DNA of 64,000 nucleotides from Escherichia coli 042 (GTDB taxonomy: Bacteria > Pseudomonadota > Gammaproteobacteria > Enterobacterales > Enterobacteriaceae), in assembly GCF_000027125.1 (NCBI RefSeq), contig NC_017626.1. The stretch is one strand, 5' to 3'. Under the pieces are notes generated by a model. That model did no database searches. It was given only the letters and a program-made list of their open reading frames with translations, and was not told where the DNA came from. A program made the translations under genes and the position numbers. This document shows, piece by piece, positions 1 through 64,000 of this stretch. Numbering within the stretch: position 1 is the stretch's first letter; each line of letters begins with the position of its first letter.

Positions 1-248
1 TCACGCTCAATGGCGTTGACCTGGTCGCATTTTTCCTTCGACAGTTTCATATTGGGAAAAACGGTTTTTCCATCCACCACTGTGGCACCCCGACAGATGG
101 TCCATATGCCAGAACCATCGCGGTATGCCATTGTGTGGTTACCTTCTTTTTCGTCCAGAAACTGGTCAAGTATCTGAGGAGCAGATGCGCCAGCACCAAT
201 CAGCGCCAGAACGGCAGCCGACAGGCCGTATCTGATTTTTGTGTTCAT
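1..248 (-). CDS. rrrQ: Prophage lysozyme RrrQ, N-terminal part (gene continues beyond window start)
   Basis: Reverse translation begins MNTKIRYGLSAAVLALIGAGASAPQILDQFLDEKEG; start codon at 246-248 on minus strand; matches recalled Qin lysozyme. Confidence 0.8.
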   Translation of the reverse strand, partial: MNTKIRYGLSAAVLALIGAGASAPQILDQFLDEKEGNHTMAYRDGSGIWTICRGATVVDGKTVFPNMKLSKEKCDQVNAIER

Positions 249-556
249 AGATATTTATGATGAGGACGCTCGTGCTTATTGGCAGGATTTTCAATCTTAA
301 AGGAGTACTGATGCTGCAGATAAGACTCAACTTTTTCTGACAATTTTTCTGCTACTTCCAGGAAGACTTGCCGGACGCTCCTTCTGGCTGCTGCCTCATA
401 AAACTCCAGCGCAGCTCCTTCAACACGGTCCATGGCGACATCTAGGTCAAAAATTTCACCGTCAAAGCGTTCTTTGTCCTGTAAGGCTACAGTTACCGTA
501 ACTTTATTCTCAAAATTACGGACTCCTTTCACAACCAGTTCATAGTCTTGAGTCAT
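245..556 (-). CDS. ydfR: Qin prophage protein YdfR (103 aa)
   Basis: ORF track 103 aa; position between holin and lysozyme; stop overlaps rrrQ start. Confidence 0.65.
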   Translation of the reverse strand: MTQDYELVVKGVRNFENKVTVTVALQDKERFDGEIFDLDVAMDRVEGAALEFYEAAARRSVRQVFLEVAEKLSEKVESYLQHQYSFKIENPANKHERPHHKYL

Positions 557-560
557 TGGA

Positions 561-776
561 TTACTCTCCTCTCGCAGCCTTACGCCTGTCTTCTTTAATC
601 TTGAAATAAAGATTTGTCAGATACGTCAGCAGGCCAAAAACCAGGCTACCCAGCACACCGATTGCAGCCCACTGTGACGGAGTTACTTTATCGAGTAACT
701 GCAATGCCCAGAAACCAGCATTACCCGCCGATGTGCCATAGGCAACACCTGTTGTTAACTTATCCATTGATTTCAT
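561..776 (-). CDS. essQ: Phage holin-like protein EssQ (71 aa)
   Basis: Translation [28 protein letters not shown]... with one TM segment; ATG at 774-776; upstream of lysis genes. Confidence 0.8.
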
Positions 777-995
777 ATCCTCACCCCGATGTACACGGAT
801 GGTGCAATATGTTTGAAAAGATCGGAGTCTACGGGGTAGTTTTGACAGCACACGTTGTTCTCAACGGCGCTAAAAAAACATACACATTAAAAATGTGGGT
901 AATTATTTTGAAAGAAAGTCATATATAAAATAATAATACGAGAAATGTTTTCATATTTAGTGTACTGTATACGGCCATTTATACAGGAAAAGCCT

Positions 996-1166
996 ATGTC
1001 AGAACGTAAAAACTCAAAATCACGCCGTAATTATCTCGTTAAATGTTCCTGCCCAAACTGCACCCAAGAGTCAGAACACAGTTTTTCAAGAGTACAAAAA
1101 GGTGCCCTTTTGATCTGCCCTCATTGCAACAAAGTATTCCAGACAAATCTTAAAGCTGTAGCCTGA
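996..1166 (+). CDS. Hypothetical small zinc-ribbon protein (two CxxC pairs)
   Basis: MSERKNSKSRRNYLVKCSCPNCTQ...ICPHCNKVF; AGGAAAA SD-like upstream; followed by hairpin near 1230-1252. Confidence 0.4.
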   Translation: MSERKNSKSRRNYLVKCSCPNCTQESEHSFSRVQKGALLICPHCNKVFQTNLKAVA

Positions 1167-1529
1167 TTGATTTTATTAGTAACAAGTATTTTTTATATTT
1201 TAATAATATATTTAAAGCAGATAATAAAAAACCCGCCTGAGCGGGTTTGAGATTGTGGTGCTTTTTGTGGGAGTCATCCACTTACGCACTTTGTTTTGCC
1301 ATGCCAGCAGTTAGCTTCTGCTGTAAAACTATTCATGCAGCAAACCTGCACTTCACCACAATGGTTAGCATACTTTTCCTGATTAAGATTTTGCCAAATA
1401 TGCTAGCCATTGTTTCATGTATTGGACCTCCTTACTTTTTATTAAAGAGATCCAATATTCACTACTCTGTCCGTATCTCTACTCAGGCATCAGCCTTCTT
1501 CGTTATCGTATACAGACGAGCGATGAATT

Positions 1530-1745
1530 TTAATCAGTAATGATGACATTTGCTGCTGCAGGACCTTTAGCACCACTCTCTATAGAGAAGGTAACCTTTT
1601 GACCTTCAAATAAGGTTCGATAATTATCATTCTGAATCGCAGAAAAATGCACAAACACATCTTTACTACCATCAACAGGAGAAATAAAGCCGAAACCTTT
1701 ATCAGCGTTAAACCATTTTACTAAACCAGTCATTTTATTTGACAT
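1530..1745 (-). CDS. cspB: Cold shock protein CspB
   Basis: Full-length CSD protein [21 protein letters not shown]...; recalled identity. Confidence 0.95.
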
Positions 1746-2045
1746 TCTACATTCCTTAACTTGAGCCTTTCGGCATAAATGGTTTGCATAACAGAAACGA
1801 CTTCGTACTTAATTGGAGAGACTCAAAGAAGGAATAAGTGAATAACACCTGAAATGAGAACTGCTTTAGTAAACTACTTCGTATATCGTCTGTTCTTCAA
1901 ACCGACGCAATCATTAACGCATAGTTGAACATATGAAGCAATGTTTATTTTAGACATCCAGCCATCTTCAACCCCATCAAAAAACTATAGCTTTCTTCAG
2001 GAACGTGTGTATAGTGCGCCAAGTTATCAGTATTAAGGAATTTTT

Positions 2046-2258
2046 TTGTCCCGTAAAATGACAGGAATTGTCAAAACCTTTGACGGCAAAAGCGGCAAGG
2101 GTCTTATCACCCCATCCGATGGTCGTATCGATGTCCAGCTTCATGTTTCAGCGCTCAATCTCCGCGATGCAGAAGAAATTACCACCGGATTACGCGTGGA
2201 ATTTTGCCGGATAAATGGTCTGCGTGGCCCTTCAGCTGCCAATGTTTACCTTTCATGA
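2046..2258 (+). CDS. cspF: Cold shock protein CspF (TTG start)
   Basis: [23 protein letters not shown]...; divergent from cspB as in K-12. Confidence 0.9.
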
Positions 2259-2550
2259 GCTATATTAAAGCTTTAATTTCAGGCCCCATCGGATCACACA
2301 TGGAGAGTTTTTATGAATAACCCCGTCTGTCTTGATGACTGGTTGATTGGCTTTAAAAGCTTATGCTGTACTTTGGCCGTAATAGCTCTGCTAATAATAT
2401 AATAAGCAGACTCATTGTGTTTAGGGACATTGTACTGGAAGAAAACATTTTAAACATCAGGCAAATAACCAAGTCACCAGCTAAATAATAAGTTAACAGA
2501 CATGAGTCCCGGGATGAGATTCAACATTACCATTGCCCCATTTAAAGCAC

Positions 2551-2574
2551 AAAACCCGCTCATCAGCGGGTTTT
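2551..2574. terminator. Bidirectional Rho-independent terminator between cspF and quuQ
   Basis: aaaaCCCGCTcatcAGCGGGtttt hairpin flanked by A and T tracts. Confidence 0.55.
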
Positions 2575-2679
2575 CTACTTTTTCTTAACGTCGGGTATAC
2601 AAAGCCCATCGTTGAAAAAATTTTATCCATATTTTTTGAAAAATGCAAACATCATGTCGCCATCTTCAGCAAAAATCAT

Positions 2680-3432
2680 TTATCTCGTCACCTTCCTCAA
2701 TTGCGCTTCCGCGTATGCTTCTTCCTGCCAGCACTTTGTTACCAGTTTACCAATGACGTCCGCATACCCCTTATACCACTGATAATCGGTCAGGTCTGGT
2801 ACCAGCTTCTGGACATGACGTCGTGCCAGCGTGGTCGGTAAACGACTAAACCGGTTTCCATTACAACGCCCACAAATCTTATATACCGGTACGCCATGAA
2901 ACCGGGTTCTTTTTTCATCCAGAACAATCCCTTTACCCTTACACCCTCTGCACGCTGTGCTGGCTTCGCCCTTACCATGGCAATGCTGACATAGTTCCTT
3001 CACCCATTCTTCCTTGATTACAGATTCCCCGCGTCTGTAGTGTTTCACCACTTCGCGCAATACATTATAAAATCCCGTACCTGAACAATGCTCACAGCGA
3101 GCCTTACTTGCCGCAGACCTGGAGTAATCAGCAAAGGCAAAACTCACGAGGTAAGGAATAATCTGTAACCGGATTTCTTCACTCAATTTGTTCAATGTCG
3201 GGTTATCCAGTGCCATCGCGTAATTTAGCAGGCCTTCAATCGCAAACTGAGGGTCCTGAACACCAACTTTTGCCAGAAATAAGGCCAACCCAAGTGGTGC
3301 TTTCGACTGCACCATCCCCTGCGCTGCCATTACATCCGTAATTGTTAAACAACCGGTGCCTGTCGCTGGAGCGTCATCGCTCAATTTTGGAGATTTTGGG
3401 GAGTAATATTTTGGTAAGGCTTCAAGGTTCAT
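2680..3432 (-). CDS. quuQ: Late-gene antiterminator Q homolog QuuQ (250 aa from MNLEALPKYY)
   Basis: Cys-rich zinc-binding region CEHCSGTG...CQHCHGKG...CRGCKGKG...CGRCNG typical of Q proteins; recalled identity. Confidence 0.85.
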   Translation of the reverse strand: MNLEALPKYYSPKSPKLSDDAPATGTGCLTITDVMAAQGMVQSKAPLGLALFLAKVGVQDPQFAIEGLLNYAMALDNPTLNKLSEEIRLQIIPYLVSFAFADYSRSAASKARCEHCSGTGFYNVLREVVKHYRRGESVIKEEWVKELCQHCHGKGEASTACRGCKGKGIVLDEKRTRFHGVPVYKICGRCNGNRFSRLPTTLARRHVQKLVPDLTDYQWYKGYADVIGKLVTKCWQEEAYAEAQLRKVTR

Positions 3433-3445
3433 GCTCGTTCTCCAC

Positions 3446-4534
3446 TTACGCCAGTACGCCAATTGCCAGCGCGCGATCGATAAAACGAAATATCAGCTCC
3501 AGTTGGGAGCCATACTTATCTTCAAATGCCACTGTATCCGTATGCAGCTCGTTGTGATGCTTTCTGCACAAAGGCAACACAAAGAGATCATGTGCTTTTG
3601 TTCCCATTCCGCCCTGCCCGTGACCAATCAGATGATGCGGATCGTCGGCTGGCATACCGCAGCAAGCACACGGCTGTGTCTTAACCCAACGTGTGTATTT
3701 CTCCTTAACCCAGCGGCGACGTTTAGGCAGCTTCATGAAAGATTCCGGAGACTCTGGATCAACGGTGATGCTTACCACCGTCTTTTCCTGTGGTGATTTT
3801 TGTTGCTGGTGGGCGTAAGGCAACGGTGCAAGATTTTTTGTGCGTTGTTTCAATATGCTGGTGGCGGTCTGCTCTCCCGGTACGATGTCGCTTTCGCGGT
3901 ACACCGAGCAGATTTTTTCCGCTGGTAATCCCAGCGAACGACGCGATACAGCCTCAGGTAGTGCATCCACCACCTGATTGCAGACCGCCCACCAGGATAA
4001 TTCAGCCAAAGATAATTCCCGCTCCTGCGTACCGCTTATTGCGTGACGGATGACGTCAATCACCCATGCTGTCAGATTTTGTTGAGCAAGCAGCTCCAGT
4101 GATTCCGATGTCTGGTCACGCAGTTGGTTGTCGCAGTGCCAGCACAACACCATTGCGCCGGTACCATAACGGTGAATGACTGTTTCAGTGTGATGGTAAT
4201 CGCCATTAGGCCACTGGCAGGATGTAACATGACGTAATAGCCAGTCGGACAATGCGCCAACGCCGCCAGCAGCACGAATCACCCGTTCGTTACTAAAAAA
4301 CGGCAGCAATGTTTTGTCTTCCGCCAGCGGCTGGCGAACGGCAGGAACGACTCCGGATGGCAGATTACGCATGCTTTTTGGTTCCGGTTCCACCAGCACT
4401 CGAGGATTATGAAATATCTGTATGGATTCACGGCCCGGCTTAAGGACCACCAGCCCAAGCTCAGGCACCAGAACAGGTCTAAGTAATACCCGCACGTTAC
4501 CTCCAGATCCGTTGCTGGAAAGTGCGGGACGCAC
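3446..4534 (-). CDS. ydfU: Qin prophage DUF968-type protein YdfU (start may be internal to ORF)
   Basis: 362-aa ORF with CACCGMPADDPHHLIGHGQGGMGTKAHD motif; recalled YdfU. Confidence 0.75.
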   Translation of the reverse strand: MRPALSSNGSGGNVRVLLRPVLVPELGLVVLKPGRESIQIFHNPRVLVEPEPKSMRNLPSGVVPAVRQPLAEDKTLLPFFSNERVIRAAGGVGALSDWLLRHVTSCQWPNGDYHHTETVIHRYGTGAMVLCWHCDNQLRDQTSESLELLAQQNLTAWVIDVIRHAISGTQERELSLAELSWWAVCNQVVDALPEAVSRRSLGLPAEKICSVYRESDIVPGEQTATSILKQRTKNLAPLPYAHQQQKSPQEKTVVSITVDPESPESFMKLPKRRRWVKEKYTRWVKTQPCACCGMPADDPHHLIGHGQGGMGTKAHDLFVLPLCRKHHNELHTDTVAFEDKYGSQLELIFRFIDRALAIGVLA

Positions 4535-4775
4535 GTGGTGGGCGTTCGGAATAAGGCAGCCTGACAGAGATTATCCAGTGCCGATAGTCGAGACTGAGAG
4601 CTTTCTTAACCTCGAACCCGCGCCTGCGGTAAGAATGAATCAGCCATTCGGCCTGTTCTGCAGTGCATGGAGGGTGCTGGAACCATTCAGACTTGAATGC
4701 GTGAGAATACCGCCCGTGCGTGCAGGCAAGAACGGGCGAATTATCAGAATTGTAATATTTTGCGTTGCGTGCCAT
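4497..4775 (-). CDS. rem: Small prophage protein Rem-like
   Basis: 92-aa ORF immediately upstream of ydfU in K-12 order; identity by position and recollection only. Confidence 0.45.
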   Translation of the reverse strand: MARNAKYYNSDNSPVLACTHGRYSHAFKSEWFQHPPCTAEQAEWLIHSYRRRGFEVKKALSLDYRHWIISVRLPYSERPPRASRTFQQRIWR

Positions 4776-4841
4776 CGGTTTTCTCCGGTGGCACGGTGTT
4801 ACTCAGCGGGAGTTCAGCCCCGCGCAAGATTGTAGATGAGT

Positions 4842-5093
4842 TTATTCTCCTGAAAAAGCAGAAAAGCCAGCTTTTATTCCGATCTCTTTCAATGCCTGTA
4901 ATGAAGTGACAAACTCACCTTCGCGCAAGATAAATCCGTCCGTGACCCGAGCATCCACAAAATTAATTAACGCAGCCCCATTCTTTCGCAAACACATAAT
5001 GCGGTAATGACTAACAAGATTTCCATTTTCAACGCACACAGCATAGAGGCCATCTTCACAAAAAATTTTACGCAGTTCTTCGATGTTCATCAT
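4842..5093 (-). CDS. Hypothetical protein (83 aa)
   Basis: ORF only; lies downstream of the hokD terminator; no recognisable motif. Confidence 0.3.
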   Translation of the reverse strand: MMNIEELRKIFCEDGLYAVCVENGNLVSHYRIMCLRKNGAALINFVDARVTDGFILREGEFVTSLQALKEIGIKAGFSAFSGE

Positions 5094-5220
5094 CAGAATC
5101 CTTCCGGATAATTAGCTCTCCCCTTTAAGGGACCATCCCTCTTATCCCTGCGCGCTACTTAAGTATTTTTGATTCTATTCCGGCACCGTCCAGAACTTCA
5201 AACGCGTTGAAAATAAAAAC

Positions 5221-5240
5221 AAAAACCCGCCGAAGCGGGT
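5221..5240 (-). terminator. Rho-independent terminator downstream of hokD
   Basis: ACCCGCcgaaGCGGGT hairpin preceded on + strand by A-tract (T-tract on minus strand). Confidence 0.5.
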
Positions 5241-5309
5241 TAAGTGCGGGTGCGTTGAGGATGCCTGCCACATCAGAGGTGGCGAGGGATTTCTCCCCCG
5301 CCGGGTCTC

Positions 5310-5465
5310 TTACTCCTCAGGTTCGTAAGCTGTGAAGACAGCGACCTCCGTCTGGCCGGTTCGGATTCGTACCTCGCAGAGGTCTTTCCTCGTTACCAGT
5401 GCCGTCACTATGACGGTTAAACAGATGACGATCAGGGCGATTAACATCGCCTTTTGCTGCTTCAT
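5310..5465 (-). CDS. hokD: Hok-family small membrane toxin HokD (51 aa)
   Basis: Hand translation MKQQKAMLIALIVICLTVIVTALVTRKDLCEVRIRTGQTEVAVFTAYEPEE; below ORF-track size cutoff. Confidence 0.85.
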   Translation of the reverse strand: MKQQKAMLIALIVICLTVIVTALVTRKDLCEVRIRTGQTEVAVFTAYEPEE

Positions 5466-5536
5466 AGCCTGCTTCTCCTGTCAACGCAAAGCAGAAGTGT
5501 CACCTTCGGTGCGAAACAGAGATGTCATGCTTTGGT

Positions 5537-5824
5537 TCAGAGAATGCGTTTGACCGCCTCGCTATATACTTCCGAGCGTTCTCTTTTCCCAACAGAAATC
5601 ACGAAAACGACAACTTTCTCGTCTATAACCTGGTATACAAGGCGATAGCCTGAAGACCGGAGCTTAATCTTGTAACAATCAGGCATACCACGGAGCTTGT
5701 TTGCTTCAATCCGGGGTGACTCAAGTACTTCAACCAGCTTCTTTTTCAACTGTTCACGTACCGTCGAGCCCAGCTTTCGCCATTCCTTTAGTGCCCGCTC
5801 GTCAAAATCCAGAAAATACGCCAT
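5537..5824 (-). CDS. relE: mRNA interferase toxin RelE
   Basis: 95 aa MAYFLDFDERALKEWRKLGSTVREQLKKKL...; recalled identity. Confidence 0.95.
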   Translation of the reverse strand: MAYFLDFDERALKEWRKLGSTVREQLKKKLVEVLESPRIEANKLRGMPDCYKIKLRSSGYRLVYQVIDEKVVVFVISVGKRERSEVYSEAVKRIL

Positions 5825-6063
5825 CAGAGTTCATCCAGCGTCACACGTACTGGCTTAGGATTACGAAGCCGTTCTTTCACTATCTCCACAAGTTCAGCAT
5901 CTTCATCACTCAGGAGTGTCTGTTTGAACGGCAAGCGTTCATTGTCAGCGATATACTCGAGCATGAGACGAAGCGCTTCAGAAGGAGTTACACCCATTTT
6001 TTCAAGCGCGGCGTAAGAACGCGCTTTAAGTTCATCGTCAATACGCAGGTTAATGCTACCCAT
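5824..6063 (-). CDS. relB: Antitoxin RelB
   Basis: 79 aa MGSINLRIDDELKARSYAALEKMGVTPSEALR...; overlaps relE start by 1 nt. Confidence 0.95.
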   Translation of the reverse strand: MGSINLRIDDELKARSYAALEKMGVTPSEALRLMLEYIADNERLPFKQTLLSDEDAELVEIVKERLRNPKPVRVTLDEL

Positions 6064-6087
6064 GTCTTACACCTCTTGTAATTACAA

Positions 6088-6393
6088 ATGTCATTACAAG
6101 TATCGCACTACAACATGCTTAGGGCAAGTCACGAAGGAAGTCAGAAAGTAGTCGTAAGAACGGTGATCACTGTCCGCTTTGTGCCAGGAGCAGCCATTGC
6201 TAAGTCCATCCTGTATTGTGCAGGTCAGCTCGTTTTTAAAGAGTCCGGCCATCATCTTACTGGTACAGACACCATATACTTTGTGACGGTCAGGCTACAT
6301 ATGCACAACTCAACTTATTCATCTATTTTTTGCTTTAGCATGTCAGTGTTGCTTTCTCGTCGGCGGGTGAGCGGTGACCTGACCTGTCGATAA
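6088..6393 (+). CDS. ydfV: Uncharacterised Qin protein YdfV-like (101 aa)
   Basis: 101-aa ORF at the K-12 position between relB and flxA; identity by length and position. Confidence 0.45.
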   Translation: MSLQVSHYNMLRASHEGSQKVVVRTVITVRFVPGAAIAKSILYCAGQLVFKESGHHLTGTDTIYFVTVRLHMHNSTYSSIFCFSMSVLLSRRRVSGDLTCR

Positions 6394-6595
6394 AGGAACG
6401 TAACACGTTTTATGCAACACCCGCATGCGGCAGAAAATTATTGCCGAACGTTTACCCCTGTCAACAAGCTTTACTTTCTGAGGCGCGCCAGCCCGCGAGG
6501 AAAACAATCTGAACATCAAACAATTAATGACACAAGAAATACGATTAAAGATTTTTTTGTGCATGCCGATAGTGCTTTTTTAAAAGGAGAAATCT

Positions 6596-6928
6596 ATGTC
6601 TGTCACAATTCAGGGAAATACCTCAACCGTTATTTCAAACAACTCCGCCCCGGAAGGAACATCAGAAATAGCCAAAATCACAAGACAAATTCAGGTGCTG
6701 ACTGAAAAGCTTGGGAAAATCTCATCGTAAGAGGGGATGACGACACAGCAGAAAAAAGAAATGGCTGCATTGGTACAGAAGCAAATTGAAAGCCTCTGGG
6801 CTCAACTGGAGCAGTTGTTAAGGCAGCAGGCAGAGAAAAAGAATGAAGACGCGACAGTTCAGCCTGATAAAAAAGAAGAGAAAAAAGACGATACAAATAC
6901 CGCTGGCACCATTGATATTTACGTCTAA
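6596..6928 (+). pseudogene. flxA: flxA interrupted by in-frame TAA at codon 45 (6728-6730); downstream 63-aa frame retained
   Basis: Frame MSVTIQGNTSTVISNNSAPEGTSEIAKITRQIQVLTEKLGKISS-stop-EG-MTTQQKKEMAALVQ... gives 110 codons in one frame, matching recalled FlxA length. Confidence 0.55.
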
Positions 6929-7364
6929 GTGACAGCCGTATTGTGGCCCTCATCGGGCCACTTTTCGCCATCAGCCTTTTCTTTAAAGACATATTATCTT
7001 TGTATCATTTCTGATAGTTAACATTACAAGATATAAGTAATGGACGCACTCCCAATTAGTCTATTTAAATCGCCACGAGTTTAACTGACAACCCATGATC
7101 AATTATGAATTGCAACTATTTCTGTAGTCACTTTTGTGGGGACAGTCCACAAAACTGCCAACTTCCGCTTCTTGCTCTTAGCGGACATTAGCATAGGCTA
7201 TTTACCATAACGCCTCATTACGCGCACCGCCCAGACTGACTCAGCGCGTTTCTGGCATATCCCCGGTAAAACAAGTAACAAACCACCCGAAAATGAACAC
7301 CAGAAACGCGACTTAAGAATCTACCCTATGAATGGATATGCACTCAACCGAATCGATCTTGGTT

Positions 7365-8678
7365 TCAATCTTTTTTATCGGGATCAGGCTTCTTTTTAGG
7401 TAACTTCGGGGGCTTAACTTGCTGATGACTTTGCGTTCGGCGCGTAAGCCAGGGATGGTCAGCTTTAGGTTTAACATAGTATTTTGAGCGTAAATCAATA
7501 CGGGCATTATCCACTCGTTCATGGACACTCTTTTCATCATCCAGTGGTATAGGCTCCGGGCCATCAACATACTTTTCCCAGCCCAGCGCTTTCCCGTCAT
7601 ACAGAACGTTAATTTCACCGTCAAAGTTCTCGCATACAGTAACAACCGAATGCCTAAGTCGATATCCCCGGCCCTCACTGCGTACCTGAAACGCACTGCT
7701 TTTGTACTGGAAAGTGAGATTTTTAGACAGAACGCGCTTCGCCTGTAGGCTGAAGATATAACCCAGTTCCTCTTCAGAATGGTGCACATCAAGATGAGCA
7801 TTATCAGTAGTACGAGGCGACGTAGCGAACCGGTTGTTATAGGCTTCAATAAAGGTCGGCAACCATGCATTTGCTGTTTCAATATCACTGATATTCTGAA
7901 GCCGCATTTCTTTGACCAGCCTGTCCTGTAGTGTCTGATTGGCGCGCTCTACCCGCCCTTTTGCCTGCGGGCTGTTGGCATGGATTGGCTCGATGCCCAG
8001 TGTCTTTATCGCACGAGTGAACTGGGTCAGCTCACCTTCCCGCTCTGGGTTATTTACCCTGAATATACTGTGTCTATCAGAGTAGAGAGCGAGCGGTACG
8101 CCATGATCATTAAGGTAACCCCGGAGGGTTTCCATGTAAGCCCGGGTTGTTTCAGCAGGCACAAAACGCAACGCCATCAACGCACTGGTGGCATCATCAA
8201 TGAAAACGATCAGTGTACATCTGGGGCCTCGATTTTCAAACCAGTCATGAGGTGAGCCATCAATCTGGATCAGTTCACCGTAAGATGGTCGTCGCATGCG
8301 GCGTTGATATATACGGGCAATTTTACGACGGCGTTCACGCCATAACCCCTCTTCTACCATCCACTTTCTGAGAGTTTCAACGGATAAAGATAAACCGTGT
8401 ATCTCGCGCAATTTTTCGCACGCAAACGTAGGTCCAAAATCAGCGTAACGGCCTTTGAGGAGTGAAATTACTGTTGCTCTGAATTCAGTAGAAAAGGAAT
8501 TATTAGGACGCTTTCCACGTCGGTGGGAAACCAGACCAGAAGGCCCTTCATTTCTATACCGTTGCACCAGACGTTTAACCTGCCGAATAGAAATGCCAAT
8601 GCGTGCCGCAGCTTGTTCCTGAATAATCTGAAGTCGGTGGAGTTCCTTATGACTCATCGTAACAGTCTCTTTGATCAT
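7365..8678 (-). CDS. DDE (rve-type) transposase, 437 aa, IS481/ISNCY-like
   Basis: N-terminal HTH (RIGISIRQVKRLVQRY) plus integrase-core DDE region (LIQIDGSPHDWF...LIVFIDDATS...SDRHSIF...GRVERANQTL); absent from K-12 at this position by recollection. Confidence 0.7.
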   Translation of the reverse strand: MIKETVTMSHKELHRLQIIQEQAAARIGISIRQVKRLVQRYRNEGPSGLVSHRRGKRPNNSFSTEFRATVISLLKGRYADFGPTFACEKLREIHGLSLSVETLRKWMVEEGLWRERRRKIARIYQRRMRRPSYGELIQIDGSPHDWFENRGPRCTLIVFIDDATSALMALRFVPAETTRAYMETLRGYLNDHGVPLALYSDRHSIFRVNNPEREGELTQFTRAIKTLGIEPIHANSPQAKGRVERANQTLQDRLVKEMRLQNISDIETANAWLPTFIEAYNNRFATSPRTTDNAHLDVHHSEEELGYIFSLQAKRVLSKNLTFQYKSSAFQVRSEGRGYRLRHSVVTVCENFDGEINVLYDGKALGWEKYVDGPEPIPLDDEKSVHERVDNARIDLRSKYYVKPKADHPWLTRRTQSHQQVKPPKLPKKKPDPDKKD

Positions 8679-9012
8679 GAAAAATCCCCCAGAGAATTGT
8701 CTGGGGACATTTTAGAATGGTTCAAAGGGGACATTACAGCTTGGTGTTAACAATAGCCTGCTTCTCCGTGCCTTTCGGCACGTAAGAGGCTAACCTACAT
8801 GTGTCTAGCATGAAATTGGCCTCAGATTAATGTTAAGCGTCTTGCAGGACGCGTAATGTTAACTGGGGCTTTTCTCTATCTGCCGTTGGTGTCCATGCCC
8901 GAGGCAGATAGCCTCAAGCACCCGCAGTCATTCTACTTAACTAAGATTTCCCCGCAAACCGTTTTTGTCCAGCACAGTAAATATCCAACTAAACCAATGG
9001 AGTTCGCTGTAT

Positions 9013-9192
9013 TTACCGCCAGTATTCAATGCACATGACCGCCATGAACACCCCTAAAAAAAGGGCATTTATATATCCAAATATTAATATCAAAACATCA
9101 ACTTTTTCCATATACCTTGCTGTGAAGATGATGGGCATACATGATGCGAACAACCAGAACGCAACAAACAAAAACTGCAATGCGTTTTTCAT
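9013..9192 (-). CDS. Small two-TM membrane protein (59 aa)
   Basis: AGGAGG 6 nt upstream of ATG; MKNALQFLFVAFWLFASCMPIIF...LILIFGYINALFLGVFMAVM hydrophobic. Confidence 0.45.
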   Translation of the reverse strand: MKNALQFLFVAFWLFASCMPIIFTARYMEKVDVLILIFGYINALFLGVFMAVMCIEYWR

Positions 9193-9446
9193 TATTCCTC
9201 CTACAATCAATGTGCAATTACATTTAAACACACCTCAATTTGGCCGGACATATAAATATCTAAACCAGAAAAAATCACTTACATAGCGTTACAAACTCTT
9301 TAGTCTAAAGGTTCATCGTAAAACATTCCCCATACTTATCAGTCCGTTCCGCGCCAGGTAGCTCATTGCCTTATCTGGCAACCTGTAATCAGGTTTCCGC
9401 TTTTTCAGTTGGCTGGTCGTTTAACCGACATAGTTAATCCATTAAT

Positions 9447-9734
9447 CTAGTTGCCGGATGTTGGTGGATTTTCGCGTTTTAGTTGTTCATAAAAGTGCAC
9501 AGCTTTAACCAGTTCTTCTGATGTAACTGGGACTGGTGAGGCAGTGAATAAGGCCTGAATTTGATAGTTCGGCCTGTCGTTACAATCCTCTTTTTTCGGT
9601 ACATATTTCCAGTCACCAGACCACTACTTCCCCTGAAAGTCCGTAACGCCTTTTTTCACGTAGCGATATCGCCATGCCACTGGTTTTGCTTGCCCCGCCG
9701 TTTCATGCCCTTCCTGATAATTAATCTCGCTCAT
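9447..9734 (-). pseudogene. Prophage ORF with in-frame amber (TAG) at codon 37
   Basis: MSEINYQEGHETAGQAKPVAWRYRYVKKGVTDFQGK-amber-WSGDWKYVPKKEDCNDRPNYQ... reads through a single TAG at 9624-9626. Confidence 0.35.
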
Positions 9735-10344
9735 TCATCGCCCCACTCATCACAATATGCTTCGACCGGAGTTTTTCCCGCTTCATAGTCATCACGCTAG
9801 GATTCGACATCAGCAGCACTTCCACCGCGTAACTCACCATAGTCCATTAATAGTTCATCCCGCTCTTCAAAACTGATGTTATATTTAGCTGAACAAAAAT
9901 CAGCCACTTTGTTCTTCCTCATCGTCTTTTATTTCGTGGTATGAGTAATTGCAGTAGTTAAAGAAAATTTCTTATGCTCCGTCATGAATTTCCTCAGGTG
10001 TTGCGTCATCGTCCACTTCGAATACATCCTCAAAATCTCCACCAGCTATTCCCGTTTCAATAATAATTTTGAACTTTCGCATTTCACTACCGCCCTTTCG
10101 GGCGGCCTCCTGATGTTCTGAGGGTGCAGAAATCCATCCGGTTAAGGATTAAATTTTATTTACAGAACTGAATTTAATTATTCAGATATACGTATCTGTA
10201 GCCTTACGAATCTACTCACTGGATGCCTCTTTCATAAAAATAATCCAGTGGGTTTTATCGTTTTTTCCCTGTTCGTTGACAGATAACAGGTTTTCTGTCT
10301 GTCAGTGCCAGAATCTGGCTTACCGGTATTTGCGTTTCATTCCA

Positions 10345-10701
10345 TTAAAAAATCAGAACGCCGTGCGGCCTCAACACCCGAAAGGCTTCTTTAAATCTCT
10401 GTCGCGAATCATCACGCCAGGCATCTTTATTCAGCCGTCCATATTTCTTTCCCATCCAGGCGTTATCACCAACACTCTCAAGATGCGGAGGGTCTAATAC
10501 AACCATCGAAAAAGATGCGTCTGCAAATGATAATGCACGAAAATCTGCGATAATGTCAGGGCTGATAATCAAGCGTCTCCCATTGCGTAATGTGTATCCT
10601 TCTTTTCTGATATCGCTGAATATCGCCCGTTCGTCAGACTTATCGAACCAGAACATGCGGCTGCCACAGCACATATCAAGAATGGTTGCCGGTGCACTCA
10701 C
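10345..10701 (-). CDS. Small SAM-dependent methyltransferase-like protein (118 aa), probably phage DNA MTase
   Basis: Motif I-like ILDMCCGSRMFW and motif IV-like VVLDPPH; nin-like region of lambdoid prophage. Confidence 0.45.
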   Translation of the reverse strand: MSAPATILDMCCGSRMFWFDKSDERAIFSDIRKEGYTLRNGRRLIISPDIIADFRALSFADASFSMVVLDPPHLESVGDNAWMGKKYGRLNKDAWRDDSRQRFKEAFRVLRPHGVLIF

Positions 10702-11120
10702 TGCGCCACGTCCTGAAAATTACCCTGATAGAAAGCCAGTATGCGCTGCATAACTTCGCTCTTCCGGCACTCGCGACAGATTATGTTTAGGCGACTGTCG
10801 TAGCGACGTATTTCTCCGTCAGGTGATGACCAGATAAGGTCCGGATCAACCACAGCAGGTTTCTTCACCTTTGCCCTCGAGAGTTTTTTGCGGGCGTTTT
10901 GCCAGTCCTTACGCGCCTGTTCAGAGGGGAATAACCCGTAGCCGGAGTTGTATACATCGCCACTGGCTACCAGCTCTCTGGCAAGAACGCTCATCAGATA
11001 TCTAGTCGCACCTGTTTTAGCTTCCAGTTGCCGTAACGTCTCACGGCCGCTCTGGCGCACGAGTTCCACCACCTGCCATTTAATTTTTTCCCGCTCTTCT
11101 TGTGTAAAAACTTTTGCCAC
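10698..11120 (-). CDS. Hypothetical phage early protein (140 aa)
   Basis: ORF in operon with replication gene; stop overlaps downstream gene start. Confidence 0.45.
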   Translation of the reverse strand: MAKVFTQEEREKIKWQVVELVRQSGRETLRQLEAKTGATRYLMSVLARELVASGDVYNSGYGLFPSEQARKDWQNARKKLSRAKVKKPAVVDPDLIWSSPDGEIRRYDSRLNIICRECRKSEVMQRILAFYQGNFQDVAQ

Positions 11121-11160
11121 AAGTCCCCCTTAAAATTACCTCATGACCTGAAATCAACAC

Positions 11161-12126
11161 TTATCCTCTGAAACCAGGCGGAATTTCTGTATCCGGTTCA
11201 GAAATATGATTAACACAACGCTGTACAGGTGAACGTCCCAGGCGGATGACCAGTTCGTCCCATTTTTCGCGGAGCTTTGACGGGCTCATGATGTTTTTGA
11301 CCCAGAATGGATCTCGCTGAACCCGACCAAACATTTCGCAAATTTGTCTGTGGCTTCTGCCATCCAGCATCCGCATTGTGCGCACGTCATTGGCCCAGGC
11401 AGTCCAGTTAGGCTCTTTTGGTCGCATGATCTCGCCATCATCACTGGCTGCCTGTTCGTAGAGACCCACGATCCGCCCCCAGATCCACTGCGCACACGCC
11501 AAATCCTCCCTGCTACCCCACTGGCGTTTTTTCGCACTAAACACAACCGCGTCGGAGTTCCGGGTTAAAAAATCCTGTTCAGTCGTCTGCGGGTCCGGTT
11601 GCGAAGCTTCCGGACGAAAAGTGTTTTTATTCTCTGTAGTAGTCTCTGTTGTATTCTCTGTAAGATCATCAGGCCATTTTGACCCGATGACATTGGGTCG
11701 TTTTGAACCAATGGAGCGTTTCATTTTGACCTCTTCCATCGTGTCATTTTGACCTGATGGAGCGGCGCATTTTGAACCGATGGATTCGCTCAATTTGCCA
11801 CCATCTAAAAGCTCGCTCCCATAGTTGATCGTGTAGAAATTGGTCATATCGCGCTTTGATTTATTGAGCTTTTCACAACGCAAAAGCCCCAGCGTTTTCA
11901 GACTTGCAAACGCGCGCTTTAACGTTGACTCTGACCAGAATGGGAACTGTTCCAGCCATTGTTCCGTTGTGTTATAAATCCAGCGAACACCATCACATTC
12001 CATGCCGGAGTTGGTATCTCTCAACCAGTAGTGCAGTTGTTGCAAAACAATGGCTTCGTTTAAGCCAATTTTCATTGCCAGCTGCGTGTTTATAACCAGT
12101 GGGCGTTCAGCAAAAAGAAGGCTCAT
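11161..12126 (-). CDS. Putative phage replication initiation protein (HTH N-domain)
   Basis: Position downstream of cro-like dicC; N-terminal region LNEAIVLQQLHYWLRD...WIYNTTEQWLEQFPFWSESTLKRAF resembles replisome-organiser HTH domains; start chosen at MSLLFAERP. Confidence 0.5.
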   Translation of the reverse strand: MSLLFAERPLVINTQLAMKIGLNEAIVLQQLHYWLRDTNSGMECDGVRWIYNTTEQWLEQFPFWSESTLKRAFASLKTLGLLRCEKLNKSKRDMTNFYTINYGSELLDGGKLSESIGSKCAAPSGQNDTMEEVKMKRSIGSKRPNVIGSKWPDDLTENTTETTTENKNTFRPEASQPDPQTTEQDFLTRNSDAVVFSAKKRQWGSREDLACAQWIWGRIVGLYEQAASDDGEIMRPKEPNWTAWANDVRTMRMLDGRSHRQICEMFGRVQRDPFWVKNIMSPSKLREKWDELVIRLGRSPVQRCVNHISEPDTEIPPGFRG

Positions 12127-12628
12127 AATTCCATCCAGCTTTTTGTTGGTATTGCTGTCGATACGCAAGTTTGAAAGCAATTGCTTTTTCTATAAGTTCG
12201 TCAGTTTCACGATCCACTACGGCAGGATCAGCAAAAAGCAGTCCGGACTCCACCACATCGCCATATTCTTTGTTTAACCCGGCGATCATGCACGTGATGC
12301 TTTTTCCGTCAGTAATTTCACGATACAACCTGAAATCATTAATCCGGATAGCCTCCATAATTGCAGGCACTAGCGCCGTGAACTTTTCACGCTTATCCCT
12401 GGTGTCGATAGCCTTCCAGCGTTCAAATATCTTCACTCGATTAACGCCAAGCGCTCGCTGATCAATCGCGCCACCTTCATATGTGACACGCTGAACATCG
12501 ATGTTCGGGCGCTCTTTCAAAGCCCAGAATGCTTCAGTGATTAATATCGTCGCCTGCTCCTGTGTCATTCCTGGTCGACATATCCAGGCATCCAGAGCCT
12601 CACGAGCCTGTTCAGGAGTGATTTTCAT
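12107..12628 (-). CDS. Phage early protein, YdfX-like (173 aa)
   Basis: ORF directly downstream of dicC in same operon. Confidence 0.45.
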   Translation of the reverse strand: MKITPEQAREALDAWICRPGMTQEQATILITEAFWALKERPNIDVQRVTYEGGAIDQRALGVNRVKIFERWKAIDTRDKREKFTALVPAIMEAIRINDFRLYREITDGKSITCMIAGLNKEYGDVVESGLLFADPAVVDRETDELIEKAIAFKLAYRQQYQQKAGWNYEPSFC

Positions 12629-12842
12629 TGTTCAACCGCCCCGCCCGCTTCGTCTTACGATATTCATCATAAACTTTGGGATCATACTGAAGCTCCCCGC
12701 CAGATGCCTCCTGTAGACGCATCGCGCGACCTTCGGGAACTAAATCCCCTTTCCAGCTATAAAGCGAAGCCAAACGAATACCTGCTGCTTGTGCAAGTTT
12801 TGTTTTTGAACCGAAATACAAAAGAGCGTCAGTTTTAAGCAT
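12612..12842 (-). CDS. dicC: Cro-like repressor DicC
   Basis: 76 aa MLKTDALLYFGSKTKLAQAAGIRLASLYSWKGDLVPEGRAMRLQEASGGE...; divergent from dicA. Confidence 0.9.
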   Translation of the reverse strand: MLKTDALLYFGSKTKLAQAAGIRLASLYSWKGDLVPEGRAMRLQEASGGELQYDPKVYDEYRKTKRAGRLNNENHS

Positions 12843-12925
12843 TTAAAACACCTTTATTGTTAGCCATAACTAACAAGATAGATGTTAACAAAAACATAGT
12901 CAATACGATTTAGCATTAGCTAACT

Positions 12926-13333
12926 ATGGAAACAAAAAATTTAACTATCGGCGAACGCATCAGGTATCGTCGGAAAAACCTCAAACACACCCAAAGGTCT
13001 CTTGCTAAAGCCCTGAAAATCTCCCATGTGTCTGTATCACAATGGGAACGGGGTGATAGTGAACCTACAGGGAAGAACCTTTTTGCCCTCAGCAAAGTAT
13101 TGCAATGCTCACCAACATGGATTCTATTTGGCGATGAAGACAAGCAACCAACACCACCTGTTGAGAAGCCAGTTGCCTTATCCCCCAAAGAACTAGAGCT
13201 CCTTGAGCTGTTTAATGCACTGCCAGAATCAGAACAGGATACCCAGCTCGCCGAAATGCGAGCTCGAGTAAAAAACTTCAATAAACTCTTTGAAGAATTA
13301 CTAAAAGCCCGTCAGCGGACAAATAAAAGATAA
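12926..13333 (+). CDS. dicA: CI-like HTH repressor DicA
   Basis: 135 aa METKNLTIGERIRYRRKNLKHTQRSLAKALKISHVSVSQWERGD...; recalled identity. Confidence 0.95.
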   Translation: METKNLTIGERIRYRRKNLKHTQRSLAKALKISHVSVSQWERGDSEPTGKNLFALSKVLQCSPTWILFGDEDKQPTPPVEKPVALSPKELELLELFNALPESEQDTQLAEMRARVKNFNKLFEELLKARQRTNKR

Positions 13334-13499
13334 CATCATCAATGAGTTATCTTTTACCACATCAATTATGTTAGCTATAGCATACAAAATCACTTGACCG
13401 ATATGTTAGTCATGGCTAATCTTGTTTGCATCAACACACCGCACGGTGTTCTCAGCAAACAGTTCCGCTACCCCAGCGTTAAGGGGAAATGAGGTCAGC

Positions 13500-13655
13500 A
13501 TGGATACTATCGATCTTGGCAACAACGAATCTCTGGTGTACGGCGTGTTTCCAAACCAGGACGGCACGTTCACCGCAATGACGTATACCAAAAGCAAAAC
13601 GTTTAAAACCGAAAATGGTGCCCGTCGCTGGCTGGAAAGAAACTCAGGTGAGTGA
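13500..13655 (+). CDS. ydfA: YdfA (51 aa)
   Basis: MDTIDLGNNESLVYGVFPNQDGTFTAMTYTKSKTFKTENGARRWLERNSGE. Confidence 0.8.
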   Translation: MDTIDLGNNESLVYGVFPNQDGTFTAMTYTKSKTFKTENGARRWLERNSGE

Positions 13656-13656
13656 T

Positions 13657-13785
13657 ATGGATTTCGACACAATCATGGAAAAGGCTTACGAAGAATACTT
13701 CGAAGGCCTTGCCGAAGGCGAAGAAGCTCTCAGCTTCAGTGAGTTTAAACAGGCGCTTTCCAGTTCGGCAAAATCTAACGGCTGA
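13657..13785 (+). CDS. ydfB: YdfB (42 aa)
   Basis: Hand translation MDFDTIMEKAYEEYFEGLAEGEEALSFSEFKQALSSSAKSNG. Confidence 0.75.
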   Translation: MDFDTIMEKAYEEYFEGLAEGEEALSFSEFKQALSSSAKSNG

Positions 13786-13814
13786 TAAGCGAAACAGCAC
13801 CGCGAGGAATCAGT

Positions 13815-14033
13815 ATGCAGAAACGAGAACCCGTCATCATCGCGCCAGACTATACCGATGATGAACTTTATGAGTGGATGCGCCAGAAAATTAATGCAGC
13901 GCAGGATCTGAAATGGGCTAATGAAGCCAGGGCTAAGCAGGCTGAAAATCTGTCCGCTCTGGAGCAGGATATCACCAATCTGGAAAAAGCAGCGGCATTA
14001 AGCATTGCCAGAATGATTACATACCCGCGTTAG
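13815..14033 (+). CDS. ydfC: YdfC (72 aa)
   Basis: MQKREPVIIAPDYTDDELYEWMRQKINAAQDLKWANEARAKQAENLSALEQDI... Confidence 0.85.
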   Translation: MQKREPVIIAPDYTDDELYEWMRQKINAAQDLKWANEARAKQAENLSALEQDITNLEKAAALSIARMITYPR

Positions 14034-14373
14034 TAGCTAATCAACAAAGCTAAGGTTAGTAATTAAGGAGTTCTCCACGGGTGAGGTGGAGTGCGTGCGC
14101 CGGACACGGGTGCGCATCCGGAACTGACAGTTTACTGAAAGGATATTTCCCTGAAAAGTCAGACCATAACGCGAAAGCGCACGGCGAGGTAGCTGGTTCA
14201 TAGATAGCCTGTCGTTAAATTTTCGTCGACCGTGCGCTTCCGGTTGTGGCAACCCGCGAAATGGCGCGGCGGTAAGTATGGCGGGGTTATTCCTTCCCCG
14301 TTGAGGACACCGGGTTGTCAGGTTGACCATACGCTTAAGTGACAACCCCGCTGCAACGCCCTCTGTTATCAAT

Positions 14374-14431
14374 TTTCTGGTGACGTTTGGCGGTATCAGT
14401 TTTACTCCGTGACTGCTCTGCCGCCCTTTTT
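14374..14431 (+). ncRNA. dicF: DicF small RNA (ftsZ-inhibiting sRNA of dicB operon)
   Basis: TTTCTGGTGACGTTTGGCGGTATCAGTTTTACTCCGTGACTGCTCTGCCGCCCTTTTT matches recalled DicF incl. terminator hairpin plus U-tract; boundaries approximate. Confidence 0.7.
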
Positions 14432-14600
14432 AAAGTGAATTTTGTGATGTGGTGAATGCGGCTGAGCGCACGCGGAACAGTTAAAACCAAAAACAGTGTT
14501 ATGGGTGGATTCTCTGTATCCGGCGTTAATTGTTAACTGGTTAACGTCACCTGGAGGCACCAGGCACTGCATCACAAAATTCATTGTTGAGGACGCGATA

Positions 14601-14789
14601 ATGAAAACGTTATTACCAAACGTTAATACGTCTGAAGGTTGTTTTGAAATTGGTGTCACTATCAGTAACCCAGTATTTACTGAAGATGCCATTAACAAGA
14701 GAAAACAAGAACGGGAGCTATTAAATAAAATATGCATTGTTTCAATGCTGGCTCGTTTACGTCTGATGCCAAAAGGATGTGCACAATGA
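14601..14789 (+). CDS. dicB: Cell division inhibitor DicB (62 aa)
   Basis: MKTLLPNVNTSEGCFEIGVTISNPVFTEDAINKRKQERELLNKICIVSMLARLRLMPKGCAQ. Confidence 0.9.
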   Translation: MKTLLPNVNTSEGCFEIGVTISNPVFTEDAINKRKQERELLNKICIVSMLARLRLMPKGCAQ

Positions 14790-14977
14790 ATTCAGCATTT
14801 GTGCTTGTTCTGACAGTTTTTCTTGTTTCCGGAGAGCCAGTTGATATTGCAGTCAGTGTTCACAGGACAATGCAGGAGTGTATGACTGCAGCAACCGAAC
14901 AGAAAATTCCCGGTAACTGTTACCCGGTCGATAAAGTTATTCACCAGGATAATATCGAAATCCCGGCAGGTCTTTAA
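14786..14977 (+). CDS. ydfD: YdfD (63 aa), small membrane protein
   Basis: MNSAFVLVLTVFLVSGEPVDIAVSVHRTMQECMTAATEQKIPGNCYPVDKVIHQDNIEIPAGL; start overlaps dicB stop. Confidence 0.8.
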   Translation: MNSAFVLVLTVFLVSGEPVDIAVSVHRTMQECMTAATEQKIPGNCYPVDKVIHQDNIEIPAGL

Positions 14978-15069
14978 AACAGTTCCGTAATAAATATCCG
15001 GTTTCATTCTTATATGCCAGCAATGGCAGGGATTTGTTCATCCTTAAATCTGTCATGAGGTTAAAACAA

Positions 15070-17541
15070 ATGAGTAAAGTCTTTATTTGCGCCGCTATTC
15101 CTGACGAACTGGCAACAAGGGAAGAAGGCGCTGTGGCTGTAGCCACAGCCATTGAAGCTGGCGACGAACGCCGTGCTCGAGCAAAATTTCACTGGCAATT
15201 CCTGGAACATTATCCGGCTGCTCAGGACTGCGCTTATAAATTTATTGTCTGCGAGGATAAACCTGGCATACCCCGCCCTGCCCTCGATTCATGGGATGCT
15301 GAATATATGCAGGAAAACCGCTGGGATGAGGAGTCTGCTTCTTTTGTCCCGGTTGAGACTGAATCCGATCCGATGAACGTCACTTTTGACAAGCTGGCCC
15401 CTGAAGTACAGAACGCTGTCATGGTTAAGTTCGACACATGTGAAAACATCACCGTTGATATGGTTATTAGCGCACAGGAATTGTTGCAGGAAGACATGGC
15501 AACATTCGACGGACATATCGTTGAAGCGTTGATGAAAATGCCAGAAGTTAACGCCATGTATCCGGAGCTTAAGTTGCACGCCATTGGGTGGGTTAAGCAT
15601 AAATGTATTCCTGGTGCTAAATGGCCCGAAATTCAGGCAGAGATGCGCATCTGGAAAAAACGTCGCGAAGGTGAACGCAAGGAAACCGGAAAATACACGT
15701 CTGTTGTTGATCTCGCCCGCGCCAGAGCCAATCAACAGTACACTGAAAATTCAACAGGAAAAATCAGCCCGGTCATTGCTGCCATTCATCGCGAATACAA
15801 GCAGACATGGAAAACACTGGATGACGAACTGGCCTACGCTCTCTGGCCTAGTGATGTGGATGCCGGAAACATTGACGGCAGCATCCATCGCTGGGCAAAA
15901 AAAGAAGTTATCGACAACGACCGCGAAGACTGGAAGCGTATCTCGGCATCAATGCGCAAACAGCCTGATGCCCTTCGCTACGACCGCCAAACTATTTTTG
16001 GCCTTGTCCGTGAGCGTCCGATCGACATTCACAAAGATCCCGTAGCACTGAACAAATATATCTGCGAATACCTGACGACAAAGGGCGTGTTTGAGAATGA
16101 AGAAACAGACCTGGGCACTGTTGATGTTCTCCAGTCATCAGAAACACAAACTGATGCAGTGGAAACTGAGGTATCTGATATCCCAAAAAATGAAACCGCG
16201 CCGGAAGCTGAACCATCTGTAGAGCGTGAGGGGCCGTTCTATTTCCTCTTCGCAGATAAGGACGGAGAAAAATACGGTCGCGCAAACAAACTCTCTGGTC
16301 TGGATAAGGCACTGGCTGCTGGCGCCACTGAAATCACAAAAGAAGAATATTTTGCCCGAAAAAATGGCACATACACGGGCTTACCGCAAAATGTAGATAC
16401 CGCTGAAGATTCAGAACAACCAGAGCCGATAAAAGTTACCGCTGACGAAGTAAACAAAATTATGCAGGCAGCCAATATCAGCCAGCCTGACGCCGATAAG
16501 TTGCTTGCTGCATCACGTGGTGAATTTGTTGAAGGGATTAGTGACCCGAATGATCCGAAATGGGTTAAGGGGCTCCAGACCCGCGATTCTGTGAACCAGA
16601 ACCAGCATGAATCGGAACGGAACTACCAAAAAGCGGAACAAAACAGTCCAAATGCGTTACAAAACGAGCCAGAAACGAAACAGCCTGAACCAGTAGCGCA
16701 ACAGGAAGTGGAAAAAGTCTGCACCGCCTGCGGTCAGACCGGCGGCGGCAACTGCCCTGATTGTGGCGCGGTGATGGGCGACGCAACATACCAAGAAACA
16801 TTCGATGAAGAGTATCAGGTTGAAGTTCAGGAAGATGATCCGGAGGAAATGGAAGGCGCTGAACATCCACACAAGGAGAACACTGGCGGCAATCAGCATC
16901 ACAATAGCGATAATGAAACTGGCGAGACGGCAGATCACCCAATTAAGGTGAACGGTCATCACGAAATCACATCCACCAGCAGGACGTGTGACCATCTAAT
17001 GATCGACCTTGAAACCATGGGAAAAAATCCTGATGCCCCGATCATCTCAATAGGTGCAATATTTTTCGATCCGCAAACCGGAGATATGGGACCGGAATTT
17101 AGTAAGACTATCGATCTGGAAACTGCTGGCGGAGTCATTGATCGGGACACCATTAAATGGTGGCTTAAGCAATTACGCGAAGCGCAATCTGCCATTATGA
17201 CCGATGAAATCCCGTTAGATGATGCACTGTTACAATTGCGAGAATTTATCGACGAAAACTCCGGTGAATTTTTTGTTCAGGTTTGGGGAAATGGAGCCAA
17301 CTTCGACAACACGATTTTGCGCCGTTCATACGAACGGCAGGGGATCCCCTGCCCGTGGCGTTACTACAACGATCGCGATGTACGCACAATCGTTGAGCTG
17401 GGGAAAGCCATAGACTTCGATGCCAGAACGGCTATTCCATTCGAAGGTGAGCGCCATAATGCACTTGATGACGCCCGTTACCAGGCAAAATACGTTTCAG
17501 TTATCTGGCAAAAACTGATCCCGAGTCAGGCTGATTCTTAA
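15070..17541 (+). CDS. ydfE: Intact YdfE-family protein with C-terminal DEDDh 3'-5' exonuclease domain (ORF-track frame 835 aa)
   Basis: N-terminus MSKVFICAAIPDELATREEG...; C-terminal motifs MIDLETMG, WGNGANFDNTIL, HNALDDARYQAKY; central CTACGQTGGGNCPDCG zinc ribbon and acidic linker. Confidence 0.7.
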   Translation: MSKVFICAAIPDELATREEGAVAVATAIEAGDERRARAKFHWQFLEHYPAAQDCAYKFIVCEDKPGIPRPALDSWDAEYMQENRWDEESASFVPVETESDPMNVTFDKLAPEVQNAVMVKFDTCENITVDMVISAQELLQEDMATFDGHIVEALMKMPEVNAMYPELKLHAIGWVKHKCIPGAKWPEIQAEMRIWKKRREGERKETGKYTSVVDLARARANQQYTENSTGKISPVIAAIHREYKQTWKTLDDELAYALWPSDVDAGNIDGSIHRWAKKEVIDNDREDWKRISASMRKQPDALRYDRQTIFGLVRERPIDIHKDPVALNKYICEYLTTKGVFENEETDLGTVDVLQSSETQTDAVETEVSDIPKNETAPEAEPSVEREGPFYFLFADKDGEKYGRANKLSGLDKALAAGATEITKEEYFARKNGTYTGLPQNVDTAEDSEQPEPIKVTADEVNKIMQAANISQPDADKLLAASRGEFVEGISDPNDPKWVKGLQTRDSVNQNQHESERNYQKAEQNSPNALQNEPETKQPEPVAQQEVEKVCTACGQTGGGNCPDCGAVMGDATYQETFDEEYQVEVQEDDPEEMEGAEHPHKENTGGNQHHNSDNETGETADHPIKVNGHHEITSTSRTCDHLMIDLETMGKNPDAPIISIGAIFFDPQTGDMGPEFSKTIDLETAGGVIDRDTIKWWLKQLREAQSAIMTDEIPLDDALLQLREFIDENSGEFFVQVWGNGANFDNTILRRSYERQGIPCPWRYYNDRDVRTIVELGKAIDFDARTAIPFEGERHNALDDARYQAKYVSVIWQKLIPSQADS

Positions 17542-17613
17542 TGTTCAACTGTCGCCGGTTGTGACTGGTATTCTGCAACCGGCGCTCGTCTGATGTAAGA
17601 GATAAAGAAATCG

Positions 17614-17865
17614 ATGAGCGAAGTAATCATGATTGTCTCTCCCGGCAAATGGGTATCCGAAGAGCAGTTAATTGCGCTGAAAGGAATAAAAAAAGGTACG
17701 TTAAAAAAGGCCCGAGAAAAATCGTTTATGGAAGGAAGGGAATATAAGTATGTCGCTCATGACGGTATGCCATGGGATAACAGTCCATGCTTTTACAACC
17801 TGGAAGAAATTGATCGCTGGATTGAGCGCCAGGCATCAGCGAGACCAAGACGTCATCTTACTTGA
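17614..17865 (+). CDS. Excisionase-like small protein (83 aa)
   Basis: Small basic protein immediately upstream of integrase gene. Confidence 0.45.
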   Translation: MSEVIMIVSPGKWVSEEQLIALKGIKKGTLKKAREKSFMEGREYKYVAHDGMPWDNSPCFYNLEEIDRWIERQASARPRRHLT

Positions 17866-17884
17866 CTAAAAGCCACACTAACTA

Positions 17885-19180
17885 ATGAGAGAAGTTGAAA
17901 TGAAATATCCGACAGGCGTGGAAAACCATGGAGGGAAATTACGTATCTGGTTTGTTTATAAAGACGTAAGAGTCAGGGAAAATCTGGGGGTTCCTGACAC
18001 AGCAAAAAACAGGCGCGTTGCAGGTGAACTACGCTCCTCTGTTTGTTACGCAATAAAAACTGGTGTTTTCGACTATGCAAAACAGTTTCCCTCCTCACGC
18101 AATCTGGAAAAATTTGGTGAGGCCCGACAAGATTTAACCATAAAAGAACTGGCTGAAAAATTTCTGGCACTGAAAGAAACTGAAGTCGCCAAAACATCAC
18201 TCAACACATACCGTGCCGTCATCAAAAATATCCTGAGCATAATCGGTGAAAAAAATCTTGCCTCATCGATTAATAAAGAAAAATTACTGGAGGTTCGTAA
18301 AGAGTTACTGACTGGATACCAGATCCCCAAAAGTAACTATATTGTTACACAACCAGGGAGATCGGCTGTAACTGTAAATAATTACATGACAAATCTTAAC
18401 GCCGTGTTCCAGTTTGGTGTTGATAACGGTTACCTGGCAGATAATCCGTTTAAGGGGATCTCGCCATTAAAGGAATCAAGAACCATTCCGGATCCTCTTT
18501 CGCGGGAAGAATTTATCCGTCTTATCGATGCGTGCAGAAATCAGCAAGCAAAAAATTTATGGTGTGTTTCTGTTTATACTGGAGTTCGCCCTGGTGAGCT
18601 GTGTGCACTTGGATGGGAGGACATAGATCTGAAAAATGGAACAATGATGATCAGGAGAAATTTAGCAAAAGACCGTTTCACGGTACCAAAAACACAGGCG
18701 GGAACCAATCGGGTCATTCATCTTATTAAGCCAGCAATCGACGCTCTCCGGAGTCAGATGACATTAACGAGACTGAGCAAAGAGCATATCATTGATGTTC
18801 ACCTCAGAGAGTATGGCAGAACAGAAAAACAAAAATGCACCTTTGTTTTTCAACCTGAAGTGTCAGCGAGAGTAAAAAATTATGGTGACCATTTTACCGT
18901 TGACTCAATAAGGCAGATGTGGGACGCAGCGATAAAACGTGCCGGACTCCGCCATCGAAAATCATATCAGTCGAGACATACTTATGCCTGCTGGTCGCTG
19001 ACAGCTGGTGCTAACCCGGCATTTATAGCAAACCAGATGGGCCATGCAGATGCGCAAATGGTATTTCAGGTATACGGAAAATGGATGTCTGAAAACAATA
19101 ATGCACAGGTAGCTTTGTTAAATACACAGTTAAGCGAGTTTGCCCCAACCATGCCCCATAACGAAGCAATGAAAAATTAA
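17885..19180 (+). CDS. intQ: Prophage tyrosine integrase IntQ (apparently intact)
   Basis: 431-aa ORF with C-terminal tyrosine-recombinase catalytic region (…GVRPGELCALGWEDIDL…HTYACWSLTAGANPAFIANQMGHADAQMVFQVYGKW); adjacent to rspB as in K-12. Confidence 0.85.
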   Translation: MREVEMKYPTGVENHGGKLRIWFVYKDVRVRENLGVPDTAKNRRVAGELRSSVCYAIKTGVFDYAKQFPSSRNLEKFGEARQDLTIKELAEKFLALKETEVAKTSLNTYRAVIKNILSIIGEKNLASSINKEKLLEVRKELLTGYQIPKSNYIVTQPGRSAVTVNNYMTNLNAVFQFGVDNGYLADNPFKGISPLKESRTIPDPLSREEFIRLIDACRNQQAKNLWCVSVYTGVRPGELCALGWEDIDLKNGTMMIRRNLAKDRFTVPKTQAGTNRVIHLIKPAIDALRSQMTLTRLSKEHIIDVHLREYGRTEKQKCTFVFQPEVSARVKNYGDHFTVDSIRQMWDAAIKRAGLRHRKSYQSRHTYACWSLTAGANPAFIANQMGHADAQMVFQVYGKWMSENNNAQVALLNTQLSEFAPTMPHNEAMKN

Positions 19181-19367
19181 TTTAATATTTATCAAATAGT
19201 TAACACGCATGACTCTTGAAATCCATAAATTCAAGCGCAGTGCCCAGCCATCCCGATACTGCTGCTTTCACCAAATCCTTAGTGCTTCTTTCGTGTTTTT
19301 CTATTGTCATAATGGTTATCTCTAAAAAAGAGGTAAGATGCGTACTACTTACTCGCCGTTATTGGTA

Positions 19368-20387
19368 TTATTCAGAAAAAGTGAGTAAGACTTTGCAGCA
19401 ATGCTTTTGATCCTGTTCAAATAAACTAATGGCATCAGCAACATGCTGGAAATCAAACGTATGGGTAATTAGTTTTTCTGGTTTAATTAACCCTTTACTT
19501 AACCAGTCGATAACGACCGGGAATTTATTTGCATTTAAGCGTGAAGAGAAAATAGAGAGTTCTTTTCCGGTAATTCCTTGCTGAATCACTTCAGACGGTT
19601 CACTGGAGAAGCCCATCAATACAATACGTGCCGCTGGAGAAGCCAGCGTTACGGCTTCTTTCAGGATTGAAGGATGACAAGCCGCATCGATAATTAATGT
19701 CGGCTTTATGCCTTTTTCAGCGAAAATCTCGCCAAGCGGTGTCTGGCTGTTATTAATCGCCCAGTCTGCCCCGCTCTCTTTCGCTTTTTCCAGTCGTTCA
19801 TCAATGCGATCGGCAACAATCACATTCTTAACGTTATAGACGCCTTTTAATACCTGAACGATCGTCAGGCCGATTGGACCTGCACCGTAAACCAGAACGG
19901 TATCATTTTCAGTCGGTTGCCCATGACCGGTAACGTTAGCCGCAATGGTAAAAGGTTCGATCATCACCGCATATTGATCGGCCACTGCTTCAGGAATTTT
20001 CCACGCATTTTTTGCCGGCACCATGGCATATTCACTGAAACCACCGTCAGCGTGCACACCTAATACAGCCAGTGTCGTACAAACGTTCGGCTTACCTATA
20101 GAGCACGGATAGCAATGCCCACAGCTGACCACCGGATCGACAGCAACGCGTTCACCGACTCTGGCGCTTTCCACGCCTTCACCCACTGCATCAATGACGC
20201 CAAAGAATTCATGACCAATGACGCGCGGATATTTCGCAAAAGGATTATGCCCACGATAAATATGGCTATCTGAACCACAAATTCCGGCAAGTTTCACTTT
20301 TACTCGTACTTCACCCGCTGACGGGGTGGGTATTTCACGTTCGATAATTGCCAGTTGATTCGGTTTTTCAATTAAAATGCTTTTCAT
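19368..20387 (-). CDS. rspB: Starvation-sensing protein RspB (Zn-dependent dehydrogenase)
   Basis: MKSILIEKPNQLAIIEREIPTPSAGEVRVKVKLAGICGSDSHIY...; recalled identity. Confidence 0.95.
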   Translation of the reverse strand: MKSILIEKPNQLAIIEREIPTPSAGEVRVKVKLAGICGSDSHIYRGHNPFAKYPRVIGHEFFGVIDAVGEGVESARVGERVAVDPVVSCGHCYPCSIGKPNVCTTLAVLGVHADGGFSEYAMVPAKNAWKIPEAVADQYAVMIEPFTIAANVTGHGQPTENDTVLVYGAGPIGLTIVQVLKGVYNVKNVIVADRIDERLEKAKESGADWAINNSQTPLGEIFAEKGIKPTLIIDAACHPSILKEAVTLASPAARIVLMGFSSEPSEVIQQGITGKELSIFSSRLNANKFPVVIDWLSKGLIKPEKLITHTFDFQHVADAISLFEQDQKHCCKVLLTFSE

Positions 20388-20398
20388 TATCTTACTCC

Positions 20399-21613
20399 TT
20401 ACCAGTTCCACAGCGTGCCATCTTCCAGACGTGCGACTGGCAGATAAGCAGGTTCATAGGGATATTTCGCCGCCAGCTTTTCATCGAATTCGATGCCAAG
20501 ACCCGGTTTGTCTCCCGGATGCATATAGCCGTTATCGAAAGTCCAGTTGTGCGGGAAGACTTCGAGCATTTGTTCGGAATAACCCATGTATTCCTGGACA
20601 CCGAAATTGGGGACCCACAGATCAAAGTGCAGCGCCGCAGCCATGCAGACTGGTGACAAATCGGAAGGACCGTGTGAGCCAGTACGTACCTGATACAACG
20701 AAGCAAAATCGGCAATCCGGCGCATACCGGTAATTCCGCCTGCATGGGTCAGCGTGGTGCGGATATAATCGATAAGTTGCTCTTCAATCAGTTGCTTGCA
20801 GTCCCAGATGCTGTTGAAGACTTCACCCACCGCGATGGGTGTGACGGTATGTTGGCGAATGAGACGGAAGCATTCCTGGTTTTCCGCAGGCGTCGGGTCT
20901 TCCATCCAGAACATGCGATAATCTTCAATGCTTTTACCAAAGCGCGCCGCTTCAATAGGCGTTAAGCGATGGTGCATGTCATGCAGCAAATGTTCATTAA
21001 AACCAAACTTGTTACGTACCGCGTCAAACAATTTCGGCATGAAATCGAGGTATTTCTCCGTCGACCACAGCTGCTCTTCCGGCCACTGTCCTTTGGTTGC
21101 GGGTTCATAAGCCAGACCTTTACCTTTCGACATGCCGTAGGTGGTTTTCATACCAGGGATTCCGCACTGCACGCGGATGGCTTTGAATCCCAGCTCCTGA
21201 TGACGGGCATAATCATCCAGAGCTTCATCAATACTGTGACCGGTGGTATGGCAATAAACCATCACCCCTTCACGAGACGCGCCGCCGAGTAACTGGTAAA
21301 GCGGCATGTTGGCAGCTTTGGCTTTAATATCCCACAGCGCCATATCAACCGCTGAAATGGCCGACATCGTCACCGGGCCGCGACGCCAGTAAGCTCCTTT
21401 ATAGAAAAACTGCCAGATATCTTCGATACGGTGTGCATCGCGACCAATAAGCTGCGGACAAAGGTGATCCTGCAAATAAGAGGCCACGGAAAGCTCACGT
21501 CCATTGAGGGTGGCATCCCCAAGGCCCGTAATACCGTCCTCAGTGGTGATTTTTAATGTGACGAAATTACGCCCCGGACAGGTAACAAAAACTTCAGCCT
21601 TTACGATCTTCAT
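20399..21613 (-). CDS. rspA: Starvation-sensing protein RspA (mannonate dehydratase family)
   Basis: [40 protein letters not shown]...; 404 aa. Confidence 0.95.
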
Positions 21614-21818
21614 GTTCGATTCCTTGCATCGCTTGTCGTGATGCATGAAATCTACGCAACTGAGCTACTACCATACAAGTATGAAAATCGAAAAAAGCCG
21701 GAGTGATCACAAAAAAAGGCGTATATTTGCGCCGTGAATGGTTGACAAAAGATGAAATAGAATACCTTTTGTCAGCTGACACTTCCTTGTATCTTATTGA
21801 TAAAATGGATTTATGTCC

Positions 21819-22145
21819 TTACGCGCGCCCCCAGCCCGCAACAATGATCAACATGCCGCAAAGCGCAATCAACGCCCCCGTCCAGTCATAAAGACTCAGT
21901 TTCACGCCATCCACAACGCGCAGCCAAATCAATGCCGTGCAGACATAAACGCCACCATAAGCCGCGTAAACACGCCCACTCGCCGCAGGATGCAACGTTA
22001 ACAACCAGACAAACAGTGCCAGAGAAATCCCCGCCGGAAGCAACAGCCAGATACTGGCGTTTCGTTTTAACCACAACCAGGGCAGAAAGCATCCAATAAT
22101 TTCACACAGCGCAGTAGCAAAAAATAGTAACGTTGTTTTAATCAT
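21819..22145 (-). CDS. ynfA: UPF0060 membrane protein YnfA
   Basis: [28 protein letters not shown]...; 108 aa. Confidence 0.9.
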
Positions 22146-22279
22146 CTTTGTCACTTATTGACATCATGTATAGTTATAGGACGACATAATATCATCAATA
22201 TAAACATCCTCCTGGTACGTTTTGCGTTCGCAGTGGATGGTGTAGAATCACCTTTAATCATTCATACAGGGAATGAATT

Positions 22280-22621
22280 ATGAAAATTACTCTCAGCAAA
22301 CGAATTGGCCTGCTCGCTTTTCTGCTGCCTTGCGCAATGGCATTGAGCACAACTGTTCATGCCGAAACTAACAAACTGGTGATTGAGTCTGGCGACAGTG
22401 CACAAAGCCGCCAGCACGCCGCTATGGAAAAAGAGCAATGGAATGAAACGCGCAATCTGCGCCAGAAAGTGAATAAACGCACTGAAAAAGAGTGGGATAA
22501 AGCCGACGCCGCTTTTGATAACCGCGATAAATGTGAGCAAAGCGCCAACATCAATGCCTACTGGGAGCCAAATACTTTGCGCTGCCTGGACCGTCGAACT
22601 GGCCGCGTTATTACCCCCTAA
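22280..22621 (+). CDS. ynfB: Secreted protein YnfB
   Basis: [28 protein letters not shown] signal peptide; 113 aa. Confidence 0.9.
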
Positions 22622-22655
22622 CCTGTTATTGATTTAAGGAATGTAAGGACACGTT

Positions 22656-23216
22656 ATGCCAAGCGCCCACAGTGTTAAGCTACGCCCGCTGGAGCGTGAA
22701 GATTTACGCTATGTACATCAACTCGACAATAACGCCAGTGTGATGCGTTACTGGTTTGAGGAACCCTACGAAGCCTTTGTTGAACTCTCTGATCTGTATG
22801 ATAAGCATATTCACGATCAGAGCGAACGGCGCTTTGTGGTGGAATGTGACGGCGAAAAAGCCGGTCTGGTGGAGCTGGTGGAAATTAACCATGTTCATCG
22901 CCGCGCAGAATTTCAGATAATTATCTCCCCGGAGTATCAAGGGAAAGGTCTGGCAACCCGTGCCGCCAAATTAGCAATGGACTATGGCTTCACCGTTCTC
23001 AATCTCTATAAGCTGTATCTGATCGTTGATAAAGAGAATGAAAAAGCGATTCACATTTACCGCAAGCTTGGCTTTACGGTTGAAGGTGAATTGATGCATG
23101 AGTTTTTTATTAATGGTCAATATCGTAATGCTATTCGCATGTGTATATTCCAGCATCAGTATCTGGCAGAGCACAAAACACCGGGTCAGACTCTCCTGAA
23201 GCCGACCGCACAATAG
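22656..23216 (+). CDS. speG: Spermidine N1-acetyltransferase SpeG
   Basis: [41 protein letters not shown]...; GNAT motifs. Confidence 0.95.
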
Positions 23217-23218
23217 CA

Positions 23219-23929
23219 TTAATAATAATCGATAGTATTTTTGATGGTGTAAACCCGTTCGACGGCGGGTTTTACTCCTTCATCAACAATGATTAGCTGA
23301 CAGTCCACCGGATTGGCGTGACTGTCATATTCACAGCTCTGTTTTACATTACCAACCCTTTGATTATTCAGTAAAGTAACCGCTGTGTAATCTAATTTTT
23401 TGATCGGATCCGTTGATGGCGTGGCGCTGACAGATAATGTTTTGTCGTTACTTTTCGTGGTTTTACCCAGCGGATACCCCTGATCATCATAGCGATATTC
23501 CATCTGCATCTGTTTGCTGCTGGCTTTAATCACAAAGCCATTATCATCGGTTTCCCAACTCACCCCGGCAGAAGGTAATTCTGCTAGCTGGCATTTTCCC
23601 TGCAAACGAACTCTTTTCTCCAGTGTCTGGGCATCACGGTAATAATTGGCGTCCAGTACCAGGGCAACCACGGTATTATTTTCCAGATCCAGTAATTCGA
23701 GTGAATCAAAACAGCCTTCTTCCGACAAAGTCCCCGAAACACGTTTCGTCACTTCACCTTGCTCATCCATTAATGTCTGAGTGAAATCTTTTACCGGACC
23801 ACGCAGCGGATCAAAATCGAATTCATTAGAGAAACTGGCCATCTCAGGGGTAAAGGAAAGTGTTACCTCTGTGCGGTCACATCCTGTGAGGAATATCGCG
23901 AGTAAGCATGGCAGTAATTTGTATTTCAC
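23219..23929 (-). CDS. ynfC: Lipoprotein YnfC (GTG start, 236 aa)
   Basis: MKYKLLPCLLAIFLTGCDRTEV lipobox. Confidence 0.85.
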   Translation of the reverse strand: MKYKLLPCLLAIFLTGCDRTEVTLSFTPEMASFSNEFDFDPLRGPVKDFTQTLMDEQGEVTKRVSGTLSEEGCFDSLELLDLENNTVVALVLDANYYRDAQTLEKRVRLQGKCQLAELPSAGVSWETDDNGFVIKASSKQMQMEYRYDDQGYPLGKTTKSNDKTLSVSATPSTDPIKKLDYTAVTLLNNQRVGNVKQSCEYDSHANPVDCQLIIVDEGVKPAVERVYTIKNTIDYY

Positions 23930-24036
23930 AACAGTCACCAGAGAGTAGAGATGATTCTCAATCATAGTAGCAAATACAGTACTTTACACGTTAAATGCTA
24001 TGCTTAAAGAAGTTATCTTCGCGTAAGGAGCTTATG

Positions 24037-24342
24037 ATGAAACTCTCAACCTGCTGTGCCGCGCTTCTGCTCGCCCTCGCCTCACCCGCGGTACTCGCCG
24101 CGCCGGGATCCTGTGAGCGCATACAGAGCGATATATCACAGCGCATTATCAATAATGGCGTACCCGAAAGCAGCTTCACGTTAAGTATTGTACCCAATGA
24201 CCAGGTTGATCAGCCTGATTCCCAGGTCGTCGGGCATTGCGCTAATGATACGCATAAAATTCTCTACACCCGCACCACCAGCGGTAACGTCTCTGCTCCC
24301 GCGCAGTCTACCCAGGATGGCGCGCCTGCCGAACCGCAGTAA
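24037..24342 (+). CDS. ynfD: Secreted protein YnfD
   Basis: MKLSTCCAALLLALASPAVLAAPGSCERIQS...; 101 aa. Confidence 0.85.
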   Translation: MKLSTCCAALLLALASPAVLAAPGSCERIQSDISQRIINNGVPESSFTLSIVPNDQVDQPDSQVVGHCANDTHKILYTRTTSGNVSAPAQSTQDGAPAEPQ

Positions 24343-24540
24343 CACATTATCGACTGAACGCCGGATACGACACATCCGGCGATTTGAACATACAACATAA
24401 TCCCACCTTATTACTCATACCCTTCTATTGATATGGATTAATAATTCTTAACCCAAAATAGGTAGACTTCCTCTATTGTTAGCGCGCTAAATATTCAATA
24501 TATAAACTTTTATATAACGATAAAGAACAGGGAGTGAGTT

Positions 24541-26967
24541 ATGTCCAAAAATGAACAAATGGTGGGCATCAGCCGCAGAACACTCGTTAAATCTACCGCG
24601 ATAGGTTCTCTGGCGCTGGCTGCAGGCGGTTTTTCTTTACCGTTCACCCTGCGCAGTGCAGCGGCAGCGGTACAACAGGCCAGCGAGAAAGTGGTCTGGG
24701 GTGCCTGTTCCGTCAACTGTGGTAGCCGCTGTGCACTTCGTCTGCATGTTAAAGATAATGAAGTGACCTGGGTGGAAACTGACAACACCGGCAGCGATGA
24801 GTATGGCAATCATCAAGTACGTGCCTGTTTGCGCGGTCGCTCCATCCGTCGGCGTATTAATCATCCCGATCGCTTGAATTACCCAATGAAACGCGTGGGC
24901 AAACGCGGCGAAGGCAAATTCGAACGGATTAGCTGGGATGAAGCCCTGGATACTATCGCCAGTAGCCTGAAAAAAACCGTCGAACAATATGGCAATGAGG
25001 CTGTATATATTCAGTACTCTTCGGGGATTGTTGGCGGCAATATGACCCGCTCTTCACCATCAGCCTCGGCGGTCAAACGCCTGATGAACTGCTACGGCGG
25101 TTCACTCAATCAGTATGGCTCCTACAGCACCGCGCAAATTTCCTGTGCCATGCCCTACACCTACGGCAGTAATGATGGCAACAGCACCACGGATATTGAA
25201 AACAGCAAGCTGGTCGTGATGTTTGGTAACAACCCGGCAGAAACCCGCATGAGCGGCGGTGGCATCACTTATCTTCTTGAAAAAGCGCGCGAGAAATCGA
25301 ACGCCAAAATGATTGTTATCGATCCGCGATATACCGATACAGCTGCTGGTCGTGAAGACGAATGGCTACCTATTCGCCCGGGCACCGATGCCGCGCTGGT
25401 TGCGGGTATTGCCTGGGTATTGATTAACGAAAATCTCGTTGATCAACCTTTTCTCGATAAATACTGCGTCGGCTATGACGAAAAAACCTTACCCGCAGAT
25501 GCACCAAAAAATGGTCACTATGAAGCCTATATTCTTGGTGAAGGTGACGATAAAACAGCGAAAACGCCGCAGTGGGCTTCGCAAATTACCGGTATCCCGG
25601 TGGAGCGTATCATCAAACTGGCGCGTGAAATTGGCACAGCAAAACCCGCTTATATCTGCCAGGGCTGGGGACCGCAACGCCAGGCAAACGGCGAGCTGAC
25701 TGCACGTGCTATTGCGATGTTGCCTATTCTGACGGGCAATGTCGGCATCAGCGGCGGGAGTAGTGGCGCGCGTGAATCGACCTATACCATTACCATAGAA
25801 CGCCTGCCGGTGCTGGATAATCCGGTCAAAACGTCAATCTCCTGCTTCAGCTGGACGGATGCTATCGATCATGGCCCGCAAATGACGGCAATCCGCGACG
25901 GTGTCCGGGGCAAAGATAAACTGGATGTGCCCATTAAGTTCATCTGGAACTACGCGGGAAATACCCTGGTTAATCAGCATTCTGACATCAACAAAACGCA
26001 TGAAATTCTGCAGGACGAATCGAAATGCGAAATGATTGTGGTCATCGAAAACTTTATGACCTCATCGGCAAAATATGCCGACATTCTGCTGCCAGACCTG
26101 ATGACCGTTGAGCAGGAAGATATTATTCCTAACGACTACGCCGGTAACATGGGATATCTCATTTTCCTTCAGCCAGTCACCAGCGAAAAATTCGAACGCA
26201 AACCGATTTACTGGATCCTGAGTGAGGTCGCGAAACGTCTTGGACCTGACGTCTATCAAAAGTTCACAGAAGGTCGCACGCAGGAACAATGGTTGCAACA
26301 TCTGTACGCCAAAATGCTTGCCAAAGATCCGGCGTTACCGTCTTACGACGAACTGAAAAAAATGGGTATCTATAAGCGTAAAGATCCTAATGGTCATTTT
26401 GTCGCCTACAAAGCATTTCGTGACGACCCCGAGGCAAATCCACTTAAAACGCCTTCCGGTAAGATTGAAATTTATTCCAGCAAGCTGGCGGAAATTGCCC
26501 GTACCTGGGAACTGGAAAAAGATGAAGTGATAAGCCCACTGCCGGTTTATGCCTCAACCTTTGAAGGCTGGGACTCCCCTGAACGTAGTACCTTTCCACT
26601 GCAACTGTTTGGTTTCCATTACAAATCCCGTACTCACTCGACCTACGGCAACATTGATGTCCTGAAGGCTGCCTGCCGTCAGGAGGTGTGGATCAACCCT
26701 ATAGACGCACAGAAACGTGGGATTGCCAACGGCGATATGGTGCGGGTGTATAACCATCGTGGCGAAGTTCGGCTACCAGCCAAAGTGACACCACGCATTC
26801 TCCCTGGGGTTAGCGCTATGGGCCAGGGAGCCTGGCACGAGGCCAATATGTCTGGCGATAAAATCGACCATGGCGGCTGTGTGAATACGCTAACCACTCT
26901 GCGCCCTTCACCACTGGCGAAGGGAAACCCGCAGCACACTAATCTGGTCGAGATCGAAAAAATATAA
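24541..26967 (+). CDS. ynfE: Tat-exported molybdopterin oxidoreductase YnfE (DmsA paralog, selenate reductase)
   Basis: Twin-arginine leader SRRTLVKSTAIGSLALAAGGF; CSVNCGSRC 4Fe-4S motif; 808 aa. Confidence 0.95.
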   Translation: MSKNEQMVGISRRTLVKSTAIGSLALAAGGFSLPFTLRSAAAAVQQASEKVVWGACSVNCGSRCALRLHVKDNEVTWVETDNTGSDEYGNHQVRACLRGRSIRRRINHPDRLNYPMKRVGKRGEGKFERISWDEALDTIASSLKKTVEQYGNEAVYIQYSSGIVGGNMTRSSPSASAVKRLMNCYGGSLNQYGSYSTAQISCAMPYTYGSNDGNSTTDIENSKLVVMFGNNPAETRMSGGGITYLLEKAREKSNAKMIVIDPRYTDTAAGREDEWLPIRPGTDAALVAGIAWVLINENLVDQPFLDKYCVGYDEKTLPADAPKNGHYEAYILGEGDDKTAKTPQWASQITGIPVERIIKLAREIGTAKPAYICQGWGPQRQANGELTARAIAMLPILTGNVGISGGSSGARESTYTITIERLPVLDNPVKTSISCFSWTDAIDHGPQMTAIRDGVRGKDKLDVPIKFIWNYAGNTLVNQHSDINKTHEILQDESKCEMIVVIENFMTSSAKYADILLPDLMTVEQEDIIPNDYAGNMGYLIFLQPVTSEKFERKPIYWILSEVAKRLGPDVYQKFTEGRTQEQWLQHLYAKMLAKDPALPSYDELKKMGIYKRKDPNGHFVAYKAFRDDPEANPLKTPSGKIEIYSSKLAEIARTWELEKDEVISPLPVYASTFEGWDSPERSTFPLQLFGFHYKSRTHSTYGNIDVLKAACRQEVWINPIDAQKRGIANGDMVRVYNHRGEVRLPAKVTPRILPGVSAMGQGAWHEANMSGDKIDHGGCVNTLTTLRPSPLAKGNPQHTNLVEIEKI

Positions 26968-27027
26968 CCCACTACAACCATAAATTCTGGCATGACATTT
27001 TGTTTGAAAAGCAATAAGTGAGTAATG

Positions 27028-29451
27028 ATGAAAATCCATACCACAGAGGCGCTCATGAAGGCTGAAATCAGCCGTAGAAGTCTGATGAAAACCTCCGCAC
27101 TTGGCAGTCTCGCGCTGGCAAGCAGTGCTTTCACTCTGCCATTTTCCCAAATGGTCCGAGCGGCAGAGACACCGGTAGAAGAGAAAGCGGTCTGGAGTTC
27201 CTGCACCGTTAACTGCGGGAGCCGCTGTCTGTTACGTTTGCATGTGAAAGATGACACCGTGTACTGGGTGGAGTCTGATACGACAGGAGACGACGTCTAC
27301 GGTAATCATCAGGTTCGAGCGTGTTTACGCGGGCGCTCTATCCGTCGACGGATGAATCATCCTGATAGGTTGAAATATCCCATGAAGCGCGTCGGCAAGC
27401 GCGGTGAAGGTAAATTTGAACGGATAAGTTGGGATGAAGCCCTGGATACCATCAGTGATAATCTTCGGCGGATCCTTAAAGATTACGGCAATGAGGCTGT
27501 ACATGTTCTCTATGGAACAGGCGTAGATGGCGGAAACATCACCAACTCAAACGTCCCGTACCGTCTGATGAACTCTTGCGGTGGTTTTCTCAGTCGCTAT
27601 GGCAGCTACAGTACCGCTCAAATCAGTGCCGCAATGAGTTATATGTTCGGTGCCAATGATGGCAACAGCCCGGATGATATCGCCAATACGAAACTGGTCG
27701 TTATGTTCGGAAATAACCCGGCAGAAACGCGGATGAGCGGCGGTGGTGTCACTTACTACGTCGAGCAAGCCCGAGAACGTTCAAACGCACGCATGATCGT
27801 CATCGATCCACGTTATAACGACACTGCTGCCGGGCGTGAAGATGAATGGCTGCCAATTCGCCCAGGCACCGATGGCGCACTGGCCTGTGCGATTGCCTGG
27901 GTACTGATTACTGAAAACATGGTCGATCAGCCATTTCTCGACAAATATTGTGTTGGTTACGATGAAAAAACGCTGCCCGCCAACGCACCACGTAACGCGC
28001 ATTATAAAGCCTATATTCTGGGCGAAGGGCCTGACGGCATAGCTAAAACGCCGGAATGGGCAGCAAAAATCACCAGCATCCCGGCAGAAAAAATTATCCA
28101 GTTGGCACGAGAGATCGGTTCAGCAAAACCTGCTTATATTTGTCAGGGTTGGGGGCCACAACGACACTCCAACGGCGAGCAAACGTCCCGCGCTATTGCC
28201 ATGCTTTCCGTTCTCACCGGTAACGTCGGCATAAACGGCGGCAACTCAGGTGTACGCGAAGGTAGCTGGGATCTGGGGGTAGAATGGTTCCCGATGCTCG
28301 AGAATCCTGTTAAAACGCAGATTTCCGTCTTTACATGGACAGATGCCATCGACCATGGTACGGAAATGACCGCGACCCGTGATGGTGTTCGTGGAAAAGA
28401 AAAACTGGATGTCCCCATCAAGTTTTTATGGTGCTACGCCAGTAACACATTGATCAATCAACATGGCGACATCAATCACACCCATGAGGTGCTTCAGGAT
28501 GACAGCAAGTGCGAGATGATTGTTGGCATTGACCACTTCATGACGGCCTCGGCTAAGTATTGCGATATCCTGTTGCCCGACCTGATGCCAACAGAGCAAG
28601 AAGACCTTATCTCTCATGAATCTGCAGGGAATATGGGCTATGTGATCCTCGCCCAACCCGCAACCTCAGCAAAATTTGAACGCAAACCCATCTACTGGAT
28701 GCTGAGTGAAGTCGCCAAACGCTTAGGACCGGACGTTTATCAAACCTTTACTGAAGGTCGCAGTCAGCATGAATGGATCAAATATCTCCATGCGAAAACG
28801 AAGGAACGTAACCCTGAGATGCCCGACTACGAGGAGATGAAAACGACCGGGATCTTTAAGAAAAAATGCCCGGAAGAACACTACGTCGCTTTCCGCGCAT
28901 TCCGTGAAGATCCACAGGCAAACCCGTTGAAAACACCTTCGGGGAAAATCGAAATTTATTCTGAACGACTGGCGACGATTGCGGATACCTGGGAATTGAA
29001 AAAAGATGAAATTATTCATCCCCTTCCTGCGTATACCCCAGGTTTTGATGGCTGGGACGATCCCCTGCGGAAAACCTATCCACTGCAGTTAACGGGCTTC
29101 CACTACAAAGCGCGTACCCACTCCAGCTACGGCAATATTGATGTGTTACAGCAGGCCTGCCCACAAGAGGTGTGGATCAACCCTATTGATGCTCAGGCAC
29201 GCGGTATCCGTCATGGCGATACCGTGCGGGTATTTAACAATAATGGAGAAATGCTGATTGCCGCAAAAGTGACTCCGCGTATTCTGCCTGGCGTTACCGC
29301 CATCGGGCAAGGTGCGTGGCTTAAAGCGGATATGTTTGGTGACCGGGTCGATCACGGCGGCAGTATCAATATTCTGACCTCTCACCGCCCTTCACCGCTG
29401 GCAAAGGGAAACCCGTCGCACAGCAATCTTGTCCAGATCGAAAAGGTTTAA
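27028..29451 (+). CDS. ynfF: Tat-exported molybdopterin oxidoreductase YnfF (DmsA paralog)
   Basis: SRRSLMKTSALGSLALASSAF Tat leader; CTVNCGSRC; tandem paralog of ynfE. Confidence 0.95.
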   Translation: MKIHTTEALMKAEISRRSLMKTSALGSLALASSAFTLPFSQMVRAAETPVEEKAVWSSCTVNCGSRCLLRLHVKDDTVYWVESDTTGDDVYGNHQVRACLRGRSIRRRMNHPDRLKYPMKRVGKRGEGKFERISWDEALDTISDNLRRILKDYGNEAVHVLYGTGVDGGNITNSNVPYRLMNSCGGFLSRYGSYSTAQISAAMSYMFGANDGNSPDDIANTKLVVMFGNNPAETRMSGGGVTYYVEQARERSNARMIVIDPRYNDTAAGREDEWLPIRPGTDGALACAIAWVLITENMVDQPFLDKYCVGYDEKTLPANAPRNAHYKAYILGEGPDGIAKTPEWAAKITSIPAEKIIQLAREIGSAKPAYICQGWGPQRHSNGEQTSRAIAMLSVLTGNVGINGGNSGVREGSWDLGVEWFPMLENPVKTQISVFTWTDAIDHGTEMTATRDGVRGKEKLDVPIKFLWCYASNTLINQHGDINHTHEVLQDDSKCEMIVGIDHFMTASAKYCDILLPDLMPTEQEDLISHESAGNMGYVILAQPATSAKFERKPIYWMLSEVAKRLGPDVYQTFTEGRSQHEWIKYLHAKTKERNPEMPDYEEMKTTGIFKKKCPEEHYVAFRAFREDPQANPLKTPSGKIEIYSERLATIADTWELKKDEIIHPLPAYTPGFDGWDDPLRKTYPLQLTGFHYKARTHSSYGNIDVLQQACPQEVWINPIDAQARGIRHGDTVRVFNNNGEMLIAAKVTPRILPGVTAIGQGAWLKADMFGDRVDHGGSINILTSHRPSPLAKGNPSHSNLVQIEKV

Positions 29452-29461
29452 GGAGTAGCCC

Positions 29462-30079
29462 ATGACCACACAATATGGATTTTTTATCGATTCCAGCCGC
29501 TGTACTGGCTGTAAAACCTGCGAACTGGCGTGCAAAGATTTTAAAGATCTTGGCCCGGAAGTCAGTTTCCGCCGTATTTATGAATATGCTGGCGGCGACT
29601 GGCAGGAAGATAATGGCGTCTGGCACCAGAACGTGTTCGCTTATTATCTCTCCATCTCCTGTAACCATTGCGATGACCCCGCATGTACAAAAGTCTGCCC
29701 CAGCGGCGCAATGCATAAGCGTGAAGATGGCTTTGTGGTGGTTGATGAAAATGTTTGTATCGGCTGCCGCTACTGCCACATGGCTTGTCCGTACGGCGCG
29801 CCACAGTACAATGCTGAAAAAGGGCACATGACGAAGTGCGATGGTTGTTATTCGCGCGTCGCCGAGGGGAAACAACCCATATGTGTCGAATCCTGCCCGC
29901 TGCGTACACTTGAGTTCGGTCCAATTGAAGAGCTGCGCCAGAAGCACGGCACTCTTGCTGCCGTCGCGCCACTGCCGCGCGCGCATTTCACAAAACCCAA
30001 TATCGTTATCAAACCTAACGCCAACAGCCGCCCGACCGGCGATACCACTGGTTATCTGGCTAATCCGGAGGAAGTGTAA
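29462..30079 (+). CDS. ynfG: Fe-S subunit YnfG (DmsB-like)
   Basis: Four ferredoxin Cys clusters (CTGCKTCELACK, CNHCDDPAC, CIGCRYCHMACP, CDGCYSRV...CVESCP). Confidence 0.95.
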   Translation: MTTQYGFFIDSSRCTGCKTCELACKDFKDLGPEVSFRRIYEYAGGDWQEDNGVWHQNVFAYYLSISCNHCDDPACTKVCPSGAMHKREDGFVVVDENVCIGCRYCHMACPYGAPQYNAEKGHMTKCDGCYSRVAEGKQPICVESCPLRTLEFGPIEELRQKHGTLAAVAPLPRAHFTKPNIVIKPNANSRPTGDTTGYLANPEEV

Positions 30080-30080
30080 A

Positions 30081-30935
30081 ATGGGAAATGGATGGCATGA
30101 ATGGCCACTGGTTATCTTTACCGTATTGGGTCAATGCGTAGTAGGCGCGCTGATTGTTAGCGGAATTGGCTGGTTCGCCGCCAAAAATGACGCAGACCGT
30201 CAGCACATTGTTCGTGGCATGTTTTTCCTCTGGCTGTTGATGGGCATCGGGTTTATTGCCTCTGTCATGCACCTGGGATCGCCACTGCGGGCGTTTAACT
30301 CGCTGAATCGAATCGGAGCTTCTGGTCTGAGTAACGAGATTGCTGCCGGTTCAATATTTTTTGCCGTAGGCGGATTATGGTGGCTGGTGGCGGTCATCGG
30401 TAAAATGCCGCAAGCGTTGGGGAAACTCTGGTTACTTGTCAGCATGGCGCTCGGCGTCATTTTCGTCTGGATGATGACCTGCGTGTATCAAATCGACACA
30501 GTGCCAACCTGGCATAACGGTTACACTACGCTGGCTTTCTTCCTGACAGTATTGTTGAGCGGTCCAATACTTGCTGCCGCAATTCTGCGGGCAGCCCGCG
30601 TTACATTTAATACCACACCATTTGCCATCATTAGCGTTCTGGCGCTGATCGCTTGTGCCGGGGTGATTGTGCTGCAAGGTTTGTCTCTGGCGTCTATTCA
30701 CTCATCCGTACAACAAGCCAGCGCACTGGTACCAGATTACGCCTCCTTACAGGTCTGGCGTGTGGTATTGTTATGCACAGGTCTAGGATGCTGGCTTTGT
30801 CCGCTCATTCGTCGCCGTGAACCTCACGTTGCCGGACTTATTCTGGGGCTAATCCTCATACTTGGCGGTGAGATGATCGGGCGTGTGCTCTTTTATGGCC
30901 TGCACATGACGGTAGGAATGGCCATTGCAGGTTAA
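30081..30935 (+). CDS. ynfH: Membrane anchor subunit YnfH (DmsC-like)
   Basis: MGNGWHEWPLVIFTVLGQCVVGALIVSG...; polytopic; ATG at 30081 one nt after ynfG stop. Confidence 0.9.
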   Translation: MGNGWHEWPLVIFTVLGQCVVGALIVSGIGWFAAKNDADRQHIVRGMFFLWLLMGIGFIASVMHLGSPLRAFNSLNRIGASGLSNEIAAGSIFFAVGGLWWLVAVIGKMPQALGKLWLLVSMALGVIFVWMMTCVYQIDTVPTWHNGYTTLAFFLTVLLSGPILAAAILRAARVTFNTTPFAIISVLALIACAGVIVLQGLSLASIHSSVQQASALVPDYASLQVWRVVLLCTGLGCWLCPLIRRREPHVAGLILGLILILGGEMIGRVLFYGLHMTVGMAIAG

Positions 30936-30977
30936 CAAATTGGTGCGGGGCAACCCGCACATTTCAGGATGTTAGGA

Positions 30978-31592
30978 ATGACCCATTTTTCACAGCAAGA
31001 TAATTTTTCTGTCGCGGCGCGCGTGTTGGGCGCGCTGTTTTATTACGCTCCAGAGAGTGCGGAAGCCGCACCACTGGTTGCGGTACTCACCAGTGACGGC
31101 TGGGAAACTCAGTGGCCTCTACCAGAAGCGTCATTAGCGCCGCTGGTGACGGCTTTTCAGGCACAGAGTGAAGAGACTCGCGCCCAGGCCTGGCAACGTT
31201 TGTTTGTCGGTCCGTGGGCTCTGCCATCACCGCCGTGGGGGTCGGTCTGGCTGGATCGCGAATCTGTGCTGTTTGGCGATTCAACATTGGCACTTCGTCA
31301 GTGGATGCGCGAGAAAGGCATTCAGTTTGAAATGCAGCAAAACGAACCGGAAGATCATTTTGGTTCACTGCTGTTGATGGCTGCGTGGTTGGCGGAGAAT
31401 GGTCGCCAGACAGAATGCGAAGAATTGCTGGCATGGCACCTTTTTCCGTGGTCAACACGTTTTCTTGACGTTTTTATCGAAAAAGCAGAACACCCTTTCT
31501 ACCGTGCACTGGGTGAACTGGCTCGCTTAACGCTGGCGCAATGGCAATCACAACTGTTAATTCCTGTCGCGGTTAAACCACTCTTTCGATAG
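30978..31592 (+). CDS. dmsD: Tat proofreading chaperone DmsD
   Basis: MTHFSQQDNFSVAARVLGALFYYAPESAEAAPLVAVL...; 204 aa. Confidence 0.95.
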   Translation: MTHFSQQDNFSVAARVLGALFYYAPESAEAAPLVAVLTSDGWETQWPLPEASLAPLVTAFQAQSEETRAQAWQRLFVGPWALPSPPWGSVWLDRESVLFGDSTLALRQWMREKGIQFEMQQNEPEDHFGSLLLMAAWLAENGRQTECEELLAWHLFPWSTRFLDVFIEKAEHPFYRALGELARLTLAQWQSQLLIPVAVKPLFR

Positions 31593-31785
31593 GATCACCG
31601 TAATATTGCCGGATGGTGGCGATTACGCGCAATTCGGCAATAATAGGTTACAGTGTCACGTTTTTTATCTCTTAAAGCACGCACTGCTTTTGCGTCTGGC
31701 TTCTTTTGCCGCAAAATAGTCGCCCGTGTTTCATTGCCCATTTCTGCTCATGCATCATCTACACATCTATCCGGATCTGCGCACT

Positions 31786-33042
31786 ATGTTCCGCCGTCTG
31801 CTTATCGCAACAGCTGTCGGTATTCTCGCGGCCTTTGCCGTTGCCGGGTTTCGTCATGCGATGCTGCTACTGGAGTGGTTGTTCCTCAATAATGACTCGG
31901 GCAGTCTGGTCAATGCAGCGACAAATCTTTCCCCGTGGCGACGGCTTCTAACTCCGGCGCTCGGCGGACTGGCGGCGGGTTTGTTGTTGATGGGCTGGCA
32001 GAAATTTACCCAGCAACGCCCTCATGCGCCGACCGATTACATGGAAGCGTTGCAAACCGATGGGCAGTTTGATTACGCAGCAAGCCTGGTTAAATCCCTT
32101 GCCTCTCTGCTGGTAGTAACCAGCGGCAGTGCAATTGGTCGCGAAGGTGCGATGATTCTTTTAGCTGCCCTTGCTGCCTCCTATTTTGCGCAACGTTTTA
32201 CGCCACGCCAGGAGTGGAAATTTTGGATCGCCTGTGGAGCTGCGGCGGGAATGGCTGCGGCCTATCGTGCCCCGCTTGCTGGCAGTTTATTTATAGCCGA
32301 AGTGCTGTTTGGCACTATGATGTTGGCCTCTCTCGGCCCGGTGATTATTTCCGCCGTCGTGGCGTTGCTGGTTAGCAATCTGATTAATCATAGCGACGCG
32401 TTACTCTACAGCGTACAACTCTCAGTGACGGTTCAGGCTCGTGACTATGCGCTGATTATCAGTACAGGTGTGCTGGCAGGTCTGTGCGGACCACTGTTGT
32501 TAACGTTGATGAACGCCTGTCATCGTGGATTTGTAAGTCTCAAGCTTGCGCCGCCCTGGCAACTGGCACTGGGCGGGTTGATCGTGGGTCTGCTTTCCCT
32601 GTTCACACCTGCAGTGTGGGGCAACGGCTATAGCACCGTACAATCCTTTTTAACCGCTCCGCCACTGTTAATGATCATTGCCGGGATCTTCCTCTGTAAA
32701 CTGTTTGCCGTGCTGGCGAGTAGTGGTTCTGGCGCGCCCGGTGGTGTCTTTACACCGACGCTATTTATCGGTCTTGCCATTGGCATGTTGTATGGTCGTA
32801 GCCTGGGATTATGGTTCCCTGATGGCGAAGAAATGACGCTTTTACTCGGATTGACCGGGATGGCGACACTGTTGGCGGCAACCACGCACGCGCCGATTAT
32901 GTCGACGTTGATGATATGTGAAATGACCGGGGAATATCAGCTACTCCCCGGTTTATTGATTGCCTGCGTAATTGCGTCGGTAATTTCGCGGACGTTACAC
33001 CGTGACTCTATCTACCGCCAGCACACTGCGCAGCATAGCTAA
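31786..33042 (+). CDS. clcB: Voltage-gated ClC-type chloride channel ClcB
   Basis: [33 protein letters not shown]...; GREG and GxFxP-type motifs. Confidence 0.9.
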
Positions 33043-33690
33043 GCGGATGTATTGCCCCAGTTCACGCTGTTCGGCGCGCGGCAGATAAGGCAGTTCACCA
33101 ATGAGCGGTGCCGGAAGTTTTTTACCCAGCACATCAATGATTTCCGCATAATGCGCCAGTCCTGGATTGATTCGGTTAGCCACCCAGCCAATGAGCGGCA
33201 GCCCGTCGTTGGCAATCGCCTGAGCTGTTAGTAGTGCATGGTTAATGCAACCTTCCTGAATACCGACAACCATCAATACCGGCAGTTGTTCCTGCACCAC
33301 CCATTCAGAGAGTGGACGCAAATCATTCATCAGACTGCGCCAGCCGCCAGTCCCTTCTACCACGACATGATCGACTTTTTCGGTCAGGTTTGCCAGGCCG
33401 TTTGAAATGAGGGTGTAATTGATTGGGCAACTGTGCGCCACGCTACTTTCTTCTTCGCTTAACGCGATAGGATTAACTGCTTCATAAGGCAGTTCGATGG
33501 TTGAAACACTCTGCAACACCAGGGCATCTTTATTACGCAGCCCTTCGGGTGTCTCTTTGCTCCCCTTCGCTACGGGTTTATATCCCGCAACCGTTTTTCC
33601 CTGGGAGGCTAACGCTTGTAGCAATGCGCGGGAAACCACCGTTTTCCCTACAGAAGTGTCTGTACCGGTAATAAAGAAACGCTTCAGCAT
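32995..33690 (-). CDS. ynfK: Dethiobiotin synthetase paralog YnfK/BioD2
   Basis: [28 protein letters not shown]-loop; convergent 3' overlap with clcB. Confidence 0.9.
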
Positions 33691-33814
33691 CACTAACTCC
33701 ACCGTTATGCTTCACAAATATAAACTAGGAAAATAATTAACTTTGAAAGTCTAAGTTATGCTTTCCTGGCCCAAATTGAGATAGCGCAAATTTTGGTAGA
33801 ACAGTTAAAAAATG

Positions 33815-35035
33815 TTAACCCTGCAACAGACGAATCAACAAAGAACCGTTATACATCGCGTCTTTTACCAGCGCAGCCCCTGCCATCGTACCCTGGTTAG
33901 AAAACTGAGTACTCTCAACGCTAATGTGCTGACTATACGCAGGAAGGGCCTGCTGACGGATGCTGTCCGAGATGACCGGGAAGAGGATATCTGCCGCTTT
34001 ACTTAACGGTGAGCCAATCAGTATTTTTTGTGGGTTAAATAAATTCACCATGATGGCAAGAATGCGCCCGACATGCGCGCCCACCCCGGTAATGATGTCT
34101 TTTGCCAGCAGATCGCCGCGCAATGCCGCCTGACACAATGAGTCCACGGTTAACGGCTGTCCATGTAACATCGAGCTCATGGATTGATTGAGACGCAGCT
34201 GTGCCAGCTCAAGAATACTGTCCACACTGGCGATGGTTTCGAGGCAGCCGTGATTCCCGCAATAACAACGTTTCCCATACGGGTCGACCTGTGTGTGGCC
34301 TATTTCCACGAGACTACTGCTGCCTGCGTGTAGCAGATGACCATCGGTAATGACGCCCGCCCCCACGTTGTGATCGATAACCACCTGAATCACATCGCGC
34401 GCCCCGCGTGAGGCACCAAACAAGGCCTCAGCCATCGTCCATGCGCTGATATCATGCTGAATATAAACCGGTACGCCGGTATGCTGCTCCAGCGCCTCGC
34501 CGAGCGGCATCTCTTTTACATCCTCGTAGAACGGCATGCGATGTACAATACCATTTTCCGTATCAATAATTCCCGGCAAGGTAATGGCAATCGAAGTCAG
34601 ACGCTCAAGTTTTTTCTGATGGCGGATAAAAAACTGATCGATATGGGAAATAATACGATCCAGCAATGGCAAGTCATCTTTTAACGCCAGTTCCTGCGAC
34701 TCTTCCACCACCAGTTTGCTGCTCAGATCGCGCAGAGCAAGGAAAATCTCCCCGCGACTAATGCGCAGAGAAAGATAGTGCCAGGCTTCAGTTTCAACCA
34801 CCAGCCCCACCGCCGGACGGCCACGGTTCCCCGCTTCTTTGATTTCCAGCTCTTGCACCAGGTGTGCTTCGAGCATCTCACGGACAATTTTAGTGATACT
34901 GGCAGGAGCCAGTTGCGCCAGACGGGAAAGATCGATACGCGAGACTGGACCAAGCTGATCAATCAGGCGATAAACCGCGCCCGCGTTGGTCTGCTTTATT
35001 TGATCAATGTGCCCAGGCTGGTTTTCAGCAACCAC
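33815..35035 (-). CDS. mlc: ROK-family global regulator Mlc (DgsA)
   Basis: MVAENQPGHIDQIKQTNAGAVYRLIDQLGPVSRIDLSRLAQL...; 406 aa. Confidence 0.95.
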   Translation of the reverse strand: MVAENQPGHIDQIKQTNAGAVYRLIDQLGPVSRIDLSRLAQLAPASITKIVREMLEAHLVQELEIKEAGNRGRPAVGLVVETEAWHYLSLRISRGEIFLALRDLSSKLVVEESQELALKDDLPLLDRIISHIDQFFIRHQKKLERLTSIAITLPGIIDTENGIVHRMPFYEDVKEMPLGEALEQHTGVPVYIQHDISAWTMAEALFGASRGARDVIQVVIDHNVGAGVITDGHLLHAGSSSLVEIGHTQVDPYGKRCYCGNHGCLETIASVDSILELAQLRLNQSMSSMLHGQPLTVDSLCQAALRGDLLAKDIITGVGAHVGRILAIMVNLFNPQKILIGSPLSKAADILFPVISDSIRQQALPAYSQHISVESTQFSNQGTMAGAALVKDAMYNGSLLIRLLQG

Positions 35036-35169
35036 CGCATACTCCCTATATTTTCGCGCTCCGAAATAATCTGTAGGCTATGGTGAAGCACTTCAATACG
35101 TGTCGTCAAATTTTTACTTAGGCATGTGATTAACAGCACATTTTTCGGGCTTTTTCGCTGAAATTTCCC

Positions 35170-36063
35170 TCACCTGAGAGCATTCAGCAGATGAATACGA
35201 AAGTTACGCGCAGCTGGACTTTGTTCATGATGTTTCGGCCAGACCAACCACATTTCAGAAACTGCATCCTCTTCAGCAATCGGCACCCAGCGCATTTCGT
35301 TGAGCTGAACACGTTTAAATGACGCAGGCAAAATTGAAACACCCAGACCGGCGGAAACCAGACCGATGATGGTCATTGCCTCGCCCACCTCCTGAGTGAT
35401 GACGGGCGTCAAATGGTAACGTCGCATCAGTCCGAGAATATCGTCATACAGCCCTGTCCCTACATGCGGATCAAAAAAGACAAAGGGTTCTTTCGCCAGT
35501 TCAGCCAGCGTTACATTCGGGTTATTTGCCAGGGGATGATCGTGCGGGATCATCGCCATAAGCGGTTCATGGACGATGACTGCGTGTTCAAGCGTCTCCG
35601 GTAACGCTGTGTTACGCAGCAATCCCATATCCAGCGTTCCTTCAATGAGCGGGGCGATTTGCTCGCGAGTGTTCATTTCGCGGGTTTGTAAATGGACATC
35701 AGGATAATCACGGCGAAACAGCGATAACGTATCGGACACCGCCCGAATAAAAGGAGCGGACGAAGTAAAACCAATGCGCAACTCCCCCGCTTCGCCCTGA
35801 TGCAGCCTTTCAGCGCGAGCGGCAGCGTCATCCACCATAGACAGGATTTGCCGACTATCTGCAAGAAACTGTTTTCCTGCTGCCGTCAGCAATACACTGC
35901 GATTGGTCCGTGCCAGCAGTCGGGCACCGATTTGTTGCTCCAGTGCCTGAATCTGCTGACTTAGCGGCGGTTGCGAAATATTCAGGCGGGCAGCCGCGCG
36001 CCCAAAATGCAGCTCTTCCGCAACAGCAACAAAGTAACGCAGATGACGAAGTTCAATATTCAT
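35170..36063 (-). CDS. ynfL: LysR-family transcriptional regulator YnfL
   Basis: MNIELRHLRYFVAVAEELHFGRAAARLNISQPPLSQQIQALE. Confidence 0.9.
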   Translation of the reverse strand: MNIELRHLRYFVAVAEELHFGRAAARLNISQPPLSQQIQALEQQIGARLLARTNRSVLLTAAGKQFLADSRQILSMVDDAAARAERLHQGEAGELRIGFTSSAPFIRAVSDTLSLFRRDYPDVHLQTREMNTREQIAPLIEGTLDMGLLRNTALPETLEHAVIVHEPLMAMIPHDHPLANNPNVTLAELAKEPFVFFDPHVGTGLYDDILGLMRRYHLTPVITQEVGEAMTIIGLVSAGLGVSILPASFKRVQLNEMRWVPIAEEDAVSEMWLVWPKHHEQSPAARNFRIHLLNALR

Positions 36064-36169
36064 ATTTAAAACATCTTATTTGAGATTATTAATATATTAG
36101 ACAGAACAATTCCATTTTCCTACCCTATGTATAAACCTGATCCACAGGCATACTTAGCAAGGATTTCAA

Positions 36170-37423
36170 GTGAGCCGTACTACAACTGTTGATGGCGCTC
36201 CGGCAAGCGACACTGACAAGCAAAGCATTTCTCAGCCAAATCAATTTATTAAACGCGGTACGCCGCAATTTATGCGCGTCACCCTGGCGCTGTTCTCTGC
36301 CGGACTGGCAACCTTCGCACTTCTCTATTGTGTGCAACCTATCCTTCCGGTGCTTTCACAAGAGTTTGGCTTAACGCCTGCTAACAGTAGTATTTCACTG
36401 TCCATTTCAACGGCGATGTTGGCTATCGGTTTGCTGTTTACTGGCCCGCTATCCGATGCCATTGGTCGCAAACCAGTGATGGTCACGGCGCTACTGTTGG
36501 CCTCCATTTGTACGTTACTTTCGACAATGATGACCAGCTGGCACGGCATTTTGATTATGCGCGCCTTGATTGGGCTTTCGTTAAGTGGCGTGGCAGCTGT
36601 TGGCATGACTTATCTTAGCGAGGAAATCCACCCCAGTTTCGTGGCCTTTTCGATGGGGTTGTATATCAGCGGCAACTCAATTGGCGGTATGAGCGGACGC
36701 TTAATTAGCGGTGTCTTCACGGACTTTTTCAACTGGCGAATTGCTTTGGCGGCAATCGGTTGTTTCGCGCTGGCCTCGGCGTTGATGTTCTGGAAAATCC
36801 TCCCGGAATCACGCCATTTTCGCCCGACTTCACTGCGCCCTAAGACGTTATTCATCAACTTTCGTCTGCACTGGCGTGACCGGGGATTACCGTTATTGTT
36901 CGCAGAAGGCTTTTTGCTGATGGGGTCGTTCGTCACGCTGTTTAATTACATCGGCTATCGGTTGATGCTCTCTCCCTGGCATGTCAGCCAGGCCGTGGTT
37001 GGCTTATTATCGCTGGCCTATTTGACCGGTACATGGAGCTCCCCCAAAGCCGGAACCATGACCACCCGCTATGGGCGCGGTCCGGTGATGTTGTTTTCGA
37101 CGGGGGTTATGCTGTTTGGTTTACTGATGACCTTATTTAGCTCGCTGTGGCTGATCTTTGCCGGAATGTTACTCTTCTCAGCCGGATTCTTCGCAGCCCA
37201 CTCAGTAGCCAGCAGCTGGATCGGCCCCCGCGCAAAACGCGCTAAAGGCCAGGCCTCCTCGCTGTATCTGTTCAGTTACTATCTGGGGTCGAGTATTGCC
37301 GGGACGCTGGGTGGTGTTTTCTGGCATAACTATGGCTGGAACGGCGTCGGCGCATTTATTGCTCTGATGCTGGTCATTGCTCTGCTGGTCGGGACGAGTT
37401 TGCATCGTCGTCTGCACGCCTGA
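36170..37423 (+). CDS. ynfM: MFS transporter YnfM
   Basis: 12-TM MFS profile; divergent from ynfL. Confidence 0.9.
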   Translation: MSRTTTVDGAPASDTDKQSISQPNQFIKRGTPQFMRVTLALFSAGLATFALLYCVQPILPVLSQEFGLTPANSSISLSISTAMLAIGLLFTGPLSDAIGRKPVMVTALLLASICTLLSTMMTSWHGILIMRALIGLSLSGVAAVGMTYLSEEIHPSFVAFSMGLYISGNSIGGMSGRLISGVFTDFFNWRIALAAIGCFALASALMFWKILPESRHFRPTSLRPKTLFINFRLHWRDRGLPLLFAEGFLLMGSFVTLFNYIGYRLMLSPWHVSQAVVGLLSLAYLTGTWSSPKAGTMTTRYGRGPVMLFSTGVMLFGLLMTLFSSLWLIFAGMLLFSAGFFAAHSVASSWIGPRAKRAKGQASSLYLFSYYLGSSIAGTLGGVFWHNYGWNGVGAFIALMLVIALLVGTSLHRRLHA

Positions 37424-37846
37424 AAAATAAGTCCGGACTGCGGTAAATACCCATCCGGACTTATTGCCTGCTCAAACCAACGTTAATAGCCATCCTAAAA
37501 TAGACGAAGCGCCAGCCAATTCCCGCAGCGCATCTAGCGTCATCAGGATTATAAGTACCCAAATAAACGGATTCATTTTGCTGTGTGTCATTTATTACTG
37601 ATGCGCAGTTATTCTACCGCTTTGTAAGTAGTAAAATAGTTAACCTGATCAAGACTACTATTATTGGTAGCTAAATTTCCCTTAAGTCACAATACGTTAT
37701 TATCAACGCTGTAATTTATTCAGCGTTTGTACATATCGTTACACGCTGAAACCAACCACTCACGGAAGTCTGCCATTCCCAGGGATATAGTTATTTCAAC
37801 GGCCCCGCAGTGGGGTTAAATGAAAAAACAAATTGAGGGTATGACA

Positions 37847-38155
37847 ATGAAAAAAGTATTAGCTCTGGTTGTTGCCGCTGCTATGGGTCTGTCTTCTGCT
37901 GCCTTTGCTGCAGAGACTGCGACCACACCTGCTCCGACTGCGACGACCACCAAAGCAGCGCCGGCGAAAACCACACATCATAAAAAACAGCATAAAGCAG
38001 CACCTGCCCAGAAAGCGCAGGCGGCTAAAAAGCATCATAAAAATGCCAAAGCTGAACAGAAAGCTCCTGAACAAAAAGCGCAGGCAGCGAAGAAACACGC
38101 CAAGAAACACAGCCATCAGCAACCGGCAAAACCTGCTGCACAACCCGCAGCGTAA
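37847..38155 (+). CDS. asr: Acid shock protein Asr
   Basis: [21 protein letters not shown] signal peptide, Lys/Ala/His-rich repeats. Confidence 0.9.
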
Positions 38156-38247
38156 GTTATCAATAGTAATGCTGGCGCGCCCCCTCGCGCCTGAAAATTA
38201 CGGTGCTAAGCGGATAACGTTTAGCACCGCCTTTAGCGGAGGGTAGT

Positions 38248-38331
38248 ATGGTGGGCCGTTATCGCTTTGAGTTCATTCTTATCATCCTTATTTTATGCGC
38301 ACTGATTGCCGCCCGTTTTTATCTTTCCTGA
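38248..38331 (+). CDS. ydgU: Small membrane protein YdgU (27 aa)
   Basis: Hand translation MVGRYRFEFILIILILCALIAARFYLS. Confidence 0.65.
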   Translation: MVGRYRFEFILIILILCALIAARFYLS

Positions 38332-38430
38332 TCGTAGTTATCTGATTTTACTCCCACTTTCATCCCGTCCCGTCTATAGTATTTATGAGGGTTTGCTTTT
38401 AATAATCATAATTACCCACCAGAGTGTGAT

Positions 38431-39252
38431 ATGCGTACAACCATTGCTGTAGTGTTGGGTGCAATTAGTTTGACGTCTGCTTTTGTGTTTGCAGATAAAC
38501 CAGACGTTGCCAAATCGGCAAACGATGAGGTCAGCACCCTGTTTTTTGGTCATGATGATCGTGTGCCAGTGAATGACACGACCCAATCACCGTGGGATGC
38601 GGTTGGCCAACTGGAAACGGCCAGCGGCAATTTATGTACGGCGACGCTGATTGCACCCAATCTGGCATTAACGGCAGGACACTGTTTATTGACGCCGCCA
38701 AAGGGTAAAGCCGATAAAGCGGTAGCGCTGCGTTTCGTGTCAAATAAAGGTCTTTGGCGCTATGAGATCCACGACATAGAAGGCCGCGTTGATCCGACAC
38801 TGGGAAAGCGGTTAAAAGCAGATGGGGATGGCTGGATTGTACCTCCCGCAGCTGCGCCCTGGGATTTCGGTTTGATTGTGCTACGTAATCCCCCTTCTGG
38901 CATTACACCGTTGCCGTTATTTGAGGGAGATAAAGCCGCGCTTACCGCCGCATTAAAAGAGGCAGGTCGTAAAGTGACTCAGGCGGGATACCCTGAAGAT
39001 CATCTCGATACGTTGTACAGTCATCAAAACTGTGAAGTGACTGGCTGGGCGCAAACGTCGGTGATGTCGCATCAGTGCGATACCTTGCCGGGTGACAGCG
39101 GTTCGCCTCTGATGTTGCATACCGATGACGGCTGGCAATTAATTGGGGTGCAAAGTTCGGCTCCTGCCGCGAAAGATCGCTGGCGCGCCGATAACCGGGC
39201 CATTTCTGTTACCGGTTTTCGCGACAGGCTGGATCAACTGTCGCAAAAATAA
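38431..39252 (+). CDS. ydgD: Secreted trypsin-like serine peptidase YdgD
   Basis: Signal peptide; TAGHC and GDSGSP catalytic motifs. Confidence 0.9.
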
Positions 39253-39290
39253 TGTTCAAACGCTGCCCGACAGCGCGGGCAGCGTGTTCA

Positions 39291-39620
39291 TCAGGCAAGT
39301 TTCACCATGATCATTCCAGCCAACAGCAAGACCAGGCCAATCCAGCCTTTACGATTTAACCGTTGACCAAACAAGATCCAACCTGCGGCTAACGTGGCGG
39401 CAATACCAAACCCGCCCCACAATGCATAAGCGACAGACAAGTCGATCCCTTTAACGGCCTGAGAAAGCGCACTAAAGGCAGCCAGCACCGCCGACAGGGA
39501 GAGCAAGCCAAATATTTTGCGACGAAAGCCGTCAGAAAATTTCAAAAAGACGTTAGCAACGATTTCCAGCACGATTGCCAATGCCAGCCAGGCGGCGTGA
39601 ACCCATTCAAACTGCGCCAT
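39291..39620 (-). CDS. mdtI: SMR-family spermidine exporter subunit MdtI
   Basis: 109 aa, 4 TM; overlaps mdtJ. Confidence 0.95.
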
Positions 39621-39972
39621 GGTTCACCTCCAGTTCAGGTTTACGCGCTTTACGGGTACCTGATTTGATCAATACAATCCCGGCCACCAGGGTGGTTAAC
39701 CCGGCAATTTTCATCAGCGATAAACTTTCGTCGAATAACAAAACGCTAAACAAGGTAATAAATAAAATACCGATACCTTCCCACAGCGCATAAGCCACGC
39801 CTAAGGCGATTTTTTTAACGGCGAAAGAGAGAAATATATACGACAGAGAAATCATCACCAGCATTAAAATAAAGCCGCCATTTCCCTCACTGACGCTCGC
39901 CCATTTCATGGACAGCGTACCGGTAATTTCTGTAGCAATAGCCAGGCCTAATAAAATCCAATAAATATACAT
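39607..39972 (-). CDS. mdtJ: SMR-family spermidine exporter subunit MdtJ
   Basis: 121 aa, 4 TM. Confidence 0.95.
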
Positions 39973-40383
39973 TGTCCTTCTCCTGCAAGAGAATTATTTT
40001 AATTTTCGCTTAATTCAGCGAAACCAAAGTAAAGTGGTCAAGCCCCGCGCTTAGCGCAAGCTTTGGCAGAAGAAAGGACTAAAGCGCGTTGCGCCAGTGC
40101 TGCTCACCTACGAGCAAGATAGTGGATGAGGTACGAAGATGGGTAAATGTAGAAAATAACGTCCTGAACAAATTGTCCATAATATTACAATTATCCGCAG
40201 TGTTGCTTCTCGTCATCGCGGATGATAATTGTCCTCGGTAGTTGAACACGCCTGATTTGTATCATAGCTTAAGAATTAACTCAAAATATTTTCACTTCTT
40301 TACCTGAGCGGTTTGATTTTCGTTATGATGACGGAGCGAAAAAGACATTATTATTAGCAAAGGAAGAAAAAACGGGGACAAGC

Positions 40384-40530
40384 ATGGCAAAGCCGATCAT
40401 CACGCTCAATGGCCTAAAAATCGTCATTATGTTGGGAATGCTGGTCATTATTCTCTGCGGTATCCGTTTTGCCGCCGAGATCATCGTGCCGTTTATTCTC
40501 GCATTATTTATTGCTGTTATATATAACTAA
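40384..40530 (+). pseudogene. tqsA: tqsA 5' fragment (first 46 native codons, then island-derived I-Y-N-stop)
   Basis: [46 protein letters not shown] then frame leaves native sequence at 40521. Confidence 0.85.
40512..40520. repeat. attL core direct repeat TGCTGTTAT
   Basis: Identical 9-mer at 51546-51554; joining the flanks restores ...[18 protein letters not shown]... of TqsA. Confidence 0.65.
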
Positions 40531-40593
40531 TTTCACTTAACGCATTGATTTAATTAAATGATTTGCACTACAAAAAGTGCCATAAATCGCAAA

Positions 40594-40617
40594 ATGACTA
40601 CACCAGTGACTACACCG
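40594..40617. repeat. Arm-type tandem repeat ATGACTACACC-AGTGACTACACCG near attL
   Basis: Same 23-24 nt tandem motif present at 51395-51418 near attR in same orientation. Confidence 0.55.
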
Positions 40618-40934
40618 TTCGGTGCACTGTATGAAACAACGTGGAACAAATAGACACAAGAAATATACAGGCGGGTCATCTTTCCAGGGGGAAGCGCGCT
40701 AATTCATGAGGGGCGTTAATGTTGATATGGGGATCCCCATAACGGGGCTACCGGATTTTTTTTCCGGTTAACTGTTAATCAGGCTGGTGGGCTTTACCTG
40801 TTTTGTAGGAGTGGTCATTATGACCATTCAGACAATGACCTTAATCAGAACTTTTCGCTAAAAAATGACGTTGGTCACGTCGTCCGGAAAGCACAAAATC
40901 CCGTCAATTTTTAATTAACGGTTAAACCGTCTTT

Positions 40935-40980
40935 TGTCACGGCGTGTCACTGGTTGTCACTCTCCGTCACGGTATGTCGC
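40935..40980. repeat. Five GTCAC-type half-sites phased at exactly 10 bp
   Basis: tGTCACggcgtGTCACtggttGTCACtctccGTCACggtatGTCGC; GTCAC is the reverse complement of the GTGAC of the arm repeats. Confidence 0.5.
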
Positions 40981-40986
40981 TACTCG

Positions 40987-41268
40987 TTAACGCCGTAACC
41001 GCTCCGGCTTCTTCCAGTGGTACGTAATTTTCTCCGTTTCCCGATACAGTGCCACGCGGCGATTGTAGGCCAGCATTTCAAGAACGCGGATCCGTATGTT
41101 GCGCATATCCACATCATTAAGCTGGATACCATCACGGCGCATCACCTCAGCAACCACACGCGCGTAATTTTCGGCGGTCACGCTGTCCGGCTGCGTGGCC
41201 TGTTCGTCATGCTGCTGGCTGATTCCGGTAACGCGGCGGATTAATCCCAGTAGTTCGGCTTCTGTCAT
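40987..41268 (-). CDS. Hypothetical island protein (93 aa from MTEAELLGLIRR)
   Basis: ORF; start chosen downstream of cos copy 1 with GGGGG SD-like upstream; longer ORF-track N-terminus would read through cos. Confidence 0.35.
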   Translation of the reverse strand: MTEAELLGLIRRVTGISQQHDEQATQPDSVTAENYARVVAEVMRRDGIQLNDVDMRNIRIRVLEMLAYNRRVALYRETEKITYHWKKPERLRR

Positions 41269-41301
41269 TGTGCCCCCATCGCTCTGATAGTCTGGTGTCG
41301 T

Positions 41302-41366
41302 CGGGTCCTTCCTGGAATTATGGCCCGTTACGGGGCGGCGACCTCGCGCGTTTTCACTATTTATGA
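41302..41366 (+). other. Lambda-type cos site copy 1 (cosN GGGCGGCGACCT at 41333-41344), followed by ACCGGACAT repeats at 41383-41479
   Basis: cgggtccttcc...gttacgGGGCGGCGACCTcgcgcgttttcactatttatgaaaatttt closely matches recalled lambda cosQ-cosN-left-end sequence. Confidence 0.7.
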
Positions 41367-41547
41367 AAATTTTTCGGGATCCATGTCCGGTTTCTCTGCA
41401 AGTTAACCATATGAAAAATATAAAAACATGCTTTCCATGAACCGGACATGCGCAAAAAACAGACACTAAAACCGGACATCGAACCAGTTAACCGAAAGTG
41501 TGCACAAATCACATGCATTGCTGCGAGTGATTAACAAGTTATCGGCT

Positions 41548-41982
41548 TTACTGTTCTGTATCGGCTGATTGCTCCATGCTGGCACGGCGAACGCTTATGG
41601 CATGACGCCACCCAGCCAGAAAGCCAGCCATTTTATTTCGTGCCTTGCTCACATCTTCCGGTGAATAGCCGTAAATCTGCAAACCTTCATCAAATCGATG
41701 TTCTGTTTCTTCACTGGAGTACTCGTCACGCTCAGATGAAAGCAGCCTGGCAAACATAATTTTTTCCAGCGCACTGGTTTCTACGTGATATCTGATGGTC
41801 TCAAGACGGCTTTTACCTGAAGACCAAAGCAATGTATGCCCGATGTGATAACCGCCAGACTTTCCGCGATCCGCATTAAGATACGGCATCCCCTGTTTGG
41901 TCCATGCGCGAATAGTGGTTCTGTTAACCTTGAAATGTTCAGCTATTTCCTGCTGACTTACAAAACAAGCTTTATCAATCAT
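41548..41982 (-). CDS. Nu1-like small terminase / packaging-specificity protein (144 aa)
   Basis: N-terminus VSQQEIAEHFKVNRTTIRAWTKQGMPYL parallels lambda Nu1 VNKKQLADIFGASIRTIQNWQEQGMPVL winged-HTH. Confidence 0.65.
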   Translation of the reverse strand: MIDKACFVSQQEIAEHFKVNRTTIRAWTKQGMPYLNADRGKSGGYHIGHTLLWSSGKSRLETIRYHVETSALEKIMFARLLSSERDEYSSEETEHRFDEGLQIYGYSPEDVSKARNKMAGFLAGWRHAISVRRASMEQSADTEQ

Positions 41983-42049
41983 AATGTTACCTTAACTGCA
42001 TGGTTAAATATTAATCAAGTGGTGGTGGTGTCACCTTCACGGAAAAACG

Positions 42050-42115
42050 TCATAAATAGCGAAAACCCGCGAGGTCGCCGCCCCGTAACGGGCCATAATT
42101 CCAGGAAGGACCCGT
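42050..42115 (-). other. Lambda-type cos site copy 2, inverted relative to copy 1 (cosN complement at 42072-42083), 88 bp upstream of terS
   Basis: Reverse complement reads ...gttacgGGGCGGCGACCTcgcgggttttcgctatttatga; 63/65 identity to copy 1. Confidence 0.7.
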
Positions 42116-42137
42116 AAAAAAGCCGGATTTCTCCGGC
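42115..42137 (-). terminator. Rho-independent terminator ending capsid operon
   Basis: Minus strand GCCGGAgaaaTCCGGC followed by T-tract. Confidence 0.6.
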
Positions 42138-42143
42138 CTTGTC

Positions 42144-42557
42144 TCAGATGTTTTTCAGTATGCGATCGATGTCGCCGTCATCGCCCTGGTTTCTGCCATC
42201 GTATGCCATGCCAGCTGATACGGCTTGCGGGCTGTGCATGTCCATAAAGTTTTCAAAGGCTGCGGTAAGTTCCGGCGCAACCTTCGGACGTTCCTGCTCT
42301 ATGGTCATGCTAAGGATGCTTTTAGCCGTACCAACATCGATACAAGGCACGTTTGCCATTGCACGCAACAGCGGCTGATAGTCTTTATGCTCATGAAGCG
42401 CCATAATCGCATCAGCGCGCGGCTTGTCCTGCTCTTCCAGTTTGTTTAGTTGATGTACGGCCTCATAGGTTGATAAACCTCTGTCAGCCATTGCCCGCGC
42501 TTCGACTTTAAATTTACTCGCCAGCGGTAGCGTCATGATGCTTTCATTCGTTGCCAT
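42144..42557 (-). CDS. Hypothetical island protein (137 aa), last gene of capsid operon
   Basis: ORF co-directional and tightly spaced after D-like gene. Confidence 0.45.
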   Translation of the reverse strand: MATNESIMTLPLASKFKVEARAMADRGLSTYEAVHQLNKLEEQDKPRADAIMALHEHKDYQPLLRAMANVPCIDVGTAKSILSMTIEQERPKVAPELTAAFENFMDMHSPQAVSAGMAYDGRNQGDDGDIDRILKNI

Positions 42558-42569
42558 CGTTCCCCCTGC

Positions 42570-42905
42570 TTATCGGGCCAGCGGCTGAACGGATACGCCG
42601 GAACCCGCAAAGGCGGCGCATTTTTTCGCATCGGTGTCGACGCTCTCAGGCCAGTTAACGGCGGCAATATTGAATATCCCCGTCTTGTAACACTGTGCTG
42701 ATTTCTGCTTTGACGTGTCCACAGGGTACGAGGTCAGATAAACAGCCTTGCCAGATTCCTGACCATCCCACGGCTTAAACTCGCCATTGTCTGCCAGCAT
42801 CAGCGGGGTAAATTCCTGAATAACGCCAGCATCAGCGGCAAAATGTACCAACGTCGTGGATACCTGCTGACTGCCTGCAAATAACTCAATGTATGGAGTG
42901 TCCAT
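42570..42905 (-). CDS. Head decoration protein, lambda gpD homolog (111 aa)
   Basis: TPLMLADNGEFKPWDG...YKTGIFNIAAVNWPESVDTDAKKCAAFAGSGVSV parallels lambda D TPLMLDTSSRKLVAWDG...[35 protein letters not shown]. Confidence 0.8.
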   Translation of the reverse strand: MDTPYIELFAGSQQVSTTLVHFAADAGVIQEFTPLMLADNGEFKPWDGQESGKAVYLTSYPVDTSKQKSAQCYKTGIFNIAAVNWPESVDTDAKKCAAFAGSGVSVQPLAR

Positions 42906-42917
42906 AGAATCCCCCCG

Positions 42918-43973
42918 TTAACCAATTTTGACGGTAACAAATTTGCGAATATCTGCCGGTACCGGCTGCGGTGCACTGTGTGTCTGCACGTACTCAATCG
43001 CCGGATCGCCGTCCTCAATCCAGTTTTTCGGGTAAAACATGTTTTGTGTTGCGCCCGTTCTTACCGCTTCCTGATCCATTATCGCACCATAGGCCACCAG
43101 CCCTTTATTGTTGGTGTTACCCAGGACCAGCAAATCAGGCTCAAGGAAATATTTTTCGGTACCATCGCTGTCAGTGTATTTGCCGGAATAGACGATAAGG
43201 GCCAGATCACCAAGATAGCCTTTAAAGCTCACCACTTCGCCCAGGTTTTTACAGGCCAGTTCGGCGGCGGATTCTGAACCACGGGAAAGATCGTACAGCT
43301 CACGGAATTTTTTAAAGCTGCGTAATGTGCGCCATACCTCAGCGCCCATAATCATGACGTTTGCGGGGCAACCAGCCTGATCAGCATAAAGCTCGATGTC
43401 ATAGATTGGGTCGTGCATGTCTTTATCCTGCTCGGACCATTTTTTACCCTTGGCCTGCTCTATGATGCAGTTTTCCGGTATTTTCCAGTCGATTTCATAG
43501 CGTTCTATGCCTTCGCCCTCAATGATGTTTTTTCCGGTCGTTACCGCATTCACCGCCAGCCATTCCACGCGTGCCTTAATGGCGTTTATCTGGCGGCGCA
43601 TGTTGCCAGTAATCAGGCGCATACGGCGATAGGTAGGGTCGTTAAGCTGTGCCGGATCTTCTCCAGCCATGCGCATGATGGTTTTCGTTGGATCGATTTC
43701 GTGCTTTGGCTTCATGTAGCCAGGTTTGATTGTGCTGGTTTCGTACCCTTTATCGCGCTGAACCTGGCTACCCACCATAGGCGAACAAAACGCCGACATG
43801 GTGACTTCTTCAATGTCCAGGGTATCCAGCATGATGTTTTGCGTGCTGAATGTCGCCACGTTCGGGAAAAACAGCGTGGTAAACAGAGGGCTGAATTTAA
43901 AATCCGCAATATCCCCGCGATTCAGGTACATGAAAAGCTGGTTAGTGTTAAGTGCCGTTGCTTTGCCTGCCAT
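42918..43973 (-). CDS. Major capsid protein, lambda gpE homolog (351 aa)
   Basis: KPGYMKPKHEIDP, DPTYRRMRLITGNMR, VSFKGYLGDLALIVYSGKY, YPKNWIEDGDPA align along recalled lambda E. Confidence 0.85.
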   Translation of the reverse strand: MAGKATALNTNQLFMYLNRGDIADFKFSPLFTTLFFPNVATFSTQNIMLDTLDIEEVTMSAFCSPMVGSQVQRDKGYETSTIKPGYMKPKHEIDPTKTIMRMAGEDPAQLNDPTYRRMRLITGNMRRQINAIKARVEWLAVNAVTTGKNIIEGEGIERYEIDWKIPENCIIEQAKGKKWSEQDKDMHDPIYDIELYADQAGCPANVMIMGAEVWRTLRSFKKFRELYDLSRGSESAAELACKNLGEVVSFKGYLGDLALIVYSGKYTDSDGTEKYFLEPDLLVLGNTNNKGLVAYGAIMDQEAVRTGATQNMFYPKNWIEDGDPAIEYVQTHSAPQPVPADIRKFVTVKIG

Positions 43974-44179
43974 TATTCACCCCCATAATTTTTATGCATC
44001 CCAAGCGCCGCAAGTAAATAAGAGCGTACAAGTGAACCTATCGACGGCTCCGGCGTCATCAGCGGATCCAGTCCAGCCGCAACGCCAGCTTCATAGTTTT
44101 TTTTGTGGCGCTGCTTGAGCACCTCCACGATTTCGGGGCTTATGTACACCGAAACACCGCCTTTTTTCTCTTCAGCCAT
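43973..44179 (-). CDS. Small protein upstream of capsid gene, possible ribbon-helix-helix fold (68 aa)
   Basis: MAEEKKGGVSVYISPEIVEVLKQRHKK; GAGGA SD; stop overlaps capsid start. Confidence 0.35.
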   Translation of the reverse strand: MAEEKKGGVSVYISPEIVEVLKQRHKKNYEAGVAAGLDPLMTPEPSIGSLVRSYLLAALGMHKNYGGE

Positions 44180-44208
44180 AGTAAGAAATTCCTCTTCGAC
44201 TAAAAAAA

Positions 44209-44236
44209 TCATAACTGGATGTTTATCCAGTTATGA
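44209..44236. promoter_or_regulatory. Perfect 12-bp inverted repeat TCATAACTGGAT-gttt-ATCCAGTTATGA in capsid-operon promoter region
   Basis: Seen directly; 30 bp upstream of operon start; second palindrome ATTGCATtttATGCAAT at 44248-44264. Confidence 0.5.
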
Positions 44237-44388
44237 TTATAATCAGAATTGCATTTTATGCAATGATATTGAGTTATGTTGCAAATTATGAAATGATTAT
44301 CCCGATCACGAACGCCAGTGCATCCAAAAACCTCATATGCAAAAGCCCGATAAGAACCCTCTGACCTTATCGGGCTTTTTTTGGGCGC

Positions 44389-44410
44389 AAAAAAGCCGGA
44401 TTGCTCCGGC
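44389..44410 (-). terminator. Rho-independent terminator after 74-aa gene
   Basis: Same GCCGGA-loop-TCCGGC module plus T-tract; preceded by second hairpin 44345-44382. Confidence 0.55.
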
Positions 44411-44430
44411 TATGTGTGCTGTGTGCTGGC

Positions 44431-44655
44431 TCAGTCTCTGATCTCTTTCAGAAATTCTATCAATGCATCTATCTGTTCAGGATTTACCGCCAGCATTTCA
44501 CCGGATAGAGCACATCTCACAAAACCATGCTGATCCTTTTCAATCAGTGCGCCCGTCTCCAGGAATGCGCGGTAATCATTGATGCTCATCGTCTCCATGT
44601 TGTCAGCATGGTATTTATCACGCTGTTTTAATATCTCATCAAATTTCATCGGCAT
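44431..44655 (-). CDS. Hypothetical island protein (74 aa)
   Basis: ORF bracketed by terminators. Confidence 0.4.
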   Translation of the reverse strand: MPMKFDEILKQRDKYHADNMETMSINDYRAFLETGALIEKDQHGFVRCALSGEMLAVNPEQIDALIEFLKEIRD

Positions 44656-44751
44656 TGTTTTTTTCCTCTGTTGTGTCTGTTTGTTTCAGATAGTAACTAT
44701 GCCTGACCGTGACGAAAACCCGGTAATGCGCCATACCGTTTCAACTGGTGC

Positions 44752-44774
44752 AAAAAAAGCCGGATTTCTCCGGC
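44752..44774 (-). terminator. Rho-independent terminator after PerC-like gene
   Basis: GCCGGAgaaaTCCGGC plus T7 on minus strand. Confidence 0.6.
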
Positions 44775-44781
44775 TGTTTGA

Positions 44782-45054
44782 TTAGCTGTCCTGGTAATTG
44801 CGCCATATTTCATCACCAGCACCATCTATACCCATTTCGGCATAAGTGCGATCGACTGCCTTTTTCAGGTCTCCGAAATTATCCGGCGGCTCCGGTGCCC
44901 TCTGTGCCTTCCTTGAACATTCCAGCCGTCGCATCGTGATGTGATGCCGTTCCTTGTCTGTCTCCACCAGCTGCATGACTTCACCCCATCGCGCCGCCGC
45001 CCTCCGGTAAAAGCCTTTCGCCTCCAGTTCCTCCGCTATGCGGTCATGTACCAT
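44782..45054 (-). CDS. PerC/Pch-family transcriptional regulator (90 aa)
   Basis: AEELEAKGFYRRAAARWGEVM resembles recalled Pch/PerC signature (…LEAQGLWRRAAARW…); GAGGGGG SD before ATG. Confidence 0.55.
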   Translation of the reverse strand: MVHDRIAEELEAKGFYRRAAARWGEVMQLVETDKERHHITMRRLECSRKAQRAPEPPDNFGDLKKAVDRTYAEMGIDGAGDEIWRNYQDS

Positions 45055-45064
45055 CGTCACCCCC

Positions 45065-45475
45065 TCAGAACGAAATATCATCACCGTAAGGGTCATCGCC
45101 TCCCGCTGGTGGCTGATTACCCTGTGTGCCTGTGGTTTTGCGTCTGTTCCCGCCTGGACGTGCCGCGCGGGCACTGATTACGCTGTCTGCGATAACCTGC
45201 CAGCCCTGCCGCGTTTCTCCGTTCTGTCCGGTCCACTGGCTTACCTGCATCGTGCCGGATACGCTGGCAACATCGCCTTTTTGATGTTTAGCCAGGAAGT
45301 CGGCCTGTTTGCCAAATGCGATGACCGATAACCATAACGTCGCCTGTCCGTCCTGTGCCTGGCTGCATGGCAAAGATACCGCCATACGCGCCAGCGTCAT
45401 CGGTGTGCCCTTGCTGGTCTGTTTTACCTGCGGGTCGTCCACCAGCCGCCCGTAAGCGGCTATCTGTGCCGTCAT
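45065..45475 (-). CDS. ssb: Single-stranded DNA-binding protein (SSB)
   Basis: OB-fold region and Gly/Pro-rich tail ending DDPYGDDISF (cf. E. coli SSB C-terminal DDDIPF). Confidence 0.8.
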   Translation of the reverse strand: MTAQIAAYGRLVDDPQVKQTSKGTPMTLARMAVSLPCSQAQDGQATLWLSVIAFGKQADFLAKHQKGDVASVSGTMQVSQWTGQNGETRQGWQVIADSVISARAARPGGNRRKTTGTQGNQPPAGGDDPYGDDISF

Positions 45476-45723
45476 AATTCCACCTCTCCGGTTTTAACGT
45501 TGATGGTTGTTACCTGTTCCGCTTCGGCAATCTCCCGTTCTGTCAGCGTGGCAAAGTTTGCCGCCGCCGTGGTCATGAATGCGCTTATCAGGTCGGGATG
45601 TTCCTTCGCGTATCCTTCCCGCGTGTGGCGGTCTATCGTTCTGATTGCCACCTTTAAGGTGTGCTCAGTCATGTCTAACGCTTTATATTTTGGCTCTGTT
45701 CTGTCTCTGCGTTTTTGGGTCAT
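45472..45723 (-). CDS. Hypothetical small protein between ori and ssb
   Basis: ORF; start uncertain (45723 or 45672). Confidence 0.3.
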   Translation of the reverse strand: MTQKRRDRTEPKYKALDMTEHTLKVAIRTIDRHTREGYAKEHPDLISAFMTTAAANFATLTEREIAEAEQVTTINVKTGEVEL

Positions 45724-45734
45724 TTCTCGCAACC

Positions 45735-45926
45735 TCTCACTTTTTCGCCTCACTTTTTCAAGCGTCTCACTTCGTCGCAGTTGGGATTTTCGGTTTTTCT
45801 ATGTGTGTGTTTCATAAGTATTTTTTTACCCCTCACTTTTGAGGATGTATACAGGTCGAAAAGTGAGGGAGAGCGGGCTAATTTTGGCCCTCTTTCTATC
45901 CCCCTCGCTTTTGCTCCTCACTTTTA
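45735..45926. repeat. Iteron array (CTCACTTTT, at least 6 copies, both orientations) with AT-rich spacer: putative island replication origin
   Basis: Copies at 45735, 45748, 45766, 45832, 45858 (inverted), 45916; directly 3' of pri-rep gene. Confidence 0.55.
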
Positions 45927-47324
45927 TAGCGGCGCTACATCATCCCCATCGATACGAATAACCCCATCTTTTTCCAGCTTGTACAGCCAGCGCCGGAAGT
46001 TTTTCATTTCATACCCCAGCTTTTTCATGTCATCACGTAACAGCGGGATCGTGCACTTGTCGCCGTTCTGTGTGCGTGAACGGATGCACCCCCATAGCGC
46101 GGTATGGTTTTCCGTCTTGTTCCCTGCCTCCTCGATGCGCTCCAGTTCAACAGGAGGGCGCGGATCATCCACCACCACCAGCGACGTGATTAATTCACCG
46201 TCAGCGTCGGTAAAAAGCTCCACCACGCGTAAGTCATATGCGGCTTCTTTGAGTTCCTCCGCGTCCTTCATTTTGGTGCATGAGATAACCAGCGCTTCGC
46301 TTCCTGCGTCCTCCCTGCGTATCCGGTATTCAGCATCCAGCGAAGCACGAAATGCACTGGAACCGCGCGCGCCTTTCGTCTCATCCTTGCCGGAATGGTG
46401 AACCACCAGCACCGTGGCCCCTGTGCGTCGTTTCAGTTCGTCACAACCACGGATAAACGCCCCCATATCACGGGAATCATTTTCATCATTCCCACCAAAG
46501 CAACGCGCCAGCGTATCCAGAATAATCATGCGTACAGGTTTACCCGTTTCCCGCTCCACCTGACGGGCAGCGATAACCATTTCATCAACATCAAGCGGGG
46601 CAGCCGGAAAGATGGGGCGGTTTACCAGATACAGATTTTTCACCTGCTCATCGTGCACAACCTCCCAGGCTTTTACACGACGCGGAACACCTATACCGCC
46701 TTCACCAACCACATAGAGAACCGCACCATGTGCAACCCTGCGGCCTCCCCACTGGCGACCAGTGGCAACATGGCACGCCCACGATCCAGCAAGGAATGAT
46801 TTATAGGACCCGCTAGCCCCGTATATGCTGCATAGCGATACCGCCGGAATAATCCCCTTAACCACGTAATCCAGTTGCGTGTCGTATCCGGTAGATCCAA
46901 CGCTCATCGGTAGCGTGGTTTTTCGCTGGTGTTTTTTTTCTTCCGCCGGCTCTTTCCCGCGCACCCGTTCCAGGTATTCGCGCCAGTTCTCCCGCATATG
47001 GCTGTGCATCCCTTCGGGGTAATAATTCGCATCAGTTACACCCGCCGCCGCCAGCTTGTGCGCAATGGCATTAATATTTGATGGCCTGATGTGGCCTGCC
47101 TTGTACAGCCGGACACAATAGCGCCCCTCGTCGATGATTCTCAGGTCTGCCAGTTCATCCAGTTGATCATCAGCCAGCACAACGGGAGGCACATTATCGC
47201 CAGCCAGTCGCCCGTCCTGTTCCTGCCACTGTTTCGCATGTGCCCAGGCATCACTACCCGCAAAAATAATGACTTCGGTCATCTTGTCGTAAGGCTGTTT
47301 TTTTAAGTTCGGTGCGCTTTTCAT
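45924..47324 (-). CDS. Primase/replicase-type AAA ATPase (RepA/AAA_25-like, 466 aa)
   Basis: Walker A GASGSYKS, Walker B MIILDTLARCFGG, VVHHSGKDETKGARGSSAF sensor region. Confidence 0.8.
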   Translation of the reverse strand: MKSAPNLKKQPYDKMTEVIIFAGSDAWAHAKQWQEQDGRLAGDNVPPVVLADDQLDELADLRIIDEGRYCVRLYKAGHIRPSNINAIAHKLAAAGVTDANYYPEGMHSHMRENWREYLERVRGKEPAEEKKHQRKTTLPMSVGSTGYDTQLDYVVKGIIPAVSLCSIYGASGSYKSFLAGSWACHVATGRQWGGRRVAHGAVLYVVGEGGIGVPRRVKAWEVVHDEQVKNLYLVNRPIFPAAPLDVDEMVIAARQVERETGKPVRMIILDTLARCFGGNDENDSRDMGAFIRGCDELKRRTGATVLVVHHSGKDETKGARGSSAFRASLDAEYRIRREDAGSEALVISCTKMKDAEELKEAAYDLRVVELFTDADGELITSLVVVDDPRPPVELERIEEAGNKTENHTALWGCIRSRTQNGDKCTIPLLRDDMKKLGYEMKNFRRWLYKLEKDGVIRIDGDDVAPL

Positions 47325-47620
47325 TTCTTGCCCCTGAATCCGTTAACCATGGTTTTCAGCTTCTGGATGTTTGCCCGTGCCCTGGCGTTGCTGGTGGGCA
47401 CGTTATGCGGCGCGGTCTGTACCAGAGAAAAATCACGCCGGAACTGATAAACAGGCATCACGCAATCATATTCGTAACCTTCACGGCGGTAGGTTACGCG
47501 CCGTTCTTCCACGTCCTTAATCATTACCGTGCCGCCGTACTGGTCGCGGTAAATATCACCGCGCGTAAATTTAGGGTGAGTGTTGCCACTGGCAGTTAAG
47601 CCAGAATATTTAAGTTTCAT
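47321..47620 (-). CDS. Hypothetical island protein (99 aa)
   Basis: ORF in tight operon; stop overlaps pri-rep start. Confidence 0.45.
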   Translation of the reverse strand: MKLKYSGLTASGNTHPKFTRGDIYRDQYGGTVMIKDVEERRVTYRREGYEYDCVMPVYQFRRDFSLVQTAPHNVPTSNARARANIQKLKTMVNGFRGKK

Positions 47621-47625
47621 TATTT

Positions 47626-47859
47626 TTATTCTCCGGTGTGCTGTTCTTTATATCTGTCGTGCAATAGATCTATTTCTTGCAGTTCCATTATTACAGGCTC
47701 AAGAAGCGTTATTAATGCTGTGGCAATTCTTGATTTTTGTTTGTCGCGTTCATTGTCGCCAAGTGTTTCAAGCCATATGCGCAATATTTCCATCATGTTT
47801 TCACTGTGAGAAAGTGCAAGAAATGCGCGGTCTATTGTTTGGTGGTAAATATCACGCAT
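47626..47859 (-). CDS. Hypothetical island protein (77 aa)
   Basis: ORF in operon. Confidence 0.4.
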   Translation of the reverse strand: MRDIYHQTIDRAFLALSHSENMMEILRIWLETLGDNERDKQKSRIATALITLLEPVIMELQEIDLLHDRYKEQHTGE

Positions 47860-48319
47860 GGCTTACATCCTCAGGAAATTTTCTTCTATAACGCGCCTCT
47901 GCCACATATTCCGCATAATCGGCGGCGATATTCAGTACATCAAGCCCCGTTGATTTATATTCTCTCGTGGAAAGTAAGAAAAAAGCCGCTCTAATAAGTT
48001 CTGGCATTGACGAAAGCGCATCAGCCGCATCATCAGGAACGCCGGAAAATTCCTGTTTCAGGGAATTAAAACGATCATCACGCATAACCCCCCCCCCATT
48101 TTCACAATCAGCAATCAGGATAGCTTTGGCCTCATTCAGCGCCGTATCAGCACTAAATTGCATGACAGCCAGTGAGTGAGGAACGAAAGCACCGGCATAT
48201 TCTGTTTCGCTGGTGGCGTGCTTATGTGCCCTGTCCGCGATAACAGAAATATCAATCAGCGCGTGCATCAGCGTTTTGATGGCTTCGGCGGCTGCGTCCG
48301 GTGTGGTTTTATTGTGCAT
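47852..48319 (-). CDS. Hypothetical island protein (155 aa)
   Basis: ORF in operon. Confidence 0.45.
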   Translation of the reverse strand: MHNKTTPDAAAEAIKTLMHALIDISVIADRAHKHATSETEYAGAFVPHSLAVMQFSADTALNEAKAILIADCENGGGVMRDDRFNSLKQEFSGVPDDAADALSSMPELIRAAFFLLSTREYKSTGLDVLNIAADYAEYVAEARYRRKFPEDVSHA

Positions 48320-48521
48320 AAAGCATCCCCTGAATATTCGTGTTAATCATTCCGGCACGTTTTGTGATTTCCTGTAATGATTCCCTTGTGGCGACAATTG
48401 CTTCATCTGGTAAGTGGTAATTACACACCACGCGACCTTTATCCACATTGACCAGTAGCTGCCCTGTGAATTTCTCACGAAACTGAATGCGGTTAAGGTC
48501 AGTAAGTGACAGATTAATCAT
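48309..48521 (-). CDS. Hypothetical island protein (70 aa)
   Basis: AGGAGG immediately upstream of ATG at 48521. Confidence 0.45.
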   Translation of the reverse strand: MINLSLTDLNRIQFREKFTGQLLVNVDKGRVVCNYHLPDEAIVATRESLQEITKRAGMINTNIQGMLYAQ

Positions 48522-48711
48522 GGCGCACCTCCTGACGAATACGGGCGGCAAATACAGCAACACAACCGGACGGGCAACGGTTACGCGCTTCGCGTTCCGT
48601 CCAGGCGGTTACGTGGATGATTTGAGATTCTCCGGCACTCAGTGCCAGAAAACGCCACACAAAGGCCGTTTGTGTGTGTACAAGGTGTGGTATATGATTT
48701 ACAGCAACCAT
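48514..48711 (-). CDS. Hypothetical island protein (65 aa), first gene of leftward operon
   Basis: AGGAG SD upstream of ATG at 48711. Confidence 0.4.
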   Translation of the reverse strand: MVAVNHIPHLVHTQTAFVWRFLALSAGESQIIHVTAWTEREARNRCPSGCVAVFAARIRQEVRHD

Positions 48712-48804
48712 AACGGCTCCTAGTTTACGTTGTTGGTTAGAAGCCCTGCGAGTGGTAACGACACTTGCGGGGCTTTGTCTTTTCATCGATTACCTTGATA
48801 AAGG

Positions 48805-48884
48805 TGTCAGCCACTATATTAGTAACGGGTGTCAGCCACGTCAATAGTGTTTTTCCGTTTTCTTGTGTGTATACTGTCAGCCAC
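48805..48884. promoter_or_regulatory. Three direct repeats TGTCAGCCAC in divergent promoter region, with TATACT -10-like element
   Basis: Repeats at 48805-48814, 48830-48839, 48875-48884. Confidence 0.5.
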
Positions 48885-48905
48885 CTAATAACGAGGAAAT
48901 CAGAT

Positions 48906-49085
48906 ATGGCAACAAAAGCAGTTAATGCAAAATCCAAAAAGCTTGAGGCTCGAGTACCACACGCAATAGCTGATGCTGTAGAAAATTTAAAGGAAGATGG
49001 CGAAAGTACAGGGCAATTTATCGTTTCGGCACTTGAAGGCGAGATCAAACGCCGCCAGCGCCGCAAGGCCAAAGAATCAGAATAA
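48906..49085 (+). CDS. Ribbon-helix-helix (CopG/Arc-like) putative repressor (59 aa)
   Basis: KKLEARVPHAIADAVENLKEDGESTGQFIVSALEGEIKR fits beta-strand/helix/helix RHH pattern; divergent from main operon. Confidence 0.5.
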   Translation: MATKAVNAKSKKLEARVPHAIADAVENLKEDGESTGQFIVSALEGEIKRRQRRKAKESE

Positions 49086-49127
49086 TCACTATCAGCGCCG
49101 TGGTGTGAGGTATTACGGCGCATTGCT

Positions 49128-49316
49128 ATGCAGGACAACACAATGACCGATAAAGAATTGACCAAAACATTATCACCGGCACGGAAAAGACGGCGCAGAA
49201 AGATAGAGCATGAATCAGAAAGATTCGCACCATGTGCTTTTGCCCTTGAGCAATTCCTTAAAGAGTACAGGGAAAAGCGCTCATTGCAGGTATGGCAACG
49301 AACTGAACCAGACTGA
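49128..49316 (+). CDS. Hypothetical small basic protein (62 aa or shorter from MTDKEL)
   Basis: ORF followed by hairpin plus T7 at ~49410-49440. Confidence 0.3.
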   Translation: MQDNTMTDKELTKTLSPARKRRRRKIEHESERFAPCAFALEQFLKEYREKRSLQVWQRTEPD

Positions 49317-49585
49317 TTGCATTGCCCACCAGCCTGATAGCGGCTATCATCCCCGTGCTTATGTTTGGGATCACACACACAAACGGCGCAGCGGGTTATC
49401 TGTTCAGAAAGGCGGCTCCATTTCGGGGCCGCTTTTTTTATACCTGAAAAACCCCAATTTTGTTGTTTTTCAGTTTCACCAGGGCGAACGAATCCCCGCC
49501 CACGTTCTGGCGTATATTCAATCTTCATGGTTATAGCTCTGTGTTCAGATGATTGATGTGTGGCGGCTGCGTGCCGCCAGCGTGA

Positions 49586-49774
49586 TTAATGAACTGCCTT
49601 GCAGCTATCCTTCCAGGCCAGAACCTCGGATAAAGACCAGCCAACGGAACGACCGCCAAGTTTACGACGTGATGGGAATTGTCCGGCCTTTTCCAGGCGG
49701 TAGCGACACGTACGGCTAAGGCCGGTTAGTTTTTCGCATTCTTTTTCACGTATAAACCGATCAGTGCTTAACAC
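49586..49774 (-). CDS. alpA: AlpA-family excision/transcription regulator
   Basis: 62 aa MLSTDRFIREKECEKLTGLSRTCRYRLEKAGQFPSRRKLGGRSVGWSLSEVLAW. Confidence 0.8.
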   Translation of the reverse strand: MLSTDRFIREKECEKLTGLSRTCRYRLEKAGQFPSRRKLGGRSVGWSLSEVLAWKDSCKAVH

Positions 49775-50048
49775 TATTGCCCCCCCTTTCGTTTCTTAAA
49801 GAGTCATCAGGTGTCTTATTGTGTCGTATTGTTCCCGCTAGAGTGATGAATGGCAAATATTGAGGATGTATGATTTACAGAAAATGAAACAGTAAGAATA
49901 AAATCTTTTAAATTCATGTTAATACAAAGGCATAAAATATTGTTTCATGCCTTTTTTCTCGCTCTTTAAAGAGTGATTCGCTAGTGTATAAAAAACCAGT
50001 GACACATTAAAAATCAGCCACTTATAAATCTGTATGCTTTTTCGCCTC

Positions 50049-50123
50049 TTGTTCGTGGTTGTTCCACATTGTTGCTCATTGTTGCACGTTGTATCTGTTC
50101 GCATATACAGTATGCGCATACTG
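50049..50123. promoter_or_regulatory. Five TTGTTSC-like repeats at ~10-bp spacing plus 16-bp perfect palindrome CAGTATGCGCATACTG (50108-50123) in int-alpA intergenic region
   Basis: Seen directly. Confidence 0.4.
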
Positions 50124-50140
50124 AAAAAACACGAAAAAAA

Positions 50141-51370
50141 TTATTTTCTTCTGGCTACTGGTAGCGTGGTTACGTTTTCATGTGTTCCCGCCAGTATCCC
50201 TAACCGCTCCGTCCACATATCCAGCGCATTGCGTTTAGCATCCAGATAACGGGAATGATTATAAACTCGCTGCATTCCTGGCATCTGGTGGCCTGTAAGC
50301 TGCTCCACGACATGCGGATCAACGCCTAAATCGTTCAGCATGGTTGTAAAGGTGCGCCGGATGTCATGCAGTGACCAGTGAGGATGATTAAGCCTCCTGT
50401 GCGCTAATCTTCCATACTGCGATACGCTGGCCTCCTGTTTCACTTCCCCCAGCAATAAGCCCGTGTGCCTGTTCTGCTCCACCAGCTGCGTGACGAACGG
50501 CAGGATCGCTTCCGGTATGGGCCGGAATATTGCGACCTTCGTTTTGCTGTGCTCCTTCGGAACGGTCCATAGCATTTCCGTAAAATCCCACTCCCCGATC
50601 TCCGATAACCTCAGTTCTACCGTTCTGGCTCCGAAGACAATCAGGAGGCGGATTAACGCGACGTAGTAAGGGGAGAATATTTTTTTGTCCAGTGCCTGCA
50701 ATAATTCGCCAAGTTCTTTGTTACTTAAGACACGTTCGCTTATATCCGGTTTTTTCCCAACGTCCGCCACGTTCAGATCGTCCAGAACGTTGCTGATTGC
50801 ATAGCGCCGCCTACGGCAGAACTTAAGCGCCTGTTTGCACGCCTGTAGCACGAATCCGGCAGTAACAGGCGTTCGCTTTGCCACCTGGTCAAAACAGGCC
50901 AGCCAGTGCCGTAGCTCGCATTTATCCAGCGGCATAGCACCAATCTGCTGTATTACGTGATTATTAAGTCGCCTTTTCAGGGCGATATAATCCACGCGGT
51001 TTTCCTTTACGTAATACTCAAGCCAGTAGGTGAGCGCATCGCCAACCGTTACCGGCTTTAACGCTTCCTGTACGGTGTAATTAAGCTCATGACGTGGATT
51101 TTTCCCCTCTGCCAGCCATGCGCGACACTGGGCGGCTTTTTCCCTGGCTGATTTCAGGCTCAGATCAGGATAACTTCCCAGCTTAATGCGTTCGGGTCGT
51201 GTCTCCCTTCCCGTTCCGGCCCTGTATGTGAAATACCAGGTCAATTTCCCTGATGTTAAATATTTCACGCTCAGGTTTCCGCCATCACTATAAAACGTGT
51301 TTTTCTCCGCTGGCTTACCATGAAGTTTCCTTAGCAAGGTATCGCTCAGTTTGTTCATTGCTCTGCTCAC
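50141..51370 (-). CDS. int: P4-type tyrosine integrase (start GTG 51370 or ATG 51358)
   Basis: 409-aa ORF; catalytic region ...HDIRRTFTTMLNDLGVDPHVVEQLTGHQMPGMQRVYNHSRY; adjacent to attR. Confidence 0.9.
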   Translation of the reverse strand: MSRAMNKLSDTLLRKLHGKPAEKNTFYSDGGNLSVKYLTSGKLTWYFTYRAGTGRETRPERIKLGSYPDLSLKSAREKAAQCRAWLAEGKNPRHELNYTVQEALKPVTVGDALTYWLEYYVKENRVDYIALKRRLNNHVIQQIGAMPLDKCELRHWLACFDQVAKRTPVTAGFVLQACKQALKFCRRRRYAISNVLDDLNVADVGKKPDISERVLSNKELGELLQALDKKIFSPYYVALIRLLIVFGARTVELRLSEIGEWDFTEMLWTVPKEHSKTKVAIFRPIPEAILPFVTQLVEQNRHTGLLLGEVKQEASVSQYGRLAHRRLNHPHWSLHDIRRTFTTMLNDLGVDPHVVEQLTGHQMPGMQRVYNHSRYLDAKRNALDMWTERLGILAGTHENVTTLPVARRK

Positions 51371-51394
51371 GTTTTACCCCCTCTTTACGAAAAA

Positions 51395-51418
51395 GTGACT
51401 ACACCAGTGACTACACCG
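51395..51418. repeat. Arm-type tandem repeat GTGACTACACC-AGTGACTACACCG near attR
   Basis: Matches 40594-40617. Confidence 0.55.
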
Positions 51419-51545
51419 ATCGTTGCACAAAGGGCTACAACGTGAAACAAGCTGGAACAAGGAAAATCACAAATCTGTTGATAATCAAAAACATAATGCA
51501 CAGCCTGAAACATTATGAAACAGCAAAAAACACCAAATGATAAAA

Positions 51546-51554
51546 TGCTGTTAT
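51546..51554. repeat. attR core direct repeat TGCTGTTAT
   Basis: Identical to 40512-40520. Confidence 0.65.
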
Positions 51555-51567
51555 TCTTAACCCGCTG

Positions 51568-52452
51568 GTGCAACACATGGTCCGCTGGCGAGTGCCGCGT
51601 GTACTGGCGGTGTCGATTTTGATGACCATCATCGTGATGGCGATGGTGTTGCTGTTAGCTTATCTGGGTTCCGCGCTCAACGAGTTGACGCGGACGTTAC
51701 CGCAATATCGCAACTCTATTATGACGCCGCTGCAAGCGATTGAACCGTTGTTGCAACGCGTAGGGATTGATGTCTCAGTTGACCAACTGGCGCATTACAT
51801 TGATCCGAACGCGGCGATGACGTTGCTCACCAACTTATTGACGCAGTTATCTAATGCCATGTCATCAATATTTTTATTGCTGCTGACGGTGCTGTTTATG
51901 CTGCTCGAAGTGCCACAATTGCCCGGAAAATTTCAGCAAATGATGGCGCGTCCGGTTGAAGGGATGGCGGCGATTCAGCGTGCGATTGACAGTGTTTCTC
52001 ATTATCTGGTGCTGAAAACAGCCATCAGCATCATCACCGGCCTGGTCGCCTGGGCGATGCTCGCCGCACTCGATGTTCGCTTCGCTTTTGTCTGGGGATT
52101 GCTGGCCTTTGCGCTTAATTACATCCCTAATATTGGTTCAGTTCTCGCAGCAATTCCCCCTATCGCTCAGGTACTGGTGTTTAATGGCTTCTACGAAGCG
52201 TTGTTGGTGCTGGCGGGATATCTGCTGATTAATCTGGTCTTCGGCAATATTCTGGAGCCGCGCATCATGGGACGTGGGCTGGGGCTTTCGACATTGGTGG
52301 TATTTTTGTCGTTGATTTTTTGGGGATGGTTGTTAGGACCGGTGGGTATGCTGCTTTCCGTGCCGTTGACAATTATTGTCAAAATTGCGCTTGAACAAAC
52401 AGCGGGAGGTCAAAGCATCGCCGTTCTGTTAAGCGATCTCAATAAAGAGTGA
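51568..52452 (+). pseudogene. tqsA: tqsA 3' fragment (lacks first ~55 codons; internal GTG/ATG present)
   Basis: [26 protein letters not shown]... continues TqsA frame to native stop. Confidence 0.85.
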
Positions 52453-52476
52453 CGGCCTCCGCAGAGGCCGTCAGGG

Positions 52477-53868
<1,392 letters not shown>

Positions 53869-53875
53869 TTACCCC

Positions 53876-55471
<1,596 letters not shown>

Positions 55472-55931
55472 TCATGTACGAGCTAAATGTTACTCCGTTA
55501 AAATAAATTAGTAACAAACGCCCTATAACGTACTGAAAATTATGCCTGTGATCTAGCGCCAAAAATCAGTATTTCGGCGTGAACTCGCAAAATATTAACG
55601 ATTCAGCCGTGATAGTGGGATAAACACCTTAGAACGCCGGATAAAGACTGATAATTGTCTTCGACGGTCGGGTAAAACGTGATATCACCCCGGCACGAAT
55701 CACTACTTAACATTAAATTAACTTATACAATTCAGTTGCTTCAGTAGTATTGATGCTGATACGGCTGTTTTTTAAGCATAGACGGTCATTTGAGCAGGAT
55801 TAAAATTGGCTTAAGGAATGTGATATGAAAAATGACGCAGACAGTTACACCGTTTAAATGCAATAATCAGCCACGTTTCTCGTTAATAACAATACCAGTA
55901 CCTGGTTTGCGCAAGGCGAAGGATTATTTTT

Positions 55932-56876
55932 ATGAAGCTTAAGAACACCCTCCTGGCGTCGGCACTGCTTTCTGCTACGGCATTCTCCGTTAACGCAGCA
56001 ACAGAACTGACACCGGAGCAAGCGGCAGCGGTTAAACCTTTTGACCGTGTAGTGGTTACCGGTCGTTTTAATGCTATTGGCGAAGCGGTGAAAGCCGTTT
56101 CTCGTCGCGCAGATAAAGAAGGTGCCGCCTCTTTTTATGTTGTCGACACTTCTGATTTTGGTAACAGCGGTAACTGGCGTGTGGTCGCTGACCTCTATAA
56201 AGCCGATGCTGAAAAAGCAGAAACTGAAAAGAATCGTGTCTTCAACGGGGTAATTGAACTGCCTAAAGACCAGGCTGTTTTGATCGAACCGTATGACACA
56301 GTTACCGTCCAGGGCTTCTTCCGCAGCCAACCGGAAGTGAACGATGCCATCACCAAAGCGGCAAAAGCGAAAGGTGCCTACTCTTACTACATCGTTCGTC
56401 AAATCGATGCCAACCAGGGCGGCAACCAGCGTATTACTGCATTCATCTATAAAAAAGATGCAAAGAAACGTATCGTCCAGAGCCCGGATGTAATCCCGGC
56501 AGATTCCGAAGCAGGACGTGCAGCTCTGGCTGCCGGTGGCGAAGCCGCGAAGAAAGTTGAGATTCCGGGTGTTGCGACTACCGCATCACCAAGCTCTGAA
56601 GTCGGTCGCTTCTTTGAAACCCAGTCATCAAAAGGCGGGCGTTACACCGTCACGCTCCCGGATGGCACTAAAGTCGAAGAACTGAACAAAGCGACCGCAG
56701 CGATGATGGTCCCGTTCGACAGCATCAAATTCTCTGGCAACTACGGCAACATGACTGAAGTCTCCTATCAGGTTGCGAAACGTGCCGCGAAGAAAGGTGC
56801 TAAGTATTACCACATCACCCGCCAGTGGCAGGAACGTGGTAATAACCTGACCGTCAGCGCAGATCTGTATAAATAA
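55932..56876 (+). CDS. ydgH: Periplasmic DUF1471-repeat protein YdgH
   Basis: Signal peptide MKLKNTLLASALLSATAFSVNA; 314 aa. Confidence 0.9.
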   Translation: MKLKNTLLASALLSATAFSVNAATELTPEQAAAVKPFDRVVVTGRFNAIGEAVKAVSRRADKEGAASFYVVDTSDFGNSGNWRVVADLYKADAEKAETEKNRVFNGVIELPKDQAVLIEPYDTVTVQGFFRSQPEVNDAITKAAKAKGAYSYYIVRQIDANQGGNQRITAFIYKKDAKKRIVQSPDVIPADSEAGRAALAAGGEAAKKVEIPGVATTASPSSEVGRFFETQSSKGGRYTVTLPDGTKVEELNKATAAMMVPFDSIKFSGNYGNMTEVSYQVAKRAAKKGAKYYHITRQWQERGNNLTVSADLYK

Positions 56877-57061
56877 CTATTCAGTTACTCCTATAAGGCG
56901 GCTTGATGCCGCCTTTCGCATTTTTAGTCACAAATTTCCCCGCGACCATTGCATGCAGACACATCTCTTCGTAAAATCCCGCGCTTCAGTGGCAAACTCC
57001 ATTTTTATGCGTTTTGCCCTAATATTTATTCTTCTTATCACGTTTTAATCACTGGATATCG

Positions 57062-58444
57062 ATGGAAAAGAAACTGGGACTGAGCGCACTCACCGCGCTG
57101 GTATTAAGCTCAATGCTGGGCGCGGGTGTTTTCAGTCTGCCGCAAAATATGGCGGCAGTTGCCAGCCCGGCAGCACTGCTCATCGGCTGGGGCATTACTG
57201 GCGCTGGCATTTTATTGCTGGCCTTTGCCATGCTGATCCTCACGCGCATTCGTCCCGAACTTGACGGCGGTATCTTTACCTATGCCCGCGAAGGGTTTGG
57301 CGAGCTAATCGGCTTTTGTTCCGCATGGGGATACTGGCTGTGCGCAGTCATCGCCAACGTCTCCTATCTGGTGATCGTTTTTTCCGCGTTAAGCTTTTTT
57401 ACGGACACGCCGGAATTGCGCCTGTTTGGCGATGGTAATACCTGGCAATCGATCCTCGGTGCATCGGCTTTATTGTGGATTGTTCACTTTTTGATCCTGC
57501 GCGGAGTGCAAACCGCTGCCAGCATTAACCTGGTGGCGACACTGGCAAAATTGTTGCCGCTGGGTCTGTTTGTTGTGCTGGCGATGATGATGTTCAAACT
57601 GGATACCTTCAAGCTCGACTTCACCGGACTTGCACTTGGCGTACCCGTTTGGGAACAGGTGAAAAACACCATGCTGATCACCCTGTGGGTTTTCATTGGT
57701 GTGGAAGGTGCCGTGGTTGTTTCTGCGCGTGCGCGTAATAAACGTGATGTTGGCAAAGCGACACTGCTGGCGGTTCTCTCCGCTCTGGGCGTTTACTTGC
57801 TGGTAACGCTGCTTTCGCTGGGCGTGGTGGCACGTCCTGAACTGGCTGAAATTCGTAACCCGTCAATGGCCGGTCTGATGGTGGAAATGATGGGACCGTG
57901 GGGCGAAATCATCATCGCTGCCGGTTTGATCGTTTCCGTTTGCGGCGCGTACTTAAGCTGGACCATCATGGCGGCAGAAGTTCCGTTCCTGGCTGCCACT
58001 CATAAAGCATTCCCACGCATTTTTGCGCGCCAGAACGCACAAGCTGCGCCATCCGCCTCACTGTGGTTGACCAACATCTGCGTGCAAATTTGTCTGGTAC
58101 TCATCTGGCTGACCGGTTCCGATTACAACACGTTGCTGACCATCGCCTCAGAAATGATTCTGGTGCCCTATTTCCTGGTCGGCGCGTTCTTGCTGAAAAT
58201 CGCAACCCGTCCACTGCATAAAGCGGTAGGTGTCGGTGCCTGCATTTATGGCTTATGGTTATTGTACGCCTCTGGTCCAATGCACTTGCTGTTATCCGTT
58301 GTTCTGTATGCGCCGGGGCTGCTGGTTTTCCTGTATGCGCGTAAAACGCATATACATGATAACGTACTGAACCGTCAGGAAATGGTGCTAATTGGCATGC
58401 TGTTAATTGCCTCAGTTCCGGCGACCTGGATGCTGGTGGGATAA
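57062..58444 (+). CDS. ydgI: Putative arginine:ornithine antiporter YdgI (ArcD-like)
   Basis: 460-aa APC-family transporter. Confidence 0.9.
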   Translation: MEKKLGLSALTALVLSSMLGAGVFSLPQNMAAVASPAALLIGWGITGAGILLLAFAMLILTRIRPELDGGIFTYAREGFGELIGFCSAWGYWLCAVIANVSYLVIVFSALSFFTDTPELRLFGDGNTWQSILGASALLWIVHFLILRGVQTAASINLVATLAKLLPLGLFVVLAMMMFKLDTFKLDFTGLALGVPVWEQVKNTMLITLWVFIGVEGAVVVSARARNKRDVGKATLLAVLSALGVYLLVTLLSLGVVARPELAEIRNPSMAGLMVEMMGPWGEIIIAAGLIVSVCGAYLSWTIMAAEVPFLAATHKAFPRIFARQNAQAAPSASLWLTNICVQICLVLIWLTGSDYNTLLTIASEMILVPYFLVGAFLLKIATRPLHKAVGVGACIYGLWLLYASGPMHLLLSVVLYAPGLLVFLYARKTHIHDNVLNRQEMVLIGMLLIASVPATWMLVG

Positions 58445-58480
58445 CGTTCATCCCATCGTTGGATAGCAAAGGAGATAACG

Positions 58481-59203
58481 ATGGGTAAAGCCCAGCCCTT
58501 GCCAATATTAATTACTGGCGGAGGTCGTCGCATCGGCCTCGCACTCGCCTGGCATTTCATTAATCAAAAGCAACCGGTGATTGTCAGCTATCGGACGCAC
58601 TATCCAGCCATTGATGGACTGATTAAGGCAGGTGCGCAGTGTATTCAAGCTGATTTTTCGACCAACGACGGTGTGATGGCGTTTGCCGATGAAGTACTAA
58701 AAAGTACCCATGGTCTGCGTGCTATTTTGCATAACGCCAGCGCGTGGATGGCGGAAAAACCGGGTGCGCCACTGTCCGACGTGCTGGCTTGCATGATGCA
58801 GATCCACGTTAATACCCCATACCTGCTCAACCATGCGCTAGAAAGATTACTGCGTGGGCACGGACACGCCGCCAGCGATATCATTCACTTTACCGATTAT
58901 GTGGTGGAGCGCGGTAGCGACAAACATATTGCCTATGCTGCAAGCAAAGCGGCACTGGATAATATGACCCGCTCGTTTGCCCGCAAGCTGGCACCGGAAG
59001 TGAAAGTGAATTCTATTGCGCCATCGCTGATCCTGTTTAATGAACATGATGATGCCGAATATCGACAACAGGCGCTGAATAAATCACTGATGAAAACCGC
59101 GCCTGGCGAGAAAGAAGTGATCGACCTGGTCGATTACTTACTTACCAGCTGCTTTGTCACCGGACGCAGTTTCCCTCTTGATGGCGGTCGTCATCTGCGT
59201 TAA
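58481..59203 (+). CDS. folM: Dihydromonapterin reductase FolM (SDR)
   Basis: ILITGGGRRIGLALA Rossmann motif, YAASKAAL catalytic motif. Confidence 0.95.
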   Translation: MGKAQPLPILITGGGRRIGLALAWHFINQKQPVIVSYRTHYPAIDGLIKAGAQCIQADFSTNDGVMAFADEVLKSTHGLRAILHNASAWMAEKPGAPLSDVLACMMQIHVNTPYLLNHALERLLRGHGHAASDIIHFTDYVVERGSDKHIAYAASKAALDNMTRSFARKLAPEVKVNSIAPSLILFNEHDDAEYRQQALNKSLMKTAPGEKEVIDLVDYLLTSCFVTGRSFPLDGGRHLR

Positions 59204-59535
59204 TGCAGCTTAATCCAGCATATAATCAACACCCATACGCTTATCCCCCAGCATGCAACAGAACCAACAAAAGCGGCGGGCAAGCGCATCATTCCGGTGA
59301 AATACCACAGCGACGCCAGGTAAACAAAATAGGGAATAATCGACCACATGCTAAAAATGATGGTTGCGCGTAAGGCTTCAATGCCGCGTTCGCTGGCAAC
59401 AATATAATGCGCGATGAGCGCAAAGGTCGGGAAAAGTGGGATCAGCCCGGCGATATAATAATTTTTCGTTTTTGCTAAAACACCAATCAACAGCACTACC
59501 AGCGCACCGAGCGCGGCTTTGATTACCAGCCCCAT
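59200..59535 (-). CDS. ydgC: GlpM-family membrane protein YdgC
   Basis: 111 aa, 4 TM. Confidence 0.9.
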   Translation of the reverse strand: MGLVIKAALGALVVLLIGVLAKTKNYYIAGLIPLFPTFALIAHYIVASERGIEALRATIIFSMWSIIPYFVYLASLWYFTGMMRLPAAFVGSVACWGISVWVLIICWIKLH

Positions 59536-59663
59536 CTTTTTACCTTAACACTTCCATAACAAGTCATCAGTAGAATACCTGATGAAACCTTGTTTAGAAA
59601 CGATTGATAGTAAGTAAAAACAGCGCGGTGTATTGTGACGTTTTTATATCTACCGTGAATAAT

Positions 59664-60383
59664 ATGAACACTATCGTATTTGTGGAAGATGATGCGGAAG
59701 TCGGTTCACTGATTGCTGCGTACCTGGCAAAACATGATATGCAGGTTAACGTAGAGCCGCGCGGCGACCAGGCCGAAGAAACTATTCTGCGAGAAAATCC
59801 GGATTTGGTGTTACTCGACATCATGCTACCAGGCAAGGATGGCATGACCATTTGTCGTGATTTACGCGCAAAGTGGTCCGGACCGATTGTTCTTCTAACC
59901 TCTCTCGATAGCGATATGAACCACATCCTGGCACTGGAAATGGGTGCCTGCGACTATATTCTCAAAACGACACCCCCTGCTGTATTGTTAGCGCGCTTAC
60001 GTTTGCATTTGCGTCAAAATGAGCAAGCCACACTGAGCAAAGGTCTTCAGGAAACGTCTCTGACGCCCTACAAAGCCCTGCATTTCGGCACGTTGACCAT
60101 CGATCCCATCAACCGCGTAGTCACCCTCGCTAACACTGAAATCTCGCTCTCGACAGCTGATTTCGAATTATTGTGGGAATTAGCTACCCATGCTGGGCAA
60201 ATTATGGACCGCGATGCATTGCTGAAAAATTTACGCGGCGTCAGTTATGACGGACTGGATCGTAGCGTGGACGTGGCTATTTCGCGGTTAAGAAAAAAAC
60301 TGCTCGATAACGCCGCAGAACCTTATCGCATTAAAACTGTGCGTAACAAAGGCTATCTTTTTGCGCCTCATGCATGGGAATAA
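59664..60383 (+). CDS. rstA: Two-component response regulator RstA
   Basis: MNTIVFVEDDAEVGSLIAAYL...; receiver plus OmpR-type winged helix; 239 aa. Confidence 0.95.
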   Translation: MNTIVFVEDDAEVGSLIAAYLAKHDMQVNVEPRGDQAEETILRENPDLVLLDIMLPGKDGMTICRDLRAKWSGPIVLLTSLDSDMNHILALEMGACDYILKTTPPAVLLARLRLHLRQNEQATLSKGLQETSLTPYKALHFGTLTIDPINRVVTLANTEISLSTADFELLWELATHAGQIMDRDALLKNLRGVSYDGLDRSVDVAISRLRKKLLDNAAEPYRIKTVRNKGYLFAPHAWE

Positions 60384-60386
60384 GCG

Positions 60387-61688
60387 ATGAAAAAACTGTT
60401 TATCCAGTTTTACCTGTTATTGTTTGTCTGCTTCCTTGTGATGTCTCTGCTGGTTGGGCTGGTGTACAAATTTACCGCCGAACGCGCGGGCAAACAGTCG
60501 CTGGATGATTTGATGAACAGTTCGCTGTATCTGATGCGCAGCGAATTGCGTGAGATCCCCCCACACGACTGGGGTAAGACGCTGAAAGAGATGGATTTAA
60601 ATCTCTCTTTCGATCTGCGTGTCGAGCCACTGAGTAAATATCATCTTGATGATATTTCCATGCACCGGCTGCGTGGCGGCGAAATTGTCGCCCTGGACGA
60701 TCAGTACACGTTTTTGCAACGTATCCCGCGCAGCCACTACGTGCTGGCAGTTGGTCCTGTTCCTTATCTTTATTACCTCCATCAGATGCGATTACTGGAT
60801 ATCGCCCTGATCGCTTTTATTGCCATTTCCCTCGCCTTTCCGGTGTTTATCTGGATGCGTCCGCACTGGCAGGATATGTTAAAACTGGAAGCAGCGGCGC
60901 AACGATTTGGCGATGGGCATCTCAATGAGCGTATCCACTTTGATGAGGGTTCGAGCTTTGAACGACTTGGCGTCGCATTTAACCAGATGGCGGACAATAT
61001 CAACGCCTTGATTGCCAGCAAAAAACAGCTTATTGACGGTATCGCTCATGAACTGCGAACACCGTTAGTGCGCCTGCGTTATCGACTGGAGATGAGCGAT
61101 AACCTGAGCGCCGCCGAATCCCAGGCGTTGAATCGCGATATCAGTCAACTTGAAGCTTTAATTGAAGAGCTGCTGACTTATGCCCGACTCGATCGCCCAC
61201 AAAACGAGCTTCATCTTAGCGAACCAGACCTGCCGTTGTGGCTGTCAACGCATCTGGCAGACATTCAGGCAGTAACGCCCGATAAAACGGTACGGATTAA
61301 AACGCTCGCGCAAGGCCATTATGCGGCGTTGGATATGCGCTTAATGGAGCGCGTGCTGGATAATTTGCTCAATAACGCCCTGCGCTACTGTCACTCAACG
61401 GTTGAAACCAGCCTGCTACTGTCGGGGAATAGAGCGACATTAATTGTTGAGGATGATGGCCCAGGGATTGCCCCAGAAAACCGCGAACATATCTTTGAAC
61501 CTTTTGTTCGCCTCGATCCCAGCCGGGATCGCTCAACCGGCGGCTGCGGGCTGGGGCTGGCAATTGTCCACTCTATAGCACTGGCAATGGGCGGTACGGT
61601 TAATTGTGACACCAGCGAACTGGGTGGTGCTCGCTTCTCGTTTAGCTGGCCGTTATGGCATAACATCCCGCAATTTACCTCTGCCTGA
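60387..61688 (+). CDS. rstB: Sensor histidine kinase RstB
   Basis: HAMP, H-box IAHELRTPL, GGCGLGLAIV G-box. Confidence 0.95.
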   Translation: MKKLFIQFYLLLFVCFLVMSLLVGLVYKFTAERAGKQSLDDLMNSSLYLMRSELREIPPHDWGKTLKEMDLNLSFDLRVEPLSKYHLDDISMHRLRGGEIVALDDQYTFLQRIPRSHYVLAVGPVPYLYYLHQMRLLDIALIAFIAISLAFPVFIWMRPHWQDMLKLEAAAQRFGDGHLNERIHFDEGSSFERLGVAFNQMADNINALIASKKQLIDGIAHELRTPLVRLRYRLEMSDNLSAAESQALNRDISQLEALIEELLTYARLDRPQNELHLSEPDLPLWLSTHLADIQAVTPDKTVRIKTLAQGHYAALDMRLMERVLDNLLNNALRYCHSTVETSLLLSGNRATLIVEDDGPGIAPENREHIFEPFVRLDPSRDRSTGGCGLGLAIVHSIALAMGGTVNCDTSELGGARFSFSWPLWHNIPQFTSA

Positions 61689-61730
61689 CACTACGCGCAC
61701 GATGGTCAAGTCACCACCATTGTGCTATAA

Positions 61731-64000
<2,270 letters not shown>

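Follow-up and report, generated by a model that had tools for sequence, protein, structure and literature searches.

The first 19,233 positions of the DNA analyzed here, a stretch of 64,000 nucleotides from Escherichia coli 042 (below, the window), very probably belong to prophage 042p4 of this enteroaggregative strain and make up its right arm, which extends from the lysis genes to int; 042p4 is a Qin-type lambdoid temperate phage that sits within ydfJ, next to rspB. Positions 15070-19180 are the end that carries the integrase gene. The prophage is lambda-like, looks complete and is the undamaged version of what remains in K-12 as Qin. The element itself is already known; it is real but ordinary, and as a prophage nothing new, given the 2010 description of 042p4 and the later isolation of near-identical viruses.

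The window corresponds to positions 1,792,001-1,856,000 of the 042 chromosome, and the published coordinates agree with it after a shift by exactly 1,792,000. In the genome paper, 042p4 is ROD26, located at 1763886..1811200 (47,315 bp) and harboring an exonuclease gene at 1807070..1809541 (2472 bp); it was called highly homologous to Qin and apparently has all genes for a functional phage (Chaudhuri et al. 2010, PMC2808357). The exonuclease and excisionase proteins of the window are exactly those of strain 042 with accessions CBG34553.1 and CBG34554.1. The published insertion site, termed a "palindromic repeat", can here be narrowed down to a core of 11 bp within ydfJ, and the exonuclease gene (Ec042-1724) was entered as cargo in Table 2 of that paper (PMC2808357); otherwise there is no difference from the element in the window. 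Among 5426 complete E. coli genomes, the intact module is carried by 2284 and the K-12 scar by 342.

Gene content and relation to Qin of K-12

The genes are listed in Table 1. All of them, from the lysis cassette to int, are open except the moron flxA, an ISNCY transposase remnant and two small pseudogenes, where the remnant and both pseudogenes also occur in the phage record PhiR42_1. The lysis and Q genes that are complete within the window are all open. The 4.1 kb at 15070-19180 are the distal part of the leftward early operon that is read from a dicA-controlled promoter through ydfABC, DicF, dicB, ydfD and the exonuclease gene to xis and int. Derepression would occur via the antirepressor Rem acting on DicA, not by self-cleavage of the repressor.

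Table 1. Features of the right arm of 042p4 and its attachment site (window positions)
Feature	Position	Strand	Basis or remark
late-control and lysis block	1..5093	-	includes ydfR and cspB/cspF morons
rrrQ lysozyme, cut by window start	1..248	-	
essD holin	561..776	-	
ydfT, Q antiterminator	2680..3432	-	
ydfU	3446..4495	-	
antirepressor rem	4842..5093	-	role of Rem from PMC10448788
ISNCY-family transposase remnant	7365..8678	-	
replication and early-right module, without K-12 counterpart	10345..12628	-	
SAM methyltransferase	10345..10701	-	
DUF977	10698..11120	-	
O-like, 321 aa	11161..12126	-	
YdaT-family	12107..12628	-	
immunity region, divergent genes, both open	12612..13333	.	dicC + dicA
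dicC, P22_Cro family	12612..12842	-	
dicA repressor, HTH_3 / Phage_CI_repr	12926..13333	+	
upstream part of leftward early (dicBF) operon ending exo-xis-int	13500..14977	+	ydfA, ydfB, ydfC, DicF, dicB, ydfD
DicF sRNA	14375..14426	+	Rfam RF00039, 76.7 bits
dicB	14601..14789	+	
ydfD	14786..14977	+	
exonuclease, 823 aa (Ec042-1724; full-length form of K-12 ydfE)	15070..17541	+	ORF, Pfam, PHROG
excisionase-family gene, 83 aa (DUF1233 / phrog_539)	17614..17865	+	phrog_539 E 4e-34, PF06806
tyrosine integrase, 426 aa (RefSeq start 17900; 431 aa from ATG 17885); full-length form of K-12 intQ	17900..19180	+	phrog_1 E 4e-75, PF12167, PF00589
5' fragment of ydfJ (K-12 annotation ynfP), cut off from gene remainder by prophage	19200..19310	-	translation MTIEKHERSTKDLVKAAVSGWLGTALEFMDF...
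attR core GAAATCCATAA, crossover region inside ydfJ next to rspB	19218..19228	.	attR (window) vs attL (K-12) vs attP (PhiR42_1)

The original prediction described an uninterrupted ORF of 835 codons in the ydfE frame with a C-terminal DEDDh domain, followed by an xis-like gene and a 431-aa integrase, and all three are indeed free of internal stops. It had also taken dicA/dicC and the replication genes to be intact, in agreement with their open reading frames in the window. It proposed to inspect ~20 kb upstream for structural genes; because the window begins inside the lysozyme gene rrrQ, the upstream part measures ~15 kb, and all of its genes are early, regulatory, moron or lysis genes. From lambdoid gene order, the head and tail genes of 042p4 would lie beyond the left edge of the window, and its head, tail and terminase genes are presumed intact from the 2010 paper (PMC2808357) and from relatives.

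In K-12, ydfE and intQ, described as remnants in the original prediction, are annotated pseudogenes of strain MG1655 with IS2E between them. K-12 is devoid of the sequence at window positions 15837-18020, where it has a 706-bp IS2E remnant, and of that at 7550-12348, which holds the replication module. Both deletions are missing here, which directly shows that decay has gone less far in this prophage than in Qin of K-12, as claimed. Integration site and genes are the same in Qin and 042p4, with 99.9% identity where both exist (dicA/C, the dicBF operon, relBE, hokD, Q and the lysis cassette), and comparison with PhiR42_1 reveals that ~21 kb are missing from Qin, from within nohA to within stfQ. 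As judged from these alignments, Qin of K-12 derives from this same element: the 3' part of the exonuclease gene, xis and the 5' end of int were lost in an event associated with IS2, and two further deletions occurred.

A near-identical relative is PhiR42_1 (PV340562), with 99.91% identity over window positions 1-19233; the two differ by 16 substitutions, and indels are absent up to the att junction. Its gene order is that of the window, including the ISNCY remnant, and its Int protein is identical; changes of its own are found in ydfU, in a gene for a 92-aa hypothetical protein and in the ISNCY remnant. The record carries attP as well as lambda-like head and tail genes, and the attP junction, together with the duplication of ~0.78 kb at its ends, shows a circular form. 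The PhiR phages served as a panel of plaque-forming temperate phages (PMC13190303). In strain 537-20, a right arm that is 99.9% identical is found together with a full lambda-like set of head and tail genes. The module is also present, at 98.8-99.4% identity, in HannyBb (PP925841), Tritos (OV696610) and mEp460_ev081 (LR597641), the last of which is a functional temperate phage (PMC10448788). In mEp460_ev081, the xis-int stretch (17600-19233) is 98.8% identical, the block at 14168-19233 (DicF, dicB, ydfD, exo, xis, int) 94.7% and the exonuclease 88.8%. This phage shares the O-like/DUF977 replication module and rem with 042p4, but its head genes are HK97-like, not lambda E/D, and it does not harbor the relBE-flxA-ISNCY block.

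Integration, excision and lineage-private changes

The integrase is composed of an arm-DNA-binding domain (PF12167) and a catalytic domain (PF00589). The catalytic residues R230, K264, Y356-x-x-R359, H382 and the nucleophile Y392 are present, where the first His of the HxxR motif is replaced by Tyr, which also holds for PhiR42_1, whose Int is identical. The putative excisionase is so assigned from its family name and its position immediately upstream of int. Int would recombine attP with attB in ydfJ, and the DUF1233 protein would direct the reverse reaction, i.e., excision. The att core is located 37 bp past the int stop codon, and the same core is found in K-12 attL and in PhiR42_1 attP; the match to the phage records stops at 19233, and the attL of strain 042 falls outside the window. 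The reconstituted empty attB is uninterrupted in 2011 of the 5426 genomes, in which ydfJ is intact.

The 19.2 kb of the right arm contain nine substitutions private to the window: four nonsynonymous, one nonsense (flxA E45*), three synonymous and one, at 12864, in the dicC/dicA intergenic control region. The private amino-acid changes include H46Y in xis, S702L in the exonuclease and I162T in the O-like protein, and neither H46Y nor S702L is seen in PhiR42_1 or strain 537-20. Column 702 of the exonuclease is moderately conserved: 67 of 112 homologues have Ser there, and the six most frequent residues do not include Leu. Any of H46Y, S702L, I162T or the base in the dicC/dicA control region could impair function. 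It is thus conceivable, though we consider it rather doubtful, that the prophage, in spite of its intact look, is grounded in this strain, i.e., that private mutations or a defect of the left arm block excision, replication or virion production, and that the open frames of int, xis and the exonuclease gene only reflect a recent onset of decay. The private changes, the flxA nonsense mutation among them, fit such a state, as does the literature, where we found no report of induction of or plaque formation by 042p4. Against it, the essential-looking genes of the right arm are all open and the Int sequence is that of PhiR42_1. Furthermore, the variant proteins are found on 67-72 contigs and the private variants therefore represent a stable lineage allele, while the ratio of five protein-altering to three synonymous changes is based on too small a count to point to relaxed selection. 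The genome paper, too, judged 042p4 complete (PMC2808357).

The exonuclease

The exonuclease ORF spans 15034..17541 and contains 835 codons when read from a TTG; the ATG at 15070 yields the 823-aa protein, a start that agrees with RefSeq WP_000048342 and with the 823-position PHROG profile phrog_2082, which is matched end to end. The protein consists of a YdfE_N/YdfE_C region followed by the C-terminal domain, and the precomputed domains are PF27430, PF27432 and PF16473. Residues 642-813 match PF16473 (Rv2179c-like 3'-5' exoribonuclease) with an E value of 6e-66, and the DEDDh residues D646, E648, D746, H796 and D801 are all there, in columns kept in 107-111 of 112 diverse homologues. The sole sequence match in the PDB is 8KEL, named 'Exodeoxyribonuclease' (E 1e-5). 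Further upstream, in the YdfE_N/YdfE_C region, residues 262-627 are 39% identical to residues 277-591 of RecE (BLASTP), where the alignment stops at RecE residue 591. On these sequence data, the protein is a RecE-like N-terminal region joined to a predicted DEDDh (DnaQ-like, Rv2179c/DexA-type) 3'-5' exonuclease domain.

The gene occupies the position of the lambda Red genes, with the first ~620 residues of the product including a stretch homologous to the non-catalytic part of RecE and the last ~180 constituting the DEDDh domain. No annealase gene adjoins it, and xis starts 72 bp downstream. A nuclease-only, Tritos-type Rec module as well as DnaQ-like nucleases have been described in lambdoid phages (PMC12315714). 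Position and homology suggest that the protein most likely assists the phage in recombination or in the processing of DNA ends, as a nuclease-only 'Tritos-type' factor, and that it is neither cargo nor exonuclease VIII. The fit of PhiR42_1 to the Chi-dependent lifestyle proposed for the Tritos class is imperfect because only four Chi sites are found on one strand and two on the other, compared to 7-21 on the top strand in that class (PMC12315714). The substrate could also be RNA, given that PF16473 is named for an exoribonuclease.

The listing as cargo in Table 2 of the genome paper (PMC2808357) would imply a gene that benefits the host or counteracts defense, possibly by degradation of nucleic acids of the host or of competitors, or by processing of dicBF-operon RNA. 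The exoribonuclease name of PF16473 would suit this reading, the gene shares an operon with the processed sRNA DicF, and 3'-5' exonucleases mostly inhibit, rather than promote, recombination (PMC12315714). However, we consider a cargo function unlikely: the gene sits in the canonical slot of the Rec module, with early genes on one side and xis/int on the other, its N-terminal scaffold is common to RecE, a recombination protein, and its conservation in at least 17 phage records across several immunity types speaks against it.

In the GenBank records of PhiR42_1 and Tritos, this ORF is labeled exonuclease VIII, i.e., the 5'-3' recombination exonuclease RecE. That the 042p4 protein is RecE is highly improbable in spite of the shared middle region and a partial match of residues 246-623 to NCBIfam NF007259: the match scores 281.6, below the curated cut-off of 1269, and covers only profile positions 271-600, and recT is absent after the exonuclease gene, where xis is found instead. 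At the sequence level, the assignment is thereby rejected. The nuclease domain of RecE comprises roughly residues 606-866, with a PD-(D/E)XK fold, and begins just past residue 591; the alignment ends at this residue, and the C-terminus of the 042p4 protein is the DEDDh domain instead. RecE of the prophage Rac shares with the exonuclease the middle region, including the CxxC...CPDC motif, and is likewise encoded upstream of xis/int within the early-left operon. It is, however, annotated as a 5'-3' dsDNA exonuclease, and recE is followed by recT, whereas the 042p4 protein has a swapped DEDDh 3'-5' catalytic domain and no RecT partner.

The tqsA island and its possible helper

In strain 042, ROD27 (11,025 bp) sits in the tqsA homologue and also fits the window offset (PMC2808357). 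The original prediction proposed the Qin-like prophage as a lambda-like helper for this island. EcCICFT073-type (Rpp) PICIs have lambda or phi80 as helpers (PMC6092414, PMC6739421). Rpp is known to bind lambda Nu1. By sequence features, 042p4 is a plausible candidate helper: lambda-type cos and Nu1 are found in the Qin-type phage, as read from the proxy PhiR42_1, not from 042p4 itself. Strain 042 has three other lambdoid prophages (PMC2808357), which could equally be the helper.

The island itself is, by its predicted gene content, an EcCICFT073-type satellite with lambda-type cos sites: it shares with EcCICFT073 two cos sites, an Rpp homologue and genes of the capsid-like and decoration-like kinds. 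Its RppC homologue matches PDB entry 6HLK (E 9e-31). Nu1 (TerS) of PhiR42_1 is ~98% identical to that of lambda, and the two lambda-type cos segments of the island contain an exact cosN, which PhiR42_1 has as well, and closely match the cos of this phage.

Identity and gene content of the prophage

The Qin-type lambdoid prophage whose right arm occupies window 1-19233, from the lysis genes to int, is a known and ordinary element of its kind, 042p4 (also named ROD26). The exact sequences of its exonuclease, i.e., the full-length form of K-12 ydfE, and of its excisionase are those of CBG34553.1 and CBG34554.1 (UniProt D3GTE4_ECO44 and D3GTE5_ECO44), which originate from enteroaggregative E. coli O44:H18 strain 042. 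In the genome publication, 042p4 is located at 1763886..1811200 (47,315 bp), the "putative exonuclease" Ec042-1724 at 1807070..1809541, and a second element, ROD27/042p5, at 1832521..1843545, intragenic in Ec042-1748 (PMC2808357). After subtraction of 1,792,000 from these coordinates, the exonuclease falls at 15070..17541 and ROD27 at 40521..51545, which are exactly the coordinates of the ORF and of the tqsA insertion mapped independently here. Because of this agreement, we place the window at nucleotides 1,792,001-1,856,000 of the 042 chromosome. The same publication states that 042p4 seemingly harbors every gene required for a functional phage (PMC2808357); since the element was thus described as apparently complete, the finding is already in the literature for strain 042, published with the genome in 2010. 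It therefore has little weight as a discovery, also because near-identical viable phages are on record and the module is widespread, but it is useful as context for the Qin deletions, for correction of the exonuclease VIII annotation and for the location of a lambda-cos prophage near a satellite.

The exonuclease, an excisionase-like protein and a 431-aa integrase are encoded by uninterrupted ORFs at the positions originally predicted (see the table); no internal stops were seen in any of the three. The ATG at 15070 is the RefSeq start of the exonuclease and gives a protein of 823 aa, which matches the 823-position PHROG profile phrog_2082 from end to end.

Features of the 042p4 right arm and the tqsA island (window positions)
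Feature	Position	Strand	Details
Exonuclease ORF	15034..17541	+	835 codons counted from TTG
Excisionase-family ORF	17614..17865		83 aa
Tyrosine-integrase ORF	17885..19180		431 aa; 426 aa from ATG 17900
Attachment-site common core	19218-19228		GAAATCCATAA; 37 bp past int stop
ynfP (K-12 "gene")	19200-19310	-	cut-off 5' end of ydfJ
flxA	6596-6928	+	private nonsense substitution (1), E45*, at 6728
Nonsynonymous private substitutions (4)			ISNCY I108V, O-like I162T, exonuclease S702L, xis H46Y
ISNCY transposase remnant	7365-8678	-	open 437-codon frame
Rfam sok antitoxin match; hok stretch	8752-8923; 5310-5465	-	sok match 104 bits, 3.3 kb from hokD
tqsA island	40521-51545		integrase, primase-helicase, SSB-like protein, Nu3-like fragment
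tqsA island, capsid homologue			lambda-E-like; 43% identical to PhiR42_1 gpE
tqsA island, decoration homologue			gpD-like
RppC homologue	41548-41982	-	143 aa; PDB 6HLK, E 9e-31
lambda-type cos segments	41333; 42072	+; -	inverted, ~75 bp; exact cosN GGGCGGCGACCT

The start of the window falls within the lysozyme gene rrrQ, and the genes found over the 15 kb that precede the exonuclease are confined to lysis, Q, moron (csp, relBE, hokD, flxA), replication and immunity functions. In the lambdoid gene order, cos and the terminase, head and tail genes are found beyond the lysis cassette, i.e., here to the left of position 1. In the related E. coli strain 537-20, a right arm with 99.9% identity to that of the window is joined to a left arm carrying a complete lambda-like set of head and tail genes. 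The phage record PhiR42_1 (PV340562) aligns with window 1-19233 in a single block at 99.91% identity, differing by 16 substitutions and free of indels up to the att junction, and its Int protein is identical to that encoded in the window. Its lambda-like genes are Nu1, A, W, B, C/Nu3, D, E, FI, FII, Z, U, V, G, T, H, M, L, K, I, J, lom, stf and tfa, and its ~47.9 kb of unique sequence agree with the 47.3 kb published for 042p4. The ends of the record repeat over ~0.78 kb (1-783 and 47888-48668), as would those of an untrimmed circular assembly. The first 1012 bp run into the left end of Qin across ...TTGAAATCCATAATTCACAGG..., i.e., the attP junction.

Other phages carry the same genes: in HannyBb, Tritos and mEp460_ev081 the xis-int region is 98.8-99.4% identical to the window at the DNA level, and the exonucleases are 88.8-99.6% identical as proteins. 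Phage mEp460_ev081, which originates from infant faeces, is described as functional and temperate (PMC10448788), and PhiR phages served as a plaque-forming temperate panel (PMC13190303). The viability of PhiR42_1 is supported by the latter paper together with the GenBank record and the attP junction. Near-identical relatives of 042p4 are viable phages found in GenBank.

The common core of the attachment site was identified by comparing attR (window), attL (K-12) and attP (PhiR42_1). The attP junction reads ...GACTCTTGAAATCCATAATTCACAGGTG..., and the restored attB in ydfJ reads ...AACTGGAAATCCATAAATTCAAGCG.... When the left flank from K-12 and the right flank from the window are joined, the resulting sequence is found without interruption, within an intact ydfJ adjoining rspB, in 2011 of 5426 complete E. 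coli genomes.

Comparison with K-12 Qin and condition of the 042 copy

In MG1655, ydfE and intQ are annotated pseudogenes with an IS2E remnant between them. Upon direct alignment, identity to K-12 is 99.9% for window 1-7549 and 12349-15836 and 98.4% from 18021 on, and the segments 7550-12348 and 15837-18020 are absent from K-12. The first absent segment carries YdaT-family, O-like, DUF977 and methyltransferase genes and the ISNCY transposase remnant; the second takes in 1.7 kb at the 3' end of the exonuclease gene, xis and the initial 121 bp of int (136 bp if counted from the upstream ATG at 17885). From this alignment and the MG1655 annotation, the statement that ydfE and intQ are remnants in K-12 was correct, as was the main inference that the prophage in the window is less decayed than K-12 Qin, because segments deleted in K-12 are present here. 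We confirm the observation, and the reading given to it in the original prediction is supported. The element also shows which three deletions made K-12 Qin out of an active phage. The 4.25-kb module, counted where at least 80% was covered in one place, occurs in 2284 of the 5426 complete E. coli genomes (about 42%); in the same collection, 509 genomes cover the complete 20-kb arm and 342 the K-12-type scar ydfE'-IS2-'intQ. Of the two states, the intact one is the common one, and that of K-12 is derived.

A live alternative is that 042p4 looks intact but is inactive in strain 042, and the main reason for keeping this reading is found in the substitutions private to the window copy. There are nine of these relative to both PhiR42_1 and strain 537-20, of which three are synonymous. 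Column 702 of the exonuclease is occupied by Ser in 67 of the 112 homologues aligned; Leu is outside its six most frequent residues. The variant proteins were found on 67-72 contigs and hence represent lineage alleles, not sequencing errors. The ratio of five protein-altering to three synonymous private substitutions was rejected as a signal of selection, the sites being too few.

Among the genes concerned, flxA is intact in K-12, PhiR42_1 and strain 537-20, and a contig that shares the exonuclease allele of the window is also without a flxA gene call. The dicC/dicA intergenic region is the expected site of the immunity-switch operators and promoters, and a private C at 12864 (T in PhiR42_1 and strain 537-20) is located in this 83-bp control region. 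The ISNCY remnant contains a stop in the PhiR42_1 copy, and RefSeq flags the copy of relatives as partial; as the remnant is present in a phage record, it is no bar to propagation. The sok/leader and hok stretches are contiguous in mEp460_ev081; in the window they are parted by a block of relBE, ydfV, flxA, ydfW and the ISNCY remnant (about 5480-8752), and from K-12 the sok part is gone entirely.

DicA, an HTH protein of 135 aa, is opposed by the antirepressor Rem, the trigger of which is given as not known (PMC10448788). A search for LexA boxes yielded only three weak CTG-N10-CAG sites, none of them upstream of rem, which fits that statement. Because there is no convincing LexA box and derepression would be Rem-based, induction with mitomycin C, as put forward in the original prediction, gains no support and is not guaranteed.

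The exonuclease and its likeness to RecE

The C-terminal 180 residues of the exonuclease match Pfam PF16473 (Rv2179c-like 3'-5' exoribonuclease) with E 6e-66, and all five DEDDh positions (D646, E648, D746, H796 and D801) are present and conserved in 107-111 of 112 homologues, chosen as diverse representatives after 1.8 billion cluster representatives had been searched. The proposed C-terminal DEDDh exonuclease domain is thus borne out. For the identical protein, the newer Pfam families YdfE_N, YdfE_C and Rv2179c-like have been recorded.

The GenBank records of PhiR42_1 (CDS 2704-5175) and Tritos label this DEDDh exonuclease "exodeoxyribonuclease VIII" (RecE). Judged from the sequence, this label, found in several phage records, is wrong. 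The score for NCBIfam NF007259 is 281.6 against a cut-off of 1269 and covers profile positions 271-600 only. BLASTP aligns residues 262-627 to residues 277-591 of K-12 RecE and then stops, with 39% identity overall and about 85% over residues 467-620, including a CxxC...CPDC motif; the alignment ends just before what we take to be the RecE nuclease domain. Furthermore, recE is followed by recT in the K-12 prophage Rac, whereas the exonuclease gene is followed by xis.

Residues ~545-620 (window 16700-16930) form an acidic segment with the zinc-ribbon-like CxxC...CPDC motif, common to RecE. The stretch common to the two proteins comprises ~150 nearly identical residues directly before unrelated nuclease domains, and the comparison suggests that it may be a portable module at a swap junction.

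According to a 2025 survey, DnaQ-like 3'-5' nucleases occupy the recombination-module slot of lambdoid phages, and the "Tritos" type there consists of the nuclease only, without an annealase, SSB or anti-RecBCD gene (PMC12315714). Because phage Tritos carries the same protein at 98.9% identity, we assign the exonuclease to this class, and with that survey the best reading is that it would act as a DNA-end-processing accessory of the phage. The abundance of Chi sites reported for the Tritos class was not seen in the window arm (2 + 4 sites by strand) or in PhiR42_1 (4 on one strand, 2 on the other).

A two-part proposition, which we consider unlikely as a whole, is that the exonuclease is a natural domain swap, maybe not an enzyme of the Red/RecET type, and that 042p4, separately, may be a resident PICI helper. 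The N-terminal scaffold, including the zinc-ribbon-like segment, is alike in the two proteins, whereas RecE has a 5'-3' nuclease domain and the exonuclease a DEDDh 3'-5' domain with no annealase gene adjacent; it is because of the swapped nuclease and the lack of this neighbor that the enzyme may fall outside the Red/RecET type. Its role could be an uncharacterised phage function, e.g., end processing of opposite polarity, counter-defence or processing of dicBF-operon RNA.

The tqsA island and its candidate helper

The tqsA island, i.e., ROD27/042p5, was called a probable remnant of an "unstudied type" in 2010 (PMC2808357). No portal, protease, HNH, TerL or tail genes were found within it, and a capsid-forming PICI was rejected on the lack of the first four. 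The two cos segments flank rpp and closely match the cos of PhiR42_1. PICIs of the EcCICFT073 type carry two functional cos sites along with ORFs that resemble capsid and decoration genes; they are mobilised by lambda and phi80 and encode an Rpp, which binds lambda TerS so that packaging is redirected (PMC6092414, PMC6739421). The island, as read from its sequence, has the same capsid-like and decoration-like genes, two cos and Rpp, and fits a PICI of this (Rpp) type.

With PhiR42_1 cos and Nu1 as a proxy for 042p4, the helper role proposed earlier for this prophage can be assessed. PhiR42_1 Nu1 is ~98% identical to lambda Nu1 and retains Y50 and E65, at which mutations allow escape from Rpp. 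Because the rpp and cos of the island and the cos and Nu1 of PhiR42_1 match the EcCICFT073-lambda pattern, a Qin-type phage would be a credible helper. However, strain 042 has three further lambdoid prophages (PMC2808357), any of which may equally act as the helper. The distance from 042p4 to the Rpp-type PICI in tqsA is 21 kb, which places a lambda-cos prophage close to an Rpp-type satellite in a pathogen.

Follow-up and report, generated by a model that had tools for sequence, protein, structure and literature searches.

The ynfEFGH-dmsD operon of Escherichia coli 042 and the probably ancient origin of its two catalytic subunit genes

Positions 24541-30935 of the window, the 64,000-nucleotide stretch of E. 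coli chromosome that was analysed, almost certainly represent the E. coli ynfEFGH-dmsD operon, a paralogue of the DMSO reductase DmsABC, in an intact and ordinary copy, as judged by sequence comparison. The operon is already known, and nothing found contradicts the identification. The interval, placed in the ynfEFGH-dmsD operon in the initial annotation, begins precisely at the start of ynfE and ends at the stop of ynfH. Two same-strand open reading frames of 808 aa (24541-26967 and 27025-29451) are followed by a 205-aa gene and a 284-aa gene. All five genes were intact and lay on one strand, in the order ynfE-ynfF-ynfG-ynfH-dmsD, with ynfD and clcB on either side, the neighbours they also have in K-12 and strain N3. 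A 7.4-kb stretch was matched in 5424 of 5426 complete E. coli genomes, and the best matches were annotated as ynfE, ynfF, ynfG, ynfH and dmsD. Each of the five proteins scored above the cut-off of a curated family model, with 98.0-99.8% identity to the K-12 counterparts. The K-12 operon (b1587-b1591) has the same genes, order, strand, spacers and flanks; its ynfE-ynfF spacer differs by one base, and the divergence is only allelic and uneven (dS 0.094 for ynfE, 0.043 for ynfF, 0.008 for ynfG and 0.073 for ynfH). What the genes are, that they are intact and in what order they stand is established by the analysis itself, as are the leader and cofactor motifs, the sister grouping of the catalytic subunits and the age of their split.

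The first gene, ynfE (24541..26967, + strand), encodes a predicted Mo-bisMGD catalytic subunit of 808 aa, probably exported by the Tat system (NF041885, Pfam, motifs). A 60-nt spacer to the annotated ATG of ynfF (26968..27027, +) carries the ynfF ribosome-binding region. The second gene, ynfF (27028..29451, +), encodes another predicted Mo-bisMGD subunit, likewise probably Tat-exported (807 aa; NF041884, motifs). K-12 and PGAP annotate the second of two adjacent ATGs (27028) as its start; the first ATG, at 27025, gives 808 aa.

That YnfE and YnfF are paralogues, as initially proposed, was borne out by pairwise alignment. With 565/801 identities (71%), 1226 bits and E = 0 in BLASTP, the match was far beyond chance and not of low identity. 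Both proteins carried the Pfam domains Molybdop_Fe4S4, Molybdopterin and Molydop_binding, and both passed TIGR02166 (1395 bits for YnfE and 1287 for YnfF, cut-off 778). The specific models separated them: YnfE reached 1790.1 bits with NF041885 (cut-off 1675) and stayed below the cut-off of the YnfF model NF041884 (1471 vs 1650), while YnfF reached 1775.2 bits with NF041884 (cut-off 1650) and stayed below that of the YnfE model NF041885 (1482 vs 1675). YnfE was 98.5% identical to K-12 YnfE.

The N-terminal Cys motifs were alike, as had been claimed: C-x3-C-x3-C-x31-C in both, with an identical VNCGSRC core, at residues 56-96 in YnfE and 59-99 in YnfF. The Tat leaders, described initially as near-identical, share the twin-arginine motif (SRRTLVK at residue 11 of YnfE, SRRSLMK at residue 15 of YnfF) and the hydrophobic core, but "near-identical" overstates the likeness, with 20 of 51 aligned positions matching (39%). 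The leaders are homologous, with 17 of 26 matches from ISRR to LPF (hand count on the alignment), and their n-regions and c-regions are unrelated. The Ser in YS(T/S)AQI was aligned across YnfE, YnfF and DmsA. It may correspond to the molybdenum ligand Ser-176 of DmsA, an assignment that depends on the numbering offset assumed. A PDB search returned no solved DmsA, YnfE or YnfF structure among its matches, the closest of which were soluble Tor/Dor-type reductases.

The proposal that the two catalytic subunits share one FeS subunit and one anchor follows from gene content, since the window contains a single ynfG and a single ynfH, and published genetics agrees (PMC5203670, PMC12724226). The single-copy ynfG (29462..30079, +) encodes a predicted four-cluster [4Fe-4S] electron-transfer subunit of 205 aa (TIGR02951, 262.8 bits, cut-off 214.1), whose 16 Cys occupy positions identical to those of DmsB. 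Starting 1 nt after the ynfG stop, ynfH (30081..30935, +), also single-copy, encodes a putative membrane anchor and quinol-oxidising subunit of 284 aa. It matched Pfam DmsC (PF04976) above the cut-off across its full length (426 bits) and has eight hydrophobic segments. A 364-aa frame at 29841 in the list of open reading frames was rejected as an artefact, because the real ynfH start at 30081 gives the 284-aa protein with the full-length DmsC match. The fifth operon gene, dmsD (30978..31592, +; 204 aa), lies beyond 24541-30935. Its product matched NF008632 with 344 bits (cut-off 162) and was 98.0% identical to K-12 DmsD, the Tat proofreading chaperone of DmsA, YnfE and YnfF (PMC5203670, PMC10609526, PMC3316669). 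The ynfH-dmsD spacer contains a perfect 7-bp hairpin, GTGCGGG-GCAA-CCCGCAC (30943..30960, +), which the terminator scan flagged on the minus strand only.

The ynf products resemble E. coli DmsABC in being built of three subunits on the same plan, with the same kind of Tat leader, the same Cys group and the same chaperone. YnfE and YnfF are each 67% identical to DmsA, YnfG is 93.2% identical to DmsB, and YnfH 57.7% to DmsC. The dms operon has one A gene and no chaperone gene; in ynf there are two A genes, and dmsD is included. The 93% identity of YnfG and DmsB is not due to gene conversion: synonymous sites were saturated (pS 0.73) at a dN/dS of 0.015, so purifying selection accounts for it.

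The view of ynfE and ynfF as a tandem duplication held up, as the genes are adjacent, on the same strand, separated by 60 nt and each other's closest paralogue. In a tree with 86 relatives, the clade of YnfE plus YnfF was recovered in 200/200 bootstraps, as were the YnfE core (200/200) and the YnfF core (200/200), and none of the 200 bootstraps grouped either protein with DmsA. This tree was built by neighbour-joining on corrected distances and rooted at the midpoint, not by maximum likelihood against a defined outgroup. It supports a duplication in the ynf lineage that came after the ynf/dms split. Synonymous sites between ynfE and ynfF were saturated (pS 0.72, dN/dS 0.09); pS never fell below 0.58 in any 50-codon window, and the longest identical run was 20 nt. 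These values ruled out a recent duplication or gene conversion between the two genes, and point to an ancient duplicate pair. If descent was vertical, the duplication would have happened before the families of the Enterobacterales diverged. Purifying selection has maintained both copies ever since; against Pseudocitrobacter, dN was 0.093 for ynfE and 0.068 for ynfF, with synonymous sites saturated.

The pair could also have arisen from a tandem duplication of the whole operon (ABC-ABC), with later loss of the inner B and C genes, rather than from copying of the A gene alone. Relatives do show candidate intermediate layouts: in Budvicia, a YnfE-type ABC with a DmsA-type ABC and dmsD behind it; in Endozoicomonas, ABC-ABC; and in Serratia silvae and Rahnella, A-A-B-C-D with a DmsA-type second A. 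However, these relatives pair a YnfE-type A with a DmsA-type A, never with a YnfF-type A, and nothing of a B or C gene is left in the 60-nt ynfE-ynfF spacer. Synonymous saturation, moreover, wipes out the traces that would separate the two routes. On balance, we consider the whole-operon route rather unlikely.

A horizontal gain of ynfF, inserted beside ynfE instead of duplicated in place, is very improbable. Its appeal lies in the patchiness of the YnfF clade: Serratia oryzae carries a member as an orphan gene, and a Deferribacteraceae MAG contig bears a 70%-identical one. Yet YnfF is sister to YnfE (in all bootstraps, as above), GC content is even along the operon (0.49-0.53), and the synteny seen in Escherichia recurs in Pseudocitrobacter and, in the form of a collapsed hybrid, in Citrobacter. 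The tandem YnfE/YnfF of the Salmonella enterica ynfEFGH-dmsD operon, compared here through its published description, are likewise 71% identical (PMC5203670). No mobile-element scars were visible at the ynfE-ynfF junction.

That one copy in the window is redundant and already decaying is refuted by the intact frames, both full length without stops, and we give this idea next to no credence here. All cofactor motifs are intact, and YnfF shares 99.8% of its residues with the K-12 protein, at a dN/dS of 0.025. Decay is nevertheless true of ynfF in other strains: ZH193 has two deletions inside the gene (window positions 27742-28321 and 29096-29369), N3 a frameshift in its annotation, and the E. 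albertii type strain a TGG-to-TAG change. Of 5426 complete E. coli genomes, 665 (~12%) lacked an internal ynfF segment, vs 115 that lacked a ynfE 5' segment, so ynfF is dispensable in some lineages.

Other variants were found among relatives. The pair has collapsed to one gene in several Citrobacter species, with the ynfE promoter, the YnfE leader and the YnfF catalytic body. Operons with a single YnfE-type A gene occur in Kluyvera, Kosakonia, Enterobacter, Phytobacter and Mangrovibacter, and ynfE-dmsD remnants without ynfG and ynfH were also seen. One locus of an Enterobacter MAG, with a DmsA-type A and B beside an ynfH-type C and dmsD, was rejected as a dms/ynf recombinant. It is a probable assembly chimera, because the ynfE contig of the same MAG ends directly after ynfE and the near-identical B genes could have served as a bridge.

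An FNR-type site, TTGATATGGATTAA (24428..24441, +), with one mismatch to TTGAT-N4-ATCAA, lies ~100 nt upstream of the ynfE ATG, and its position is conserved in Citrobacter as TTGATATGCATTAA. The bare pattern was not enriched in the window (6 matches vs 3.5 expected), so the weight of the site rests on position, conservation and the literature. A single FNR site at -40.5 of the ynfEFGH-dmsD promoter and a direct action of FNR have been reported (PMC3688515), as has control of the operon by FNR and NarL (PMC6561318). From this spacing, transcription would start at about 24475. No consensus sigma-70 promoter was found upstream of ynfE or ynfF in a promoter scan, which gave fewer hits in the window than in shuffles; the missing consensus would fit an activator-dependent promoter, but is uninformative.

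A RyhB-complementary stretch (27009-27027) spans the ynfF ribosome-binding region, with 17 predicted pairs to RyhB nt 40-56. The predicted dG was -20.8 kcal/mol, a value that 6 of 1000 shuffles reached. Duplex folding was restricted to RyhB nt 31-62, as full-length RyhB gave over-extended, uninformative pairings. RyhB repression of ynfF has been demonstrated with a ynfF(-60..+24)-lacZ fusion (PMC4666370), and the dmsA leader region proved RyhB-complementary in our analysis too (see also PMC4666370). An Rfam scan of the whole window detected no RNA family inside the operon.

Selenate and tellurate are the reported substrates of the ynf enzyme (PMC5203670, PMC12096835), and their reduction in vivo is reported to need ynfE and ynfF (PMC5203670, PMC12724226; Fujita 2021 as cited in PMC12096835). 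E. coli deleted for ynfEF no longer reduces selenate, and regains this ability with a foreign A subunit that works through the host YnfG, YnfH and DmsD (PMC12724226). The SrnABCD system of Enterobacter cloacae matches the ynf operon in its B, C and D genes and in its regulation by FNR; SrnA belongs to the YnfE group, is 86% identical to E. coli YnfE and functions with E. coli YnfG, YnfH and DmsD (PMC12724226). Unlike the E. coli pair, SrnABCD has a single A gene and no YnfF. In Salmonella, YnfE acts as the principal selenate reductase and YnfF as a minor one, and DmsD binds the leaders of DmsA, YnfE and YnfF (PMC5203670).

The following picture draws on publications and inference for what the enzyme does, how its subunits are shared, how it is regulated and which way electrons run. 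The ynf enzyme would be a membrane-bound, periplasm-facing selenate/tellurate reductase. YnfE and YnfF would serve as alternative catalytic subunits. Each has a Mo-bis(MGD) domain preceded by a twin-arginine leader and an N-terminal [4Fe-4S] site, and either would assemble with YnfG, the only four-cluster ferredoxin, and YnfH, the only eight-helix anchor. Before Tat export, DmsD would bind the hydrophobic core of the YnfE, YnfF and DmsA leaders. Electrons would pass from menaquinol through YnfH to the YnfG clusters, the N-terminal cluster, molybdenum and finally the substrate. The promoter upstream of ynfE is expected to be activated by FNR and repressed by NarL, and ynfF translation may additionally be repressed, within the operon, by the small RNA RyhB.

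Tentatively, and against what we hold to be the better odds, ynfE/ynfF might form an unstable unit of two modules rather than a static textbook duplicate, the second gene having a role of its own that depends on the niche. Such a role is suggested by the RyhB-complementary initiation region that ynfF has of its own inside the operon, by its conservation, where kept, at least as strong as that of ynfE, and by the ynfF segment losses together with the collapsed Citrobacter hybrids.

The locus is ordinary, intact and well annotated, which settles the call made in the initial annotation, and it needs no further attention. In its own field the operon matters for selenate/tellurate reduction, and because dmsD is required for maturation of DmsABC, YnfE and YnfF. 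Some clues, if modest ones, to what maintains a second catalytic subunit come from the loss of ynfF in a large fraction of sequenced E. coli, the Citrobacter hybrids and the ynfE-dmsD remnants. Should YnfF act on a substrate of its own, such variants would already provide a natural experiment in which to look for it.

The two large open reading frames (ORFs) at 24541-26967 and 27025-29451 lie on the same strand and encode 808 aa each. They are followed by ORFs of 205 aa (29462-30079), one ending at 30935, and of 207 aa (30969-31592). When window positions 24300-31700 were compared by megablast with every complete E. coli genome, 5424 of 5426 matched, the top one being 99.3% identical, with ynfE, ynfF, ynfG, ynfH and dmsD annotated under the match. 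The upstream (rspA, ynfA, ynfB, speG, ynfC, ynfD) and downstream (clcB, bioD/bidA, mlc) neighbours were identical in strain N3 and K-12 MG1655. The locus is already known and fully annotated. Based on K-12 start codons, the genes, all on the + strand, are ynfE (24541-26967, 808 aa, 98.5% identity to K-12), ynfF (27028-29451, 807 aa, 99.8%), ynfG (29462-30079, 205 aa, 99.0%), ynfH (30081-30935, 284 aa, 98.6%) and dmsD (30978-31592, 204 aa, 98.0%). The ynfF start codon is the second of two adjacent ATGs, and all five reading frames are free of internal stops. The tandem DmsA-paralog pair described in the initial annotation was confirmed, and its interpretation supported; the interval given for it begins exactly with the start codon of ynfE and closes with the stop of ynfH, leaving dmsD outside.

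Both catalytic (A) subunits were cleanly told apart by NCBI curated models. The YnfE model scored 1790 bits for the first large protein (cut-off 1675) and the YnfF model 1775 bits for the second (cut-off 1650), each being below cut-off for the other. YnfG passed the DMSO/selenate B-subunit model and DmsD its equivalog model, and YnfH, with a corrected start, matched Pfam DmsC over its full length (426 bits). Both A subunits carry Fe4S4, molybdopterin and MGD-binding domains, one twin-arginine motif each (SRRTLVK, SRRSLMK) and the cysteine group C-x3-C-x3-C-x31-C, whose VNCGSRC core is the same in both. They also conserve a serine aligned with the DmsA serine that we take, by its numbering, to be the molybdenum ligand. 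The iron-sulfur (B) subunit YnfG has 16 cysteines at exactly the positions of DmsB, and the membrane anchor (C) YnfH has eight hydrophobic segments. A PDB search returned no solved DmsA, YnfE or YnfF structure, the closest entries being soluble TorA/DorA-type enzymes.

YnfE and YnfF shared 565 of 801 residues by BLASTP (71%), and low identity, which would speak against a duplicated pair, was not found. Amino-acid identity was 70.4% for YnfE-YnfF (global alignment), 67.3% for YnfE-DmsA and 66.7% for YnfF-DmsA. The genes were 69% identical in DNA; their proportion of synonymous differences (pS) was 0.72, which is saturation, and at least 0.58 in all 50-codon windows, and the longest identical run was 20 nt. 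Saturated pS and short identical runs indicate that the duplication is ancient. By the same two measures, pS per 50-codon window and identical runs, there was no sign of recent gene conversion between ynfE and ynfF. The initial annotation called the Tat leaders near-identical, a description that the alignment does not support, with matches at only 20 of 51 positions. The common part is the ISRR-to-LPF stretch (17 of 26 positions, counted manually from the alignment), and the n-regions and c-regions are unrelated. Published descriptions agree: set against YnfF and DmsA, YnfE has an n-region called 'very different' (PMC5203670), and the h-region and early c-region, recognised by DmsD, are alike among leaders (PMC3316669).

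Compared with the A subunits (67%) and the C subunits (YnfH-DmsC, 57.7%, or 58%), the identity of YnfG to DmsB was far higher (93.2%), with the 16 cysteines in register. Gene conversion as the source of this identity was ruled out by saturated synonymous sites (29462-30079 vs K-12 dmsB, pS 0.73); purifying selection (dN/dS 0.015, the ratio of nonsynonymous to synonymous divergence) accounts for it instead.

For the origin of the pair, species-representative genomes were scanned once with a YnfF/YnfE/DmsA alignment, yielding 79 loci, whose genes were classified by ORF calling and BLASTP. From 86 full-length A subunits a neighbour-joining tree was computed (753 columns, signal peptide left out), in which YnfE + YnfF, the YnfE core and the YnfF core each had a bootstrap of 200/200, and YnfF + DmsA and YnfE + DmsA each had 0/200. 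This makes YnfE and YnfF sister lineages, the relationship predicted by a duplication within the ynf lineage, which is thereby supported. The YnfE clade included Budvicia, Serratia, Rahnella, Rouxiella and Enterobacteriaceae; under vertical descent, the split between YnfE and YnfF predates those families. Against Pseudocitrobacter, dN was 0.093 for ynfE and 0.068 for ynfF with synonymous sites saturated, and purifying selection is still acting on both copies. The A gene may have been copied alone, or a whole ABC-ABC tandem may have formed, with later loss of the inner B and C; for the second route, Budvicia, Endozoicomonas, Serratia and Rahnella offer possible intermediate layouts.

Budvicia (locus L018, 9971-18761) has a YnfE-type ABC set followed by a DmsA-type ABC set and dmsD, the ABC copies being 81% identical in DNA. 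Serratia silvae and Rahnella (L019, L023, L057) have a YnfE-type and a DmsA-type A gene, then B, C and D, the chaperone gene. Two Endozoicomonas loci (L082, L083) are ABC-ABC with B-C parts 89% identical. A 4.9-kb contig binned to a Deferribacteraceae metagenome-assembled genome (MAG; L028) carries a 70% YnfF-like A gene, B and dmsD, which points to contamination or transfer. In an Enterobacter sp. MAG, a DmsA-type A and B are joined to a ynfH-type C and dmsD (L041); this is probably an assembly chimera via near-identical B genes, because the ynfE contig of the same MAG (L014) stops just past ynfE.

Loss of ynfF recurs among strains. An internal 541-bp ynfF piece was found in 4761 of 5426 complete E. 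coli genomes (missing in 665) and a 1.3-kb ynfE 5' piece in 5311 (missing in 115), counted as genomes rather than independent events and uncorrected for clonal sampling. In strain ZH193, ynfF (L084, 4988-6557) is a pseudogene from which two internal segments of 580 and 274 bp are deleted (window 27742-28321 and 29096-29369), and in strain N3 it is annotated as frameshifted. The E. albertii type strain NBRC 107761 has a TGG-to-TAG change at the Trp of IAWVLI (L005, 1505-1507) in a YnfF otherwise 98-99% identical to that of E. coli; the gene was inactivated recently, or else the draft assembly is in error. A ynfF-type gene is also broken into two ORFs in Citrobacter sp. FP75 (L012). In E. coli NCTC9966 (L085, 1045-5031), ynfE is annotated as incomplete and lacks its 5' end (window 24541 to about 25936), and just upstream there are a hypothetical gene, an IS3 transposase and a fragment of an integrase; its ynfF, ynfG, ynfH and dmsD are still intact.

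Citrobacter youngae CCUG 30791 (L006, about 3790-6216), Citrobacter sp. Cu233 (L007, about 9974-12400) and C. werkmanii (L008, about 9968-12394) have one hybrid A gene at the syntenic ynfD/ynfG position. Its 5' part is ynfE (promoter region, ribosome-binding site, signal peptide), and all five YnfE-diagnostic residues as far as about residue 36 are present. YnfF-diagnostic sites from residue 59 on are nearly all YnfF-type (two are YnfE-type and a few are neither). The junction lies near the leader/mature boundary, and the mature domain is YnfF. The hybrid looks like a collapsed tandem pair, the pattern expected of a deletion fusing both genes. Unlike these strains, C. youngae ATCC 29220 (L026) kept a pure ynfE. 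Lelliottia (L013), a Pluralibacter MAG (L017), Cedecea (L025) and strain RIT691 (L027) have ynfE directly followed by dmsD (about 9950-13200 each), without ynfG or ynfH; their YnfE presumably borrows DmsB and DmsC of a separate dmsABC operon.

Transcription is under direct activation by FNR, whose site is at -40.5 (PMC3688515), and is repressed by NarL, as cited in PMC6561318. An FNR box with one mismatch is found at 24428-24441, its position conserved in Citrobacter. The 60-nt ynfE-ynfF spacer ends 3' in AAGCAATAAGTGAGTAATG (27009-27027), covering the ynfF ribosome-binding region and first ATG. This segment has 17 predicted pairs with nt 40-56 of the small RNA RyhB (dG -20.8 kcal/mol, a value as low in 6 of 1000 shuffles), and RyhB represses ynfF translation via the -60 to +24 region (PMC4666370). 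Predicted complementarity was stronger for K-12 dmsA (-29.5) and weaker for ynfE (-17.9). An AGTGAG motif just 5' of the ATG is common to the ynfE, ynfF and dmsA leader regions.

The side observations, here and above, are small leads rather than discoveries about this window. Synonymous divergence (dS) from K-12 was uneven across the operon (24541-31592; ynfE 0.094, ynfF 0.043, ynfG 0.008, ynfH 0.073, dmsD 0.065), and only 40 of 5430 records reached at least 99% identity across the 7.4 kb, which together suggest a recombination mosaic. The 42-nt ynfH-dmsD spacer contains a 7-bp perfect hairpin with a GCAA loop (GTGCGGGGCAACCCGCAC, 30943-30960), with no T-run 3' of it on the + strand. Rfam matches above gathering score to the cspA thermoregulator (1514-1906, - strand), sok antitoxin RNA (8752-8923, - strand) and DicF (14375-14426, + strand) suggest a cryptic-prophage origin for the first part of the window.

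Our analysis supplies a parts list, and the mechanism is drawn from the literature and DmsABC homology. DmsD binds the A-subunit leader, after which Tat exports the A subunit with YnfG alongside (PMC5203670, PMC10609526). Electrons from menaquinol would enter at YnfH and reach molybdenum by way of the four clusters of YnfG and the A subunit's N-terminal cluster; selenate or tellurate would be reduced there (PMC12724226; Fujita 2021 via PMC12096835). In Salmonella, most selenate reductase activity comes from YnfE and little from YnfF (PMC5203670), and selenate reduction is lost in an E. coli ynfEF deletion (PMC12724226). A foreign A subunit rescues that deletion through the host YnfG, YnfH and DmsD (PMC12724226), which directly supports the view that the catalytic subunit can be exchanged on a common B and C.

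Follow-up and report, generated by a model that had tools for sequence, protein, structure and literature searches.

The tqsA locus of Escherichia coli 042 raises the question of whether the DNA that splits this gene is a mobile phage satellite or part of a prophage, and whether it has been described before. In the 64,000-nucleotide stretch analyzed here (the window), tqsA is interrupted by an 11,034-bp element at 40521–51554, and the element lies between the ydgD, mdtI and mdtJ genes and the pntB and pntA genes. The first-pass annotation had described an insertion of about 11 kb whose flanks rejoin in frame, and this was borne out by excision in silico: the fusion of 40384–40520 to 51555–52452 gave a 1,035-nt ORF encoding an uninterrupted TqsA of 344 aa. 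The 9-bp direct repeat that it had placed at both junctions was located as TGCTGTTAT at 40512–40520 and 51546–51554, with the copies 11,034 bp apart. The right end had been set at 51545, which is the base preceding the second copy; the whole element runs to 51554. The AI-2 exporter gene tqsA is truncated by the insertion. The same tqsA fragment is annotated in EcPF5 as a truncated AI-2 transporter pseudogene.

The 400-nt empty-site junction, excised in silico, was used as a query and was found unbroken in 5,167 of the 5,426 complete E. coli genomes (about 95%), in some of them with 100% identity. The left tqsA::island junction was found in 245 genomes of this set. Since the empty site is the usual state, tqsA is not naturally split in strains lacking the element, a possibility that had been raised as an objection. 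The occurrence of both empty and occupied sites in these numbers argues for a mobile element. The two 76-nt repeats near the ends (Table 1) are putative arm-type sites of the integrase.

The element is almost certainly EcCI042, a classical Gram-negative phage-inducible chromosomal island (PICI) of the EcCICFT073 type with a P4-type integrase and a 9-bp core in tqsA. EcCI042 has been listed in E. coli 042 at FN554766.1:1832521-1843554, with a size of 11,034 bp, insertion in tqsA, the att core ATAACAGCA and the accessory genes rgdR (listed as rdgR) and perC (Table S1, Fillol-Salom et al., 2018, ISME J 12:2114, PMC6092414). This core is the reverse complement of TGCTGTTAT. The element shares the site, the size and both accessory genes with EcCI042, as well as an Int of 405 aa and an AlpA of 62 aa, the lengths of EC042_1767 and EC042_1766, and no differences were detected in size, att, gene lengths or coordinates. 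The published coordinates fit 40521–51554 base for base if the window is FN554766.1:1792001-1856000, and the offset (1832521 − 40521 = 1,792,000 = 28 × 64,000) is consistent with a 64-kb tile of FN554766.1. The identification rests on size, att core, gene lengths and this arithmetic, not on direct alignment. Being already catalogued, the element is not new; of the two options that the first-pass annotation had left open, the known Gram-negative PICI lineage holds and the undescribed variant does not. Its view of the locus as a phage satellite, a PICI and not a prophage fragment, was backed by the match to the EcCI042 entry and by the homology of the late module to that of EcCICFT073.

Table 1. 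Features of the element in tqsA and of its borders, in window positions.
Feature	Position	Strand	Remarks
tqsA 5' fragment, first 45 native codons	40384–40520	+	ends with attL core TGCTGTTAT at 40512–40520
76-nt imperfect direct repeat, left copy	40591–40666	+	tandem GTGACTACACC motif; 76% identical to 51392–51467
Hypothetical, 93 aa, last island gene	40987–41268	-	phrog_1561
cos2, lambda-like cosQ/cosN	41302–41379	+	cosN GGGCGGCGACCT at 41333–41344; inverted relative to cos1
rppA (redirecting phage packaging protein), 144 aa	41548–41982	-	Nu1-like winged-HTH N-terminus
cos1, cosQ/cosN	42037–42114	-	cosN at 42072–42083
137-aa gene like the C-terminal Nu3/scaffold-like tail of lambdoid S49 head protease	42144–42557	-	phrog_53
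Head decoration protein homolog (lambda D / phage 21 SHP), 111 aa	42570–42905	-	phrog_49
Major capsid protein homolog (lambda E family), 351 aa	42918–43973	-	phrog_29, 1.5e-107
Small conserved hypothetical, directly upstream of capsid gene	43973–44212	-	phrog_3255
Conserved hypothetical, 74 aa	44431–44655	-	phrog_1957
PerC-family transcriptional regulator, accessory	44782–45054	-	RefSeq name in O157; phrog_994 and activator families
Single-stranded DNA-binding protein, 136 aa	45065–45475	-	phrog_44; TIGR00621 above its cutoff
Small conserved hypothetical, 83–93 aa	45472–45753	-	phrog_1231
Putative replication origin	45714–45925	.	directly 3' of replication gene
Replication initiator/helicase, 466 aa ("pri-rep" allele, RepA/AAA_25 type)	45924–47324	-	phrog_2850, phrog_906
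rgdR (DUF4222), 99 aa	47321–47620	-	RGD motif at residues 20–22; like ECs1581/C1493
Three small conserved PICI genes, 77, 155 and ~70–84 aa	47626–48563	-	
Icd-like (host cell division inhibitor-like) small gene	48514–48786	-	phrog_1743, phrog_6196
YlcI/YnfO-like gene, 59 aa	48906–49085	+	phrog_949 / phrog_21027, listed jointly with 62-aa neighbour
Hypothetical, 62 aa	49128–49316	+	pair with 48906–49085 gene, opposite strand
alpA, 62 aa, activator of PICI cycle	49586–49774	-	Pfam Phage_AlpA, 6e-17
P4-type tyrosine integrase	50141–51370	-	phrog_1; 409 aa from GTG, 405 aa from first ATG
76-nt imperfect direct repeat, right copy	51392–51467	+	repeat family D1
attR core TGCTGTTAT (51546–51554), then tqsA 3' part	51546–52452	+	

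The P4-type int, AlpA, pri-rep and SSB named beforehand are all present, with the support of Pfam, PHROG and TIGR00621 matches. The integrase contains the Arm-DNA-bind_3 and Phage_integrase domains and shares 372 of 407 residues (91%) with Int of EcCICFT073, whose att site is ycfD-phoQ with the core GGACATATTT, in contrast to tqsA in the window. The replication protein (AAA_25 domain, 5e-43; PHROG primase/helicase families) is the allele of the O157 islands, whereas EcCICFT073 encodes a 584-aa protein of the primase family that is related, and alignable, over the N-terminal 125 aa only (62%). The candidate origin comprises three copies of a 17-nt repeat, about 84 bp apart, and a palindrome, and its position fits the ori organization described for PICIs.

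The prototype of the Gram-negative PICIs is EcCICFT073 (Fillol-Salom 2018, ISME J; Fillol-Salom 2019, Mol Cell 75:1020; review by Murialdo & Feiss, 2022). It has the same gene order as the 042 element from int through the last small gene, and the 93-aa hypothetical is the counterpart of the 282-nt gene after rppA in CFT073. Both islands carry alpA, rgdR, perC and ssb, and in both of them rpp lies between two lambda-type cos sites of opposite orientation. The identity to the EcCICFT073 proteins is 99% for RppA, 97% for the capsid homolog (339/351, c1499), 98% for the decoration homolog (109/111, c1500) and 96% for the 137-aa protein (131/137). In EcCICFT073, AlpA has been described as the activator, helper phages induce the island, and its transfer, which requires int, alpA and pri-rep, reached 1e5–1e6 per ml when phage 4, lambda or phi80 was used.

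The 64 kb contain just two copies of the lambda cohesive end GGGCGGCGACCT, at 41333–41344 (+) and 42072–42083 (-), against a chance expectation of none. The cos that had been noticed is therefore not single, and the two inverted sites form a 78-nt inverted repeat (I1) with 91% identity. The cos2 sequence matches the published "CFT073 cos.2"; in cos1, cosN is followed by a PICI-specific cosB/R3 region that extends up to the start of rppA, and the sequence downstream of cosN matches "CFT073 cos.1". The 144-aa product had been taken for a Nu1-like TerS. Its Nu1-like winged-HTH was confirmed but not its identity as TerS, since 142 of the 144 residues are identical to the 144-aa gene product at the RppA (c1503) position of CFT073; the RppC structure 6HLK was also matched (E=4.5e-31). 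Judged by its sequence, this protein is RppA and not a terminase subunit. In EcCICFT073, RppA has been reported to bind TerS, to block lambda and phi80 and to be required for island packaging, and both cos sites are functional.

The PICI cycle has been shown for the near-identical EcCICFT073, and by homology the 042 element would follow the same steps, although its different replication allele counts against this. When a lambdoid helper phage goes into lytic growth, it would turn on alpA, AlpA would activate the single leftward operon, and the element would be excised by Int and replicated into concatemers by the Rep helicase and SSB with the adjacent iteron origin. RppA and the helper small terminase (a TerS of the lambda Nu1 type) would form a heterocomplex that no longer recognises the phage cosB and that binds the island cos (lambda-like cosQ/cosN with an island-specific R3). 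The helper TerL would hence cut the island DNA and package it into helper-made virions, and helper packaging would be blocked.

It is improbable that the element is instead inert, the remains of a P4-like or lambdoid cryptic prophage in decay, immobile and kept only for RgdR and PerC. The O157 counterpart (CP-933C, Sp7, O-island 51) was long annotated in this way and has been described as a highly degraded prophage consisting of P4 remnants, and in related islands alpA is separated from the small genes by an "Icd-like" stretch that RefSeq marks as pseudo. In a published experiment with a marked 042 element (O42 1749::cat), mitomycin C treatment of strain 042 yielded <1 transductant/ml, no detectable transfer, which weighs against mobility of this copy and would suit a remnant, although this native strain may be without a resident helper. 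Decay is opposed by the full length of all functional genes known from EcCICFT073 (int, alpA, rep, ssb and rppA), by the intact state of the two cos sites and the two att cores, by the purifying selection on the capsid and decoration genes between island alleles (dN/dS 0.03–0.16) and by the transfer of EcCICFT073. It is also opposed by the 11.2-kb PICI of O157:H7/O55:H7 at ycfD-phoQ (EcCIRM12579 type; the site of O-island 51 / CP-933C / Sp7). A block of 6.7 kb (window 42042–48783), comprising the Nu3-like gene, capsid, decoration, perC, ssb, rep and rgdR to the Icd-like gene, is 99.5% identical in this island. The O157:H7/O55:H7 island differs in the att site, in the int region (only ~94% identical), in the alpA-proximal small genes and in the rpp region, where there is another allele, a 180-aa gene annotated as "terminase small subunit" in TW14359. 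The same modules at different att sites with such identity therefore point to recent movement and recombination.

The lambda E/D capsid homologs that had been recognized were confirmed by phrog_29, by phrog_49 and by structure matches: the capsid homolog matched PDB 3BQW, "putative capsid protein of prophage" (9e-232), and lambda gpE 7VI9 (1.6e-80), and the decoration homolog matched phage 21 SHP, PDB 1TD0 (1.7e-13), and lambda gpD (4e-9). Such a head module on a PICI backbone had not been assigned to a described family; it was already known in EcCICFT073, with c1499 (crystal structure 3BQW) as capsid homolog and c1500 as decoration homolog. As stated before, no portal, TerL, protease or tail genes were found among the island ORFs, and none adjoin the element in the flanks, so the satellite reading is not refuted by contiguous prophage genes. 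The statement that a scaffold is missing is doubtful, because the 137-aa ORF is similar to the C-terminal part of a lambdoid head protease, a scaffold-like tail. Its residues 47–119 align to positions 496–567 of the 583 in the phrog_53 profile, and it shares 37% identity over 83 aa with residues 416–493 of the S49 peptidase of the CFT073 lambdoid prophage; this neighbour of the decoration gene is thus probably a scaffold-like (Nu3-like) gene.

The presence of major capsid, decoration and scaffold-like proteins could suggest a capsid-forming PICI (cf-PICI), which makes small capsids itself and relies on the helper for tails only. A related backbone of int, alpA and rep is common to classical E. 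coli PICIs and cf-PICIs such as EcCIEDL933, which is also induced by AlpA (Alqurainy et al., bioRxiv 10.1101/2022.09.08.507074). However, EcCIEDL933, of 15.4 kb, encodes HNH, TerS, TerL, portal, protease, capsid and connectors and forms small capsids of its own (bioRxiv 10.1101/2022.09.08.507074), and of this gene set the 042 island has only the capsid protein, which is lambda E-like; HNH, TerS, TerL, portal, head maturation protease and head-tail connectors were not found among its ORFs. Membership was rejected because TerL, portal and protease are missing; in addition, the island has 11 kb versus about 15 kb, and rpp with lambda-type cos is the hallmark of the classical, TerS-hijacking type, which makes a cf-PICI exceedingly unlikely. 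Equally negligible is a P4-like satellite dependent on a P2-type helper, to which the P4-type integrase with Arm-DNA-bind_3, the AlpA/Vis-like regulator, the primase/helicase-type replication protein and one Icd-like small gene would conform, but which is contradicted by the gene content: no island ORF matches the P4 genes for morphogenesis and control (sid, psu, delta or epsilon), cos carries the lambda cohesive end and not a P2/P4 cos, the late module resembles that of lambda (E, D and a Nu1-like Rpp), and the literature explicitly sets EcCICFT073-type islands apart from P4.

Besides the genes of the classical PICI cycle, the island carries the regulators RgdR and PerC, intact lambda E and D homologs and the probable Nu3-like scaffold tail. 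In EHEC, RgdR has been described as regulating LEE/T3S and motility; ECs1581/C1493 likewise has 99 aa with RGD at 20–22. The product of the small gene upstream of the capsid gene has 79 aa as an ORF and 68 aa as annotated in relatives.

The island, an 11,034-bp insertion in tqsA (40521-51554), is bounded by the 9-bp core TGCTGTTAT, present at 40512-40520 and 51546-51554 with a spacing of 11,034 bp. The first 45 codons of tqsA lie upstream of the left copy and the remainder of the gene downstream of the right one. When 40384-40520 and 51555-52452 were joined in silico, an uninterrupted frame of 1,035 nt encoding a 344-aa TqsA was obtained, and thus the direct repeat and the rejoining flanks proposed in the first-pass annotation were both recovered. 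In 5,167 of the 5,426 complete E. coli genomes the 400-nt junction expected after excision was uninterrupted (in several of them with 100% identity), and the left junction between tqsA and an island was found in 245. Therefore, an intact tqsA is the rule and the island a mobile element that is polymorphic among strains, so a naturally split gene does not explain it. The gene, which encodes an AI-2 exporter, is truncated by island insertion in approximately 4.5% of the complete genomes and is most likely inactivated in the carriers. Both halves are annotated in RefSeq as pseudogene fragments in EcPF5, a relative carrying an island at tqsA. The tqsA frame is not restored by the island: just 5' of the core at attR there is an in-frame TAA (51541-51543). 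A product of the 3' part would be possible only in an N-terminally truncated form, for example from the GTG at 51568.

When reverse-complemented, the core reads ATAACAGCA, the one published for tqsA, so that a direct repeat at a catalogued site (attC) was present, as in classical phage-inducible chromosomal islands (PICIs). An island of this kind, EcCI042, is listed for E. coli 042 at FN554766.1:1832521-1843554, with a size of 11 kb, the att core ATAACAGCA, insertion in tqsA and the accessory genes rdgR and perC (PMC6092414, Table S1). The published interval comprises 11,034 bp, equal to the length of the island. The difference between the two start positions (1832521 - 40521) is 1,792,000, or 28 x 64,000; were the window a 64-kb tile of FN554766.1, the published coordinates would fall exactly on 40521-51554. 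Moreover, the genes EC042_1767 (int, 405 aa) and EC042_1766 (alpA, 62 aa) of Table S3 both match open reading frames of the window. From the size, the att core, the gene lengths and the coordinates, the element was identified as EcCI042 or, failing that, as a member of the same published group that could not be told apart from it.

The same gene order was observed in EcCICFT073, the prototype Gram-negative PICI of E. coli CFT073. Its proteins were identical to those of the island at 339/351 positions for the capsid protein (c1499), 109/111 for the decoration protein (c1500), 131/137 for the 137-aa protein and 372/407 for Int, and the deposited structure of c1499 (3BQW) was the top PDB match of the island capsid protein. 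By contrast, the replication proteins share only the first 125 residues (62% identity), a divergence that fits the four Pri-Rep alleles reported in E. coli PICIs. Apart from two small genes, the whole island is encoded on the minus strand, and its order in this one direction (int, alpA, small genes, rgdR, rep, ssb, late module) is that of CFT073. The 11,034 bp of the element, with no full morphogenesis set, are within the size of classical PICIs (about 10-15 kb). In gene organization, att site, size and gene content, and Rpp-cos pair, the element agreed with the classical Gram-negative PICI of the EcCICFT073 type (Fillol-Salom et al., 2018); its origin is putative. Its description as a satellite of this kind was upheld by the int/alpA/rep organization, the Rpp protein, the cos sites and the kinship to EcCICFT073. 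The first-pass annotation could not place lambda E/D head genes on a PICI backbone and left open a known lineage or an undescribed variant; the first is correct and the second is not, since the element is already catalogued at these coordinates and the combination has been described for the prototype, which has the capsid and decoration homologs in common with the island.

Features of the island and of the neighboring prophage region (window coordinates; genes of the island in transcription order)
Feature	Position	Strand	Basis or remark
Tyrosine integrase, Arm-DNA-bind_3 and Phage_integrase domains	50141-51370	-	PHROG, domain search
AlpA	49586-49774	-	Pfam Phage_AlpA, 6e-17
Small conserved genes, including an Icd-like one	between alpA and rgdR	-	RefSeq/PHROG
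62-aa gene	49128-49316	opposite to 263-aa ORF	
YlcI/YnfO-like gene	48906-49085	opposite to 263-aa ORF	
RgdR, 99-aa DUF4222 protein, RGD at residues 20-22	47321-47620	-	RgdR of Flockhart et al. 2012
Replication protein, AAA_25/RepA-type, 466 aa	45924-47324	-	PHROG, domain search
Origin-like repeats	45714-45925, just past rep stop		three 17-nt repeats ~84 bp apart plus palindrome
SSB	downstream of rep	-	PHROG, NCBIfam
PerC-family regulator	after ssb	-	RefSeq name, PHROG
Major capsid protein homolog, 351 aa	after perC	-	phrog_29 1.5e-107; lambda gpE 1.6e-80
Decoration protein homolog, 111 aa	after capsid gene	-	PHROG, PDB
137-aa protein	42144-42557	-	phrog_53 C-terminal end
144-aa protein with Nu1-like winged helix-turn-helix	after 137-aa gene	-	PHROG, PDB
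93-aa gene	final gene	-	
Qin-like prophage genes	1-19180		rrrQ, essD, cspB/F, ydfT (Q antiterminator), hokD, relBE, dicA/C/B, exonuclease, xis, int
Qin-like prophage int	17900-19180		adjoins rspB

The repeats that follow the rep stop codon look like a replication origin placed 3' of the gene. A 263-aa open reading frame directly downstream of alpA (48737-49528, minus strand) overlaps two conserved small genes of the opposite strand and has a non-coding-like composition; it is probably spurious, because the equivalent stretch in related islands is annotated in RefSeq as a partial 'Icd-like' pseudogene. No defence genes were detected by PADLOC among ten small or unknown island proteins, and no Rfam family reached its gathering threshold in 40000-52000. 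NCBIfam provided nothing informative on the capsid, decoration, Rpp, AlpA and 137-aa proteins, and a promoter scan performed no better than on shuffled sequence.

The lambda cohesive-end sequence GGGCGGCGACCT was found in exactly two copies in the 64-kb window, at 42072-42083 (minus strand) and 41333-41344 (plus strand), when 0 were expected by chance. The cos noted in the first-pass annotation is therefore real and consists of two exact lambda cosN sites in inverted orientation. Both copies are within a 78-nt inverted repeat (91% complementary), the arms of which lie on either side of the gene for the 144-aa protein. This protein had been read as a small terminase subunit (TerS), an assignment that has to be replaced: in spite of its Nu1-like winged helix-turn-helix, it matches Rpp, both by the crystal structure of RppC (6HLK, E=4.5e-31) and by 142/144 identical residues with the 144-aa gene of CFT073 at the position of RppA (c1503). 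The sequence downstream of both cosN sites tracks the published cos.1 and cos.2 of CFT073, not the lambda cosB. Thus, Rpp was found together with a helper-type cos (cosQ/cosN) lacking the helper cosB, as in classical PICIs.

Capsid-forming PICIs (cf-PICIs), such as EcCIEDL933, also encode a capsid protein, within a set formed by HNH, TerS, TerL, portal, protease, capsid protein and head-tail connectors. This class was rejected for the island, in which only capsid, decoration and scaffold-like homologs were found, with no HNH, TerL, portal, protease or connector. A P4-like satellite was considered as well, and Int, AlpA and Rep of P4 are distantly related to those of the island, in line with the literature; there was no PHROG match to Sid, Psu, Delta, Epsilon or the alpha primase, and the cos is a lambda cohesive end and not of the P2 type. 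A lambdoid prophage, or a fragment of one, was discarded because the island is bordered by core genes at both ends (ydgD, mdtI and mdtJ at one, pntB and pntA at the other) and no portal, TerL, tail, lysis or immunity genes are contiguous with the island. Genes for TerL, portal, protease, tail and lysis were likewise not found among the island open reading frames scanned with PHROG. The absence of portal, protease, TerL and tail genes claimed from the raw sequence was thus confirmed, in the flanks as well for portal, TerL and tail, and that of a scaffold was not, as the 137-aa protein is a probable scaffold-tail homolog. The nearest prophage DNA is the Qin-like region, separated from the island by approximately 21 kb of core genes. 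This region corresponds to the early/regulatory portion of a lambdoid cryptic prophage resembling Qin that extends beyond the left end of the window, where any head or tail genes would fall.

The functioning of EcCICFT073 has been described. The helpers CFT073 phage 4, lambda and phi80 raise the expression of alpA in an SOS-independent manner, and AlpA activates its own promoter and island genes; overexpression of AlpA alone leads to excision and runaway replication, for which int and pri are needed. Transfer requires int, alpA and the helper terS, and is strongly lowered without pri-rep. EcCICFT073 has two functional cos sites (PMC6092414): deletion of cos1 lowers transfer, deletion of cos2 increases it and the double deletion abolishes it. 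RppA binds the TerS of lambda and phi80, with escape mutants located in TerS (e.g., E65K); the heterocomplex no longer recognizes phage DNA and binds island DNA, and RppA is needed for island packaging. Murialdo and Feiss placed the Rpp site at an R3-like position approximately 48-65 bp from cosN and argued that TerS brings in TerL. The same mechanism very likely applies to the 042 island, because its RppA is 99% identical and cos1 matches from cosN through the rpp start. By analogy, a helper would raise alpA expression, activation by AlpA would lead to excision and replication, and an RppA-TerS heterocomplex would leave the phage DNA and bind that of the island. After mitomycin C treatment of the native strain 042, the marked element produced <1 transductant per ml, and this missing transfer may reflect only the lack of a resident helper in that strain. 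PICIs of the EcCICFT073 type spread at high frequency via lambda-like phages, block helper packaging through Rpp and carry RgdR and PerC, regulators affecting LEE/type III secretion in EHEC. The element adds no new biology to this picture; it was correctly recognizable as a PICI from the raw sequence alone, as one of an already known type.

The match of the 137-aa protein to phrog_53, a family of head maturation proteases, falls at the C-terminal end of the profile (positions 496-567 of 583). A pairwise BLASTP also aligned the protein with the S49 peptidase (501 aa) of a CFT073 lambdoid prophage, at residues 416-493 of the peptidase (37% identity over 83 residues). These two matches are the entire basis of the scaffold-like reading; the Pfam and PDB sequence searches returned nothing significant, and neither support nor contradict it. 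In lambda, Nu3, the scaffold, corresponds to the C-terminal portion of protease gene C. Therefore, the island probably encodes a Nu3-like scaffold-tail homolog beside the E and D homologs. No mention of the likeness to the S49 protease tail was found in the papers examined.

The capsid, decoration and 137-aa genes are intact and 96-98% conserved between islands. Compared with the proteins of the known helper prophage, the island capsid and decoration proteins are only 45 and 44% identical, respectively. Among the 042-type, CFT073 and EcPF5 alleles, dN/dS was 0.12-0.16 for capsid and 0.03-0.15 for decoration, and higher (0.27-0.72) for the 137-aa gene; between island alleles, purifying selection acts on the capsid and decoration genes. 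It is puzzling that the islands retain these intact, selected lambda homologs although deleting the capsid, decoration and scaffold-tail homologs had no phenotypic effect. The marker of the published EcCICFT073 islands was either tetA, placed in c1501, or cat, substituted for c1499, and the deletions of c1499 and c1500 were made in the c1501::tetA background. From the gene numbering we infer that c1501 is the Nu3-like 137-aa gene; if so, all of the published marked islands carried a three-gene module that was not intact. That the three genes form a working module for capsid assembly or remodelling, the role of which has been missed so far, nevertheless seems improbable.

Additionally, a central block of 6.7 kb (42042-48783) was 99.5% identical to islands of 11.2 kb in O157:H7 and O55:H7, in O157:H7 TW14359 at positions 5756-12493 of the locus (L001) with the island at ycfD-phoQ. 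This site has long been annotated as the cryptic prophage CP-933C / Sp7 / O-island 51. By contrast, the int end is only ~94% identical to that of the O157 islands, and the TW14359 rpp segment, a different allele, had no nucleotide match; the rppA/cos2 segment of the island is of the CFT073 type. These differences between blocks make modular exchange between PICIs with different attachment sites clear. No genome exceeded 86% coverage in one place in a whole-island megablast against the 5,426 complete genomes, and precisely this combination of a tqsA-type int, an O157-type middle and a CFT073-type rppA was absent from them, though 245 have an island at tqsA.

Three terminator-like hairpins were observed within the island operon, past the 137-aa gene and just before cos1 (42113-42142), past a 74-aa gene (44386-44415) and past perC (44750-44779). 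On the transcribed minus strand all three read GCCGGAG(A/C)AATCCGGC and then continue into a run of T, and they may be read-through-controlled terminators. Finally, a 76-nt imperfect direct repeat with tandem GTGACTACACC was located just inside each island end (40591-40666 and 51392-51467). The repeated TTGTTCCAC/TTGTTGC motifs of the int-alpA intergenic region (50047-50095) complement the distal part of this repeat, GAAACAACGTGGAACAA, and the end repeats and these motifs may be arm-type sites for Int or may be bound by AlpA.

Follow-up and report, generated by a model that had tools for sequence, protein, structure and literature searches.

Attachment sites and arm repeats of a PICI inserted into tqsA of Escherichia coli 042

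Gene content and identity of the island

The window analysed here, a stretch of 64,000 nucleotides from the Escherichia coli 042 chromosome, contains an island whose body covers positions 40521-51545 (minus strand). By its gene content and cos sites, the island is a classical Gram-negative PICI, a phage satellite of ~11 kb. Matches to PHROG families and a map of the open reading frames revealed an integrase, a RepA-type helicase-primase, an SSB, and major head, decoration and TerS-like proteins, in agreement with the PGAP annotation of near-identical islands, while neither the map nor the PHROG matches contained tail or lysis genes. Iteron-like repeats are located 3' of the helicase gene, and there are two packaging-signal matches of the lambda cos type, one exact (42060-42083, minus strand) and one with 2 mismatches (41333-41356, plus strand). 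The island has the attributes of the EcCI type, namely int-alpA, a replication module with iterons, a size in the range of ~8-15 kb and unidirectional transcription.

The int gene (50141-51370, minus strand) codes for a tyrosine integrase of 409 aa that matches PHROG 1 (integrase). Its Pfam domains are PF13356 (Arm-DNA-bind_3) at residues 8-95, PF22022 at residues 131-200 and PF00589 at residues 214-375, and residues 8-95 also match PDB entry 3JTZ, the N-terminal domain of a CP4-like integrase. The protein is a three-domain recombinase of the P4/CP4 type with an arm-DNA-binding N-terminus. The alpA gene (49586-49774, minus strand) encodes a 62-aa AlpA-family regulator, a putative directionality factor, which shares 100% identity with AlpA from an island located at phoQ/roxA (L001). 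Both int and alpA are intact.

Two E. coli PICIs, EcCI042 and EcCIK1516, are listed in Table S1 of Fillol-Salom 2018 (ISME J, PMC6092414), where EcCI042 is placed in tqsA with the core ATAACAGCA and spans FN554766.1 1832521-1843554 (11,034 bp), with perC as an accessory gene. The target gene is the same here, ATAACAGCA is the reverse complement of the core TGCTGTTAT found in the window, and the published size equals the core-to-core distance, the repeat unit including one core copy being 11,034 bp. Judging from site, core and size, the island is most likely EcCI042. The tqsA site and the 9-bp core are thus already published, and PMC6092414 gives the core only, being silent on arm repeats, overlap, core-type sites and the effect on tqsA. 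The present analysis delimits the PICI correctly and finds it intact and probably mobile; both its hotspot and its core were known before. The paired arm repeats described below are a small new detail, and little else is new.

The island interrupts tqsA at exact junctions

The block TGCTGTTAT is present at 40512-40520 (attL) and as an exact repeat at 51546-51554 (attR), both on the plus strand and as claimed in the first-pass annotation; the identity between the two ends comprises these 9 bp and extends no further on either side. The number of copies is weak evidence in itself, with 3 observed versus 0.49 expected and at least 3 in 3 of 100 shuffles, and a third copy at 58287 is due to chance. 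The repeat stands out from chance because of its position, in that the flanks rebuild tqsA and similarity at attR begins at 51546. Fusion of the flanks across one core copy yielded a sequence 100% identical over 287 nt to the intact tqsA of other E. coli, and the similarity between a probe of attR and the empty-site genomes begins exactly at 51546. The empty attB predicted earlier, GCTGTTATTCTTAACCCG, is the actual sequence of tqsA.

A circular contig in IMG/VR (L273) spans the predicted attP junction with 99.5% identity, and TGCTGTTAT is common to this contig, attL, attR and the empty attB. The interpretation of the 9-bp repeat as the identity block of an attachment site is upheld by the 100% match of the reconstructed attB to empty sites, by the genomes with the same junctions and different cargo (see below), by the circular attP contig and by the published core. 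The ends of the island are real attachment sites with exact junctions, and empty sites as well as a circular attP junction exist. The contig is 11,098 bp long with a 119-bp terminal overlap, corresponding to a circle of 10,979 bp. Its occurrence in a virus-enriched contig collection is indirect evidence for helper-dependent induction, replication and high-frequency transfer. The contig could also have arisen without a free circle, through packaging of a concatemer or through tandem insertion.

The target gene tqsA, which codes for the AI-2 exporter of E. coli, is split into two parts. The 5' fragment (40384-40530, plus strand) consists of 46 native codons followed by Tyr-Asn-stop read from the island, and the corresponding stub in strain EcPF5 is labelled by PGAP as "pheromone autoinducer 2 transporter, missing C-terminus". 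The 3' fragment (51555-52452, plus strand) runs from codon 47 to the stop codon, is preceded by in-frame island stops and is annotated in EcPF5 as "tqsA, missing N-terminus". As translation of the junctions bears out, the target is a protein-coding gene, disrupted by insertion at codons 43-46, and the island does not restore it. Crossover of the flanks in silico gave an open reading frame of 344 aa with 100% identity to intact tqsA.

The occupancy of tqsA, for which a survey had been suggested in the first-pass annotation, was determined in 5426 complete E. coli genomes. The gene was uninterrupted in 5169 of these, while the attL and attR junctions were each found in 245-246 genomes, so that tqsA is split in ~4.5% of the genomes. 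The ~245 genomes with junctions share these junctions and differ in cargo. EcPF5 combines the same junctions with a different replication module, which indicates independent insertions.

Islands in tqsA have been catalogued previously. Mageeney 2020 (TIGER, PMC7192596) classified tqsA as a candidate for "regulated gene integrity"; the domain-disruption test of TIGER was positive for the tqsA islands, of which Eco33.11.tqsA, Eco557.15.tqsA and Eco282.16.tqsA disrupt the UPF0118 domain without restoration, and the sister island Eco160.11.phoQ is also in the list. Bobay et al. 2013 (PMC3603311) included tqsA among genes disrupted by prophage-like insertions. The tqsA entries in both studies are at the catalogue level, without the anatomy of the attachment sites or a test of regulated excision. 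Regulated excision, if it occurs, would couple AI-2 export to induction of the satellite and its helper phage.

Doubled motifs flank the core at fixed distances

A doubled motif of the form RTGACTACACC-AGTGACTACACCG occurs in the same orientation inside both ends, at 76 bp from the core in attL and at 128 bp in attR. The copy in the P' arm, AATGACTACACC-AGTGACTACACC-G, is located at 40593-40617 and the copy in the P arm, AGTGACTACACC-AGTGACTACACC-G, at 51394-51418, where it begins 24 bp before the start codon of int; both are on the plus strand and represent putative arm-type pairs for the integrase. The repeated units are ATGACTACACC/GTGACTACACC at 40594-40616 and two copies of GTGACTACACC at 51395-51417. 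When up to one mismatch was tolerated, the doubled motif gave 5 matches versus 0.53 expected, and the octamer ACTACACC occurs at four places only in the 64 kb, all within the doubled motifs and on the plus strand. The spacing was measured from the end of the attL core to the first ACTACACC (76 bp) and from the last ACTACACC to the start of the attR core (128 bp), close to the ~75 and ~130 bp given in the first-pass annotation. The motifs are part of a longer direct repeat of 76 nt with 76% identity (40591-40666 versus 51392-51467).

Related islands at phoQ/roxA, yifB, smrA/abgR, clpS/cspD and thiM/rcnR each contain the doubled motif exactly twice, with gaps to the identity block of 69-78 bp and 125-129 bp. 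The absence of arm repeats from related elements had been named as an outcome that would speak against the attachment-site reading, and they are present at all five of these sites. The motif was also found in 37 further attL ends from IMG/VR (19 in tqsA, 15 in phoQ and 3 in yifB), with the spacing kept within 1 bp while the spacers differ by up to 18%. The layout of the attachment region is conserved across six target sites. Two co-oriented copies at fixed spacing at six chromosomal sites are consistent with the earlier suggestion that the tandem motif is an arm-type integrase site.

In addition to the doubled motif, both arms contain another conserved array of repeats. A pair of (G/C/A)AACAA repeats with a period of 10 bp is located at 40634-40649 in the P' arm, for which AlpA is a candidate binder, and comparison of the arm sequences placed a (G/A)AACAA pair with the same period at 51445-51460 in the P arm (both plus strand). 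Four (G/C)AACAA repeats with a 10-bp period are located between the int stop codon and alpA (50049-50084, minus strand), an array that is conserved in L001, L003 and L004. The occurrence of these arrays after each doubled motif and upstream of alpA suggests a possible route of AlpA action. Near the core, the P arm contains a further pair, TGAAACA-TTA-TGAAACA (51506-51522, plus strand), with the counterparts CGAACAC, present twice, in L005 and L006, and CGAACA/CGAACC in L127.

A model of the attP core

Across six att types, the identity blocks share a stretch of 7 bp that is taken as the putative overlap; in the window it reads TGCTGTT (40512-40518 in attL and 51546-51552 in attR, plus strand). 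Directly before the overlap is the predicted C core-type site, GATAAAA (51539-51545, plus strand), which is conserved as (G/T)ATAAA(A/T) in the five closest att types and reads GAGAAAA in L127. An alignment of attP from seven loci suggests that ATATATA (40519-40525, plus strand), an imperfect inverted copy of GATAAAA, is the C' site, with TTTTATC or ATTTATA as its counterpart in the other site types. Sequence comparison of all att types gave the pattern (G/T)A(T/G)AAA(A/T), 7 bp and an inverted copy, and at each of the five relatives' sites a 7-bp overlap is enclosed by inverted core sites. The phoQ/roxA type has a perfect inverted repeat (GATAAAA/TTTTATC), and the repeat is weaker in that of tqsA, where C' is a poor inverted copy with 4 of 7 positions matching GATAAAA and 5 of 7 matching the relatives' TATAAAT. 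The P' arm contains AATCAATGCGTTA (WATCAANNNNTTR) at 40538-40550 (minus strand), a perfect match to the IHF consensus and to the consensus only; its ATTGA block is conserved in most relatives, and no consensus match was found in the P arm, making this the sole one.

Taken from the centre of the overlap to the nearest motif edge, the half-site pairs are ~131 bp away on the int side and ~78 bp away on the far side. In the proposed attP, the core-binding and catalytic domains of the integrase would contact the inverted GATAAAA and ATATATA on either side of the overlap, and an integrase tetramer would use its N-terminal domains to occupy all four ACTACACC half-sites, of which each arm has two. Bends of the IHF type may fold the arms back onto the core, with strand exchange predicted to take place within TGCTGTT. 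In this explanation, the island entered tqsA codons 43-46 by conservative site-specific recombination, integration inactivating the gene and precise excision restoring it. A helper phage may induce AlpA, which would act both as an activator and as directionality factor. Overall, we consider it quite probable that 40512-51554 represents attL and attR of an 11,034-bp PICI, EcCI042 by site, core and size, inserted site-specifically into tqsA.

Alternative explanations

A 9-bp repeat could also be a target-site duplication of the kind left by transposition, or a chance repeat beside an immobile remnant, and a 9-mer repeated at such a distance is indeed statistically unremarkable on its own. We regard this as barely credible. 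Both the empty site and the circular attP contig contain a single copy of the 9 bp, which points to conservative site-specific recombination rather than duplication. The identical junctions in genomes with different cargo, the intact state of int and alpA and the published core (PMC6092414) likewise argue against it. It is also highly improbable that the 76-nt similarity between the arms reflects a historical duplication with no present role, with only the core being of importance. The arm copies are just 76% identical beyond the motif, as such a duplication would allow, but the motif, its copy number, its orientation and its distance to the core are kept over six sites and among integrases that have diverged to ~70% nucleotide identity. 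The layout is retained even in a clade with 40% integrase protein identity while the spacers diverge, and the integrase has kept its arm-binding domain.

The protein that binds the arms is a separate matter. The doubled ACTACACC might be recognized by AlpA or another DNA-binding protein, with the integrase arm sites located elsewhere, for example in the (G/C)AACAA repeats. Each arm has two different conserved arrays, so that the sequence does not force the assignment of a protein, and Tommasini et al. leave open what binds the equivalent motif in helper-embedded PICIs (PMC10111431). We nevertheless find binding by AlpA unlikely. L005 and L127 have AlpA proteins that are 95% identical and integrase N-termini that are 62% identical, and their motifs differ (ACTACACC versus ACCACAC), whereas the window and L005 have the same motif with AlpA proteins only 68% identical and integrase N-termini 76% identical. 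The motif thus tracks the integrase N-terminus and not AlpA in this comparison of three element types, which favours arm-type binding by the integrase. In lambda, sites for the directionality factor are usually confined to one arm, whereas the doubled motif is present on both. Moreover, ACTACACC is absent upstream of alpA, where (G/C)AACAA is found instead, and from the rest of the island; this weighs against AlpA, as those are the places where one would look for the sites of a transcriptional activator.

Comparison with known systems and wider occurrence

Two co-oriented doubled motifs were described by Tommasini, Mageeney & Williams 2023 (PMC10111431) in the attP of helper-embedded PICIs, where they are 81 +/- 2 and 132 +/- 2 bp away from its centre. 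The corresponding distances here are 78 and 131 bp, taken from the centre of the overlap, and re-measurement of two such islands in IMG/VR gave the same motif gaps as in the window. According to PMC10111431, the doubled motif is exclusive to helper-embedded PICIs, none having been found in PICIs of other kinds, but a restriction of the geometry to that group is clearly untrue. Helper-embedded PICIs have the motif tgTGTATTGCa with the core TGTATTGC and late genes of prophages as targets, in contrast to GTGACTACACC, the core ACTACACC and chromosomal tqsA here, and their integrase is only ~40% identical to that of the window. Read in the orientation of int, the motifs are related (GGTGTAGTCAC versus TGTGTATTGCA). 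We therefore rejected the classification of the window island as a helper-embedded PICI on the basis of its motif core and target; it belongs to a sister clade that works alike.

In the KplE1 (CPS-53) system with IntS and TorI, the promoter region of int and an att arm overlap, resulting in negative autoregulation (Panis et al. 2010, PMC2951348). The window integrase resembles IntS and lambda Int as a probable heterobivalent protein with putative arm-type and core-type sites, and the overlapping att arm of KplE1 carries sites for both the integrase and the directionality factor. By analogy with IntS, the int-proximal doubled motif, situated between any possible int promoter and the start codon, suggests that the integrase probably represses int. 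A promoter scan of the P arm found no sigma-70-like site, which counts against this step. KplE1 differs in integrase lineage, in TorI versus AlpA, in its argW tRNA target and in the arrangement of sites.

We lean slightly towards the view that the whole clade of Gram-negative PICI and P4-type integrases shares a general scaffold, namely the doubled motif with its 12-bp period at ~130 bp from the crossover on the side of int and at ~76 bp on the opposite side. The model describes attP at base level over six target sites, with overlap, core-type sites, two arm-type pairs and a second array, and could be used for the design of integration vectors and for calling PICI boundaries. If the scaffold is general, the doubled motif and the (G/C)AACAA repeats (10-bp period), which recur upstream of alpA, would form a composite module that may couple excision to alpA control, and new targets would be acquired by exchanging the 7-bp overlap and the C' segment alone.

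Several printed PICI "att cores" would under the same assumption be arm repeats, for example CGGTGTAGTTAATGGTGTAGTTAATT of EcCIDI14, in which case the true crossovers of such islands are still unmapped. The tandem repeats of the yejM group are probably further arm repeats printed as att cores. It is probable that some of the "att cores" in a much-used table of PICIs are mis-assigned.

Identity and gene content of the island

The island that splits tqsA in E. coli 042 measures 11,034 bp from core to core. Table S1 of Fillol-Salom 2018 (PMC6092414) lists EcCI042 from E. coli 042 (FN554766.1, 1832521-1843554, 11,034 bp) in tqsA with the core ATAACAGCA, and EcCIK1516 at the same tqsA site; because of the equal size, the island studied here is very probably EcCI042. 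Disruption of tqsA was already noted by Bobay et al. 2013 (PMC3603311), and tqsA is a regulated-gene-integrity candidate in Mageeney et al. 2020, with the islands Eco33.11.tqsA, Eco557.15.tqsA and Eco282.16.tqsA (PMC7192596). The site and its core have been published before, and very probably so has the element itself. The first-pass annotation, which had read the two ends as attachment sites with repeats typical of integrase arm-type sites, was right in observation and is supported in interpretation; to this we add a base-level model of attP and the view that the doubled-motif scaffold is probably general.

Open reading frames and PHROG matches identified a PHROG 1 integrase, a RepA-type helicase-primase, an SSB, a lambda-E-like major head protein, a D-like decoration protein, a scaffold/protease-related ORF and a TerS-like ORF; Icd-like, DUF4222 and PerC-family genes are named in addition where PGAP has annotated near-identical islands. 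The same ORF and PHROG survey showed no genes for tails, lysis, a portal or a large terminase in the island. This is the classical layout of Gram-negative PICIs, a group of phage satellites (PMC6092414). Identity with the capsid-forming PICI EcCIEDL933 was rejected because the island is without genes for the terminase large subunit, portal and protease; it differs in this respect from its relative at thiM/rcnR (L127), a capsid-forming PICI of the EcCIEDL933 type. Over most of its cargo the island matches, at 97.9% identity, the one found in O55:H7 and O157:H7 strains between phoQ and roxA, a site that also holds EcCICFT073 and EcCIRM12579 (PMC6092414 Table S1). As judged from sequence comparison the island is a mosaic, and this exact combination of modules was found in none of 5426 complete E. 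coli genomes.

Core repeat and junctions

Both copies of the 9-bp core TGCTGTTAT were recovered where the first-pass annotation had placed them, at 40512-40520 (attL) and 51546-51554 (attR), with 0 bp of flanking identity on either side. The 9-mer occurs three times in the window against 0.49 expected, and 3 of 100 shuffles reached three copies; by itself the repeat is weak evidence. The third copy, at 58287-58295, lies beyond the island with no arm motifs nearby and was taken as a chance occurrence.

Joining 40380-40520 to 51555-51700 yielded a sequence with 100% identity over 287 nt to the intact tqsA of many E. coli, in agreement with the proposed insertion into a protein-coding gene. The survey of tqsA occupancy that had been suggested showed an uninterrupted site in 5169 of the 5426 complete genomes, whereas the whole attL and attR probes were present in 245 and 246 genomes, respectively. 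In genomes with an empty site, the match to the attR probe begins exactly at 51546. The tqsA reading frame is 344 aa long after in silico rejoining and is broken at codons 43-46, leaving a 46-codon stub that ends in Tyr-Asn-stop, with in-frame stops ahead of the 3' part. EcPF5 has identical junctions and a primase-type replication module instead of the RepA-helicase module of the window, so the tqsA site has been used repeatedly.

The IMG/VR contig IMGVR_UViG_3300045988_152974 (L273) is 11,098 bp long with an exact terminal overlap of 119 bp, and therefore reads as a circle of 10,979 bp, which may derive from free circles, concatemers or tandem copies. The predicted attP junction is contiguous in this contig at 99.5% identity. 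Its first base is the first base of the core, from which we infer that the contig starts at a branch of the de Bruijn graph, at the beginning of the sequence common to attL and attP.

Arm repeats

Each arm contains one doubled motif, a tandem pair of ACTACACC, located at 40594-40616 in the attL or P' arm (ATGACTACACC and GTGACTACACC) and at 51395-51417 in the int-side attR or P arm (two copies of GTGACTACACC). The gaps of 76 bp from the end of the attL core to the first ACTACACC and of 128 bp from the last ACTACACC to the attR core bear out the earlier figures of about 75 and 130 bp. On both strands of the 64-kb window, the octamer is restricted to the att arms, which resemble each other over a 76-nt direct repeat with 76% identity (40591-40666 and 51392-51467).

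A second array consists of (G/C)AACAA pairs with a 10-bp period about 20 bp past each doubled motif, at 40634-40649 in the P' arm and 51445-51460 in the P arm (both + strand), and of an inverted four-unit array on the - strand at 50049-50084, between the int stop and alpA. Five of the seven matches to this pattern in the window fall in the two arms and the int-alpA array, and the arrays are conserved in relatives at other chromosomal sites. The ORF at 49919-50119, earlier called alpA, was rejected as its translation indicates a spurious ORF; the real alpA is located at 49586-49774, and the array at 50049-50084 is therefore intergenic and non-coding. The P' arm has one perfect match to the IHF consensus, and a promoter scan of the P arm detected no promoter-like site.

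Comparative anatomy of the attachment sites

Relatives in 1245 genomes were retrieved by a DNA search for distant matches to int together with the P arm, and from these we read representatives at phoQ/roxA (L001), yifB (L003), smrA/abgR (L004), clpS/cspD (L005 and L006) and thiM/rcnR (L127). Each of them carries exactly two co-oriented doubled motifs, one 24-35 bp upstream of the int start and the other at the far end. The identity blocks of the different site types are 9-14 bp long (TGCTGTTAT, AAATATGTCC, ATCCGCTATT, TCACGATATT, ATAACTATCAT and ATACGGGTATTTCT), correspond to the reverse complements of the cores in Fillol-Salom Table S1, and are separated from the motifs by 69-78 bp and 125-129 bp. 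In all types, the reconstructed attP reads (G/T)A(T/G)AAA(A/T), 7 bp and an inverted copy. These 7 bp are the sole positions common to all identity blocks and were therefore taken as the overlap, which is TGCTGTT in the tqsA type. The tqsA island ceases to resemble the phoQ island at 51546 and resembles it again from 40539, so that they differ by a cassette of about 27 bp with the overlap and the C' region.

Of 37 further attL ends from IMG/VR, 19 lie at tqsA (with spacers of 16 different sequences), 15 at phoQ and 3 at yifB; the spacing was constant within 1 bp in all of them. The arm repeats are thus kept in all relatives read and in these 37 ends, and their absence from related elements, named beforehand as evidence against the arm-type reading, was not observed. 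About 25 other IMG/VR motif matches were coding repeats (D-Y-T-x-D-Y-T) of high-GC phages and were discarded as unrelated. A motif scan of genome contigs gave at least 120 matches in unrelated taxa, similar to the number expected by chance in a rough estimate of our own (16 specified bases, ~300 Gb), and is uninformative. An integrase peptide scan of the contigs gave 30 pattern matches, none confirmed, and no cross-species loci.

One island (L300 and L301, IMGVR_UViG_2671180417_000010) combines this P arm and the doubled motifs with different flanks; its two ends have only AATGCTG in common, and the overlap is TGCTGAC in one of them and TGCTGTT in the other. Apparently it inserted at a secondary site, leaving the overlap heterology unresolved. 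Another left flank that is not tqsA was seen in L249.

In helper-embedded PICIs, a doubled tgTGTATTGCa lies 81 and 132 bp away from the centre of attP, a motif that Tommasini 2023 (PMC10111431) termed unique to them; the corresponding distances from the overlap centre in the window are 78 and 131 bp. Re-measurement of two helper-embedded PICIs gave gaps of 74/130 and 69/131 bp, and the motifs are related to those of the window in int orientation. Their integrases are 40% identical to that of the window. Given the matching distances, the doubled-motif geometry is shared with helper-embedded PICIs.

Arm repeats have probably been printed as cores for some published PICIs: the 'att core' of EcCIDI14, CGGTGTAGTTAATGGTGTAGTTAATT, is the doubled ACTACACC motif in reverse complement, and those of the yejM-group PICIs and NmCIFF6 are tandem repeats too (PMC6092414 Table S1). 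The true crossover sites of these islands are probably still unmapped, which for the yejM group is read from the printed table only. The yejM-type repeat had no exact match in viral contigs and, as a 30-nt query, no match in E. coli genomes.

Candidate ligands of the two repeat families

The integrase consists of an Arm-DNA-bind_3 domain (aa 8-95), a central domain and a catalytic domain; solved structures among its relatives cover only the N-terminal domains of CP4-like integrases. With the phoQ/roxA integrase it shares 92% identity; most substitutions fall in the N-terminal and central regions, and none in residues 301-409. A GTG/TTA motif prefix co-varying with the 18 N-terminal differences between these two integrases was rejected because the two arms of the yifB island differ in prefix, ACTACACC(G) being the only invariant part.

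Either the integrase or AlpA, the putative directionality factor, might bind the doubled motif. In a small sample (window, L005 and L127), L005 and L127 have AlpA proteins that are 95% identical, integrase N-termini that are 62% identical and different doubled motifs, whereas the window and L005 have the same motif with AlpA proteins 68% and integrase N-termini 76% identical. Since the motif tracks the integrase N-terminus and ACTACACC is confined to the arms, the comparison favours the doubled motif as a candidate integrase site of arm type. The (G/C)AACAA arrays are candidate AlpA sites, and as such may link excision to the control of alpA. The probable mechanism follows the standard model of a heterobivalent integrase. 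Any promoter of int would be separated from its start codon by the int-proximal doubled motif, making autoregulation plausible, for which int of KplE1 is a precedent (PMC2951348).

Other sequence features

A 78-nt inverted repeat, 91% complementary, surrounds the TerS-like ORF (41302-41379 and 42037-42114). It contains two lambda-type cos matches in opposite orientation, one at 42060-42083 (- strand) and one at 41333-41356 (+ strand); the cos sequence GGGCGGCGACCTCGCGGGTTTTCG is exact at one site and has 2 mismatches at the other. Three iteron-like repeats, TTTTNCNCCTCACTTTT, are spaced 83-85 bp apart at 45741-45925, directly 3' of the RepA-type helicase gene, where the replication origins of PICIs are reported to lie. 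Three hairpins of the form AAAAAAGCCGGATT(T/G)CTCCGGC (42113-42142, 44386-44415 and 44750-44779) look like - strand intrinsic terminators between gene modules. Rfam matches at gathering level to the cspA thermoregulator (1514-1906, - strand), the sok antitoxin RNA (8752-8923, - strand) and DicF (14375-14426, + strand) presumably mark a Qin-type cryptic prophage (E. coli K-12) to the left of the island.
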